Positions 1 through 64,000 of a stretch of 64,000 nt of DNA are shown one piece after another (the stretch's first letter is position 1; the number at the start of each line of letters is the position of its first letter). Below the pieces are notes generated by a model. That model searched no databases and was not told the origin of the DNA. It worked only from the letters and a program-made list of their open reading frames with translations. The DNA is from Squalus acanthias (Eukaryota): positions 88,476,001-88,540,000 of the forward strand of contig CM059432.1 of NCBI GenBank assembly GCA_030390025.1, in the 5' to 3' direction. The translations under genes were made by a program, and so were the position numbers.

Positions 1-129
1 GTTAGTGAGGAGGACTTTGCAGGGTCGACTGGGCTGGGTGTGCCTTTGTCGTGTCCGAAGCTGCTGCCAAGGTCGATGCCGGGTGGTCTGTCCGGTTTTA
101 TTTTTATTGTTGTTTTTCGTAGCGGTTGT

Positions 130-435
130 GTACAACTGAGTGGCTTGCTAGGCCATTTCATGGCCCACATTGCTTTGGATCTGGAGTCACATATAGGCCA
201 GACCAGGTAAGGGAGCAGATTTCCTTCCCTAAAGGACATTAGTGAACCAGATGGGTTTTTACAATAGTTTCATGGTCACCATTACTGATACTAGCTTTTT
301 GTTCCAGATTTATTTAATTAACTGAATTTAAATTCCCCAGATGCTGTGGTGAGGTTTGAACTCACGTCTCTGGATCATTAGTCCAGGCCTCTGGATTACT
401 AGTCCAGTAAGCTAACCACTATACTACCGTTCCCG
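130..435 (-). mobile_element. tRNA-derived SINE-like head (same family as 17041-17482)
   Basis: Reverse complement begins GGGAACGGTAGTATAGTGGTTAGCTTACTGGACTAGTAATCCAGAGGCC...GAGTTCAAACC, with A/B-box-like motifs. It aligns by eye with 17041-17330. Confidence 0.6.
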
Positions 436-479
436 CTATAGGGCAGAAATTGTGGGACCCCATTTCATTCCATTATGTG

Positions 480-768
480 TCACTTTAGTCAGTCTGCCCT
501 CTCAGGTGGATATAAAAGATCCCATGGCACTATTGGAAGAAGAGATGGGGAGTTCTCCAGGTGTCCTGGCCAACATTTATCCCTCAACCAACACCTATCT
601 GGTCATTTATTTCATTGCAGTTTGTGGGACCTTGCTGTGCACAAAGTGGCTGCCAAGTGGCTACAACAGTGACTACATGTTAAAAATACTTTAGTAGCTG
701 TAAAATGCTTTTGGACGTCCTCAGGTCATGAAAGGCACTATATAAATAAAAGTTCTTTCTTTTTCTTT
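480..768 (+). mobile_element. Deu-domain SINE (SacSINE1/AmnSINE-like) with L2-type tail
   Basis: AAAGATCCCATGGCACTATT...GTGTCCTGGCCAACATTTATCCCTCAACC...GTTTGTGGGACCTTGCTGTGC core; 3' end GAAAGGCACTATATAAAT followed by (TTTC)n. Confidence 0.6.
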
Positions 769-1758
769 ATTGCTTATGGCACAGGTAACACAGAACGTAA
801 ACTTGAGCACAGGGTCACCTTTAGCACACCAGAAGAATGAGTTGTACCAGGATCCTCTCGGCACCTTGTAGCTGATACCAAATCCTGACCTCGCTCCTGC
901 CCAGCTGCTACAGTTTAGCATGACTCACCCACACTACAGCTTCTCCTCAAACCAATTCAGTCCATCCCCACTCCATCACAGTGATTAGAAACATCAGCAG
1001 AGAGTTAGCAGTAATCCCAAACCAAATCAATTGTTTACAACAATATTAATTTTCTGATTAAAAAGGTATTAACAGCACTTGGTTTCCTATTTGAATTTGG
1101 GATTAGTGGTTTTGTCTGTTGTAAGTGATTGTTCACACCGTGTGCCTCAGATGTAAGTGGACTACAATCTAATTCAATTAATCAATTGAGACGATGCCAT
1201 GACCAGAGCTAGCAAAATACAGGCAGAACCATGATCGAATGATTATACTTCTGCCATCAAGATACTGCAATGCTTTATTCCTGATACTGTAAAGTTTATT
1301 AACAATGGTATTGTTTTGGTTTTCTTGCCATTCTGTACAGCAAGCATTGTGCATGGATGAGTTAGCATAGCATAAGCGAAATAGGAATAAAAGTGATGAT
1401 GCCACAAAGTGTAAGGTGTATGGTCTTCCCCGATGGTAGTACAGCAATGCCAGATTTGTTCCTGTACAAGGTAGCTTATCATTTCCATTTTTACAAAATC
1501 AGTTTATAATTAGGATGCTGTAGTGTCAAGATTATTTTAATAAAAGTCTAAGCAGATGTGAGCTTGAGAAACATCTCACAGAAAGTCGAGTTTCCAGATA
1601 TAGAATCCTTAAATAAAATTAATAAAATATTTTTTTAGTGTTTTAAATACTTTTTAATGTTATGTATATTTTTGTTAAAAGCTTGAAGATAATGTTCATA
1701 CTAAAGAGACCTTGTTGTTTAGAGTTAGGAAACACCCAAGAGGAAACGCATCAGATTG

Positions 1759-1867
1759 GGTTAGAGTTTCAACTTGTTGCCCGGGTGTAAACTGGAATTG
1801 CGGATTTACTGCCCATTAGAGAAACCATCTGGTTTTTATTTCTGGGCGGCAAGTTGAAAATCCACCC
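1759..1867. mobile_element. Small MITE with imperfect TIRs (Harbinger-like)
   Basis: GGTTAGAGTTTCAACTTGTTGCCCGG at the left versus CTGGGCGGCAAGTTGAAAATCCACCC at the right (inverted). Confidence 0.5.
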
Positions 1868-2398
1868 TATTGTTATTTCTCCCCTTGTTTGTGACTAATG
1901 TATAATAAAATATTATCCACTCTATTGAAAATTTAGAGTGCTGATGTCCCTAGGCTAATGCACAGCTAAATAAAGTGTACCACTGTGCTGCTCAGTCAGC
2001 ACCAAATCAACTTAATTTGATCACCCGAATTAGAATTTCTGCACCATACGGGGAAAAAAGGGCTAAGGCAGTACCATCATAACTTTATTAGTTTTGTAGC
2101 ATGATGTGAGGGACCACGTAGGGTGTTGTGCACAGTAAAGATGACGGAGCCAATGAGGATGCTGGGGGCTTTCAGTACACCTGGAGTTTCGGTATTCCAG
2201 AGTTGAAAGGATAGTCTTTTACTGTACAGTATTACTGACAATACTTAGCTGACAAGTGGCTTCAGTATTAATTCAGTTTTACAGACTATATTAGAAACAT
2301 GTGTTCAATGTTTTCTTACCTTGTTAGACATATATTTTCCATTTAAAAACTCCATGACTGTAACCATAGCTTTATATTTTGTGTGCACTTCTCTGCAG

Positions 2399-2523
2399 CT
2401 GCACCAGAAACCCCACTACCATCTCCTCCACAAGGTTCAGGACAAGAACAATACAAACTTGCTTCAAACCAGCTCTCAGTTATTTCTCAGCAAGCGCCAT
2501 TGCCAAAGCAGAAGAGCTTGTGA
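2399..2523 (+). CDS. Possible terminal coding exon of an unidentified host gene (APETPLPSPPQGSGQEQYKLASNQLSVISQQAPLPKQKSL*)
   Basis: Pyrimidine-rich acceptor CTTCTCTGCAG ending at 2398, then an open frame to TGA 2521-2523. About 1.5 kb of repeat-free AT-rich sequence follows, with several AATAAA (e.g. 2941, ~3064, ~3856), resembling a 3' UTR. Protein not recognised. Confidence 0.4.
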
Positions 2524-4099
2524 TTGATGCCAAACTTAATTTTAAGAATGACAGATTGTGCTTTCTGTACACTTGAAAACCAGGATCCGAATTAAGTTAC
2601 CGGACTGCAAACAGGATCAAGCCACAGGTGGAAAGCAACACTGCCATTCTGTACTGTCTATAAATGGCTGTATTAATTTCTTGTCTTTGCCAACACTGAT
2701 GTTTTTGTGGGGTATACCATTTCAGGAGCAAAGGGTATTGCTCTTAAACACAAGTTGCAATCTCAGGTTAATATTTTAAAGGGATTCGGTTAAAGTTATT
2801 TGGACAATGGCAAAACAAACTTGGTACATATCAAAAGTTCATGTTGTAAATTTTATAAATTATAGATTAGATTTATCAATTTACATCTATATTTCACTAT
2901 TTTCCAATTGATGTAGCTATAATTTAGATCTGTGACAATGAATAAAAAAGCTGTTTCATACTTAGTTATGTTATAAACCATAAATTCTGCCTTCTGAGAC
3001 TGGTTTTACATCAGCATTAAGGTAAGTGAAAATTGAAGGTGAGTAATGAAAGCCTTTATGGAGAATAAATGACTGAATGTGTTACAAGGTTGTAACCCAA
3101 CCAAGGGGTACTGATGATATCACTAACTATGAAACTCAAATTTACAAGATTATTATAGCCAATATCACATTACCAGAAATCTCTTTTTAATTGTACATAG
3201 TCCTTTTTACAAACTTACCTGTTTTGAGTCTTGCCATTTAAATTCATACCTTACAGTACCAACTCTGGTACATCTCTTATTAGCAGCAGTGTGGCTGCCA
3301 AGTTTTACAACATGGTTTTACATTGCATGACCAGAAGAGGGAGCTTTACTGAAAAACAATACACCTCGTTTTTACCAGAAACTTACTATTTTGTATCTGT
3401 TTATGAAATGTGTGATAATCTCAAATCAGATTAGCTTTCAGAGTAATATCAAAGTTTAACATTTCATGATTTACAGTTGATCTATAGATATGGTTGATAA
3501 ATAGATTTTGCTCAAATAGTTTTTGACTGAAAAAACTGCCTTAAATTGCCTAAATGCATTGTTTATTCTACCTTGTGGAAATGGGATGAACCCATTTACA
3601 ACTGTTTCTTAGTTTGTACATACAAAGTGAGTAATTATATAATCATTGTAATTTATTGTGATGCGATGATCTATTTTATAAACGTGAAATTATTTTTGTA
3701 TTAATTATTGTGAATGAATCAAAAATGATCAATTTCTGGAAGAAAATCAATACTGGAATGTGAAGTGTACACAATTTTTAAATATTGCATTGTCGTACAT
3801 TGGATGTACTTACAACATTTTCAGAAAATTGGAGTTCTCCACATGTAAAAATACAAATAAATGTTAATACCTTTCCAATTGTGAAGCATAATTGACATCA
3901 GATAGCTCTGGTTTTGAGTACTTCTTAATACTCTTGCACATGTTTTAAGGGTATTTATGACAGACTAACCATATTAATCGCTATTGCCATTGTCATCACA
4001 CTTTATCTTTTTAATATATTTATACAGATTATCTCAGATAAGTTTGAAAGATTTTTGACACTTGACTATACCTTTAACTGCCTCAGATGGTCCCTCCCA

Positions 4100-5440
4100 A
4101 TGAATCATAAAAATGACAGCACAGAGGAAGCCATTTTTTATTTGTTCTTAGAATGTGGGTGTTGTTGGTAAGGCCACTTTAACTGTCCATCCTTAGTTGT
4201 CCTGAGAAGGTCTTGGTGGACTGCCTCGTGAACCGCTGCCATCCATGTGCTCAGGAATTCCAACATTTTGACCCAGGGATGATGAGGGAACAGCAATATA
4301 TGTCCAAGTCAGAATTGTGTGTGACCTGGCGAAGAATTTGAAGGTAATGTGCTCCTGTGAGATTCAGCCCATCGCACCTTTGCCTGTTGGAGCAGTATAC
4401 TCGTCCCATTTCCTTCCCTCTCTCCTTTATCCCATTTATATTCTTCCTTTGCAAATACTTAAATCAATGTCCTTTTAAATGATGTTTCAGTAGTCAATTG
4501 TGGCAAAGCATTCTATATTCTAATAATTCTGTCTGAAAATATTTCTTCTAACTTCCCCCTTCATTCTTCTGGTGATAATCCCAAGTCTATGCCAATCAAC
4601 GGAAACAATCTTTCTCTACTTACCATCTCAAAACCTTTCATAATTTTGAAAACCTCTGTTAAATCATCCCTTAACCTTTGCTGTTCCAATGAAAAAACCC
4701 TTATTTTTTTAAATCTTTCTTCATAGAATCATAGAAATTTACGGCACAGAAGGAGACCATTCAGCCCATTGTGTCTGTGCCGGCCGAAAAAGCTATCAAC
4801 CTAATCCCACTTTCCAGCTCTTGGTCCGTAGTCTTGTAGCTTACGGCACTTCAAGTGCATATCCAAGTACTTTATAAATGTGATGAGTGTTTCTGCCTCT
4901 ACCACTCTTTCAGGTAGTGAGTTCCAGACCCCCACCACCCTCTGGGTGAAAAATGTTCTTCTCAACTCCCCTCTAATCCTTCTACCAATTACTTTAAATC
5001 TATGCCCCCTGGCTATTGACCTCGCTGCTAAGGGAAATAGGTTTTTCCTATCCACTCTATGTAGGCCCCTCATAATTTTATACACCTCAATCAAGTATCT
5101 CCTCAGCCTCCTCTGTTCCAAAGAAAACAATCCCAGCCTATCCAATCTTTCCCCATAGTTAAAATTCATAAATATAAACTTTCATTCCTGGTACCATTCT
5201 ATGAAACTTTTCTGTATCCTTTCCTTGGCTCTAATATCCATCCTCTATTGGGGTGCCTAGAACTGCATATAATACTCCAACTGTGGCCTATCTAATGTCT
5301 TGTACAAATTTTCATCACTTCCTTGCTTTTATATTCAATATCCCAATGTAAAAGAGCCAGAATCTCATTTGCCTTTTTAGGGCCTTGTCTTCCTGCACTT
5401 CCATCTTTTAAAGATCAATGTAGTTGCTCTCCTAGATCTC
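4100..5440 (-). mobile_element. Nested 3' fragments of CR1-clade LINEs
   Basis: ORF 4801-5169 (-) LGLFSLEQRRLR...FFTQRVVGVWNSLP is a CR1 ORF2 C-terminus. It is inserted in an older CR1 copy. A different LINE 3' end lies at about 4135-4390. Confidence 0.8.
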
Positions 5441-5973
5441 ACTGTTAAAAAACTTAACCCTTGCACCCAAATGAGCAGGCAGTTCTGAGGCTAGTCTTCA
5501 TATTTGTTTATATTTTAAAATTTCTGTAGTTTCCTAATTATTCATGAGCCTCAAAATTCCTCAGGTCATAATTCTAGAATTAACACCAGGCTTGTGCCCA
5601 GCAGAGCCCTCCACCACAGGGGCAGTAGGAGGATACATGCAAGGAACAGGCAGGTGCAAATGCCATGTCGGGCACATCCCTGGCACCTGCCTGCACATGG
5701 TGGGGAGGGGAGGCGGGGGGAGATTGCCAAGCCCACCTCTCCTGTCCTCAGCCTGACAATATTCCTATTGGTTCTCTGAGCAGGCGGGGCAATCTGGCAG
5801 TTTTTTTAATCTTTAAGAAGGAAAGTCAAAAACTTACCTGGACGGCCTCTTCAGTTTCCTGGTAGTCTTCAGGTTGACCTTCACTTGGTGGGAAAGCTGC
5901 AGCACTTGCTTCCTTACTCCCAGGCACCAGCTCAGATTTCTTTGCCCCGGGTGAATTAGATAGTGGGAGTGAG

Positions 5974-6540
5974 GATGTGGTGATTCACAGAGCAGGAGAG
6001 AACCAGAAGAATGGGAAGCGGATGAGGATGTGCCACCTTCTCAGTGGAGACTGAGGAGAAGGCTGGCCATGGCTTTGGAGTTTTGGGAGCCAGAACTCAT
6101 GGCTACTCACGTGAAAAGAAGGATGTTTGATGAACATCGCACCTATGTGCAGCCTCTGAGGATAATTTCTAAGTATATGCAGCAACTGACAGGTGTGGCC
6201 CTCGAGCCTACAACTCTTCTTTGTGGCAACATCACAGAAGTTTTGACTTCCTCACAGGTGCCAATGGAGCAAGTGGCAGCTTCAGTGGAATTTGCAGTAG
6301 ATTCCCAGCTGAGCAGCAGCCAGGGACCAGTCGGTGCTCCACTCCTGGAAGCACAGACTGCAGCTCTGGAGGCAGTAGGGCACTGAGTGGAGTGAAGCAG
6401 GAATTGCAGCTTCCAGACTGTGGTGACCACTGTGTCTTAAGGCTTTCAGGACCTGATAGCTTCTATTAGACAGCTATGCTACTGATCATTGGGGCCACTG
6501 GCTTCAGGGTGAAGGCTGGAGTCCTACTGCCTTCTCTCAG
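5974..6540 (+). pseudogene. Degenerate ORF fragment homologous to 47256-47852, probably a Harbinger accessory-gene exon
   Basis: WEPELMATHVKRRMFDEHRTYVQPLRIISKYMQQLTG aligns with WNPELVGSQFNRCMFQEEERYVNVLGIITCDLQQLTG; both contain EAQTAAL. Confidence 0.45.
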
Positions 6541-7839
6541 GACAGCAAATGCCTTTACTGATGCCTGTTACTCCATTAGTTTATAATTTGCAGGTGTGCA
6601 GTGCTTTATTAATTTATTAATTCACTTATGCTTGCTTCTCCATTAATTTATTAATTTACTGCTGCCGGTTGCTCCATGAATTTATTGATTCAGTCGTAGC
6701 CAGTGCGTTATTAATCTATTCATTCACTGATACCTGATTAGCTGTACTACTATATTCAGCAGTAACCTTTCATTGTTGTGAGCGAGTGGCCATCCCTGTG
6801 CTTTGGAACATAGGAATTGCTCGAGACAAAAAGACCAAGGTCCATCTAATTCACATTTTACTATTCTGGTAGTCACGTAATGCAACAATAATGGAGTTGT
6901 TGACTAATCATGACAATCAATCTCTATCAATTAGTTTACAACAGACGCAGACATGAGGTGAGTAAAACCCTTGTACTGGTTTCTGTAGGCTCAGATTTCC
7001 TTCTTTAATTACATATCGTAAAGCAAAACCAATAACACTTTGTTGTGATTTAAGTTATCCAGTATATTTAATTTATTTTTAATTTTCATGTTATTATAGG
7101 TGCTCCTTCTGTTCTCCACTATTTTAGGGTCTACTTATCCCATACATGTCTTGATGTCCTCATGTTCAACACAACATGGCATCAATTATTATAATGTTAG
7201 CCATTGTCTTCAGTCCCCGCCATAAACTCCATTCCCTAGCCAACGATTCCATCCCTCTCCTGGCAACTTCAGAGGCTGAACCAGGCGTTCACAAACTTGG
7301 GCCGCGATTTTGCCGTCACTCAGAGGGCGGGTTTGGAGGCAGGTCAGCTGTTAAATTCGAAATGATTGACAGCGGGTTGGGAACCCACTGCGAACCCGCC
7401 TCCATGTAAGTTTCCAAAGTGTCGGGTCTGCGATTTCGGAACAGACCCGACACCAAGCGGCGGGGGAGACATTTAAAATAGTTAACTGCTTGTTAAGTGG
7501 TTGTTAACTACTATTTTGCCAGCCTTTTTCTATTTTTGCACATTTTCAATGGGTTTCACATTGTTTGGAGATCACGTCAGGTAAGTATGTCGGGAGTTCC
7601 AACAAGCTGAATAGTTCACAGCTGCAACTGCAGTATAAAAGCTAACCTCTCACATCAGTTCACTTTCAAATGTCAGATGTTGCTGATTTAAGGATTTGGA
7701 AGACACATTTGATCTGTATTGAGGCTGTAAGTGTGTGTTGTAAACTCTATATGCACTGTCACCTTCTTGGAATAACCTCTCTCCCCATTGACTGACTGCT
7801 TCTAATATCTCATCCTCAACTGCCATATATAACAGCAGA

Positions 7840-9069
7840 ATGAGAACGATTTATACTCTCTCATCCTGGTCCTCAGAATCTGAAGAGGATCAGCCGCGGC
7901 AGCAGCAGAACCAGGCACACCAACATCACCAACAACAAGAGCGCCAACCTTCTCCTCAACCACCTGATGCTGCACAGGGCAGAGGCCATCAGCGCAGGGC
8001 TGCACCTCACCGCAGGAGATACACCGAACACAGGGCGAGGATGAGCTTCCTCAACATGACAGAGCAGCAGTGCCAAAGGAGGCTGAGACTTTCGCGAGAG
8101 GTAGTCATAGACATTTGCACAATGCTTGATCAAGACCTGCAGCCCAGAGGAGCAGGTGGACACACCTTACCAGTGGTTGTCAAAGTCACCACTGCACTCA
8201 ACTTCTTCGTGTCAGGGTCCTTCCAGGGATCAGCAGCAGACATTGCGGCCTCTCCCAGTCGGCCGCCCACAGATGCATCACGCAGGTCACCGATGCCCTC
8301 TTTTCACAAGTCCGCAAATTACATCCACTTTTCTACTGATGAAGCAAGTGTTACCGAGCGGGCGCTAGGCTTTGTCAATCTGGTTGCCTTCCCACGGCTG
8401 CAGGGCGTCATCGACTGCACACATGTGGCCATCAGGGCACCCCACCAGAACCCAGCAGCATTTGTCAACTGCAAGGGCTTCCACTCCCTTAACGTGCAGC
8501 TGATGTGAACCCATAGAAAGAGCATCATGCATGTGTGCGCGAGATTCCCTGGCAGCTGCCATGACTCTTGTATCCTGCACCAGTCCACAGTCCCTCAGCT
8601 CTTCACACCGCCAAACGAGCTTTCCGGCTGGTTCCTTGGAGACCAGGGCTATCCCCTGAAGATGTGGCTAATGGCACCATTGAGGAGGCCACCAAATTAG
8701 TCTAAGGAATGTTACAATCAAAGCTACAATTCCACCAGAAGTGTCATACAGCAAACAATAGGGTTGCTCAAAATGCACTTCAGATGCCTGGACAGATCTG
8801 GTGGAGCCCAAAGTATGCACCAGCCAGGATCTCGTGAATCATCGTTGTCTGCTGTGCCCTGCACACCATCGCACTACAGCGAGGATTAGCGCTGCCTGAG
8901 GAACTAGGTGCAGAGCACACATCTCTTCAGAGGAGAAGGTGGAGGAGGAGCAGAATGAGGTTCCAGATGAGGAAGACCTGGAGGAGGCGGCTGACCCAAT
9001 GCACCAGCACGTGAGCACATTGCTGCCCATGATGCCAGGGATGGCCTAATAAATGCCAGATTCACCTAA
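7840..9069 (+). pseudogene. HARBI1-like DDE transposase with frameshifts and stops
   Basis: [52 protein letters not shown] motifs and an acidic C-terminal tail. Confidence 0.9.
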
Positions 9070-9349
9070 CTTTATGTAGCACAGACATGTGGCTGCCACA
9101 TGCACATGAAGGTTGGCATGACCCCACTTCAACACCAAAGAGCATCTCTACAATGAACTGTTCAATCCTTGCACTGTCCCACCATTGCTGGACATGAAAA
9201 GCGCCCTCATCCTTCACTGTGCCACTTCAAATTGTGAGCACACATAGGGCAACGCATTCAAACATTCACATGACATTATTTTATTACAACAAAATAAAAT
9301 AACAGAAACTTAACATTGATTTATATCAAAACACCCAAGTGACTACCCT

Positions 9350-11098
9350 TATGATTATTTATGTGGGAGCTTTCTCTTACGTGTGCTTCTATGTGGTGCT
9401 ACTCCTGTGGCTTCAGCAGATGTAGAGGCAGGCTGCTCACTTCCCTGCTGCGCCTGCTTAGACACCTTTGGCGTTCGTCCTCTGGGTTTTGGAGCCTATG
9501 AGGGCCCCGCCAATGTCTGCTCCTCCTGCGGCTGTGCAGGGGCAGACTCGGCTATCACTGTTAGGGGAGGCATCTGGGGCTCTGATTGAGGGGTTGGCAA
9601 GGGGATGCCAGTTTGAGCACTTGGAGAGGAGCCCCCACTTCCATGTCCCCACCCACCATCATCTCTCTCATGGGCCACCTGCACTTCCCTGCTAGCTGGA
9701 GAGCACCTTGCTGCACATCAGTGGGGCCATGAGGACCCATTTCTGTGCTGACGTTCCTCATAACAAGGACGTCCATGAACCTCTGGTTCCTCCCCACAAT
9801 AGATGCCCATCTATCCTCCATCGATGACCATCTATTTAGAAGTGTTACCATGTTCTCCAGAGTCCGGCAATTTATGTCCTCCGTGGAGGTTACCATCTTT
9901 TCCATGGCAGAACCTACAGTGGCCAGTGTGTGCGCCACGGCATTGCTCATATTTGAGATTGACTCCTCCATTCTCTGCACACTCGCAGTCACCATGGTTG
10001 CAAACCCTGTCAGAGCCTCCTGAGCTTGTTCCTGAAGTTCCAGGATCGCCCTCTTCTTGGATGCAGCATAGCAGAGCTAGGAGACTCCTGCGGCCTCCGA
10101 CGAGGATTCTCCACTGCTGTCCCTGTCGGCACCATCTGATCTTGCTCACTTGTGACGTGTGATACACCAGGTGACAACACTACTCTATGTTGCATAGGAC
10201 CCACCGAGGTGTGCGACTCTGTGCTGGTGCTGGGTGCGCTCATTGCTGCTGACACTGCTCCCTCAGAGGCTGGAGGATCCTCTGAGGAGTCCTCCTGCTC
10301 TTCCTCCTGGACAATGGGGGACTCTTGATGGTCCTGTGGGAGAGTAAAGACATGAGTTAGTCATGTGATATGTAGATTGCAGACACATCCCATTGTGCAC
10401 ATGATGAGCATTCAATTTCTATTGACTTCAGATCCCATATGAGTTACTCATGAATGCCAAATAAGATGGATGGAAAATCATTCTGTCACCAAGTTGTTCT
10501 CCGAGCCCCTCTCTCCGTCCCCCACATCAAGCTGGTCAACAGCTCCAACAATGTCCAGAGCTGCCTCCTCAGCGTAGGTGAGCTGCGCCAACGATGGTGG
10601 TCCTCCTCCTGTTCTCTCCCTCTCCGTCTTATTGTGGGCTCTCTTTTCCTGCAATGAGGGAAAGAAGTGCAGTTTTAGTGAGTGTGATGGAATAAGTGTA
10701 AAGAATGGATAGGATAGATGTTTAGAGGGAGACTATGATGGAGTGGGGTGCCAATACCAAGTTCCCTCCTTTTGAGTTGTTAGTTGTTGTCATTGCATAA
10801 CATTGAGAGTGAGTGTGAGGGGTGCATAGTAAGATGGGGATATGATTCTGTAGATAGGAAGACAGGGATGGGTGATGGTGCAAGCGATGTTGGGGTGAGT
10901 TTGGATGTGCAGGAGTAGGGTTGGCAATGCAGAGTGATGGGGATGTGATGACAGGCACAGCAGAATGAAGGTAAGTGTGCTTTTATACTCACTCACTATT
11001 GCTGAATGCAGGAACTCATTGAACCTCTTCCTACATTGGACCCAGGTATGAGAAATCACAGACCTTGCAGTGACCTCCTCAGCTATTTGCCCAATCAA
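9350..11098 (-). pseudogene. Spliced Myb/SANT-like Harbinger accessory gene, 5'-truncated
   Basis: IAEEVTARSVISHTWVQCRKRFNE followed by a GTGAGT donor. Introns are homologous to those of the 58719 copy. A coiled-coil-like last exon is ORF 9561-9995. Confidence 0.8.
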
Positions 11099-11725
11099 CA
11101 GAAAATTGTTTGTGCAGAGCGGCTGGAGCCAGGAGCGGGACCAGAACCCGCCAACTTCCTAATCCGTTGCGAACCCGCCTCCGCTCGGAAAATACAGCCC
11201 TTGGAGTCTTTTTAGCCCCGAAATGAGCTTCCGACCACATATCCGCTCCATCACCAAGTCCGCCTACTTCCACTTCCATAACATTGCCCGACTCCATCCC
11301 TGCCTCGTCTGCTGCTGAAACCCTCATCTATGCATTTGTTACCTCTAGACTTGACTATTCGAATGATCTCCTGGCCGGCCTCCCATCTACCACCCTATAT
11401 AAACTTGAGCCCATCCAAAACTCTGCTGCTCGTATCCTAACTCGCACCAAATCCTGTTCACCCATCACCCCTGCACTCTCTGACTTACATTGACTTCCAG
11501 TTAAGCAACACCTCGATTTTAAAATTCTCAACCTTGTTTTCAAATCCCTCCATGGCCTCGCCCCTCCCGATCTCTGTAACCACCTCCAACCCTACAACCC
11601 TTTGAGATCTCTGCGCTCCCTCAATTCTGGCCTCTTGTGCATCCCCTATTTTAATCACTACACTATTAGCCTTCAGCTGCCTAGACCCTAAACTCTGGAA
11701 TTCAACCCCTAAACCTCTCTGCCTC

Positions 11726-12662
11726 TCCAAGTTTGCTGACGATACAAAACTAGGTGGGACAGTAAGCTGTGAGGAGAATACAGAGTCTTCAAAGGGATAT
11801 AGATAGACTAAGTGAGTGGGCAGTAAGGTGGCAGATGGAGTATAATGTAGGGAAATGTGAGGTTATTCACTTTGGTAGGAAGAATAGAAAAACAGATTAT
11901 TTTTTAAATGGTGAGAAACTTTCAAATGTTGGTGTTCAGAGAGATTTGGGTGTCCTTGTGCAAAAAACACAGAAAGCTAACATGCAGGTACAGCAAGCAA
12001 TAAGGAAGGCAAATGGCATGTTGGCCTTTATTGCAAGGGGGTTGGAGTATAAGAGTAAGGAAGTCTTGCTAGAATTGTACAGGGCCTTGGTGAGACCACA
12101 CCTGGAGTACTGTGCACAGTTTTGGTCTCCGTATCTAAGGAAAGATATACTTGCCTTGGAGGCGGTGCAACGAAGGTTCACTAGATTGATTCCTGGGATG
12201 AGAGGGCTGTCCTATGATGAGAGATTGTGTAGAATGGGCCTATACTCTCTGGAGTTTAGAAGAATGAGAGGTGATCTCATTGAAACATACAAGATTCTGA
12301 GGGGGATTGAGAGGGTAGATGTGGAGAGGGTGTTTCCCCTGGCTGGAGTGTCTAGAAATAAGAGGCATAGTCTCAGGATAAGGGGTAGGCCATTTAAGAC
12401 TGAGATGAGGAGGAATTTCTTCACTCAGAGGGTTGTGAATCTTTGGAATTCTCTGCCCCAGAGGGCTTTGGATGCTGAGTCTTTGAGAATATTCAAGGCT
12501 GAGATAGATAGATTTTTGGACTCTAGGGGAATCAAGGGATATGGAGATCAGGCGGGAAAGTGGAGTTGAGGTCGATGATCAGCCATGATCTTATTGAATG
12601 GCGGAGCAGGCTCGAGGGGCCATAAGGCCTACTCCTGTTCTTAATTCTTATATTCTTATGTT
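11726..12662 (+). mobile_element. 5'-truncated CR1 LINE
   Basis: Starts at KFADDTK. ORF 11769-12569 is the CR1 RT C-terminus, followed by the 3' UTR and a (TTCTTA)n-like tail. Confidence 0.9.
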
Positions 12663-13108
12663 CTACCTCTCTCTCATGCTTTAAAACCTACCTCTTTGAC
12701 CAAGCTTTTGGCCACCTGTCCTAATATGTGGCTCGATGTCACAATTCTGTCTGACAAGGAATTGGGCTTCAAACCCCATATGAAATCTGTTACCAAGACT
12801 GCTTACATCCATTTCCACAGCATTGACTGGTTCCACCCTCATCTCACTTCCACTGTCTCTGAAACCCTGAGCCCTGATCCATTTTCACTGTTAACAGTGA
12901 TTTTGCAAAGTTCCCGTGCGAAACACACGCCTTTTAGGAAAGCCTCTAATCTCGAAGAGGGAAATCTGGTGGGATGGCTAATCTTGAAGGGCCAGCAACA
13001 GCAACTTAAAGGGGAGGGTGAAAGGATTGGGAGTGTATTGGAACAGCAGTATCTGGTAGCAGGCAAAACATTTTCAGCACCTATATCAGCAAGGAGCTTA
13101 AACATAGA

Positions 13109-14001
13109 GGGGGAGAAATTCAGTTGGTTGCACCTCCCGTTAGCGCCTTAAGAGGGCGCTAATGGGGCACAAAGCATCTAGTGCCCAGGCATGGCGAAGT
13201 TTGCGGCGCTCGCGAAATTAACTAGACATTTTGCAGCGGCGCTAAACACTACCGCCACGATCTCCTGCGCCGGCAGATCATGACGTCACTCGAGTGCGCA
13301 ACGCCCCGGTATCGCCCCGGAGCGGATATTGAGTGGCGCCCCCTGCCTTACCGCCTGACGCTAGCAACGACAGGTTGAGGGGAGCATTCTGCAGTCATGA
13401 AGGGAAAGGGGGAGCGCTATTTAAAGGTGACCGCTTCCTGCCTTTTATTGTTGGTGCCATTTTTGAACTACGCATTCTGAGAGAGAGAGGGAGAGACTTC
13501 TGGAGAGATTCAACGTTGTGTGAAGGAGTTTTGGGTACTGACCAGCACTTTGCAGGTTCATTTTGATTTGCCATTCCTTGTATCGATTTAGCAGAGACTG
13601 TGGGGGCTGCACTCTGAGCTCTTTGCCTGGTACTCTCCATTGTTCTTTCCAGCACATTTGATGTGCAGGTCTCTCCAGGCCGAGATTCAAGGCTGCAATG
13701 AGCAGGATGTGGATGGAAAGCAAGATTAACCATCCCCTTTAAGAACTGGCCCGTGCCATTGTGTGTGTGTTCCATTGCTGACTGACATTACATGAGCTTC
13801 GCCAGCGCTCTGAGGTAGCGCCTCGCTCCTCGGCCTTTGCGCCTTAAGACAGGTGTGAAGCGCCTGATTTAGCGCTGCAATCACCTCCAGGGGCGATAAA
13901 AGTCAAGTTTGCAGTCGGTGGCGATAATTAGCGCCAGGCGCTAATCTTTGCGCCCGGCCGATAATTGCGCCCCAAATGGGGCGATACTGAATTTCTCCCC
14001 C
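13109..14001. mobile_element. Harbinger-type MITE, 893 bp
   Basis: Perfect 16-bp TIR GGGGGAGAAATTCAGT / ACTGAATTTCTCCCCC; TSD AGA (13106-13108, 14002-14004). Confidence 0.85.
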
Positions 14002-14259
14002 AGAAGCCTTTAAGGCTCAAAACCCACAAGCACCTGCAGTTAAAATGAATGCCAACCCAGATTTATATATATCATTAGCATATGCAAGGGGCTTAATGCC
14101 TGTTTAAGGTGGCCATTGGGACGCCTTCAAATCGCCTGATCCAATATGGTGGAAAATGGTACAACGAGGACCAATTTCTACTCCGTATACTGTATTGTGG
14201 CTTGCACCCTGATCACAGAAGCAATTTTTTAAATTTTAAATCATGTGTGGAAAATATTT

Positions 14260-15115
14260 CATAAGAACATAAAAATTAGGAGCAGGAGTAGGCCATATGG
14301 CACCCTCGAGCCTGTTCTGCCATTCAATAAGATCATGGCAGATCTTCGACCTCAACTCCATTCTCTCGCCCGATTCCCATATCCCTTGATTCCCCTACAG
14401 TCCAAAAATCTATCGATCTCAGCCTTAAATATACTCAATGATTCTGCCATTGCCATTTACACCTCATCTAGAGTCAGCTTTTGTTTCTTAACTTGTCCTA
14501 TTATCATCTCCTTTTGCCTTGCACCATCATCCCTTTTGTCTTTTAATCTCTCTTACCTTCCAGCCTATCACAGACCTTCCCTTTGTTCTTTCCTCCCCTC
14601 CTCCCTTTCCCTGCCCCTACACTTGCTTAAAAATTTGACTCTGCCTAATTCTATTATGATTTTCTAAGTGCCCTTCTACTTCCTTAATAATAGATTCCAG
14701 CATTTTCTTAATGACTGATGTCAGGTTAACTGGCCTGTAATTCCCTGTTTTCTCTCTCCCTCCTTTCTTGAATTTGCTACCTTCCAATCCACTGGGACCA
14801 TTATAGAATCTAGGTAATTTTGGAAGATCACAACCAATGCATCCATTATCTCTGCAGCCAGCTCTTTTAGAACCCTAGGATGTAGGCCATCAGGTCCAGG
14901 GTATTTGTCGGCTTTTAGTCCCATTAGTTTCTCAAGTACTTTTTCTCTACTGATATTAATTACTTTAAGTTCCTCACTCTCATTAGCCCCTTGGTTCCCC
15001 ATTATTTTTGGTCTGCTTTTTGTGTCTTCTACTGTGAAGACAGATATAAAATATTTGTTTAAAATCCCTGCCATTTCCTTGCTCCCCAATATAATTTCAC
15101 CTGTCTCAGCCTTCT
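14260..15115 (-). mobile_element. CR1 fragments with an intervening pyrimidine-rich (Penelope-like) segment
   Basis: CR1 3' tail at 14260-14445. ORF 14721-15089 KADKYPGPDGLHPRVLKELA is a CR1 ORF2 linker. Confidence 0.75.
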
Positions 15116-17040
15116 TTATTTTCGAGAGGGTCTCAAAATGGGGGTCTCAAAATGGGCGGCCAGCAGTCCTGCCACCTTATTAAAATATTTAAATCAGAGT
15201 CCTACACCACCTGTAGGACCCTGCTGCAAATTTCAGATACCTATATACAGGGCATGCGCCACGCATGGTCCGTCCATTGGTACTGAACATAAAGTGGCCT
15301 ACAGGATTCTTTAAAGGGAATGCTGGAGGCCAGTCAGGAATCATTGCAGGTAACTTTTCAAAATGACGTTTCTGTGTTCAGAAGGTGCATTAATGACCCC
15401 ACAAAAATCTCTGGCCCGCTCCAGTTCTTTCATGCACCCCCCAATCGGGATTGCCTTCTCTAAGTGAATACCTCCAGCTCAGCACTGGATTTGCTGTCCC
15501 CCCCCTGCCCCAATCGGTGAGTTGCCCGTTAACACTCATTAGGCGCCATCAGGTCGCCAATCAAATTCAAATGAGGCCTCACCATGAAAACGGTCCGGGC
15601 CTCTCACTGCTGCTATTGGGCAGGTGGTACAATCACTCTACCCATCGCCTGCCCAATGTGCAATAAATGAAAGTCGACCCTGAAATGCTTGCTTGTCTTT
15701 ATTTTAACAGATGTTGACTAACCTGGTGTGTATTTATAGCATTTTCTGATTTCATTTCTATGTAAAATGATATCTGGCATTTGTAAGGGTAAATTCACTG
15801 ATTCCATACTCTCAGTGTGGCGGTACATTCATAGAGAGCGCAGGTTAGAGATGGGGCTGCAACATTGTCTCACCAAACCTCTGACCCACACTCTCTTGGA
15901 GCACACACCCTGCTGCAGATACAGGTGAATGAACACTTTAATCTAATTTCTGGTGAGTGCAGAATCAAAAACCAAAATTGCTTACAATTCAACAGAAATT
16001 GGAACTAAATGGGTAACATTCCGAGGTCAGTAGAGCAGCTGGTGTATGACGTGAGAAAATTCACGCTGTAAGCGGGAGAGGGGGCGTTCTCTTCTGAATT
16101 GAAAGTATGCTGTTGGGGAAAATTTGCAGACTTTTATTTTGCTTTGGCTTGTGGTATGCCTGACCCTAGAGTGCTTGGTGTTGACACAGTGCCCAAAATA
16201 AAGCAATTACACAGTACTGACATTGGTCACCTCAATGAGCATAAAATTCACCAAAATTAAAAAGTCTGCATTCTTGTTAGACCAGATTAAAAGAAAGAAA
16301 TCACAGTTTAGTATTGTAGAGCAGATGCAGACACAATACATTGAAATGTTGAGCCATCTAACCACTTCATCAATAGTTGTTACAAGGCTTTGAGGGGCAA
16401 TGTGGGTAGTAATGTTTAAGCTGATATAGGATTGACATGAAGGCCTGCCAAGACTATTTGACACTACTGCTCAGAGGAACTTGTAATCACAAATAAAATA
16501 CTCATCAACATAATTCTTGAGGCAGAATCTGTCATGCTGAATAATTTGCTGCCTCCACAAGTTGTGCTGCAATTTATATGGAGCAGAAAATGTCACCTCA
16601 GCACAGATTCAGTGATCACTAGCTATAGATAGACATCATCAGATTACACAAGTTAACCACAAAGATGTGGAGACCAGTTTTCTCACAGCTTTTTTAGAAT
16701 GCTTCTTTGCTCAACTGACTCTACTGGATATATTTGCCAAAAATTGAATATGTAATTTTAGTTATAGGGCACCGATTAATTTAAAAGTAGTCAATGTTTC
16801 TTTATCAGAGGTGGTGACAGAACACAGCAGTTAATCTAATCAATTGTATCAATGCAGGAAATGATGTTTACTTTTACTGTAAAAATGTCAAATATGTAAT
16901 ATGAAGTATTCTACTCTGGATTGTGCAAAGTTTAGATGTAGCTAAAATGAATATCAAATAAACCAAAACAATTACAAATTACAACGGGGGAAATAAACTT
17001 TTCTTTAGACTTGATCAACTCTACCTAATCGCAAATAAAA

Positions 17041-17482
17041 TGGGTACTGTAATGTAGTGGTTATGTTACTGGTCTAGTCAAGCCAGAGGCCTGGACTAAT
17101 ATGCCACAAAATGTGAGTTCAAATTCCAGTTTGAGAATTTGAATTTAGTTGCCAAAATATTGTGGAAAAAGGAGTGGCCTTGAAGCTGTCTGACTGGTTT
17201 ACTAAAGTCTTTTATGGAAAAGAAACCTGCTGTCCTTCACAGTCAAGCCTATATATGACTCCAGTCCCATATTTATGTGGTTGACTCTTAACTGCCCTCT
17301 GAAAAGGCTCAGTAAGCCACTCAGCTGCAACAAACTGCTACAAAGTATAAACAGCATTATGGGAGTACCTTCAGCACATGAACTGCAGCAGTTCAAGATG
17401 GAGGCCCACTAGCACCAACAGAGAATGGCCAATAAATACCAGCCTTGCTGGTGGCACCCACATCCTGAGAATGAATAAAAAA
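17041..17482 (+). mobile_element. tRNA-derived SINE with LINE-derived tail
   Basis: GTAGTGGTTATG A-box-like and GAGTTCAAATT B-box-like motifs. The tail ...CCCACATCCTGAGAATGAATAAAAA matches the LINE 3' end at 37926-38202 (-). Confidence 0.65.
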
Positions 17483-18689
17483 TTATCAGACTAGTCCAAG
17501 AGTGTTTTGCCATTAAACTTTAATATTCATCTTGATAATCATTATGTTCACAATTTCTTAAAATGCTATTAATTGTATTTTAAACCCATAATTAAAAGGT
17601 TATCCATTATATCACTATGGCTGGGAATTTCCTCAGAGCCACTTCCACTCCTCTGCTATAAATTCAGCGGAAGTGCGGTGGAAAACCCGTTTATGTGCAT
17701 ATACTGTATGGGGATTCCGCCATTCTTGCAACAACGTTACGACAAATCCACCAATAGTTTTTCAGGTTGAAATGATACCAAAAACAGAAAATCTAGGCTT
17801 GAGTATAGACAAGCTATTTCACGTTACAGGCAGGCCCCACCTTCATCCAACATTCCCTCACACACAATTTCCAGCATAAGACAGGCTTTAGATCCTTTTT
17901 TCCCATATCCCTAGCCTGCTGGCACTGAGGCTAACTGGAGCTGTCCATTGCGGTCTGGATGGATTGCATCCACGCATTTTAAAAGAATCTAGGGAAGAGA
18001 TAGCAGAGGCAGTACTACACATATTTAATAATTCATTAGAAAAAGCTGTAGTGCCAGAGGACTGGCAGATAGCTAACGGAATACCTATATTTAAGAAGGG
18101 GAACAGAACATATCCAGGGAATTATAGACCAGTCAGCTTGACATCGGTGGTAGGAAAAATAATGGAATCCCTACTAAAGGAGAGAATAGAAGAACATCTA
18201 GAAACCAAAAATATAATAATGAATAGTCAACATGGATTTCAAAAGGGAAAATCTTGCTTGACCAACCTCATTGAATTTTTTGAAGAGGTAACAGAGAGAG
18301 TAGATAATGGTAATGCAGTAGATGTAATTTATCTAGATTTTCAAAAGGCCTTCGATAAGGTACCCTATAATAGACTGATGAACAAGGTCAGAGAATATAG
18401 AGTCAGTGAACAAGTAGCAGAATGGATTGCTAGCTGGCTTCAAGATAGAAAGCAGAGAGTTGGGGTAAAGGGTAGCTATTCATAGTGGCAGAAGGTGGGT
18501 AGTGGTGTTCCACAAGGATCAGTGCTGGGACCATTGCTGTTCACAATTTACATTAACGATTTAGACTTTGGAATCAAAAACACAATTTCTAAATTTGCGG
18601 ATGATACCAAATTGGGGGGATAGTCAATACTGAAGAGGACTGCAACAAATGACAGGAGGACATTAATAAACTTGCAGAATGGGCAAATA

Positions 18690-19053
18690 CAGGAAACTCT
18701 CTTTTAACCGGCACCCAAATAACCGGAAATCTCTCTTAACCGGCAAAATTCTTGAGTAGGTAACCGGGGTTTTCCTTCATCTCTCCTTTAAAAATAACTT
18801 TAAAAAAAACCCCGAGGCGTTTGCCTTGTATCGGAGCGTGTAGATTGGGAGGGGAATGTGCAGCCCGGGTAGGCAGCGGACACGACAGATGGTCAGCTGG
18901 CGGTCCCCGGGGAGACGGAACTCCGAATGCAGGCGCATGTCAGTGTGTACGGGGCTCTCGTACGTTGGGAGATATAACTCTCCGTTATCCGGACTTTTTG
19001 ATTAACCGGCACCACGCCGGTCCCGTCGGTCCCGGTTAATAAAGAGTTTCCTG
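18690..19053. mobile_element. Tc1/mariner (Tigger/pogo-like) MITE
   Basis: TIR CAGGAAACTCT(C/T)T(T/A)TTAACCGG at both ends; TA TSD (18688-18689, 19054-19055). Removal restores CR1 WANNWQM. Confidence 0.85.
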
Positions 19054-19552
19054 TAATTGGCAAATGAAATTCAGCACAGACAAATGTGAGGCATTACATT
19101 TTGTTAGGAAGAATAGGGAGGTCACTTATCACTTGGAGGGTGCGAGTCTAGGTGGGGTAGAGGAACAAGGGGATCTCGGAGTACAAATACACAAATCACT
19201 AGAAGTTGCGACACAGGTTAGCAAGGCCTTTAAAATGCAATCCAAGCACTAGGGTTTATTTCTAGAGGTATAGAATTGAAAAGTAGGGAAGTTATGCTAA
19301 ACCTGTATTGAACCTTGGTTAGACCACACTTGGAGTACTGCGTACAGTTCTGGTCGCCATATTATAAAAAGGATATAGAGGCACTGGAGAGGGTACAGAG
19401 AAGATTTACAAGGATGATACCAGAGGGTATACATATCAGGAAAGGATGAACAGGCTGGGTCTCTTTTCTCTTGAAAAAAGGAGGCTGAGGGGTGACCTAA
19501 TAGAGGTCTATAAAATTATGAAAGGTTTTGATAGAGTGGATACAGAGAGAAT

Positions 19553-20408
19553 GGGCTGGATGTTCCCAGCCCTGAGGAGGCGGGACTGCTGGGAAAATGG
19601 GAAAAATTGGGAGCGGGTCCCAACCCCGCTCCTAACCCGCCTCTGAACCATCTTCCCGGGAGGTGGGTCCCCAACTCGTGCAGGGACCCATCTCTGAGCG
19701 GCGGGAAGGGGATTAAAGCCAATTAACTGCCTGTTAACAGGTAGTTAACAGGCAATTAAGAGGCCTTTCCCCATTTTCCGCCTGCTGATGCAGGCTTCCC
19801 AATGGCGGGAAACCCCGCCAGGGTCAGCGAGGCGAGCTGTGGGTCTGCTGCAGTGTAAGTGTGCAAATGACAGCTGCAGAGGTAATGTGATGGGTGCAAT
19901 GGTGCACAGGTAAGTATGACAGGTGAGAGAATGTAGTGAGAAATATTTTTATTCTGTTTATATGTATCTGCAGGTGACAAGATTTGATGTTTCTGTGAAG
20001 CCTCATCTGATCAGAAGAATTGACAGATGGCTTCTGCAATCTCACATGCAGCTGTCATCTGTTTTCTCCTAAGGAGAGAGTAATTGGTGTCCTGGGTGCA
20101 AGGGCTCACCTTTGGACAGTGATTGTCAGTGTTTGACAGCACCTCAATGCTGTCAAACACTGACGATTCATCTGTCAAAAAATTATGGGGCCTATCCCTT
20201 TAAGAAAACCGGCAGATGAAGCGTCATGCACTGACGTCATCTGACACTGGCTTTCCCTTAATTGGCCGGCAAGCCCGCAGGGCGGGCCTAACAAGGCCAA
20301 TCAAGGGAAAATAGCGTCTGTTCGTCAGACGTCACTGGGGGGGCGGGACTAGAACCCGGAAATCAGCAGTCCCGCCCCCAACGCGCCTCCTCAGGTAAGA
20401 TCGCGGCC
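19553..20408. mobile_element. Harbinger-type MITE
   Basis: Ends GGGCTGGATGTTCC / GGTAAGATCGCGGCC; TSD AAT (19550-19552, 20409-20411). Removal restores CR1 ERMFPL. Confidence 0.8.
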
Positions 20409-21563
20409 AATGTTTCCACTTGTGGGGAAGAGCATAACTGGAGGCCATCAATATAAGATAGTCACCAAGAAATCCAATATGGAATTCAGAAGAAATTCGA
20501 GGAGATTTTCCGATGCAGCACTGGAGGCCTTGGTCCTGGGGGTTCAAAGACGCCGTCAGGTCCTCTACCCGCAGGGGGGCAGGAGGTCTTCAAGGCAGAG
20601 CAGCAGAAGGCAGTGGGAGGAGATCGCTGAAGCCAGCAGTACAACGAGTTTTGTCTCCGAGGCCTGGATCCAGTGCTGCAAAAAGTTTAATGACCTCATA
20701 CGAGTGGTCAAGGTGAGTGAATGCATCATCAAATGCCATATCCCATCATCTGCACCACAAGCCCCACACACTGCTCAATGCACCGCACCCCCATCACTCA
20801 CCTTCCAGCAATCTCTAGCAATCACCACTAATACCTCACAATCATAGCTCACATCACCCTAACACACTTAACACTGATTCAAGCCTCACACCCACATCAC
20901 ACACCTTGCACACACTGTCAGCTATTCAACCATGGCAGGCACATTACCCAAACGCATTGCACCACACTCACTGACACACTTCCCTTTCTCTTGCAGGCAA
21001 AAGTAGCTCATCACCGCCGGGAGCCGCAGCAGACGGGTGATGGTGAAGCCCGTCTGCAGAATCTGACGGAGCTGGAGGAAGCAACACTGGAGATCATTGG
21101 AGTGGCCATCACAGAGTCCGTGACGAGCGGGGAAGTTGAAAGCATTGCTGATGACGATGGTATGTTAAAACCTAATCCTTCTTCTCACATCCCACTTCCC
21201 CCTCATCCCATAATCTTTTCTCACTTACAAGCTGCTGATGGCTTTCCTGCCCTCCCCTCACCACAACCCGACCCTTGTGCATTTCTCCTTTCAGATACCC
21301 AAGAAGTCCCACCAGCACAGCCAGTCCCCGAAGTCATGGAGGAGGACAGTGAAGGAGGAGAAGACACACTGTCACTGCATCTGACACCCGTAGGCACCAG
21401 CTCAGAAAATAGCACTGCATGTACTTTTGAGGGTAGTATAGAGGCGGGATTTGCACGTGGTGAGTCACCGGGCATGAATGGGCTGCAGCGAGGCCAGGAG
21501 GAAAGGATAGCTTGGAGGCCAGTTCCCCGGAGGGTGAGTTCGCGCACAAGTTCTGCTGCACAC

Positions 21564-21847
21564 TGTTAGAACTTGTGACAGGTGTCCCATCGTATCTCTA
21601 GGCCATTGTCCGATTAGGAAAGGCTAATATTGGAGATTAGTCGGGACAATGGAAGTAGCAACTAGCAGACATGTTGGCTACCTCCCATGTGAGGTGCGAG
21701 TATCAGGTATTGGCCAGAACAATAGAAGCAGCCAAGCAGTGTCACATTAACTATCTGGGATTGTCTAGGTCGTCCTGTTCCTTTTGTAATATTAAGGTAG
21801 GATGTCAGGTTAAACTGATTAACAGTTAAACCATCAAGATGGCTATT
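21564..21847 (+). repeat. 5' LTR remnant (first ~284 bp only)
   Basis: Aligns with 35377-35680, with 14 substitutions counted by eye over about 267 bp plus small indels. It ends at a MITE insertion. Confidence 0.9.
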
Positions 21848-22395
21848 GGCCCAGAAATTTGACTCGGAGGCTTGCTGTGGGGGTAAGGATCGCGCGCGAT
21901 CTTACCTACCGCGCCTGCCGTTGTGTTTTGGGCCCACACGAACTTCTGGTCCTGGGCCTCTCCCTGGTGCCGGCGCGCAGTGTGTGCGTGTCCCAGAGGC
22001 GCAGTTAGTTCGATGCGACCTCTGGGATCACGTGGGCCATGGAGAGCCAATGGCAGCACACCATCTTTCATTCATAGATTTGACAGGAGACCTGTCAAAA
22101 CTATGAATACAAATTGCCCCCAAAAGAACAGCTAAACCTCAAATAATTTTTTTTTAAAAACCATCACATTAATAAAATAACTATAGTTAAATAAATTAAC
22201 CACTTTAAACAAAAATTTAAATTTTTGAAAAAATTTAAATTCTTTTTAAAAGTTATAAAAATAAACTTACCTTTCTTTAAAGTCTCTAAAAAAGATAAAC
22301 CTGTTGAAAAAAATTTAAAATAATACTTAATTAACTACTTACCTTGTTAAAAGGGGGTCTTACGCCTCCTTTCTTCATGTGTAAAATATTCCATA
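21848..22395. mobile_element. Truncated Harbinger-type MITE related to 44016-44772
   Basis: Starts GGCCCAGAAATTT after ATT. It shares CTGGGATCACGTGGGCCATGG, CTGTCAAAA.TATGAAT and the AT-rich core with the 44 kb copy. The right TIR is absent. Confidence 0.75.
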
Positions 22396-22488
22396 CTTTG
22401 GGTTATAAAAAGGGAGACGTTTGCGACTAAGTGAAATAAATTAGTGGACGGTCTCTCGGTCACAAGTTGAGTACAGGAGGTAGGTGCC

Positions 22489-24136
22489 ATGGCGGAAGAG
22501 TTAGTCAGTACTATTCAGAAATATGTGGACAAGAAGCTAGGAGCATGCAAATCATTAGTGTCTGAGGGAGACAGTCTGGGACAGATTACACAAAAGATTA
22601 CGGAAGGAAAAGAAAATTAAACGGCATGATTGGAAAGCCATGATTATTCTGTGGCAAACGCAGAAAATAACCAAATTAAAAGAAGAATATTAGAAGGACA
22701 AAAGGGATTGGCGGAGATGAACCAGAGTGAGGTTGAGAAGCAGTTAGAGGACAAAAAGCAGCATTGCGAGTCTCTGTCCGGATCACTTACTTATTTACAG
22801 ATTGAGATTGGTGATAAGATCAGAAAATTGATGCAGTGTGAGGCAGAGCTGGGAGAAAAGAAAGGGCTGGTAGAACAATACCAAAGGAAAACCGATGAAC
22901 TGAGTGCCGGCCCTAAGGGGTGTTCTTAAGCAACGAGTGGAGGACCGGAAAATTGCTGGAAAGGGAGACAATCATGATGTGTGTCAAAAATAGATTGGGG
23001 AGTTGAAGGATAAGTTTGAGCAACAACGGGGTCTGATGTTCGCTGTATCGGGGCGACGGGTTGGGGAACAGGAAGGTTCAGGAGGAGAAATAGAGTGCGA
23101 TGATTTCACATGGGCTGCTGGGAATATGAACGTAGAAGGGAAGAACAGGGCGACCTGGATGAGGGTGGTGAAGGCATGAGTGTAGAGGGAAAAGGGGTGA
23201 TGATGCCCCTTAAGGTAACAAAGAAAGACGCAAGAGGGGAGAATGTGGGAACCACCACAGTACCATAGCCCAGAATATCCCACAGATTAAGCCTAGAGAG
23301 GACCCGAGTCCCAGTATAACCGCAATACAACAAGTAGCTGACCTACAAAATTGCGATCAGGGGGAAAGAGTGAAATTTCTACTTCATGTGTGTCATCCAG
23401 ATGTGTATAAGACTCTTCCCGCCTCATTTAAGAAAGGCGCTGGACCTGGAGAGGGGTGAAAGAAGCGATGTGGAAAGCCACTGGTCATGGGTCGGTGTCC
23501 GATCGCAATGCCCTAAAAGGCCTGCTGGAATGTAAGCAGGAGGCCAGTGAGTCCCCGAATGTGTTTGCAGACCGATTATGGAATCACCATCAGGCAGCCT
23601 TTCCCGGACGCGATTGTGATAGTGACGATCGGTTCGAAGTAAGGCAATGGATTCAATATCTGATTGGGGCCGTGCATGAAAAGTATAATGCAATTAACGA
23701 TATTTACGATCCCTCCAATGAAAACCACAATGAGGAGTGGGTAAGGGGGTGGATGGACCGGAAGTGGGAACAAGTAAAATCCCAAAAGGCAAAGATCCAT
23801 GTGATCCAGCCCCCGGGTGTACATCCCATGGTGCCCCCATGGAGGAACGAGGGGCACCCACAGTATGGGCCCCCCGTCCAACACTCCACTAAAACTCAGA
23901 CTCGGTCAGCTCCAGCGTGTTGGAACTGTGGGCAAAGGGGCCATTTTTCCCAGCAATGTCCAAATGGGGGATCTAGCTGGCCTCATGGGAAGGGCCTGAT
24001 AGGAAGAGGGACCGATGAGGTGGACTGTTTGCGGAAAGAGATTGAGGAATTAAAACGATATATGAGGGAATCCGGGCAGGTGGGGCGGGTGTACGCCACA
24101 GGGCCCACGCCGAGTAATGCTCCAAGTCCACTCTGA
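22489..24136 (+). pseudogene. gag: gag, with frameshifts and stops
   Basis: Kozak GCCATGG at 22489; coiled-coil segment 22630-22929; capsid-like KQEASESPNVFADRLW; zinc knuckle CWNCGQRGHFSQQC; TGA at 24134-24136. Confidence 0.85.
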
Positions 24137-26816
24137 CGGTTGGCGGCCACGCACCCGGTACAGGGATCTGTGAGTGAGTGGCATTCAGACCCCATACGGC
24201 AGGCCCCATGTAACCGCAACAGTGGGGGTAGCTCCCAAATGTTGTTGGTCGATACCGGGGCGACCCACATGTGTGTGTGGAGAGGAATTCCCCAGACATT
24301 CGCCTATAAAAGAGTGATAGAATTAGGAGGCTTTGGGGGAGGAATGGATCACGGTCTGTTAGTAGAAACCAGCCTGACCGTGGGCACCCAGTTGTTTGGA
24401 CAAAGGGACACAGCGAGGAATCAGATGGCATATTAGGAGTGGATTGGCTCCGGAAACATGATATTGTGTTAGACATGATTAATCAATGTCTGTGGCGGGG
24501 GAATACGGACATGGGAGGAAATGTAGTAGTCCGACCCAAAGGGAAAATTTGGTCCGTGGGGGTAAGGGTTGAATACCGTCTCGACCAATTTCTCAGGCAC
24601 AATTTGCTTGAGGTTGAGGGGGTGATCAACAGGCTACATGTTGGGCCAGACATAAAAATTAGTGTGGGAGGATGGACCGGGAAGTTGATATACAAGGCCC
24701 AGATCCCATTCGGCCCACTAGACAGTACCGGTTCCCGAAGGAAGCAGAGGGACCTGTGGCACAGGTCATCGAGTCCTTGGTAACACGGGGTGTTGCGTAA
24801 GACGGCCAGTACCTGTAATCCCCCCCACCTGGCTGGTCCAGAAACCCGATGGGGCCTGGCGGTTGATTACAGAGCAGCCAATTGTCATTCCCCAACCGTG
24901 GCGCCAACAGTCACCTCTTCCCCGGAGGGTCAAATGCGTACCTCGGCCACATTAAAGGTCTTCACAGTACTGGATGTCTCAAATGGCTTTTGGTCTGCCC
25001 CCCTCACTGAACCATGTCAATATAAATTTGCATTTACCCTGCAGGGCCAACAGTAATGTGGACATGCCTACCACAGGGCTTCCACAATTCCCCGTCCATC
25101 TTTTACCAAATGTTACAAGACCAATTGGCGCACTTTTCGTGGAGAGAGGCCCTGGTCCAATATGTGGACGATATCCTACTCCACACTGGACTCCATGCAG
25201 GACCATGTGGAACTGCTCCAAGAATTGTTGACATTGATCACCCAGAGTGGGCTGAAATTAAACCCCAAAAATGCACAGATAGCACAACCCAATGTAACCT
25301 ATCTGGGCATTACCCTATCGCACGGGTCTAGGAAAATTGCTGAGGATAAGATAGACGTTGTAAATGGTATCCCAATACCTCTTGATGTCCCATCGTTGCG
25401 ATGATTCCTCGGGTTGGTAGGATGTTTATTGAGGACTTTGTGGCCCGAACGGCCCCTTTGTATACATTACTTAGGAAAGGCGCTCCCTGGGAGTGGGGGC
25501 CCTTGCAGGAACAAGCAGTGGTACAGGTTAAACAGGCCGTCACACATGCACCAGCATTAAAAACTCCGGAAGCAGGGAAATCCTTCTCCATGGAGGTAGC
25601 TACCAACGATGTATCCCTGTCAGTGGTCCTTTTGTAGGAAAGACATGGGACGCTGGTTCCTGTGGCATACGCATCCCACGGCCTATCGCCTGTGGAACAG
25701 ACGTATAATATGTGAGCGACACCTACTGGCTGTGTACTGGGCCACTAACAAGTTCGCATACATTACTGGTTTGGAGGAGGTGGTCCTCCTCACTGCTCAT
25801 ACTCCCACTGATTTGTTACTGTCCGGGTTGTTGCGGGATGGAACAGTATCCAGTAACAGGATTGTGCGATGGACGTTAGGTCTGCAAGAACGTAACCTGA
25901 TAGTCAAACATACGGCCACCCCCTTGTATTTAGCAGCTGGTCTTCTGATATCAGGAAAACCGCACAAGTGCACTTTGGTGATACCAGAACCGGGTGAAGG
26001 GCCGTTTGGCACCCACCCTATTCCTGACTCATTGCATGTCTTTGTGGACGAGTCTAGCAGCCTTACACCAGAGGGACCTGTGTCAGGATTTGGAGTTTAT
26101 GCACCCAAGGAGGACATAGGAAAATCAGTTACATTGTTGGGAGGGCGATTGGCACAGCAAGCTGAACTGGCCGCTGTAGCCTACGTCCTTCAAATGCCAG
26201 ATGGGGAAAAACCTTTAACTATCTTCTTTAATAGTCCCTTTACCTGCCTATCCCTAACCGATTATCTACCCATCTGGGAAAAGAGAGGCTTTGCCTCCAC
26301 TGATGGCAAACCACTCCCCACGGCTGGATTACTGCAATATGTCCTTAGCCAACCGAGGGAGCGGCAGCATCCCGTGGCCATAGTGAAGGTTAAAGCACAT
26401 TCTAAAAATACCCCCTGGGCAGATGAGAACAGAAAGACTGATGAATTGGCCAGAGGCTTCCGGGAGAGTGGGGAGGAATGGACAGCCCTGACCATGGCTA
26501 AGGCTCCCGTTACTCCGCTGCAGCCTACCCATCGGAATAGCCCGATGTTGGTGGAAATGCAGAGCCAGGACCCTTGGATTGCAGCAATCAGGCAAGCCAT
26601 GAAGTGCACCGTGTCATGGCCCCCAGGGTGTCCCAAAAAGAGGGAGGACATCACATGGGAACCAGATCAATTACTACGGTTCCAAAACCAGGTGGTAATC
26701 CCAGACCCTCTACGGGCCGAAATTGTCCAATGGACACATGTGTCCAGTGGACATCAGAAGGGAAAGGGTTTAGCACAGAGATTATCCCAAAATATATGGT
26801 GGCCTAACATAAGAAG
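24137..26816 (+). pseudogene. pol: pol 5' part: protease, RT, tether RNase H, RNase H, integrase HH
   Basis: LLVDTGAT and ILGVDWL (protease). LDVSNGFWS, KFAFT, LPQGFHNSP, YVDD at 25161-25172 (RT). VPVAYAS / CERHLLAVYWA / RIVRW (gypsy-like RH). VFVDESS / AQQAEL / KVKAHS (retroviral RH). THVSSGH...WWPNI (IN). Confidence 0.92.
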
Positions 26817-27289
26817 GACCTGGGGGTCCTTGTACATGAAACACAAAAAGTTACCATGCAGGTATGCTAACAGAGGCCGGTGTCGGGAGCAACAGGAGAG
26901 AACAGTGAGTATTTAAACTCACTTTTGCAGGCTTTTTTACAGAGGCTTACCAATCTCACAGACCGGTGGCGGCGTTCCAGTGCCACGTCACGATTCAAAA
27001 AATGACGCGGGTAAAAGGAAGCAGCTGATTGGGTGAGTACGGCCAGGTGAGTATTTATACTACTCTATAGTTAGACAGTTAAGGTTAATAGTTTATAAAG
27101 TTTAGAAGGTCTTAATTTTTGTGGTTATAGTTTAGAAGGTCTTAATTTTTGTGGTTATAGTTTCTAAGGTCTCTGTTGTGTAGCGGGGAGTGCTAGTAAA
27201 CAAGGGCCCTTGAGTATATTATTTAATTGTAGTGTAATTAGTGGTATTGATTTGATTTAATTTAATTTAAATTAATTAAAGGGTAAGTC

Positions 27290-28168
27290 ATGACAGCACA
27301 GCTTGGCCCTGTGGCATGCTCCTCCTGCACTATGTGGGAAATCAGGAACACTTCCTGTGTCCCTGACAACCATGTGTGCGGGAAGTGTATCCAGCTGCAG
27401 CTACTGGCAGACCGCATTCACGATGCTGAGGACATTGTGGATAGCACGTTTAATGAGTTGGTGACACCGCAGGTAAAGGCTGCACAGGCAGGAAGGGAAT
27501 GGGTGACTGCCAGGCAGAGTAGTAGGCGCAGGCAGGTAGTGCAGGGGTCCCCTGTGGCCATCCCCCTCTCAAACAGATATACCACTTTGGATATTGTTGA
27601 GGGAGATGGCTTATCGGGGGAAGGCAGCAGCAGCCAACTTCCTGGCAGCATGGGTGGTTCTGCTGCACAGGACGGGAGGAAAAAGAGCGGGAGAGCTACA
27701 GTGATAGGGGATTCTATTGTAAGGGGAATAGATAGGCGTTTCTGCGGCCACAAACGAGACTCCAGGATGGTATGTTACCTCCCTGGTGCAAGAGTCAAGG
27801 ATGTCTCGGGGCAGCTGCAGGGCATTCTGGAGGGGGAGGGTGAACAGCCAGTTGTCGTGGTGCATATAGGTAGCAAAGATATAGGTAAAAAATGGGATGA
27901 GGTCCTAAAAGCTGAATATAGGGAGTTAGGAGGTCAATTAAAAAATAGGACCTCAAAGGTAGTAATCTCAGGATTGCTACCAGTGCCACGTGCTAGTCAG
28001 AGTAGAAATAGAAGGATATTTCAGATGAATACGTGGCTAGAGGAATGGTGCAAGGGGGAGGGATTCAAATTCCTGGGACATTGGAACCAGGTTCTGGGGG
28101 AGGTGGGACCAGTACAAACTGGACGATTTGCAGCCTGGGCGGGACCGGGACCGGGACCGATGTCCTAG
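27290..28168 (+). pseudogene. CR1 ORF1: N-terminal Cys-rich zinc finger plus SGNH/GDSL esterase-like domain
   Basis: CSSC...CGKC; VIGDSIVR, LPGARVKD, VHIGSKDI (GxND block); frameshifted near the C-terminus. Confidence 0.85.
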
Positions 28169-28261
28169 GGGAGTGTTTGCTAGTGCTGTTGGGGAGGGTT
28201 TAAACTAAAATGGCAGGGGTTTGGGAACCTGTTCAGGGAGACAGAGGAAAGGGAAGCAAGG

Positions 28262-31177
28262 ATGGAAACAAAAGACAGGAAGGAGAAAAGCAAAAGTGGA
28301 AGGCAGAGAAATCAAGGGTGTAAATCAAACAGGGCTACAGTAAATAATAATTCTAAAAGGACTAAGAGTGTTAAAAAAACAAGCCTGAATGCGAGGAGCA
28401 TTAGTAATAAGGTGGATGAATTAGCTGCGCAAATAGATGTAGACGGATATGATATAATTGGGATTACGGAAACATGGCTCCAGGGTGACCAAGGCTGGGA
28501 ATTCAACATTCAGGGGTATTCAATATTCAGGAAGGACAGGCAAAAAGGAAAAGGAGGTGGGGTAGCATTGCTGGTTAAAGAGGAGATTAAAAGAATAGTA
28601 AGGAAGGATATTACCTCTGATGATGTGGAATCTGTATGGGTAGAGCTGAGAAATACCAAGGGGCAGAAAACGTTAGTGGGAGTTGTATACAGACCCCCAA
28701 ACAGTAATGCGGAGGTTGGGAATGGCATTAAACGGGAAATTAGAGACGCGTGCAATAAGGGCTCAGCAGTTATCATGGGTGAATTTAATTTACATATAGA
28801 TTGGGCTAACCAAATTAGTAACAATACTGTGGAGGAGGAATTCCTAGAGTGTATACGGGATGGTTTTCTGGACCAATATGTCGAGGAACCAACTAGAGAT
28901 CAGGCCATCTTAGACTGGGTATTATGTAATGAGAAAGGATTAATTAGCAATCTTGTTGTGCGAGGCCCCTTGGGGAGGAGCGATCATAATATGATAGAAT
29001 TCTTCATTAAGATGGAGAGTGAAGTAGTTGACTCAGAGACTAGGGTCCTGAATTTAAATAAAGGAAACTACGATGGCATGAGGCGCGAGTTGGCTAGGAT
29101 GGATTGGGGAGCGTTACTTAAAGGGTTGATGGTGGATAGGCAATGGCAAACATTTAAAGATTGCATGGATGAACTACAGAATTTGTTCATCCCTGTTTGG
29201 CATAAAAATAAAACAAAAAAGGTGACTCAACCATGGCTAACAAGGGAAATTAGGGATAGCATAAGATCCAAGGAGAGGTCATATAAATTGGCCGGAAAAA
29301 GCAGCAAACCTGAGGATTGGGAACAGTTTAGGATTCAGCAAAGGAGGACAAAGGGATTAATTAAGAGGGGGAAAATAGAATATGAGAGTAAGCTTACAGG
29401 GAACATAAAAACTGACTGTAAAAGCTTCTATAGATATGCGAAGAGAAAAAGATTGGTGAAGTCAAGTGTAGGTCCCTTGCAGTCAGAATCAGGGGAATTT
29501 ATAATCGGGAACAAAGAAATGGCAGACCAATTAAATACATACTTTGGTTCTGTCTTCACAAAGGAGGACACAAATAACCTCCCAGAGATGTCGGGGAACA
29601 AAGGGTCTAATGAGAGGGAGGAATTGAATGAAATCAATATTTGTCGGGAAATGATGTTAGGGAAATTGACAGGATTGAAGGCCGATAAATCCCCAGGGCC
29701 TGATAATCTACATCCTAGGGTACTTAAGGAAGTGGCCCTAGAAATAGTAGATGCATTGCTGGTCATCTTCCAAAATTCTATAGACTCTGGAACAGTTCCC
29801 ATGGATTGGAGGGTAGCGAATGTAACCCCACTATTTAAAAAAGGTGGTAGAGAGAAAACGAGGAATTATAGACCGGTAAGCCTGACATCGGTAGTGGGGA
29901 AAATGCTAGAGTCCATTATAAAAGATGTAATAGCTGAGCATTTGGAAAACAGTGACAGGATCAGACAAAGTCAACATGGATTTACAAAAGGTAAGTCATG
30001 CTTGACTAATCTACTGGAATTTTTTGAGGATGTAACTGGTAGAATAGATAAGGGAGAACCAGTGGATGTGGTGTATTTGGACTTTTAGAAGGCTTTCGAT
30101 AAGGTCCCGCATAAGAGATTAGCATGCAAAGTTAAAGCACATGGGATTGGGGGTAAGGTACTGACTTGGATAGAGAACTGGTTGGCAGACAGGAAGCAAA
30201 GAGTTGGAATAAATGGGTCTTTTTCTGAGTAGCAGGCAGAGACTAATGGGGTACCGCAGGGATCGGTGCTAGGACCCCAGCTATTCACAATATATATTAA
30301 TGATCTAGCCGAGGGAACTAGATGTAATATCTCCAAGTTTGCAGACAGCACAAAGCTGGGTGGGCGTGTGTGCTGTGAGGAGGATGCAGAGAAACTCCAG
30401 TATGATTTGGACAGGTTGGGTGATTAGGCAGATGCATGGCAGATGCAGTATAATGTGAATAAATGCAAGGTTATCCACTTTGGTGGCAAAAACAGGAAGA
30501 CAGATTATTATCTGAACGGCAATAGATTGGGAAAAGGGGAAGTGCAACGAGACCTGGGTGTCCTTGTGCACCAGTCGCTGAAAGTAAGCATGCAGGTGCA
30601 GCAGGCGGTTCAGAAGGCAAATGGTATGTTGGCCTTCATAGCGAGAGGATTCGAGTACAGGAGCAAGGATGTCTTGCTGCAGTTGTACAGGGCCCTGGTG
30701 AGACCACACCTTGAGTATTGTGTGCAGTTTTGGTCACCTTATCTGAGGAAGGATGTTCTTGCCATGGAGGGAGTGCAGCGAAGATTCACCAGACTGATAC
30801 CTGGGATGGCAGGAATGACGTATGAAGAGAGATTGGGTCAATTAAGCTTATATTCGCTAGAGTTTAGAAGAATGAGAGGGGATCGCATTGAAACTTATAA
30901 AATTCTAACAGGACTAGACAGACTAGATGCAGGAAGAATGTTCCCGATGGCGGGGGATTCCAGAACCAGGGGTCACAGTCTAAGGATAAGGGGTAAGCTA
31001 TTTAGGACTGAGAGGAGGAGGAATTTCTTCACCCAGAGAGTGGTGAACCTGTGGAGTTCTCTACCACAGAAGGCAGTTGAGGCCAATTCATTAAATATAT
31101 TCAAGAAGGAGTTAGATATATTTCTTAAGGCTAAAAGGATCAAGGGATATGGGGAGAAAGCAGGGACAGGATACTGA
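28262..31177 (+). pseudogene. CR1 ORF2: APE endonuclease plus reverse transcriptase, with premature stops
   Basis: NARS, GITETW, VYRPPN, SDHN (APE); [28 protein letters not shown] (RT); TAG at 30086-30088. Confidence 0.92.
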
Positions 31178-31789
31178 ATTTGGATGATCAGCCATGATCT
31201 CATTGAATGGCGGAACAGGCTCGAGGGGCCGAATGGCCTACTCCTATCTTCTATGTTTCTATCGGTACAGCAAGTAATCAAAAAGGCAAATGGAATGTTG
31301 GCCTTTATTGCAAGGGGGTTGGAGTATAAAAGCAGGGAAGTCCTGCTACAACTGTACAGGGTATTGGTGAGACCACACCTTGAGTACTGCGTACAGTTTT
31401 GGTCTCCTTATTTAAGGAAGGATATACTTGCATTGGAGGCAGTTCAGAGACGATTGACTAGGCTAATTCCAGAGATGAGGGGGTTGACTTATGAAGAAAG
31501 GTTGAGCAGGTTGGGCCTATACTCATTGTAATTTAGAAGAATGAGAGGTGATCTTATTGAAACATATAAGATTCTTTGGGGGCTCGACAAGGTAGATGCA
31601 GAGAGGATGTTTCCCCTCGTGGGGAAATCTAGAACTCGGGGGCATAGTTTTAGAATAAAGGGTCGCCCTTTTAGAACTGAGATGAGGAGGAATTTCTTCT
31701 TTCAGAGGGTCGTAAATCTGTGTAATTCTCTGCCCCAGAGAGCCGTGAAGGGTTATGGGGAGTGGGCAGGGAAGTGGCTTTGAGCCCAA

Positions 31790-32624
31790 GAAAATATGAA
31801 ATCTGATCAAGGTTCCCATTTCACAGGTCAGGTGATGAAAGAAACTCTTAAATTGTTGGGGATAAAGTCATGCTTTCAGATCTCGTATAATTCCCAAGCA
31901 GCAGGAATAGTGGAACGAATGAACCGAACCCTTAAAAATCGGTTAGTGAAAGCCCTCGCTGATTATGGGAAGGAGTGGGACAGCCTGTTCCCCCTCCTTC
32001 TAATGGCTAGTAGGGCAATCCCCTCAAAGAGTACAGGGTTTAGCTGGGAGGAGAATGCGGCTGCCAGAAATGTGGGTGGCTGGTTGTCTGTTCGGCCCCC
32101 AGGAGGAGGGAGTCTGCATGAATCAAAGAATGCAATTGCTCCAAAACCATTTGGAGCAGGTGTAGCGGTCCGCAGCCCGTAACTTGGGTATGGCCAGAAT
32201 ATGGTCCCCTGGGTGTTCGTCAGCCGATTCTGAAGGTTATAAGGTGGGAGACCAGGTGATGACACGGGTCAATCATCAAGAGGGGAAATGGAACCCAAAG
32301 TTCGAGGGTCCTTACCCGATCATTGACAAATTATGTCCACAAGTATATAAAATACACTGTCAAGGGTCCAAGCAGAAAAATGCAGACCAGTGGGTCCATG
32401 TTAACCAGCTGAAACCGTATAAAGGTCCGGTATCTAAGGGACAAGTAGACAGTTTAAAAATGATCATGCTGGATAATGCCGATGAATGGTGGCCACATGA
32501 TGAACCAATGGCCATTACCGACAGGGAGCTGCGGCCCCGTCCAACTACCCAGCCCGCGTGGGTACTGTCCGGTGACTATGTGGCCCCGGGACCCTCTCCC
32601 TCACCCCAGTTATCCTCACACTAG
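31790..32624 (+). pseudogene. pol: pol 3' part: integrase core (D,D35E second half) and GPY/F C-terminal domain
   Basis: SDQGSHFT...GIVERMNRTLK; KFEGPYPIIDK...WVHVNQLKPY. Confidence 0.9.
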
Positions 32625-32709
32625 CCAAAACAGGACCGGAGGCGAGGCCAGAAGAAACAGCAAACAGACTGATAAGTAGCCAGATACTGTGTTTGATCAC
32701 TTCCCAGGT

Positions 32710-35239
32710 ATGGCGAGAATCGTTGGGTGGATGCATATGATAATCGAATTAGGCATGCTTCAAATGTGTCACTCAGCAGTGATTAAGGGTTGGTGCCGGA
32801 GTGGCCCTCAAGATGAACGGTATAAATATAATCCGACCAGAGAAGAAGAAAGGGTGAGAGAAATCGAGGAATGACTGAGTCGACGGTGGAACTGCCGCTG
32901 GGAGGTGGCAAGCCCTGGTTACATGGAAGAACTGTTGTATGGGAATCGAACTATTGGAGCACGTGTGGAGGAAGGGAATGAGGTTCGGGTAAAATGCATT
33001 TGTAGCAGTAATGGAACAGCGGTGGGGATCCGGTGACAGTGGTTTCAAGACCAATTTGGCACGTCTGCCCCTCCTGTAGGGGATGTCGGGGTGCCCTATA
33101 AAGGGAAAATATCCCGACAATCTGATGGAAAGAATGGCCTGGTACTAATTCAAATGTTAAACTGGCCCCAGTTCTGGAATAGGCACAGTGGTAACGTCCG
33201 TTGTGAACCGGGTGATGACAGCGCATATGGCAGCTCTCATGTGAGGTTAGAGGCCATTGGGAAACCAGGTAAAAACGCTGTCAGAAGTCCGGGTCCCCCT
33301 TGTCCCATGTTACTCCCTAATCCACAAACAAATGGGTTGGACGTGATGGAATCAGGCCATTTGTTATATAATGATATGCGCTTTGAAATTGTTCCGGTTG
33401 TTTTTAATTTAACCTCTCTGCATATGCCTGACAGATTGGGCCACAGTAGCTGCCTTAATTTGCCGAGCCTCATGTTAAATGAAGTGGTAGGGGACGCGCA
33501 GGCGAGGAAGCAAAGGACAGATGGAGGAGCCCTGACTCAGACATGGGTGAAGGGCCGAAGGCCCAACACAAACGAGGTTTAACCGAATGGGTGGGGATAG
33601 GAGCCACCGCCGGCCTGGCCGGTCTGAATCATATAGATGTCAAATCTATGTGGGAACATGACAAAGTCATGTGGAGGCAACTGGAGGGGCTTTTAACCAA
33701 ATTAAATGACCAAAGCGGGGACCTAATCCATGAACAAGGTAAAACGCTGTTATCCACCCAAGAGATAGTAGTGGCCATGCAGTCCATCTCGGATAAGGTC
33801 AATGAGATTAATGGGGAAAACAACCAAGAGTATGCACAGCAGAACATCTCCAAAGCAGTCACCTGTAGTATGTATGGAAACTTTGTGCTTACCTTACTAC
33901 AAAAAGGATTGTCTGACCTCGAATCTAATCATATTCCTGCCTTTGTCAAGAATCACCACTTGGCCACCTAGCTAGGAACCAATAAGACGGAAGAAGAATA
34001 TAAACGCATCAGGCGGCACGGTCTGGCCTCTCTCGCCCCTCGGGCCCACTCTCAGGGCAGTGTCGGCCGGGTCCCAGTGATATTGGTAGTCCCGATCATC
34101 GTGAACTCTACAGCCCCTCCCGTGTGGTTGTATAAGGTAGAATGGGGCAACACGGTGGCATAGTGGTTAGCACTGTTGCCTCACAGCGCCAGGGACCCGG
34201 GTTCGAATCCGGCCTCGGGTGACTGTCGGTGTGGAGTTTGCACATTCTCCCCGTGTCTGCGTGGGTTTCCTCCCACAGTCCAAAGATGTGCGGGTTAGGT
34301 TGATTTGGCTATGATAAATTGACCCTTAGTGTTAGGGGGATTAAATACGTGGGGTTACGGGAATAGGGTGGGGTATGTGTTGGTGCAGGCTCGATGGGCC
34401 GAAATGGCCTCTATCTGCACTGTGGGGATTCTGTGAATCCATAGGAGTCATTGAACATTACGATGACGATACTATCTTTAAGGAATTTCGGGACCATCCT
34501 CGATGGTTGATTATTAGAAAGAGCACGAGGTTAGCCCCAGACTTGGAGTGTTGCTGACAAGTTGGAAAGGAGTGGGTGTGTAGGTGTGATGTGTATCAGC
34601 ACACTACACCCGCGTGTGGGTTCACATTGGACGAGCCGATGGAGTCCTGGTCAGGTGAGAACTGCCTACGTGGGCAGGGGAAGGTACTGCGTTACAACCA
34701 GTGCCTCACACCTACATCACGGGGAAACCCTCTGCCCGCTTAATAGCCCTATATTCTGTCTCTCCCCAGTTGAACCGGTCAAATTCAGAGGTTAAATGTT
34801 ATTACCAGTTCACCTGCACTACGTTACAGAAATACAATTGGAGCTGCCCCATCAGGAGGCCCGAAGGTCAGTGGTCCACCCGATTCCCCCCCTATCGCTT
34901 AGTTTGAAGTCAATCCTTCAACATACAACTACCTCGCAAGAACATTTGGTTCGTATGCAACAGGATAATAAAGATATCGAGAAAGGAATCAAAACCTTAG
35001 GAGACCACAAATGGTGGGAAATGGTATATAATGTGGGGCAATCCGTCTGGGCTTGTATGCTTTCTTATGCTTTCTTAGTTGTTCGATTTGTGTTGACCAT
35101 CACTATCATTATTACTTTGATACATATACGCGGCGTGTGTCGCCGGTTGGAGGATCAGCTGCGGGTCTGGCAGGCTCTGTCTATTTATGGGGGCCTTTTG
35201 GAGGGTCCCCATGAGTATGAAAAGCTCATACGCAATTAG
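32710..35239 (+). pseudogene. env: env-like class I fusion glycoprotein, degenerate and SINE-interrupted
   Basis: N-terminal signal-like MARIVGWMHMIIELGMLQMCHSA; basic site QHKR then fusion peptide GLTEWVGIGATAGLAGL; heptad region; Cys-rich region; WWE then TM segment LSYAFLVVRFVLTITIIITLI; short tail; located just upstream of the PPT. Confidence 0.85.
34144..34434 (+). mobile_element. HE1-like V-SINE inserted in env
   Basis: A-box TGGCATAGTGG, B-box GGTTCGAATCC, V-domain GTGGAGTTTGCACATTCTCCCCGTGTCTGCGTGGGTTTCC and a CR1-like tail. TSD GAAT (34140-34143, 34435-34438). Removal restores LYKVESIGVIEH. Confidence 0.9.
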
Positions 35240-35366
35240 CAAAATCCGCAAAATTATTAGTAAATAAGTTGGTACTGCGCAATTTGTAAGTTTGTAGACT
35301 CAAGGTGACCAGGCTGAGAGCTGAACGCAAAAAAAAATTAACCAGAGTTTGAAACTAAGGTCCGTT

Positions 35367-35376
35367 AGGGGGGAAA
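35367..35376 (+). promoter_or_regulatory. Polypurine tract
   Basis: AGGGGGGAAA immediately 5' of the 3' LTR TG. Confidence 0.85.
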
Positions 35377-36052
35377 TGTTAGAACTTGCTTCTGTGTCGA
35401 ACTTGCTTCTGGTGTCCCATCATATCCCTAAGCCATTGTCTGATTAGGATAGGCTAATATTAGAGATTAGTCAGGACAATGGAAGTAGCAACTAGCAGAC
35501 ATGTTGGCTACATCCCATGTGAGGTGCAAGTATCAGGTATTGGCCAGAACAATGGAAGCAGCCAAGCAGTGTCACATTAACTATCTGGGATTGCCTGGAT
35601 CGCCCTGTTCCTTTTGTAATATTAAGGTAGGATGTCAGGTTAAACTGATTAATAACAGTTAAACCATCAAGATGGCTATTATGTCAAGTCTGGAGGTTTG
35701 GTGAGAAGGAACCTCGCTTCAATATACATTCTGGGCATCATGTGATATGACTCACGTTAAAGGGGGAGGGTACTTTAAGGAGGCTGGAAGGTTTTTGAGC
35801 ATGTGACAGATGACAAAAGAGGGATACAAAAGAACAGGTAGTTAGAGCTCACGGGACGGTCGGAAGTCCAACACCTACGGAGGCCAAGCTTGATCAGCTT
35901 GGGTCTGCAGGAAACCAGGTTGTATGAGTCTATTGTATAACCGTAATAGTTATTATACTATTGGTGTCTGAGTAATAAACTTGCATTTGGACAATATACT
36001 CGAACCTGACTCACGAGGAATCATTTAATTGAGTTTAAGAGATTTCCTTACA
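35377..36052 (+). repeat. 3' LTR (676 bp)
   Basis: TG...CA termini, AATAAA at 35974-35979, followed by TSD CACAC. Confidence 0.92.
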
Positions 36053-36396
36053 CACACAACTCAGATGATGACCTCAATGAGGCGGCCTTCAGATGAAGGG
36101 TGATGGGCAGAAATACTAGGTGCAATGGCAAGCCTGCTAGAGACACTCATGTCAGTGTCAAGGAACATGGAGGAGTCCGGCTCCAACATTGCACGGGGCT
36201 TTGCACAAAGCTTGGAGTCCATGATTTCCAGGATGAAAATGATGGGCGACACCATGAGAGACCTTGTGGATCCAACCATGATGCTGCTTGTGATGGGCAA
36301 TGTCGCAACTTCCACTGCAGCACAGGCGGAAGTGACCCAACATCTCAGTGCTGCAGTGGAAGCTCAGACTTCTGACATTGTGGCTGGGTTTACGAG

Positions 36397-36558
36397 CAAT
36401 GCTCCCTTTAAGCTGCGTGGCCGCGCATCGCTCTGGAGGTCCTGCAAAGCTGGCTCACTGGCTTTTAAGGGAAAAACCGCACAGGCGCGGAATTTTGAAT
36501 GGGCAGTGCAGCTTGTTAAAGGGGCAGCGAGTCCCCCCAAAAATTAGAGGGAACATTG
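36397..36558. mobile_element. hAT-type MITE (162 bp)
   Basis: TIR CAATGCTCCCT / AGGGAACATTG; 8-bp TSD TTTACGAG / TTTACGAA. Confidence 0.8.
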
Positions 36559-37175
36559 TTTACGAATGTGGAAAGGGACTTGCAGGGTCTCACAGTACTC
36601 CAGCAATCGGTCCCCCAACAGATGGCTAGGAATGAGGCGCTGCCCCGGGGGACTGGCAGTGGCTCCATGGAGCAAGAACCTGCTGTCCTCTCTCAGGAAG
36701 CCAGCCTTCATCCTCCCACCACTGCCACTCCGCCAATGCCCTTGTTGCTGCCTGTTATCCAGCCAGCCCAGACTGCGCTGCCCATGCCGAGGTGGTGCTG
36801 TATACAGCCGGGTCTTCTCGGCCCAGAGCTGCTCGAAGTCATCCTGCAAGGCCATCCGCAGTTTCCCCCCCCCCCCCCCCCCGCCGCCCCCCCACCACTG
36901 AAAGTCAGCAGCCTTCCCCCAGCCAAGATGCAGCCACTGGGGGAGCACTTCATAGGAGCACTAGAGTAGAAAAGCAACATGAAAGACAGACACTAAGGGA
37001 ATGTACAAAAGTGATTAGTTGACATTGTTGGTTTGATTTGGAATTGATAAATTTATAAATTATGTTTGGAATGTTTGTTTTCTGGTGGCTCTCATTTCAG
37101 CTTTGATGCTGCAATATTCCATGACAGGGATGGTAAGAAGGGGAAGTGGTGAGCAACAGGGATCTGGGGTTTCAT

Positions 37176-38619
37176 TCACTGGAATCGAAGTCTGATGAGG
37201 TGCTCATGGACAGCCCGTCCAGAATGGGGATCTGCTGCCTGCCTCCTCCCTTCCTCCTCCTCCTCCTCCTCCTCCTCCTCCTCTTCCTTTTCCTCCTCCT
37301 CCTCCTCTTCCTTCTCCTGAGGTGGTCCCGGAACCTGTGGTGGCAAGGGCAGCACCCTCATGATGGCCAAGTTATGGAACATGCAGCAGGCTACCACGAA
37401 TTGGGACATCCGCTCCGGTGAATACTGGAAGGCTCCTCCAGAGCGGTCAAGGCAGCGGAACCTTTGCTTTAGCACCCCGAAGCTCTGCTCGATGAGGTTC
37501 CTTGTGGCAGCATGGCTCTCATTACATGATTGCTGGCCACAAGTGGTGGGCTTGTAGAGGGGAGTCATCAACTAGGTGCAGAGCGGATAGCCCATGTCTC
37601 CAAGCAGCAAACCTTGGGTTTGACCTGGTGGCTGGAAGATTGCTGGCACAGTGGACTGGCGCAGGATGAAGGCATCGTGACTGCTGCCAGGATCCCGGCA
37701 TTCACCATCATGATGCGCTGAGCGTGCTTGCACACCAACTGCACATTAAGTGAGTGGTACCCTTTGAGGTTATGGAACATCTCAGGATTGATATGCAGTG
37801 CCCGCAAAGCCACATGTGTGCAGTCGATGGCACCCTGCACCATAGGGAAGCCCAATATCCAGGCAAAGCCACGTGTGTGCTCATTCTGCTTCAGAGAGAA
37901 GACAATAAAGTCCCTTCTCCTGGAGTTTTTTTTTATTCGTTCCTGGGATGTGGGCATTGCTGGCAAGGCCAGCATTTATTGCCCATCCCTAATTTTCCTT
38001 GAGAAGGTGGTGTTGAGCTGCCTTCTTAAACCGCTGCAGTCCTTGTTGTGAAGTTACTTCCACAGTACTGTTAGGGAGGGACTTCCAGGATTTTGACCCA
38101 GTGACGATGAAGGAACGGCGATATATTTCCAAGTCAGGATGGTGTGTAACTTGGAGGGGAACTTGCAGGTGATGGTGTTCCCATGCACCTGCTGCCCTTG
38201 TCACAGAGCCTCTGTGACCTCCCGGATGCAGCGATGAATGGCAAATTGGGAGATGTTTGCTATGTCTCCTGCTCCAAACTGGAAGGATCCGGTGGTGAAA
38301 AAATTGAGGGCAACAGTGACCTTTAGGGCCATTGGCAGTGCCATTGTTACCCTACTCTGAGGCTGCAGGTCTGGTTGCAGGAGGTAGCAGAGTTCTGTGA
38401 CCATGTCTTTGGTGAAGCGGAGCCTCCTAATACACTGCTCTTGACTTAAGTACAGGTAGAAGTGCTCTTGGAACACCCTAGGTGAGTAAGGCCTCCTGCT
38501 GAGAGCTCTCCTGCCCCTGCTCCTCCTCCCTCTGCGAGCATCTTGTCCTTTTCTTCGCTGCCTCGCTCCATCTCCCTGTAATACTCGAGTGCGTGGGGGA
38601 CTGCATGCAGAGCCCCCAT
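37176..38619 (-). pseudogene. HARBI1-like transposase interrupted by a LINE 3' fragment
   Basis: [60 protein letters not shown] and a poly-Glu tail. Confidence 0.9.
37926..38202 (-). mobile_element. LINE 3' end fragment (same family as ~4135-4390)
   Basis: SFIVTGSKSWKSLP...LQRFKKAAQHHLLK, AATAAA and a poly-A tail. Confidence 0.7.
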
Positions 38620-39483
38620 GACTGGGAGCAAGTGGTGTGAGCAGAACCCTTTTAAATGAGAATGAAGGCCTTCTCCACTTGCAGCATCACTCTCTTTCAC
38701 CTCAGCAACTTTAAACTCTAGAAAGCTCCAAACAGTTGCACAAACTTAAACAGAGCCAGCAGAAATGGAAAAGCAAATCAGCTGCAAGTTGTTGCTGATC
38801 CTTTAAAGAGCACTGGTGGGGGGTCCTTTCTGCTGCTGAACACATAGTCAACTGGTTGTGATTAGGAGAGGGTGTTAAATGGAGCGGCGACGTCCAAAAT
38901 GGCAGATCAACGTTGCACACTCATTGACATCACGGCTTGCCTCATTTCCATTTCTGTAGCAAACGCAGACAATGGCAGCGCTGCCGACCTGCCCAAAATG
39001 GCGGCCTACGCGGGACCTGCGGGAGCGGGTGAAAGCGAGGTGGCGCCATTTTTTCTTCCTCTCGGTTCGGGAGCAATTTTATCCACAGGGTCTTTGGATA
39101 CAATGCTACTAGCTGGGTAATCAGCAAGCCCAGTCAATAGCATAGCTTCCACAGTTCGACGGCTCCAGATCAGCTTTGAGACTGGTTTAAAGTTGCAATT
39201 CCTAGACGTTATTTTGGGGAAAGGGTGAAAGCAGGAGTTAAGTAGGTGCTGTGCTAATAAGACACGCCTGTTTGAAAGTCTGGTTTTAGCGCACAATTTT
39301 GAGGCTAATTGGTGATTACCATGATTTAACCGTGCCTGCAGGTGCTAAAACAGACACCGACAGGTTTAGCACTCGAGCACTGATTAGAAGCAATTTTCGT
39401 GAAGCAGTATATGCAGCCTCCGTGCAATCACTTCCACTGAAGGTGTGGAGTGCGCTGGCTGACACACAACGGAATGTTTCAGG

Positions 39484-41010
39484 ATGGCTCAGGGACCAAG
39501 GGAGAGGGCTCACAGGTTCTCGAATGCGGCACTTGGGGTCCTGGTGAAGGAGGTCCAGAGGAGGAGGGATGTCCTGGACCCGCAGGGGGGAAGGATGCCA
39601 CAGATGGAGGTAAAGTGGCGGATGTGGGAGGAGATTGCCCAGGAGGGAACAGCCAGGAGTGCTGCCCCCAGGAGATGGCTCCAGTGCTGCAAGAAATTTA
39701 ACGAGTTGTCACGAGTGGTCAGGGTAAGATCCCATCTCATAAACCCACTGCTCAATAACTGCACTACCACCACCAGCATCACAACTTCAACATCTTGCAT
39801 CCACCATCGAGCAATACACTGACATTCACACACCCCACACTATTGCATCCTTCACAGGCACTACTCGCACCTCAGACACATCTCACAGCTTTTCAACCAT
39901 GTGAGGCATCACACACACACACACATACACACACACACACACACACACAGACCTAATCTTTCCTGAAAATACACTCATTCATAATCACCACTCTTTCTCT
40001 TCCAGGACAAGATAGCACATAACAGGTGCCAGCAAGACCTGACCAGGGGAGGGGAAGCATGCCTGTATTATATCACTCCCCTTGAGGAGGCAGTGCTGGT
40101 GGTGATTGGGAGGGGAGTAGCAGACGCCGTGGCCACAGGCAGAGCAGGGAGCGGGTCGCCTAGAGGTATGTGCCCAGCTTCCTTACGTATCCACAGATAT
40201 TCCTGATCCCTAATCCCCCAAACCTATCCTCACTCCCAAGCTCCATATGGTCTAATCACACACATCCTCCTATAGTGGCCAAATGCACTGCACCCTAACC
40301 CTTCTAGCTTTATCATTGCAGGCTCCCAGGAGCAAGATCCACCTCGCACACTCCCCCCGGGGAAAGTCCAAGGGGAGCAAAAGCCACATCGACCCCCCCC
40401 AGAGGAAGAGAAGGGGGAGGAGGAGAGCGAGGAAGATGGCACTGCGTCAATCGCTACCATTGTTGCAGGCACCAGCTCAGAGACCACAGCACACATAACT
40501 TAGTGGCTAGGGTCTAAGAGGGATCCTCACAGTGGGAAGCACAGGGCACTAGTGGGCAGCAGCCTGGCCGGGTGGAAGGAACACCACAGGTGCCACTTTG
40601 CCAGGGGGCAAGGTCCCATACTAGTTACTAAGGGATTAGACCATATGGATACTAGTTCTGCTGTAGAGGAGTCAGATGAGGACCTCGCTGGGCCAAGCTT
40701 CAGAAGAAGGCTGATGGGTTTGACAAACCAAATGCTTGGTGCAATGGAGAGCCTGCCTGAAAGCTCACGGATCGTGGCTAGGGGGACGGAGGAGACCACT
40801 TTCAGCTTGGCCTGTGGCTTAACAGAAAGCTTGGAACCCATCCTATCCAGAGTGGATAGGCTGGCCAATGGCATCCATCAACTTGCTGAGCACGACATCA
40901 TGAAACGTCTGATGTCTAAGGTCGCAGGTTTCATTGCAGTCATTGCAGCTTCCATTGCACTATTTGCATCTTCCATGGAAAGACAAAGTGCTGCAATTAG
41001 ATGGCGATGA
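39484..41010 (+). pseudogene. Three-exon Myb/SANT-like gene (39484-39723, 40006-40165, 40322-~41010)
   Basis: RFSNAALGVLV...WEEIAQ...WLQCCKKFNEL with GT-AG introns; exon 3 SDEDL...FRRRLMG is homologous to the other copies. Confidence 0.85.
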
Positions 41011-41488
41011 GCATCCTTCCCAAGTGCGGGCTGTCTACCAAGAACCCTCTGGTGCTCCCCCTGGTCATCTCCTCTTCCCCCTCCTCCTCAACCTCCTCCT
41101 CCTCGTCTTCATCCTCCTCCTCTTGTGGCTCTAAGCTTGACCCTCTGGGACAATTGCGGGTGGTAATGGCTGGTCTCTCATGATCATCACATTGTGGAGC
41201 ATGCAGAAAGTCAGAACAAATCTGGAGCGCACCTCGTCCTCCTGTCCTTCTTTCCTGCAGCAGCTGGTGCTGATCTGCCTGGCCTCATCTCTTCCACCCA
41301 TTTCTCCTCCAGACCAAGGGGACCCCTAGCAAGATCCCTATGACCAAGGATTCTCTTTCTCCTGGTGACTCCTATAAGGTCTTCAATAAGGTAGAGTAGC
41401 ACATGACTCACTCTCTTTAGGTGAAGTCCTCAGAGAATTTCCAGAATGTTGATAGAGTGTTAGTGAAGTTTTGACAATGTGCCCCAGA

Positions 41489-42258
41489 TGCCGTGAAATT
41501 CAATATGTTAGCGCCTCCCGTTAGCGCCTGGCGGGGGTGCTAACGGGGCACTAAGGGGTTAGCGCTCGGGTGCTGCGAATGCAACGACGCCCGCGAACTT
41601 CAGTGCCGGTTTAGTGCTGGTGCTAACTCTTGACGCCTGGGCCTCTAGCACCTCGCAGATCGTGAGGTCATAAAGTGCGCAGCGCCCCGTTATTGCCCCG
41701 CATGGAAAATTGACTCTCGCCCCTGCTTTATCGCCTCGCGTTGACAACGGCAGCAAGAGGAGGCATTGTGAACTCGGCTGGCCGCTTCGTGAGCGGTAAT
41801 TAAATGGAATGCTTTTCAGCTAGTGCAACCTTTATTATTTGCACCAGTCTGGTGCCTGCGCAAATTTTTTACTGTTTCATTGGCGCAAGATGTCCAAGCC
41901 CTCCACTTTGTGAGAGTGTTTGGGGCTGTAATGGCAGTCGCCCAGGTCGCCTTGCAACACAGAACTGATGACAACTAGCTTGTGCAGCATCATTGGCCCT
42001 TCCCTTTAAGTGAAGGAAGCAGCCTCTGTGATGAAAGAGTGCCGTTTACAATTCACTCAAAATTGTTTAGTGCTCCGCCGCTACCGGACTTTAGCGCCCT
42101 AAGAGAAGTGGATAACACTTGATTTAGCGCTCCACTTCCTCTTGGAGCACTGAAACTGAATTTTGCGGGAGGCGAGAATGATTAGCGCCTGGCGCTAATT
42201 TTTCCAACTTTTAAAGTTTTAGCGCCCCAATTGGGGCTATACCGAATTTCTCCCCCCC
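41489..42258. mobile_element. Harbinger-type MITE related to 13109-14001
   Basis: GAAATTC...CCTCCCGTTAGCGCC at the left and GAATTTCTCCCCC at the right. Confidence 0.75.
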
Positions 42259-43224
42259 TAGAAAGTCTCCCGCCTGGTCAGTCAATCTCCAGCAGCAAGT
42301 GAACAGTGAAAGCTGAGCATGGCTTTAAGTAGCTCTAGAAATCCTCAGCAACGACTTGTTTATTCATGTTCAGCTGGTTGCTGTTAGGAGAGGTTGTTAA
42401 TTGAAGTGCTACCCACCAAAATGCTGTGCAGCCTCTTTAATGAGCACTAGCAGGCAATTTATTTGTCAATCAGAGCCGTAACAATCCTCAGGGTGGCTTT
42501 GTCAAGACTTCACCAATGCTCTATCAACATATATTTGAGAAATTCTTTGAGAATTTTACCTATAGAGAGGGAGTGCTGTGCTACTCTACCTTATTGGACA
42601 CTTTATAGGAGTCACCAGGAGAAAGGGAGTGCTTGGTCATGGGTATCTTGCTAGGGGTCCCCTTGGTCTGCAGGAGGAATGGGTGGAGGACATGAGGCCA
42701 GGCAGAGTAGCAGCAGCTGCTGCAGGAGAGAGGAACAGGAGGGTGAGGTGGGCACCTTCCAGCCCCGCCACCTGCCTACCCACCGTGGGTACAGGACATC
42801 CTTCCTCCTTGAAAATTGCTGCTAATCAGTGCTTGAGTGCTAAACCTACAGGCATCTGTTTTAGCGCCTCCAGGCAAGTTCAAATCATGGTAATCAGCAA
42901 TTAGCCCCAAAATTGCAGGCTGAAATCAGACTTTCAAACAGGCGTGTCTTCCAAGCACAGCATCCAATTAGTGCCTGTTTTCACTGTTTCACCAAAATAA
43001 CCCCTATAATCTTTTTCTCACCACAATAAACATCTGAACCACTTGGACTGCTGTAGTATCAAGATCTCTGCGTATCAGTAGTAGTCTGGTGTCTTTTCTA
43101 TAGTATTGTCTTTTCTATAGTACTTTGGTAAGAATCCACTTCTCTCAGCTGTCCTGCATTATCACTGTTATATGGTTTTAATTTTGCTTTAAGCTTATTT
43201 GCTCATATATTTTAATATCTGTTT

Positions 43225-43637
43225 GCTGATCTACATTGGCTCCCGGTTAAGCAGTGCCTCGATTTCAAAATTCTCATCCTCGCCCCTCCCTATCTCTGTA
43301 ATGTCCTTCAGCCCCACAACCCCCCGAGATATCTACACTCCTCTAATTCTGCCCTCTTGAGCATCCCTGATTATAATCGCTCAACCATTGGAGCCTTCTG
43401 TTGTCTAGGCCCTAAGCTCTGGAATTCCCTCCCTAAATCTCACCGTCTCGCTACCTCTCTTTCCTCCTTTAAGATGCTCCTTAAAACCTACCTCTTTGAC
43501 CAAGCTTTTGGTCACCTGCCCTAATTTATCCTTATGTGGCTCGGTGTCAAATTTTTTGTCTTATAATACTCCTGTGCAGCGCCTTGGGACGTTTTACTAT
43601 GTTAAAGGCGCTATATAAATACAAGTTGTTGTTGTTG
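43225..43637 (+). mobile_element. L2 LINE 3' end
   Basis: ADLHWLPVKQ, AAAGGCGCTATATAAAT and a (GTT)n tail. Confidence 0.85.
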
Positions 43638-44015
43638 ACAGTCCTGTGATCAAGCCAATACTTTTTTTAGTTTGCACTCAGTTTTCTGTTACAGTTAGTT
43701 CACAGTTGGGCTGTAGATTATGGATCACAATCACCATTGCATCTTATTTCAGTTTCCCTAATTGCAATTCAATTTATATCTGTTCTAAATAGCGAGGAAT
43801 CCCATATATCCCTGTCTTACACCAGTTCTAATCCAACTAGATCACCTTTTCCTTTTATCTAACACTTATTTTCATAAAGTAAAAGGATTGCTATATCACA
43901 TTTTTTGGCCTAGAATGTATAATATCTGTTATACATCTCAGCATTGTTGCAAGTTCAGCTTTTAACATTTCACTTGATGATTGATCAATTCATTCTGTCC
44001 AATTTCTACAATATT

Positions 44016-44772
44016 GGGCCGGATTTTCCGATCCTGCGTGCGGATGCCTCCGATTGGGAAAAATCTACGCACTTACCTGCTGGCTCCATAGGTCCTGACA
44101 CTTCCGATCCTGGGCCTCTCCTGGTCCGCATGCGCAGAGGCCCAGGTATCCCAGGGGCGCAGGCGGTTCGCAAGTGTCCCTGGGATCACGTGGGCCATGG
44201 GGAACCAATCAAAGAAGGGAATCCCCCTTCACACTTTTGATAGGTCTCTTCGCGCAGATCTGTCAAAAGTATGAATGGGGATCACTCAAAAAACACACTA
44301 AAACATTAAATAATTTTTTTTAAATCATGTATTTAAAATTAGTTAAAATTATATTAAATTAAATATTTTAAACAAAAATTTAATTTTTTGAAAAAATAAT
44401 TAAAGTTTTTTACGGGGCTAAAAATAAACTTCCTTTTTTAAAAGTATTTTTAAATTATAAATGAGTGAAAAATTTTTTTTTTTTAACTTTTTGAAACTCT
44501 TATGCTGGTAAAAGCAGGCCTTATGCCTGCTTTTACCAGGTGTAAGATTTTTAAAGGTATTCAGTGGGCGGAGGTTCTGCAGAAAGCGGAACTCTCCCCT
44601 CGCAGAGGCCCTTCTCCAGGGCAGGCGTGCGATCTGTCAAGAGAATTCTTGACAGATCGGAAATGCCGGTTTTCAGTGCATGCGCTTCGCATGTCTGAAA
44701 CCGGCACTTGCGAGGTCCCTACGGGCGTGTACACACCTCGTACACACCCGTAGGGATCGGAAAATACGGGCC
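44016..44772. mobile_element. Harbinger-type MITE (757 bp)
   Basis: TIR GGGCCGGATTTTCCGATCC / GGATCGGAAAATACGGGCC; TSD ATT (44013-44015, 44773-44775). Confidence 0.85.
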
Positions 44773-47255
44773 ATTAAATATCCCTAACATCACCTTTATT
44801 CTGATTTGCAACACATCTTCCAGTAGTTCTAGTCTTGCCTTTTGCTCTTAAATGAGGTGGTGACCTTGAATCAGGGTGGTTAAGTACTTCTTGGAATTGT
44901 TTTGCCCTCCGCATTGAGAACTTGTTTACTTTTCACGGACACTGATTTCTGGACATTGATTGTGTAATAAGTTGTTTCATTAACTTTTATAGTCTTGATA
45001 GAATTCTGGGCAGCTGCTCTCTGCTCCTCATCTTTTTTCACACTTTTATACAATTTTTACCCTTACACCCCTCGGCATCATTTAGAGATCTATAAAGCGT
45101 TCCTTTACTAACCTCAATTCTTAATCCTTTTTCGTTCTTCAATTAGGTTCCATTGCTATTGGCTTATCACTACTCTTTAAGTGGCCCCTGTAGCAAAGAA
45201 CTGTTTTTCCATCAAGGCTTTAAATTGGTTCCACTTCTCAATCTCTGTTTTCCTAGAGATGTAGCTGGAACTGTTCACTTATAAGTGGATCTTTCAATCT
45301 GTTGAAATCATATGGCAGTCAAGAGCACTTGAATTAGTTTCTTTTCTTTATATTGGTCTTAGTTATTACCAGATAGTGGTCACTTCTAATGTCTGATCCT
45401 TTATATGATCAGACGTCTTATAGAGATTTACACCACTTAGCTCCGATACTCAATCTGATTTCTGGTTACACTTTCTGGAAACCTAGGCATGATAATCTGG
45501 ATATCTTTGTGTGCAAAATAGGTTCACCAATTATTAATTTCCAGCAGAAAAAAGCTCTTACTGTTTTCACTTATCTTACCAATGTTGTATGCATCAGTTC
45601 CTTCTTCAAATGTCATGCTTTCTGTCCCAGTTTTTCAATTCAGATCTCCAGTGACCATAAGTTTGTCATGATTTGATATGTTGCTATATATAAATCATCA
45701 GTCAGCTTGTCATAAAAATGTTGTTTCTCTTGCTCAAAACTCTTACTTGGTGGAGCATAACATTCTGCTAATGCAAGTTTTCCAATGGCTGGTGATGAAT
45801 TTTACTGTGGTAATTTGATCATTCAATGGATTCCACTCCCTTAATGCTTTTGCAGTTAATTGATTGAGAAGAATAGCTATGCACTGGCCATGTCTATTAT
45901 CTGTTCTCTTACAATGAAATGCAATCTTATGGTAACTGTTCTAGTTCATTGACTTTTGCTTATACCTTGGATATCTGATCAGTAAGTATCCATGACCCTG
46001 AGGAGTTCGAAGGGAGTAAGGGTAAAAACTGTAGATGATGTGTTCAAAGTGTTTAAATCGTAGAATCTAACTTATTAATACTTTTTTAACCAGGAACAGA
46101 CTTTGCAGGTATATTCTTTTCCATATCTATCAATTTATATTTCACATGAAGCTGCAGTGAATTGATTTTTCAGATACTGGCAACTTTTGCTGAAGAAGAT
46201 TGGCCTGTGTAAAACCACGTTCAAGATGTGGGGAGGGCGGCTTAAAATATTCTAATAGAAATCAGTATTAGGATTATTACAGTTTACATTCAAATTCTTT
46301 ACACCTGTGCTTTCTTAATCTGTGATTACAAAGAACTGGTACAGAAAATATAGATTAGTATGATTATACAGATTATATTCTTAATTTTTTATAATAAATT
46401 AAGAAATTAATGGAATTTCAAAGTGGATGTTCCGAAAGCAGAAAAAAGACAATTATTTGAAACTATACTTTGGTAGCAGTATTCCAATTTTATAGACTAG
46501 GCTGTCTGTACTAACAAGTGGATTTTTAGTATCCTAGCAGTTACATATAATGCATCATATTAAGTATCACATAAACCATACACATTCACACTATAGAGAA
46601 AGTAATCACCATCTGACTACCTCAGACGGTGGTGAAAGGACAAAAGAGGTCATGAACTATGGGGTGGTAGTGTGGGGAGAGAACTGCCTTGTACTTGAGC
46701 CAACTGTAACTATGGCCTGAATATGTGCCAAGTTCTTTGTTGAGCTCAAGCAAGTACTGATGGCACAGTCAAGGCATCAGATGCCCACTGAGTACACAAA
46801 AATCTTGTAAACCCGATCACAGCATTACATGGACACAGCCTTCCATCCCCTTTAAATGGAGACAGCATGCCGAGGGAGATATGCTCAAACATTCTAACCT
46901 TATACCTTTTCATCCGACAACTCCAGCAAAGCTACAACAGCTAACTGAGGAGGAGAAGCACCAGGAGGAAGAGGCAGAGGGCCTGGGCCTCCACATCCCC
47001 GTAGGTCTCCATGAGGAGGATAATGAGGAGGAAGCATAAGACCAGGGCACTATTCTTCTGACCTCATCTAAGAATACACTCTCTTTGCCAGCTCAAAGCA
47101 CCTCTGACTTAACAGAAGTGTTACCTGGCTCACCTGTTCCTGCATCTATACAGAGACAGGCTCCCAGGGACAGACAGTTAGGTGGAGCCAGGTAAGCTTA
47201 CCAGCTGAGTCTGATAGTTTGGGGACAAATAATAGAGTGGAAGTGGGGAAAGTAT

Positions 47256-47852
47256 TTGGCCATTTCTTCACAGAGACAGAGTAGAAGGTGGCCAAGGATT
47301 GAAGAGTCATGGAACCCAGAACTTGTGGGTTCTCAATTTAATAGATGCATGTTCCAGGAAGAAGAAAGATACGTGAATGTTCTGGGGATCATCACCTGTG
47401 ATTTGCAGCAACTCACAGGGTTGTTTACAGTGCCCACAGCTCTGATAAGTAGTAACATCATGGAGAACGTGCTTGCTCTTTATGTACAGAAACAGCAAGT
47501 GGCAGCTGCAGATCCTCAGATAGGAGGCAGACAGGAACCAGTCAGGGCCTCCAACTCCATGGAAGCTCAGACAGCAGCTTTGGCAGCATTGTGGAACAGA
47601 TTGGAAGGCACTTTCAATCATGCCTTCCAGTGTCTGACTAATGCACTGACTCAGGGTTTCCAGGATTTGGTGGCCGCCATCACACCAGCCATCCAGCCAG
47701 TGTCTGGGGCCACAGATCCAGGGTCAAGTGGAAGGATGGCCATTGCACCCCAAGAGCCCGATGTTGCCAACTCTCAGTTCAGCAGCACTTGCCAGAGCTT
47801 CAGCCTTTGCCCTCAGACCATCACACCAGTGCAACATAGCAGGCAAGACTAG
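47256..47852 (+). pseudogene. Orphan ORF homologous to 6030-6386, probably a Harbinger accessory-gene exon
   Basis: Protein-level similarity to ORF 6030-6386; an acidic-coding segment lies upstream at about 46940-47040. Confidence 0.45.
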
Positions 47853-49339
47853 GCTGCACAGGAGCTCCCACCAGAGATACAGCCAGCAGCAGCTACATGA
47901 CAGGAGTGACCTGTCGTGAGTCGAGAGACACCTCAGCCCCAAGATCCTTCAGTCAAGTATCGAGCCCACCATTTCCCACCTTGCTGGTACTGTGGGTACT
48001 GTCAGATGCAGCAGTAGAATATTTGTCAGAAAGGCACCAGGGGCTGTGCGGTGTCTCGAAAGAATAATGTGACTGGTTGCAACTGGCCATTGATCATGTA
48101 CAAAGTGCACTTACTTTGCTTGCTCCTATTCTTGGAGGCTGCTTTTTACATTGCCATAACTGCATGATAGTTGACTGTGCACTTTTTCTGTTCTGAGTTA
48201 CTGAACAAAGGCCTGTTTATCTTTGGCCATTTTTGTAATAAGGTTCAATGTCCACTATTACAGTTTTATGGGGCATGTTTTTTATCTTGCTGCTAATGTA
48301 TGTAGTTTGACAGTGCACGTATTCTGTTCTGAGTCATTGCTGCAGGCCTGTTTGTCTTTGGACATTTTTTTTATTAAGGTTCAATGTGCACGAATGCAAT
48401 TCTATGAAGAATGTTTATATCTTGCAATTAATGAATATAGTTTGCGTGCGCATGTATTCTGCTCTGTGTCACTAATGCAGTTCTGTGGAGGATGCTCTGG
48501 CTCTTGCAATTTCTGCTGTCAGGTTGAAAGTTCACTTATTGTGTGCCTTGTCATTAATAGAAGCCTGCTTACGCTCCATTTATTGTTGTATTAAAGTTGA
48601 ATTATCACTTTTATTCTCCAGTTTGTTAATCATTGAAATCATAGTCTATGAAAGGGTAAATTTTACACAGTTTATAAAGATTAGGAGCAGTAAAGAAAAT
48701 CTCAATTTCTACACATTTTCTTTTGTACTTATCTTTGCTTGTTTTCCTTAGTTTTTAACTGTTTTTTGACCAATGCTTAGGGCAGGAATTTCCTCATCAG
48801 TGGATTTACCGTCAGTAGTGTTCTTTAACCTGCTGGTATTATACTGCCGAAAACCAGCTCTATTTTCCTCAGTGCATCTTCATGACGGGCTTCAGGTTCT
48901 ATTAGTGCCTGCTGCAAGCAGTTTGTCTCTGACAGGGAGATTCAAGGTAGCCATTTTGTGCCTGTAACAATATGGCTCCTGTGATGTCTAAGGCTGGTGC
49001 TTCTTCAGGTGCCGAGTATCACAAATATAGAGAAACTTCATCTTAGGTGTTACTGTGTCTAATCCAGAAAAGGAGGTCCCAGCTTTATGGCCCCAAAGGG
49101 AGGAGGCCCTTATTGGCTTGATCTAGGCCGGTGGATGGATATAGTTTTGGCAGTGAATGCCACCTCACTCCCATTAAAGAATGCCTTCTGAAACCTAGGT
49201 TGCATTGCACACAGGTTGTCAGATTTGCTGTCAGTGAGATGATTTTGTCACTCATTCTGGATAGGTGCAGAATGATTTGGTGCAAGATGGGGAAATAGCT
49301 GCATGAAAAAGTAACAGAATGATCTCCGAGTGAATGCCT

Positions 49340-50040
49340 TTAACCCTGATTGTCTTTGGTCACTGCCACAAACTCCATTCCACATCCGCTGATTTCATCC
49401 CCCTCACTGGCCACTGTCTGAGTCTGAACCAGACTATTCACAAGGTGGCATCCCATTTGACCCTGAGCTGAGCTCCCTACCCCATATCCTCTCAGTCACC
49501 AAGACCGCCTACATTCACCTCCGTAATTTCACCCATTTCCACCCTGCCTTAGCCCATCTGCTGCTGAAACCCTCATCCATGCTTTTGTTACCTCCAGACA
49601 CGACTATTCCAATAGTTTCCTGGGCCCCAATCACCCATCACCCCTGTGCTCGCTGACCTACATTGGTGCCCAGTCCAGCAATGCCTCAATTTTAAAATTC
49701 TCATCCTGTGTTCAAATCCCTCCATGACCTCGCCCCTGCCTATCTCTGGAACCTCCTCCAGACCTACAACCCTCCAAGAATGCAACATTTCTCCAATTCT
49801 GGCCTCTTGTGCATCTCCGATTTCCTTTGTCCCTCCATTGGCAGCTGTGCCTTTAGCTGTCTAGGGCCGAAGCTCTAGAATTCCCTCCCGAAACCTCTCC
49901 GCCTCGCTACCTCTCTTTCCTCCTATAAACCCTACCTCTCTGACCTATCCTAATATCTCCTTATGTGGTTCGGTTTCAGATTTTGTCCGCTAAAGCTCCT
50001 GTGAAGTGCCTTGGGACGTTTTGCTCCGTTAAAGTTGTTG
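49340..50040 (+). mobile_element. L2 LINE 3' fragment
   Basis: AETLIHAFVTSR, LADLHWCPVQQCLNFKIL. Confidence 0.8.
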
Positions 50041-52569
50041 TTGGAAGTTGTGGAAGAGGAATCCATGTCAGCAAGCAACTGAGTGAGGTTTGTTGCCAAA
50101 AGAGATTATACTGGCAGGACTAGAATCACTACAAAAACAACAATAATAATACTTCAAGAATTCTTAATATACTTTAACAAACTTAAGGGGCCTTTAAAAA
50201 AAGAAATCCCACAGGGAATTAAAAAATTCTTTAAAATATAGTTGTAAAGATTATGAACTGGATTTTCCTGAATGTATGTCTACTATATGGGCAAGGAACT
50301 GCTATCCTACCAGGTCTGCCTAAAGACAGGAGTTAATGCAGAAGCAGAAGACCTTTGCCACCACCTTTGAGTGCCATGAGCAGCTGGCAGCAGCTGGCAG
50401 AGACTGTGAAGCAATACGTCTCTGAGCATATCGCAGCGTTGCAGGAGGCATTTACTGGAATGAAGCGTACCATGGAGTGAGTAGCAGCTTCACTATCACC
50501 TGCACAGGAACCTCAAAGAAGAGAGGATTCGAGCACAAACATTGCAACTGCTGCCATTGAGATCTTGGGCAGCCATTTACAGGAGCCTATCGCTACTGGA
50601 TTTAGAAGGAACAGCTGCAATCTGCCCCATCTGGCACTGCTCGGTCATTCCATTTACTGTGAAATGAAACCAAAGAAGATGGGTTTCCTCTGACATGCCC
50701 AGGTAGAAGTTGCATGGTTTGTAAACAGGTCTTTGGGTATTGTTAGGAGTGAATATACTGCCTGAGGTGTTGTTGATGTCCCCTCCTGAATTGATCCTCT
50801 TCAACCAATTCTTGCAAAACGATTCCCATCCTTCTTTCATTGATAGCTGCAACTTTTGTAGTGCAGCAGCAATTGCAAAGAATGCAGCTAAGTTTTAGCT
50901 AGCAAACTGACGGCTTTAAAAAAGCAGAATCACACAGGGAAAACACAATATGCAAGATGTTCAATGCATAAGTAGGCAAATGCTCCCAGCTACAATGTTC
51001 ACTGAAACTGCTTTAACAACAATTTCAAAGCAGGCCACGTCCATTTAGCAGTCATGCACCATTTTGTATTGTCGAGGTACACTCAGGAAGGTGCAGTCTC
51101 ACCCAAAATCATGAAATTCAGCATGGGACCTGATTTAGATAAATATTTCACTTGCAGGCGGTTCAAGCATGCTTGCACGCAGCCTTCTTTAGCCGCCAGA
51201 TGCCGTGCACATTGATTTGAGCACAGAGGGCAGAGACCCAATTCTCTAGCCCATGGCTGCCACCAGCAAGCCGCTGTGCTGTTGGTGAAATATGTTTACT
51301 GGTTCAAAAGAAACTCAAATTCCCTTTTCATTTTTTCAATGTAACTTAACGTATATGAAATCTAAGCCCCAGTTTTAACTCGGGGTGTGCCATGGGGGTG
51401 GGGGAAGGGAAGGGGAGAGGGGCATGGTGAGCAACAAGTTTAGGGAGAGAGCGGGCGATTTTAACCCCCCGGGCCTCATCATCGCGTTTGAAATTGGACT
51501 CCTGCTCGAAGCCGGCGGGAATGATGCAATGGCCGGCAGGCAGGAGCAGGAAATTGCACAACATCAGGCCACTGCCAGCGACCCACTTTTTTGAAGTATA
51601 GTAGGTATAGAATATAATTACAATTAAGCAATAAGTGTAAAGATACTTTTCATATTGAACAAAAGGCAATGCACAAAATACCTTTTACGTGCAGATTTTC
51701 CCCAGTTGAGCTCCACTCTTAGCCATGTCTTCACTGAGGGAGGAAAACTGAGAGGGGTTGTCACTGTGAACTACTTCTGCACATTTCATAGTGGCCAGCT
51801 TCAGGGGAGCATTGACAGAGACCTCACAGCTGGCCTCCTGGGCATACTCTTAGACAGGGATGGTATGTGGATGCAGGAAGACCCAAGAAAGGAAACATTA
51901 GGAAATATTAAAATGTACAGTAGTGATGCACAATGTCTTTAACGTTGGGGATACAGACCGATCATTCTCAGTGTGCTGAAGGTCAAATCGATCTGCTCAG
52001 TGTCAGTAATGTCCTCAAATTGCACAGGATGCCTCTGTTCCCTGGAACAGTACATAGGTTATGGTGAACACATAGTGCATGAACAACCAAAACTTACTGT
52101 GTGACACATGGGTTGAACTTTTCATTTCCTCCCTGGCCTATGGGGAGATCTTGCAAGCTTGCTCTGGTGAATAATGATACATCTCAGACCAGATGAAACA
52201 TTTTGCTTTTGCTCAAGGGACCAGTACTTGGCTAGCTCTTGTCTATAATTAAAAAAAAGTGCACTGAGGGCTGGATGTTGCCTGCAGGCCTTCTGCTGCT
52301 CGACACAGTGTAGAATCCAAGGTTTAAACTTTACCAAGTTTTGCCTTTGCAGCTTTGAAGCCTTTAAAAAAAAAAAGAATTTATTTATGGCATACTGTTT
52401 GGTTTTGCATTACTGGGAACTGTGAAAAATATTACTAATCTCTCTCCATGTGGTTAGAGCATTACTTGCCATGTTTTGAGCCTTCCTTCCACTTATCTGA
52501 CAGTTATGAGTGCAACGATTAGTTTGCGTGTGAATAAAGATGAACATGCTTGCAGCCTGACTAGAAAAC

Positions 52570-53620
52570 ATTAGCTTGCAGGAATTGCATTAACAGAAAT
52601 ATTTGGTGTGAATGACAAGCATTTAAAATTGCGACAGCGTACCCGTGATTGGTCTGACTCACTTTGTGTATACACCAAGAGGCAGACAACTCTGCCACCT
52701 TCCTTCTATCCACTGACCCTACTAAACACGATGCTGCTCGTGGTAGGGACACAGCGACTTCTCCAAATGTTGATATTACTTAACACCTTTCCGTGGGCCT
52801 CTCCATGATTGCTAGAACTGTGCTGACGATTAAAGGTGTACCAGTGAATATAATGATTGATTCTGGATGCCCAATAAACATTATTGATGAGTGCAGCTTT
52901 ACAGAAATTGAGTGGAATGTTAGCTCAAAGCTGCAACTCCAGCAATGCTCAGTGAGGCTGTTTCCTTGTGGTTCCGACACACATCTGTCAGAGCTCACTA
53001 AGTTTATGGGAACAATAAAGGTATAAAAAAAAATGTCACAACTGGTGAAGTATGCATTTTGCAGGCAATGCTGGCTCTCTTTTAAGCCCGCAGGCAGCGC
53101 AAGAGTTGCAGTTCCTGAAGATGAGTGATGAAGTAAATAAATTGAAGGAAAGCAGTGTTGCTGATGTAGTATGCAATAGATTTCCAAATATCTCCAAAGG
53201 CATCAACAAGCTAAATAGTGTGCAAATGAAACTACACTTAGCTGAATTCATGTCATCAGATGTGCAGGGACATAAAAAGATCTCCGCTTCCACTAAATAA
53301 ATCTGAGAAGTTAAATGAGTGAACAGAAACAAAATATAATTGAAGATACAGATGTTCCTACTCATTGGGTCTCCCCCAAAGCTAGAAATGATGCTGTCTG
53401 ATTATGTGTGGATATGTGTGGTGCAAACAAAATAATCAAATGAGAGCAGCATAGCACACCAACACTGAATGAAATCATCTTAGAACTAAATGCATGTATT
53501 CTTCAAGTTATATTCGAAATCAGCCCAGAAAGTCATCATATTATGCGATTCCCCACTCATATTGGTCTCAAATAACACAGAAGATTGAACTTTGCATTCT
53601 CATCTGCAGTCGAGATATAT
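52570..53620 (+). mobile_element. Highly degenerate Ty3/Gypsy LTR retrotransposon relic (protease and RT start)
   Basis: VPVNIMIDSGCPINII (aspartic protease); WVSP...LCVDMCGANKIIK...TPTLNEII (Gypsy RT domain start). No LTRs found. Confidence 0.65.
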
Positions 53621-54462
53621 TCAGCTCCATTTATAATGGATGTGGATATAGTGGACTGCCAATGTCAATGAACAAAACATCAAAATTCAAAACATGCCCA
53701 TAAGCCAAAAAATAGTGTTAGTAATATTGATGTATACATGTTTAATGGGCTTGTATGATAGTTCCATATCCACCATTTTAACAGAGGTGCTACCCTGACC
53801 CCCATTATTTTTGCGCCATTCTTAAATTAACAGACAGATGATTGTGATACAAATTTGTTAATGTGCATAGGCATAGGCAATGTTAATATTGCAATTGTTT
53901 CTAAGCTATAGAGTTCAATAGTTAATTTATTGGTTACATCAGTGCTAATGCTAATTTAATTAGATGAATAATGGGCAATTTTGCAAGGCTTTGCTCCTGG
54001 CGTGAAGCCTCGCAAGATGGAAGCAGAATGCACAGATAGCATTATATCTCTGCTCCACACTCCGATCTGGCAAGGCTCCCTGCAGGATGTGGAACCTCTC
54101 AAAATTAACCCTTCAGTGTCCATTGGAAGCAGCTGATTTGGTTTAAGATTATATATTTTATAGGATTATAAGACTTTCAGCATTTGCACCAAAAGAATAA
54201 GATTTAGCTACAGCACGGCCATTTGTCAAAATATTGGTAAGCCACAGCTAATCCACCTGGTACACAATTTAGAGAAACAGTCCGGAAGTTACTCCATCTC
54301 AAAGTGCCACTGAAATGAAAAGTTAATGAGGATGGTCATGCACAGTTTACACTTTATCCCTAACCTTGCTATAATCACAGAAACACTGTAAAAAAATATT
54401 GGTCTAGAAATTGTTTATGACCACAAAACGGGCAGTGTTAAGGCCCAACGATGTTAAGCTGC

Positions 54463-54568
54463 AATAAGAACAGAAAATGCTGGAAATACTCAGCAGGTCA
54501 GGCAGCATCTGTGGAGAGAGAAACAGAGTTAACGTTTCAGGTTGATGACCCTTCATCAGAACTCGTCA
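54463..54568 (-). mobile_element. Short Penelope-like repeat with 13-bp TSD
   Basis: GATGTTAAGCTGC is duplicated at 54450-54462 and 54569-54581; same family as 57270-57480 and 58350-60031. Confidence 0.75.
54526..54564 (-). ncRNA. Minimal type I hammerhead ribozyme motif
   Basis: Minus strand GAGTT-CTGATGA-AGG(GTCATCAA)CCT-GAAA-CG-TT-AACTC: helix I GAGTT/AACTC, conserved core, helix II, and palindromic ACGT in place of helix III. Confidence 0.75.
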
Positions 54569-56469
54569 GATGTTAAGCTGCGCCAGGTCAAAGTGGTCTA
54601 GGTAGCACGCAAAATTCGTGTTCAGTCCTCATTAACATGATTGTAGTCTTGATTTCAGTGCTAAAATCGCTGATCATTGGCTTACCGCTAATAGGTGGGC
54701 CAATATCGGGTCCAGTCTAATTCCCAGTCATGTATGGCACAGGCTTCATTCGGTACTTAAAGGGGAGGTGCATTGATGCTGCAGCACCTCATTGTCAAAC
54801 CACTCACAACTTTAGCTGGAAGAAGGCGGCAGTGCAAACTCATGGCGGACCCTCAGCACAGGGAGAGAGCTCGCAGATTCTCCAACGTGGCTCTTGAGGC
54901 ACTGGTCATGGCCGTGGAGAGGAGGCGGGCTATCTTCTTCCCACACACTGGCAGGAAGCCCTTGCCACACACTTCTCACAGGCTCTGGCAGGAGATAGCT
55001 GCCTATGTGATGGCCAGCACTGTGGTCCACAGGTCAGTCATCCAGTGCCGATAGAAGTTTAGTGACCTCACACACAGGTCAAGGTGAGTGAAGGCTTCAG
55101 CAAATGCCATATTCCACCATCTGCACCACAAGCCTCACACACTGCTCAATGCACCACACCCCCAACAAGCTCTACCTATCACCACTCAGACCTCACAATC
55201 ATAGCTTCACTTCACCCTCACAACTGTACCACTGCTGCAACACTCACACCCACATCTCACACCTTGCACACACTGACAGCTATTCAACCATGGCAGGCAC
55301 ATCACCCAAACACATTGCTCCAATCTCACTCACACACTTCCCTTTCTCTTGCAGGCCAAGGTCACGCATAATCGGAGGGAGCACTGGCAGACAGGCGGGG
55401 GCAAGCTGCCATCCAGGACCTCAGCCAGCTGGAGGAGAGAGTGCTGGAGATCATTGGACGGCAGATAATAGAGGCCGGGGCAACCGCTGAGGTTGAACCC
55501 CTTGGGGACAACAACGGTATGCTCATTCCTAATCCTTCTTCTCACATCCCACTTCCCCCTCATCCCACAATCTCTTCTCACTTTCAAGCTGTTGATGCTG
55601 TACGCATGCATATCTTGCTTCCCCCCCTCCCCTCACCATAACCCAACTCTTGTGCCTTTCTGCTTTCAGCTAATCAAGACCAAGCACCAGCGCAGCCTGT
55701 CCCCGAGACGATGGTGGAGAGCGAGGGGGGAATGAAGAAGAAGACACAGCATCACTGCATCTGTCACTCGCAGACACCAGCTCAGAAACTGGCACTGCGT
55801 GTATTTTAGAGGCTCGTGTAGAAGCAGGATCGGCACAGGTTCAGGCACTGGGCATGAGTGGGCTGCAGCAAGGCAGGGGGAAAGGGTAGCTCGGGGGCCA
55901 GCTCCCCGGAGGGCGAGTTCGCGCATGAGTTCTGCTGCACAGGACTCAGATGAGGACCTCGATGGGGCGACCTTCAGAAGAAGGGTGATGGGCATGCACA
56001 CCGAATTGCTAGGTGCAATGACAAACCTGCCAGAGAGCCTCTTGGCAAGGTCAAGGAGCATGGAGGAATCCACCTCCAACATTACACAGCGCTTTGCGCA
56101 GAGCTTGGAGCCCAGAATCTCCAGGTTGGAAATGATGGAAAACTCCCGAAGAGATCGTATCGACCCAGACATGATGCTGCGTGTGATGGACGATGGCACG
56201 ACTGCCATTGCAGCACAGGCGGAAGGGACCTAACGTCTTAATGCTGCAGCAGAAGCGCAGACCGTTCTCATGAATTCTCAGCTTGAAGCCACCAAAGCTC
56301 AGACCGCTGTCATGTAATCTCAGCTTTGTGCCACCCAAGCTCAGACTGCTCTCAGCTTGATGCCACCCAAAATGGCAGATCGGGCATCAGGTGAGCATTG
56401 CACAGTCACTGACATCACGATCTGCATAATCTATCTATCCCGAGCGAGCGTGGACATCAGCATTCAGGA

Positions 56470-57000
56470 TCATCCTGGAATGCAAAGATAACTCCGGCTT
56501 CTCTTCTCACTACAAATCATCTTCTTAAACCCCTCTCCCTCGCGTCTTCCACCCTCACCTCCAAAACAAGTGCAAAAAGCTCAGGGACTTCTTTGTCACT
56601 AAGATTGCGACTATCTGTTCAGCTGCCTCTGCCGCTTCCCTCCCTTCCCCTAGCCCACCAAGCCAAACTTCCCCTACGTTTCCCCCCTGCTCTAGCCCTG
56701 AACTTGCACCTTGCTCTAGTTTCTCGCCTATCTTCCCTCATGCTCTCTCTGAGCTCATCTTGTCTATGAGACCCACCTCCTGTTCCCTCTACCCTATTCC
56801 CAGCAAACTGCTGACCACCCAACATCTCTTCCTGGCCCCCATATTAGCTCATGTTGTTAACAAAATTTGAGGCCGGCCAGGAGAGCATTGACATAATCAA
56901 GTCTAGAGGTAACAAAGGCATGGGATTCAGCAGCAGATGAGCTGAGGCACGTGCGGAGATGGGTGTTGTTGCGGAGGTGGAAGTAGGTGGCCTTGGTAAT
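56470..57000. mobile_element. L2 LINE fragments in both orientations
   Basis: Plus-strand L2-like pyrimidine-rich segment, then a minus-strand PLDLIMSMLSWPA (frameshifted TSRLDY..LLAG) segment. Confidence 0.6.
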
Positions 57001-57269
57001 TTAAGTGGGCAAAAAAATTGGATGGGCTCCAGTATGGATGTGCGATCCTCACTGCCCAGTGATCCTCTATCCATGCCAATCAGGTGATTATTTACACGTT
57101 CGGGCTATTCTTGAGTTGCCAACTTTATGGGGGCTTTGCCAGCGTTAAGTTTTTGAAGCAATTGGGCAGTTTTTGGTAGTTTCCTAGCTTGGTATGTACG
57201 TAAATGTCCCTTCTCAACTGGTCCCTTCAAGTTGCCAGCAGGTCTTAACACACCACCTACTATTGCATA

Positions 57270-57485
57270 GCTTAAAAAAAAACAGAAAATGAAAGAAATG
57301 CACAGCAGGTTTGTTAGCATCAGAAAACAGAAAAGGCAGGTTAGACTTTCAGTTCTGATGAATGGTCTGCACTCAAAACGTTAACTTACCATTTTACTTT
57401 CCTGATGCTGACAGATCTGCAGTGTATTGTCAGCATTTTCTGTTTTTATTTCAGATTCCCAGCATTTACAGCATTTTTTTCCTTT
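57270..57485. repeat. Palindromic Penelope-like repeat with degenerate hammerhead (57351-57386, +)
   Basis: Inverted arms ACAGAAAATG...CATTTTCTGT; AGTT-CTGATGA...AAAACGTT-AACT with the core G lost. Confidence 0.6.
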
Positions 57486-58044
57486 CTTAAAAAAGATTTG
57501 TCAATCCCACTTGCTGCTTTCTACAATTTTGATTTTTTATTGCCACTCCTGATCTCGGCTGTAGCTTACTGGGGACTAGCCAAGTGTAGAGCAGACATTT
57601 CCTCATAGGGAGGGAAAGTTGGAAAAGAGCCGTTCTAAGCTGTTGTTTGCACCTTTCTGCAGTCAAGATTGCCATTAGAAAATCCTGGGAAGGCTACACA
57701 AGATGTCTTCGCAGCCAAAGTTGGTTCATGGTCCAAGGAGCCCAGAAAAATAATTTGAGATAATCTATCCTCGCATGAGATGAAAACGGTAAATATATGG
57801 GATAGTTCCCTTCCAATAAATGCCATTTAATATTATAACATTGTTATGTTCACTTTTTCTTAACTTTAAACCATGGGCTTAAAATGATGCCATGAGTTAC
57901 TGGTGTATGAACACTCAATGGGCGTAACGTCACCTCACCACTTGGGCAGTAAACTGATGGAGCAGATTGCCTGCTCGTTGTTGAACCCGCTCGGATTTCA
58001 CTTCCATTGTCGGCAAGTCTCTGTTCCCTTGACCAAGTGGCCAT

Positions 58045-58349
58045 TCTTCCTGTCTAAGCCTAGACCATGAGCGTTGAGAGACTAATCTGACCACACGGAC
58101 ATCGTCACATGCAAACTTACTCCTGCTCACAGCCGATGTCCACACATGTATACTTTCCACCAGAGGTCACTTGGTAGTGATCAGGAGGAGGAAACCTGGC
58201 TGATTTTTCTCCTCTCCATTTTATAGGTACTGAGGCCAACTGTAGCGTCCCCACTGCTGCCCTTGCTGAAATCAGCTAACTCACCACAGGTAAAGGATTG
58301 AATCTGGGACCTTCTTGACCTGTACCACACCAAACAGTATATTTACCCA
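58045..58349 (-). mobile_element. Old tRNA-derived SINE; its head continues at 60047
   Basis: Reverse complement shows GGTCCCAGATTCAATCC (B-box-like) and GAGTTAGCTGATTTCAG; interrupted with a 15-bp duplication. Confidence 0.5.
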
Positions 58350-60031
58350 CTAATACAAAAGCAAAATACTGCAGATGCTGGAAATCTGAAATAAAAACAG
58401 AAAATGCTGGAAATACTCAGCAGGTCAGGCAGCATCTGTGGAGAGAGTTAACGGCCGCGATTTTCTGATTGGAGGCGGGTTGGCATCGGGACTGGTAGTC
58501 GGTGGATTCCGGTCCCACTGCCAGCTCCAGCCTGTCTGCTGACACAATTTTTGGTTAATTCTAGTTAAGCCAGCCATGTGGGTTACCCACCCTGATCACA
58601 AGGTGCGGGTCTGTTCAGCTGATATGCTGACGCGTTTGCATTTGTGTATTTAAGGGGGCCATTTCACAATTAGATCTCAGGTCGTTTCTGCTGCTTCGGA
58701 CTGCTGCTTCTCACCACGATGTCTGCAGAGAAACAAAAGGCAGCTCCCTGCTTCAACGAAGACTCCCTCCATGTTCTTGTGGAGGGAGTCAGAGGACGTC
58801 GGGAGGTCCTATACCCAGCTGATGGAAGAAGGAAACCTCCTCAGCAGACAAAGGCAGCCTGGCTGTGAATAGCTGAGGAGATCAATGCCAGGTCTATGTA
58901 CAGACGCACCTGGGTCCAATGCAGGAAAAGGTTCAATGATCTCCTGCACTCTGAAAAAGTGAGTATAAAAGCACAGTTACCTTAATTGTGCTGTGCCTGT
59001 CATCACATCCCCATCATTCTGCATTGGTAACACTACTCCTGCACATCCTAACTCAACCCAACATCCCTTGCACCAATCCCCATCCCTCTCTCCCAAGGCA
59101 CAGAGTCACTTCCCCATCTTACTATGCACCCCTCACACTCACCCTCAAGGTTATGCACTGACAACAACTTACAACTCAAAAGCAGGGAACTTCGTAATGG
59201 GAACCCACTCCTTCACAGTCTCCCTCTAAACATCTATCCTATCCATTCTTTACACACATTCTATCACTCTCACTGAAACTCTACTTCTTTCCCTCATTGC
59301 AGGAGAAGAGAGGCCACAATAAGGGGGAGAGGGAGAGAACAGGAGGAGGACCACCATCGTTCTCACAGTTCACCCACGCTGAGGAGGCCGCTCTGGGCAT
59401 TGTGGGATCAGTGGAACAGGTCGAAGTGGGGGACGGAGAGATGGACTCAGTGAACAACCTGGTGACAGAATGCTTCTCCATCCATCTTATTTGACATTCA
59501 TAAGTAACACATATGGGATCTGATGTCAATAGAAATTGAATGCTCATCATGTGCACAATGGGATGTGTCTGCAATCTACATATCACATGTCTAACTCATG
59601 TCTTTACTCTCCCACAGGACCATCAAGCACCCCCCTCCCTACTGTCCAGGAGGAAGAGCAGGAGGACTCCTCAGAGGAAGCAGCATCAGCACAAATGAGT
59701 GCTGGGTTCCCATTACCAAGTTCCCTCCTTTTGAGTTGTTGTCATTGCATAACCTTGAGGCTGGGTGTGAGGGGGGGGCATAGTAAGATGGGGAAGTGAT
59801 TCTGTACATAGGGAGAGAGGGATGGGGGATGGGCGGGTAACCCGCACAGCGGGCTTAACTAGCCCAATTAACAGAAAATTGTGTCAGCAGACTGGCTGGA
59901 GCTGGGAGCGGGACCAGAACCCGCCGACTACCAGTCCCACTGCCAACCCGCCTCCACTTGGAAAATCCAGCCCGTTAACTCTGTTTCTCTCTCCACAGAT
60001 GCTGCCTGACCTGCTAAGTATTTCCAGCATT
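58350..60031. mobile_element. Palindromic Penelope-like insertion whose centre is replaced by a Harbinger derivative
   Basis: 15-bp TSD CAGTATATTTACCCA (58335-58349, 60032-60046); inverted arms 58350-58452 and 59974-60031. Confidence 0.8.
58453..59973. mobile_element. Harbinger derivative with Myb/SANT exons (58719-58958, 59303-59461, 59618-59696) and two Myb-side termini
   Basis: WVQCRKRFNDLL; ~140-bp inverted termini, both resembling the Myb-side end of 7300-11200. Confidence 0.8.
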
Positions 60032-60668
60032 CAGTATATTTACCCAATTGGCCATCGCTACTTCTATTGCAAAATTAGCATTGTTGGAAATTTATCCATT
60101 TTCACAAACTCAGTCTGTTATAAATAATTTCTTGAATCAAAGGGCTGAATTTTTACTTTGAACAGTGTGTGAGTTTGCGAGTGGGTGGGCAGTTAAAAGC
60201 ACTGAAATTGACAGCGCGTCGGGAAGCCGGCTTCAACCCACCGGCCTCCACCTTTAACCCGGTTAGTCAGCGTACAAGAGACCCCCTTGGGAGAGGTGGG
60301 TGAGCTAATTAAAGCACTTTAGAAATCATTAAGAGGCTATTAACAGCCTTTTTAACCTGATTTTTCAGCTTTTACTGTCTGTCCACGGGATTTCCGGGCT
60401 TGCTGAACCTTGCCAGTGAAAGCAAGGCGAGGGCAGAGTGGTCATTGTGGGAGTTGAACAATTAACAGTTTAAAAAAATCACATAAATATTCACACCTCA
60501 CCCCTGCTTCCTTGCCCAAGCACCATTTGTGCTGAGAGTTTGCTCTCAGGAGTTTGCAGGTGATTCCTACAACTTCGGAGGTCACTCGCACTATATTAGA
60601 AGTCACTCTCACTACATTGGAGGATTGTGCCTCTGATCTCCACTTTACCTGGCATCTATCAGATCAGC

Positions 60669-61605
60669 ATGGGTGCCACTTATGCTGTTTCACCTTGGAC
60701 CTCAGATTCGGACCAAGATGAGCCCCAGCACCAACAACACCAGCAACACCAGCAGGAGAAGCAGCTATTCCACAAGAGAGAGGGAATGAGCACAGGGGAG
60801 CACCTCGTTGGAGGCGATACACCCAACTCAGGGTATATAGGCAGAGGATCAGCTTCCTGGACATGACTGAATGCCAGTGCCTCAAGAGGCTCAGGCTATC
60901 GTGTCAGCCCATGGCAGACATTTGTAGCCTACTGGAAGAAGACCTGCTGCCAAGTGGACCTGGTGGACACGCGTTACCAGTGGCTGTCAAAGTCACCACT
61001 GCCCTCAACTTCTTCATCTCAGGCTCCTTCTAGGGATCTGCAGGAGATATTTGCAGGATCTCGCAGTCGGCCGGCCACAAATGCATCACCCAGGTGACCG
61101 ATGCCATGTTTGACAAGTCATGCACTTACGTGCACTTTGCCACTGATGAAAACAGTCAGACTGAGCGGGCGCTCGGCTTTGAGCCTCTGGCAGGCTTCCC
61201 ATGGGTGCAGGGCATCATTGACTGCACACATGTGGCCATCACGGCACCCCCACATCACCCAGGAGTGTTCGTGAACTGGAAGGGCTTCCACTCGCTCAAT
61301 GTGCAACTCATCTGCAACCACAAAAAGATCATCATGCATGTGTGTGCCAGATTTCCAGGGAGCTGTCATGATTCATTCATCCTGCGCCAGTCCACCCTCC
61401 CTCAGCTCTTCACACCTCCGACCAGAATTACCGGCTGGCTGCTTGGAGACGAGGGCTATCCACTGAAGACGTGGCTGATGACACCCTTGAGGAGGCCAAA
61501 CAATGAGGCCGAAGAGCGCTGCAATCAAAGCCAGATGACGACAAGATGTGCAATAGAGCAAGCGATCAGGATGTTGAAGATGTGCTTCAGATGCCTGGAC
61601 AGATC
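60669..61605 (+). pseudogene. HARBI1-like transposase, 3'-truncated by L2
   Basis: [44 protein letters not shown]. Confidence 0.9.
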
Positions 61606-62175
61606 AACAACAGCAACAACAACAATAACAACAACTTGTGTTTACATAGCACCTTTAATGTAGTAAAATGTCCCAAGGTGCTTCACAGGAGTATTATGAG
61701 ACAAAAAATTTGACACTGAGCCATGTAAGGAGAAATTAGGGCAGATGGCCAAAAGCTTGATCAAAGAGTTAGGTTTTAAGGAGCGTCTTAAACGAGCAAA
61801 GAGAGGTAGCGAGGCAGAGAGGTTTAGGCAGGGAATTCCAGAGCTTAGGACCTAGGCAACAGAAGGCACGGCCGCCAAAGGTTGAACGATTATAATCAGG
61901 ATGCTCAAGAGGGCAGAATTAGAGGAGCGCAGATATCTCAGGGGGGTTGTGGGGCTGGAGGAGATTACAGAGATAGGTAGGGGAGAGGCCATGGAGAGAT
62001 TTGAAAACAAAGATGAGAATTTTGAAATCAAGGTGTTGCTTAACCGGGAGCCAATGTAGGTCAGCGAGCACAGAGGTGATGGGTGAACGGGACTTGGTGC
62101 GAGTTAGGACACAGGCAGCCGAGTTTTGGATGACCTCAAGTTTACGTAGGGTAGAATGTGGGAGGCCAGCCAGGC
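61606..62175 (-). mobile_element. L2 LINE 3' end
   Basis: IQNSAACVLTRTKSRSPITSVLADLHWLPV and a (CAA)n tail on the plus strand. Confidence 0.85.
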
Positions 62176-62549
62176 ATGCGTTAAAAAGACACTGCAAAAC
62201 ATGCCTCTCCAACATCCGGGTTCCCGACACATTCCAGGCATCCCCCGGCCTCTGCACCCATCGCAAGCTAAAAATTCAGCCCATGATTTTTTGACAAGGC
62301 TCGGATAATTTCATTTTAAATACACAAAGCAGTTAATGAAATTGTTTTGCACATGAACTTTGATCAATGCCGGCTGAAAGATTTCCATGGGTTACATTGT
62401 GACACTCGCTCTCCATGATTCTAAACATGTTTAATTTCTTTGTTGCTTCATTCTAAATATTTGTTGGAGAGGATATGTTTGTAAAATAGAGGCTAAAAAG
62501 GGAGCATTTTTTTCTGAAACCTAAGCAGTGTAGCATTTATATTGTGTAA

Positions 62550-63810
62550 TTCTATGGTAGAAACTTGACTAAATTTTTTGATGAGGTAACAGAGAGGGTT
62601 GATGAGGGCAATGCGGTTGATGTGGTGTACATGGATTTCCAAAAGGCGTTCAACAAAGTGCTACATAATAGGCTTGCTAGAGAAGTTGAAGCCCATGGAA
62701 TAAAAGGAACAGTGGCAGCATGGATACGAAATTGGCTAAGTGACAGGAACAGAGTAATGGTGAATGGTTGTTTTTTGGACTGGAGAAAGGTATACAGTGG
62801 TGTCCCCCAGGGGTCAGTTCTAGGACCACTGCTTTTCTTGATATATATTAATGACTTAGATTTGGGAGTACAGGGCACAATTTCAAAATTTGCAGATGAC
62901 ACAAAACTTGGCAGTATCGTGAACAGTGAGGAGGATAGGGATAGACTTCAAGAAGACATTGACAGGCTGGTTAAATGGGCGGACACGTGGCAGATGAAAT
63001 TTAACGCAGAAAAGTGCGACGTAATACATTTTGTGAGGAAGAACGAGGAGAAGCAATATAAACTAAAGGGTACAATCCTAAAGTGGGTGCATGAACAGAG
63101 AGACCTGGGGGTATATGTGCACAAATCATTGAAGGTGGCAGGGCAGGTTGAGAAAGCGGTTAAAAAAGCATACGGGATCCTGGGCTTCATAATTAGAGGC
63201 ATTGCGTACAAAAGCAAGGAAGTTATGATGAACCTTTATAAAACACTGGTTTGGCCTCAATTGAAGTACTGTCTCCAATTCTGGGCACCACACTTTAGGA
63301 AGGATGTGAAGGCCTTAGAGAAGGTGCAGAAAAGATTTACGAGAATGATTCCAGGGATGAGGGACTTCAGTTATGTGAATAGACTAGAGAAGCTGGGGTT
63401 GTTCTCCTTAGAGCAGAGAAGGTTGAGAGGAGATTTTATAGAGGTGTTCAAAATCATGATGGGTCTAGACAGAGTAGATAGAAACTGTTCCCATTGGCGG
63501 AAGGGTCGAGAACCAGAGGACACAGATTTAAGGTGATTGGCAAAAGAACTAAAGACAACATGACGAAAAACATTTTTACGCAGCGAGTGGTTAGGATCTG
63601 GAATGCACTGCCTGAAAGGGTGGTGGAGGCAGACTCAATTGTGGCTTTCAAAAGGCAATTGGATAAGTACTTGAAGGAAAAAAAATTGCAGGGCTACGGG
63701 GAAAGGGCGGGGGAGTGGGACTAGCTGAAGTGCTCTTGCAGAGAGCTGGCACGGGCTCGATGGGCCGAATGTTCTCCTTATGTGCAGTAACCATTCCATG
63801 ATTCTATGAT
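62550..63810 (+). mobile_element. 5'-truncated CR1 LINE
   Basis: ORF 62565-63536 with [24 protein letters not shown]; tail ATTCCATGATTCTATGATT. Confidence 0.92.
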
Positions 63811-64000
63811 TTAAAAAATAATCAAAACATTTGGTGCCCCATTCTCTGCTGGAATTGCTGTTCACAGTAAAAGTGGTGGAGTGTATGGAATAGGAGGGTT
63901 AGCAGAGGCATTTGGTGCTACTTATGCTCGTTGGAGTTTATCATGGCAGGAGAACTGCACGCTGACACCTCTGCTGGATCTGCCCATCTGTCGAGTGAGG

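Follow-up and report, generated by a model that had tools for sequence, protein, structure and literature searches.

A decayed shark provirus with a probable paramyxovirus/pneumovirus F-type envelope protein and intact homologs in three other sharks

Organization of the provirus

The stretch of DNA analysed here (64,000 nucleotides of Squalus acanthias contig CM059432.1, hereafter the window) holds, in a genome of 3.7 Gb, a two-LTR provirus that extends from position 21564 to 36052 and carries an env gene at 32710–35239 (Table 1). The element sits in a host repeat, one copy of which runs on across both flanks with a 4-nt overlap. ORF fragments adjoining that repeat at 37100–38700 presumably belong to a Harbinger-type transposase. 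An Rfam search of the window returned two sub-threshold matches only.

The charged N-terminal part of gag, considered as a possible counterpart of the optional smc gene of lokiretroviruses, found no match in a Pfam scan. Within pro-pol, the protease motif DTGA (24251–24262) and the reverse transcriptase (RT) motifs LPQG and YVDD are recognizable, and matches to PF17919 and PF17917, both below cut-off, precede PF00075, an arrangement that corresponds to a tether plus RNase H (dual RNase H). The LINE-like insertions that split the integrase are presumably of CR1 type, and some 270–290 bp of the sequence found in sister copies is absent where they lie. The TGA that ends gag (24134–24136) is common to all seven copies compared (the window copy and all six sisters examined), with pro-pol in frame behind it, and is likely a readthrough signal; gammaretroviruses use TAG as their gag–pol readthrough stop. 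The primer-binding site is gone from the window copy. It is complementary to tRNA-Asn in three sister copies (L053, 5996–6017; L059, 4556–4577; L057, 5327–5348, minus strand), where it lies 3 nt inside the LTR end. A 3′ motif of tRNA-Asn with 298 matches genome-wide forms a tandem array with a spacing of ~1.8 kb (C18, ~2.14–2.29 Mb). The 550-bp repeat in the 5′ LTR recurs inside the 3′ LTR of copy L065, in L046 and in L063.

Table 1. Features of the provirus, in window positions.
Feature	Position	Strand	Remarks
Left target-site duplication, CACAC	21559..21563	.	second copy at 36053-36057
5′ LTR remnant	21564..21847	+	begins TG
550-bp repeat	~21848-22398		replaces primer-binding site and 3′ part of 5′ LTR
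gag, broken	22490..24136	+	charged coiled-coil-like N-part and CCHC zinc knuckle (PF00098, E 6e-6)
pro-pol, broken	24137..26814	+	protease, RT, tether and RNase H, integrase zinc domain
LINE-like insertions splitting integrase	26815..31788	+	~5 kb
Integrase C-terminal part	31789..32624	+	SH3-like domain (PF24626, E 4e-8)
env start (ATG 32710) and probable signal peptide	32710..32775	+	predicted from hydropathy of homolog
Probable Ig-like N-terminal domain	32875..33261	+	candidate receptor-binding head, Env residues ~56-184
F2-like strands and helix	33319..33513	+	structural match to pneumovirus F begins at homolog-model residue 204
Basic cleavage site, decayed	33564..33575	+
F1, first part	33576..34142	+	fusion peptide, heptad A, start of beta domains; one stop
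SINE within env	34144..34434	+	missing from sister copies
F1, second part	34438..35239	+	Cys-rich domains, heptad B, segment rich in W, TM and short tail; carries two stops and a frame break
Polypurine tract	35367..35376	+
3′ LTR	35377..36052	+	TG...CA; K2P 0.068 vs 5′ remnant (279 sites)

The env gene and its decay

By tblastn, the window env matches residues 1–753 of a 754-aa protein of Heterodontus francisci in four collinear pieces at 80–86% identity, a correspondence that at the sequence level is far beyond chance. It is collinear with three intact shark proteins in all (739–754 aa, 74–86% identity), to which we return below. Its stop codon lies at 35237–35239.

A first-pass annotation of this DNA had described the gene from the cleavage site onward, and the translation contains what it listed: a basic site ending at 33575 with a Gly/Ala-rich peptide behind it, a PIIV...LYKVE block reaching 34142, its continuation SIG resuming at 34438 past an insert, an APDLECC...WVC block, and, in that order, a second heptad, WWE and a TM segment. 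Its figure of about 455 post-cleavage codons once the insert is taken out agrees with our count (189 + 66 + 201, or ~456; the intact homologs have 464). It was also right to treat this insert as a removable SINE: because seven sister copies continue uninterrupted at the site and a 4-nt duplication stands on both sides, the SINE is a later insertion. The extent of the damage had been understated: besides the SINE, env bears five in-frame stops, two of which lie upstream of F2, and its reading frame is broken twice (near 33520 and near 34635). The annotation had also missed the probable Ig-like head and the intact homologs. The cleavage site, decayed in the window copy, reads R-x-[K/R]-R in all three intact homologs, in each of which it immediately precedes the hydrophobic fusion peptide.

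About nine sister copies have 85–94% DNA identity to the window copy, every one examined being broken, and a six-frame search of the genome with the F1 piece gave at least 151 matches. Between the window copy and eight sisters dN/dS is 0.59–1.03, as in nearly neutral decay; judged by its sequence, the window copy is a dead provirus of the ordinary kind that yields no functional protein. LTR divergence in five sister copies (K2P 0.026–0.056) can be set beside that of the window copy. With the rate of 2.2e-10 per year that Han (2015; PMC4422223) took for sharks, these values would date the window copy to about 155 My and the sisters to 59–127 My, the rate being an assumption; at a mammalian rate the ages would be tenfold lower. 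A search of sequencing runs with the stretch recorded 21 runs under nine organism codes and no RNA run; 20 share part and two share at least half of its words, small shares being no evidence. An older env sublineage is also present in the genome (L046–L047, L062 and L015, on C20 and C15), with saturated synonymous sites and 70–75% protein identity; two of its loci are without a matching pol in the 10 kb examined.

Structural similarity to F proteins

Structure prediction was carried out on the intact Heterodontus homolog with AlphaFold2 and a 38-sequence alignment. The model has a mean pLDDT of 58 and a pTM of 0.37, with higher values in the core and values under 50 at residues 12–193. All matches listed by Foldseek against the PDB are F proteins of paramyxoviruses and pneumoviruses, the best being hPIV3 F (E 3.0e-8), with large whole-chain rmsd (8–34 Å) and low TM-scores. 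F proteins likewise occupy ranks 1–5 in VIA-align, led by hMPV F (Z 10.3, rmsd 5.8, 277 aligned, residues 204–612), and foamy Env scores lower (Z 7.6, rmsd 7.1, 254 aligned). HIV gp41 (Z 8.5, rmsd 9.3, 141 aligned) was set aside as a helical-hairpin match of the sort that unrelated coiled coils beside it also gave. In the BFVD the best match is unnamed, and the named ones (paramyxovirus F, baculovirus F and lispi/arlivirus glycoproteins) come ahead of foamy Env, with a walleye epsilonretrovirus Env at rank 16 and feline foamy Env at rank 31. Atlas features fall in the clusters Baculo_F (0.93) and Fusion_gly (0.90). Two walleye epsilonretrovirus Env models (Q9WHI8 and A4GTG3) match the F-type model at E 2e-7 and 2e-5 with large rmsd, and these Envs may be F-related too.

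No such relationship emerges at the sequence level. Pfam Fusion_gly (PF00523) scored above cut-off in none of 47 sequences (four window pieces, three intact proteins and 40 further homologs); in Pfam scans neither the env pieces of the window nor the homologs matched an Env family or TLV_coat, and the homologs did not match Foamy_virus_ENV (PF03408); and comparisons of the Env with the PDB by sequence and by profile yielded nothing significant and no F. The link between this Env and F is thus a structural one. It extends to the layout, as the homolog model and the window alignment have heptad A, Cys-rich beta domains, heptad B and TM in this order within an F1 of ~450 aa. Compared with the paramyxovirus and pneumovirus F proteins (PF00523; hPIV3 1ZTM, hMPV 7SEM, RSV), this Env agrees in the predicted fold of F2 and the F1 core, in F1 size, and in the succession of fusion peptide, heptads, Cys-rich domains and TM. 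It differs in its low identity (9–14%), in the missing Pfam match, in being encoded by a retrovirus, and in having ~170 extra N-terminal residues, probably with an Ig fold.

The first-pass annotation had proposed a Mononegavirales-type fusion protein instead of a retroviral SU/TM, and the best structural matches bear it out. The AlphaFold and Foldseek comparison that it suggested, here made on the intact homolog, places F on top, with foamy Env lesser and gamma-type TM not the best match. A gamma-type SU/TM Env was rejected on two further grounds: neither CX6CC, whose absence the annotation had correctly observed, nor CXXC occurs in any of the three intact homologs, and TLV_coat gives no match. 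Where the annotation had set F against foamy Env as alternatives, the ranking did favour F, but the contrast itself is less sharp than assumed, since foamy Env is F-related according to the title of PMC11468914.

The N-terminal head

F2 starts near residue 198–204, leaving ~170 residues between the signal peptide and F2. Folded alone (pLDDT 56), this part resembles the Ig domains found in KIT, SYG-2 and CSF1R (Z at best 8.5, with rmsd 2.7 and 100 aligned), at a level barely above the tool's stated background. Foldseek with the same model gave V-type domains at E 2e-3 or weaker and none at E ≤ 0.001, and atlas features place it in Ig clusters (0.84). We regard the domain before F2 as probably Ig-like.

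Related Envs from frogs and sharks (P0008, P0010, P0011, P0012, P0014 and P0040) have a common F2 start and differing N-terminal modules, one of them with a weak V-set match (E 0.045), and one Env has no module at all. The alignment of P0011 begins at its own residue 23, opposite residue 198. Because the N-terminal parts of relatives differ or are missing, the predicted Ig-like head fits a swappable attachment module, a role that we infer from this variation.

Placement among retroviruses

RT comparisons were made with P0065, a sister copy that has the RT core in one open frame; they are by-eye counts on this one sequence. Against the reference sequences in the supplement of Wang and Han, P0065 is identical to SnRV at 69 of 134 positions (~51%) and to Loki-Bsp at 45 of 134 (~34%). 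It has the blocks PTVAS-x-PE and LPQGFH-x-SP in common with SnRV, whereas the loki sequences compared have PFGY. The best PDB matches of this RT are foamy (136 bits), MLV (93) and Ty3 (77), and the best for integrase is foamy integrase; the closest pol bears the automatic name NYNRIN-like. From these sequences the element is probably an SnRV-clade virus whose Env works like that of lokiretroviruses. An SnRV-like lineage, CmiERV lineage I, has been described in the elephant shark (Han, 2015; PMC4422223). In SnRV itself the Env tail is 136 residues long and accessory ORFs are present (PMC12193657), whereas in the element analysed here the Env tail is ~32 aa and ~140 bp separate env from the LTR.

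The first-pass annotation had pointed to lokiretroviruses, and we considered a lokiretrovirus new for cartilaginous fishes. According to PMC7947760, lokiretroviral Env is F-related and combines a signal peptide, a basic site, a fusion peptide, a coiled coil and a TM, as here; its blocks in the Wang and Han supplement are similar by eye to those of the window Env, both pols have dual RNase H (though this is common to all retroviruses), and the NYNRIN-like name of the closest pol points the same way, closeness to CGIN1/NYNRIN being a mark of lokiretroviral integrase. Yet in the one loki Env compared from its start F2 follows straight behind the signal peptide, unlike in the probably Ig-headed Env here, the RT has LPQGF and not PFGY and is closer to SnRV, its ranking of PDB matches is headed by foamy, and Wang and Han (2020; PMC7947760) detected lokiretroviruses in none of six chondrichthyan genomes, two of which belong to species where this env is present. 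We regard this assignment as very unlikely. Hardly better placed, though still a shade less improbable, is the reading of the element as a foamy virus, or a foamy-like ERV, whose foamy Env was shortened. This would accord with the PDB matches of RT and integrase, with the tRNA-Asn primer site of the sister copies, which NviFLERV-1 likewise has, and with the presence of foamy Env, another F-related retroviral fusogen, among the structural matches. However, the PDB contains no SnRV-type RT, so that foamy is only the nearest proxy there. Frog and shark FLERVs, for their part, form a cluster. Foamy viruses typically have a Gag without a CCHC knuckle and express Pol separately, while this element has the knuckle in gag and a pol in frame past one shared TGA. 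Its Env, moreover, has no PF03408 match, ranks F above foamy Env, and differs from the latter in N-terminus and genome plan.

Taking Env and backbone together, the window very probably contains the dead provirus left by a shark retrovirus of the SnRV clade, the Env of which was a class I fusogen of the paramyxovirus/pneumovirus F type with an extra Ig-like head. The live virus would have made a 754-aa precursor consisting of signal peptide, Ig-like head, F2-like part and furin site, followed by the fusion peptide with heptad A behind it, the Cys-rich beta domains, heptad B and lastly the TM with its short tail. By analogy with F biology, Env would form a trimer primed by furin, in which heptad A extends and then folds back onto heptad B, bringing the membranes to fusion. 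More tentatively, the Ig-like head might have served as a built-in receptor-binding module.

Intact homologs in three shark orders

Of 1168 candidates in a protein search two matched, one of 754 aa from Scyliorhinus torazame (XP_072333160.1) and one of 739 aa from Chiloscyllium punctatum (GCC29952.1). The cluster of the Scyliorhinus protein also includes P0007, the 754-aa protein XP_067889054.1 of Heterodontus francisci. A HMMER scan gave 40 matches at E ≤ 0.001, those named among the 20 examined coming from frogs, sharks and a ray; apart from the intact trio, relatives in this half have 16–34% identity.

The three proteins represent as many shark orders. Their alignment spans 754 columns without a single internal gap; they are 85–88% identical and retain 19 of 19 Cys. 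Variable sites are fewer in the F1 ectodomain (53 of 405) than elsewhere (89 of 334; p 4e-6), a bias that dead copies do not have. The amino-acid changes between them are conservative (mean BLOSUM62 +0.18 to +0.31, whereas dead copies give −0.28 to −1.07), and 2247 codons contain no stop, compared with 30 stops in 5497 codons of nine dead copies. At the protein level, then, an open frame is retained across distant hosts under purifying selection. In a 28-row tree the trio forms a clade (UFBoot 93) inside the family of the window genome, with the topology (Heterodontus,(Scyliorhinus,Chiloscyllium)) (UFBoot 99), which is the host order; the dead copy closest to the trio (UFBoot 63) lies on C1 near 145.63 Mb.

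These observations lend themselves to two readings, between which the evidence is finely divided. One, to which we give an even chance, is that a single insertion was captured in the ancestor of galeomorph sharks and that its env survives as a host gene represented by the three proteins. The gap-free alignment, the conserved Cys, the constrained F1 ectodomain, the open frames, the clade in host order and the single record per species in 90% clusters (a frog family has 16 members) all speak for it. The other, tentative but a serious contender, is that each of the three stems from its own young insertion of a virus lineage that changes slowly and either passed from shark to shark or repeatedly reinfected their germlines, with nothing co-opted. 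The virus by itself, to judge from its sublineages, conserved Env strongly under purifying selection (dN 0.16–0.18 while dS is saturated), so protein conservation alone is no proof of a host role. Trees lacking the trio clade are not rejected either: AU tests rejected none of three alternatives (p 0.095–0.23, with 5000 resamplings, below the program's advice), and quartet counts give the host order when any of the seven close copies serves as outgroup, yet each of the three older relics yields the reverse grouping. Presence is patchy as well, the searches run having found an intact homolog in three species only although further galeomorph genomes are annotated, and the window genome has no intact close copy among 59 candidates scored. 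Evidence for capture comes from protein sequences. Against independent insertion, in turn, only ~0.07–0.08 substitutions per site separate the Heterodontus protein from the family node, a value similar to dead-copy decay, and a young active family would be expected to leave several near-identical intact copies, where one per species is seen.

If capture is the right reading, the window copy would be a dead sister of the captured shark gene, and the captured env might fuse cells or serve in antiviral defence by blocking receptors. It may well be, with the balance about even, that an SnRV-clade retrovirus with an Ig-headed F-type Env entered shark germlines and that one env was captured before horn, carpet and ground sharks split. 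The co-opted foamy env of geckos (PMC6669660) offers a precedent for an F-related env that was co-opted and is under purifying selection; that case is backed by synteny and dN/dS, whereas the shark trio is known from protein sequences.

Relation to published envelope genes

Published examples of F-related Env come from lokiretroviruses, foamy viruses and invertebrate errantiviruses. The F-type reading is right and of a known kind, and what is new are the SnRV backbone, the probable Ig head and the candidate co-opted shark gene. Within the literature searched, the coverage of which is partial, neither the three shark genes nor an SnRV-like virus with an F-type Env was found described; the sources compared include 10.1101/2021.11.23.469661, PMC13524379, PMC9040795, PMC5512871, 10.1101/2024.03.17.585361, PMC10587355 and PMC12583693. 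An F-type Env on an SnRV-like backbone would add one more retroviral lineage with F-related Env and supports those scenarios of Wang and Han that make F-type Env ancestral and the gamma/beta SU/TM a later arrival.

Syncytin-like env sets from sharks (10.64898/2026.05.06.723177; PMC12813294) comprise intact env ORFs proposed to be captured, as for our trio. Both screens required an immunosuppressive motif plus CX5-7C or CX6-7C, which this Env type lacks; syncytin-based screens would exclude F-type env by design. Entries of 2265, 2262 or 2220 bp are absent from the env list of PMC12813294. In egg-laying sharks, the published screens could detect gamma-type Env alone, and for such sharks the intact proteins put a name to a candidate, open to testing, for a fusogen captured long ago. 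Were capture true, this would be one of the most ancient retroviral envelopes to be co-opted and, foamy viruses aside, the first of F type, hidden from syncytin-based screens. The same Squalus genome also contains several remoter families (L012 and L024–L039) with the same Env type at 37–49% identity, some of them with a related pol upstream.

Follow-up and report, generated by a model that had tools for sequence, protein, structure and literature searches.

The minus strand of the window (the whole 64-kb stretch of DNA that was analysed) carries at positions 54526-54564 a 39-nt sequence that reads as a minimal type I hammerhead motif, and the question raised by this locus is what kind of element brought it there, from what RNA, and whether the copy could still act as a ribozyme. 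We consider it likely that the surrounding insert represents the 3' end of a Penelope-like element (PLE) in 5'-truncated form, reverse-transcribed from an RNA that was uncut at its ribozyme site, and that the solitary copy is now an inert relic.

The motif was identified by reading the letters, by a descriptor and by folding, and it fits the consensus in the supplement of PMC4209133. On the minus strand, 54563-54560 pair with 54530-54527 as a 4-bp helix I, followed by the CUGAUGA core (54559-54553), a single bulged A between A9 and helix II (54552), a 4-bp helix II (54551-54548 with 54542-54539), GAAA (54538-54535) and a palindromic ACGU (54535-54532) that provides a loop-less helix III; core and GAAA stand in type I order. 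C15.2, G16.2, U16.1 and U17 occupy 54534-54531, the palindrome centre and then the cleavage-site U17, and the cut is predicted between 54531 and 54530, after GUU. All of the core nucleotides are unmutated in this copy, as is the CpG of the palindrome. The initial annotation had read the same 39 nt as core, helices, ACGU and a cut after GUU, and the letters agree with it; two of its details need adjustment. The perfect 5-bp helix I that it described does occur in this copy, but the family has 4 bp, and the fifth pair, 54564/54526, is a chance pair that uses the junction base G54564. Its 3-bp helix II with an 8-nt loop proves to be a minor register, with a pair probability in the folding model of about 0.21 against about 0.71 for the bulged A, 4-bp helix II and 5-nt loop.

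A relaxed type I descriptor (helix I of at least 4 bp, helix II of at least 3 bp, helix III loop of 0-4 nt) matched exactly once on the two strands of the window, at 54526-54564; dinucleotide shuffles of the window contained any descriptor match in 9 of 3756 cases and a zero-loop match in 1 of 3756. The core pattern ending in GAAACGTT likewise had one match in the window and none in 100 shuffles. Core letters alone do arise by chance, and a metagenome scan is the negative control: the core pattern matched 47 times, with a helix I of at least 3 bp in 0 of the 47 and a BLAST match to the insert in none. Scanning viral contigs with a pattern for family copies gave no matches, and the one match in prokaryote genomes covers 23 nt of GC-rich bacterial DNA, has unrelated flanks and was set aside as chance. 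Rfam returned no match in the window at gathering score, and at E<=10 around the locus three weak unrelated matches with no hammerhead family among them. The folding free energy of the 39-mer is unremarkable (z -0.65), as expected of so small a motif.

Minimal hammerhead ribozymes (min-HHRs) of PLEs were described by Cervera and De la Pena in 2014 (PMC4209133), mostly as dispersed single motifs in truncated PLEs, with thousands per genome in fish, coelacanth and frog; their published consensus comprises CUGANGAH, GAAAN, a palindrome and NUH, and the unpaired base after A9 is conserved. The motif studied here is of this type, having the core, the unpaired base, the palindrome with NUH and a short helix I (about 3-5 bp). 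The published examples are alike in their type I order, CUGANGA with unpaired base, GAAA, loop-less palindromic helix III, GUU, short helix I and U-rich 5' flank, and 12 of 44 rows from the supplement have the same C-G-U-U junction (PMC4209133).

The motif lies within an insert bounded by exact 13-bp repeats at 54450-54462 and 54569-54581 (plus strand), which enclose 106 bp, 54463-54568; exact 13-mer pairs spaced 90-129 nt number only three in the window, this pair and two within one diverged tandem repeat. Contigs of four DNA runs from related genomes (organisms A, C, D and E; four of the 21 runs listed) were aligned to 54300-54760, and joints from 54449 to 54569, skipping 119 nt (106 + 13), were found in 4, 5, 4 and 4 contigs of the respective runs. 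At these joints 12-13 letters fit either side, and two further rows skip an equal 119 nt. An empty site with one 13-mer in four related genomes means that the duplication is real, so that the 13-bp target-site duplication (TSD) first proposed from the letters is borne out in all four runs. Around the insert lies a host repeat of mid copy number at 54401-55886 (plus strand, ends approximate), whose Myb/SANT frame at 54761-55051 matches Myb_DNA-bind_5 in Pfam (E 1e-5) and which we infer to be Harbinger-type. Depth on both flanks of the insert was that of a repeat (1e3-3e4, against 3-39 on unique DNA), and the simplest account of the empty sites is that they belong to further copies of the host transposon. 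Organisms C and D each have one contig that reaches from the unique flank 26-27 letters into the insert, below the 31-letter bar, with flank differences of 6 of 189 and 14 of 190 letters; these contigs suggest an old insertion, common to both organisms.

Within the insert, depth and loose ends at 54563 and 54459-54474 delimit 101 nt of family sequence, 54463-54563 (minus strand), without an optional 3' tail. The remaining five bases, 54564-54568, are not family sequence, and the innermost of them gives the fifth helix I pair. Summed depth at 54524-54539 was 2.5e6-1.2e7 in the four runs, against 3-39 on the unique flank, which puts family depth at about 1e5-1e6 times the unique flank, an order of magnitude and not a copy number. 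The optional tail is seen in 262-468 contigs per run, as an extension matching the 40 nt at 58350-58389 of another copy in the window (copy B); it is absent from the insert at 54463-54568. In RNA sense the 3' end is U-rich, with neither poly(A) nor a simple repeat. Strand switches make up 11 of the 15 joints listed, of 165 in all.

The initial annotation had spoken of several copies here, which stands as a count (four loci with six arms), but the motif is intact in only one, the copy at 54526-54564. Copy B (58350-60031) consists of head-to-head arms, 58350-58452 with the 40-nt tail and 59974-60031, flanked by a 15-bp duplication at 58335-58349 and 60032-60046; it is split by a Harbinger-like element at 58453-59973, and the hammerhead 5' halves are missing from both arms. 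Copy C (57268-57480) is an older inverted pair, about 75% identical to the insert, with a decayed hammerhead at 57351-57387 (plus strand) in which AAAA replaces GAAA and helix I again has 4 bp. Copy D (15680-15760, plus strand) is a lone old fragment with about 80% identity to the insert across 50 nt, and its hammerhead has also decayed. Head-to-head inverted pairs thus occupy two of the four loci (copies B and C), the insert itself not being inverted, and the family arms in the window start at differing positions.

In each of the four runs C makes up 79-87% of the depth at position 54543, so that helix II in most copies has a fifth pair and closes on a 3-nt loop; this C-G pair is lacking in the 54526-54564 copy, where it was probably lost through CpG decay. 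Pair 10.1-11.1 is G-U in this copy and not G-C, whereas the min-HHRs of PMC4209133 have G-C there in their >80% consensus, with A-U and G-U exceptions in the table. Copy D and one loose-end consensus (run X9, 215 contigs, agreement 0.41) suggest that the family base at 10.1 is A. With either base the pair is not the usual G-C, and we treat G10.1-C11.1 as typical of the class and not as defining it. At 54519, loose ends (270-334 contigs, in three of the four runs) branch off into a related subfamily that keeps the stem strands but differs in loop II and in the base after helix I; copy C looks like a member of it. For covariation of the helices, with 40 of 127 variant rows covered, the observations are the majority C at 54543, which lengthens helix II, and this subfamily's altered loop between retained stem strands.

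Upstream of 54563, 380-827 contigs per run continue into one shared sequence. This continuation, seen as 30-letter loose ends, is rich in U where it adjoins helix I in RNA sense, as in the consensus of PMC4209133. A shared continuation past 54563 means that the insert is 5'-truncated, with 54564-54568 added at the junction. Even with up to 3 mismatches allowed, the window contains no occurrence of the motif that the family has upstream. For the initial proposal of a ribozyme-bearing non-autonomous Penelope derivative, the PLE-type motif and marks hold, but a discrete 106-bp element fits less well: since the family continues upstream, the insert is better read as a 5'-truncated 3' end, part of a pseudo-LTR (pLTR).

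A discrete derivative such as the initial annotation proposed, whether SINE-like or a retrozyme monomer, would be about 100-140 nt long, begin at helix I and depend on PLE proteins for its mobility in trans. In our judgement it is an unlikely source of these copies, and the shared upstream continuation in hundreds of contigs per run speaks against it. Both hammerhead-bearing arms of the window (the insert and copy C; n=2) do start at the first base of helix I, but in copy C a short microhomology to the inverted arm accounts for the start. Likewise, 4 of the 11 listed strand-switch joints fall at 54562-54564, a clustering biased by the fact that junctions farther upstream are invisible with this reference, and the far higher depth over the 3' 80 nt than beyond is confounded by the copy's own mismatches near its end. 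PLE proteins are known to act in trans on pLTR-bearing RNA (PMC3846280), and non-LTR retrozymes have been reported as PLE derivatives, with one chondrichthyan positive (Li, Clavereau and Pollet, bioRxiv 10.64898/2026.07.22.740005). These retrozymes resemble the present family in being non-coding, PLE-related and dispersed as monomers with a type I hammerhead; the active ones, however, are defined as tandem repeats with at least two hammerheads, whereas here a single copy has a TSD and its relatives stand in inverted pairs (bioRxiv 10.64898/2026.07.22.740005). The window contains no tandem copy of the family repeat, and hence no array in which at least two consecutive tandem units carry hammerheads. 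A pile of loose ends at 54530-54531, as would be expected if copies starting at the cleavage site were a dominant class, was absent among the best 24 of 1206 rows, a weak test.

Truncation at the 5' end, inverted 5' copies and an optional tail of 30-40 bp are marks of PLEs (PMC8557442, PMC8969392, PMC3846280; tail length and optionality also PMC11167929). The family displays 5' truncation, inverted 5' junctions, an optional 3' tail and a TSD, and the motif and this architecture together argue for its membership of the PLEs; in this respect the Penelope-type minimal type I hammerhead in a retroposed insert, as first annotated, is upheld by the consensus fit, the true TSD and the structural marks. 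The Penelope families of Adineta vaga (Arkhipova et al. 2013, PMC3846280) are alike in having inverted and solo pLTRs, a 31-bp tail that is optional, and a TSD for which an empty site gives confirmation, but their TSDs measure 8-10 bp, shorter than the 13 and 15 bp found here. The proteins of an autonomous element have no counterpart in the window: the GIY-YIG family had 0 matches in all 257 of 257 stop-to-stop frames of at least 70 aa, and no frame is a PLE-type reverse transcriptase, the six RVT_1 matches belonging to one AP-endonuclease LINE family and to an LTR element. A PLE open reading frame (ORF) is not expected in the window, because the copy is truncated.

The lack of a linked PLE ORF would also be accommodated by a LINE-mobilised, SINE-like element unrelated to Penelope, with an incidental hammerhead. 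Duplications at L1/Tx1-type integrations are typically 13-15 bp long, which the two TSDs of the family fit. We nevertheless regard such an origin as extremely improbable: the U-rich 3' end has neither poly(A) nor a simple repeat, an optional tail and head-to-head inversions are characteristic of PLEs, and the motif follows the PLE consensus down to its bulged A.

For a 5'-truncated PLE end, the following course would account for the insert. The GIY-YIG endonuclease of an autonomous PLE would have nicked the target with a 13-nt stagger, and the PLE reverse transcriptase would have begun synthesis within the 3' region of the RNA, at the start site that yields no tail, copying about 101 nt across the cleavage site as far as the 5' edge of helix I before stopping, with five extra bases joined at the 5' junction. 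As the copy spans its own cleavage site, the template RNA was either uncut or re-joined. Within the parent element, folding would involve a second copy of the motif, the two ACGU palindromes pairing to form helix III, and the cut after GUU would be slow, or would occur only with the element's protein. A close parallel is PAc, a Poseidon-type PLE of Anolis carolinensis (Frangieh et al. 2024, PMC11167929), in which two adjacent internal start sites for reverse transcription bound the tail, the hammerhead is cut only with protein and uncut RNA is the main template. Copies with and without a 30-40 bp tail, a hammerhead in the pLTR and uncut RNA as template are thus features in common, but PAc is a full element whose ORF starts in helix II, and here there are 101 nt of the end with no linked ORF (PMC11167929). 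Together with its empty site, the insert provides a clean genomic record of a retroposed RNA uncut at the ribozyme site, in agreement with the 2024 in vitro result.

Two minor observations concern the insert's ends. The last bases of the left TSD, 54459-54462, resemble the family sequence just past the copy's 3' end (three of four alike); priming may have used this short microhomology, and the boundary is uncertain by 3-4 nt. At the other end, the junction bases 54564-54568 together with the last TSD base read as another CUGANGA-like word immediately before helix I, and one might speculate that second-strand synthesis was primed first at the core and then slipped.

The description of the motif as 'intact' is right for the core, which is complete; helix II, however, is one pair shorter than in most copies, and a tandem partner is lacking. 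Single min-HHRs show no cleavage in vitro and dimers low cleavage (PMC4209133; dimer cleavage by Lunse et al., as cited in PMC6765202). The folding model predicts a hairpin that sequesters the core with a probability that rises from 0.06 for the 39-mer through 0.42 for the insert to 0.84 when the flanks are included; for two copies, the double-hammerhead fold comes to -9.3 kcal/mol against -18.1 kcal/mol for an inactive dimer, in nearest-neighbour energies that omit core contacts. The solitary 54463-54568 copy is probably inactive as a ribozyme, and the absent tandem partner, the lost helix II pair and the predicted misfold in its flanks make an inert relic most likely. That the copy is instead active or domesticated, cutting a host transcript in trans with other copies, seems to us very improbable. 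Its core nucleotides and palindrome CpG are intact although the insertion seems common to two related genomes, and partner copies are in principle abundant; but with about 1e5 or more copies some will be intact by chance, and the lost pair, the favoured inactive dimer and the sequestered core all weigh against activity. The copy moreover sits inside another transposon, and Pfam detected no host coding exon in the window.

A bolder reading of the family as a whole would be a discrete SINE-like family headed by the hammerhead, in which the ribozyme fold fixes the 5' end, the reverse transcriptase stopping or switching at the helix I base, with 1e5 or more copies in several related genomes, a non-canonical 10.1-11.1 pair, and a density sufficient for trans cleavage between transcripts. 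We hold this to be improbable; if true, the min-hammerhead load of the SINE-like family would lie far above the 4,000-9,000 published for coelacanth and frog.

On the preferred reading of a truncated PLE end, the kind is already known from the dispersed min-HHRs in truncated PLEs of 2014, and the family is a further member. Its apparent abundance, a depth-based order of magnitude, is far above the figures of PMC4209133. None of the 44 rows in the available part of that paper's supplement is from a cartilaginous fish, and neither 'shark' nor 'Callorhinchus' occurs in the searched supplement, its file 1 aside. The family thereby extends PLE min-HHRs, at very high abundance, to a lineage absent from that part of the 2014 table. 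Among the papers listed by literature searches there was no account of this particular family, which the supplements of the 2026 retrozyme preprint may list. The locus itself carries little weight as one relic among very many, and it does not advance the question of what purpose the PLE hammerhead serves.

The window as a whole is repeat-rich animal DNA, with pieces of AP-endonuclease LINEs, frames of Harbinger-type DDE_Tnp_4 and Myb/SANT, and one LTR element; the LINE RVT_1 family is tied through a window repeat to a frame with AP endonuclease. The LTR retroelement, at 21569-35652, is bounded by 254-nt direct repeats that are 93% alike and contains a zinc knuckle, a reverse transcriptase, two RNase H-type matches, an integrase and SH3 pieces; it is broken, a LINE interrupting it at about 27287-31177. 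Two unassigned frames at 33037-33968 lie at the place expected for env, the second of them having no Pfam match and no solved-structure match below E 0.7. At 48133-48556 at least three units of about 136 nt stand in tandem; they have diverged but keep exact 13-mers in common, and Rfam matches none of this stretch at E<=1.

Two copies of one Harbinger-like family, at 10316-11200 and 58453-59973, are 89% alike over 678 nt and lie in opposite orientation, and many more Harbinger-like termini are spread through the window. The second of these copies is the element that splits copy B, where both of its ends abut one and the same repeat position, the hammerhead cleavage triplet, in mirror image. The triplets flanking it are reverse complements of each other, in contrast to the direct 3-bp duplications at 7300-11200 and 44016-44772. 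These mirror junctions may record two insertions at one preferred site in the inverted pair, with subsequent loss of the middle.
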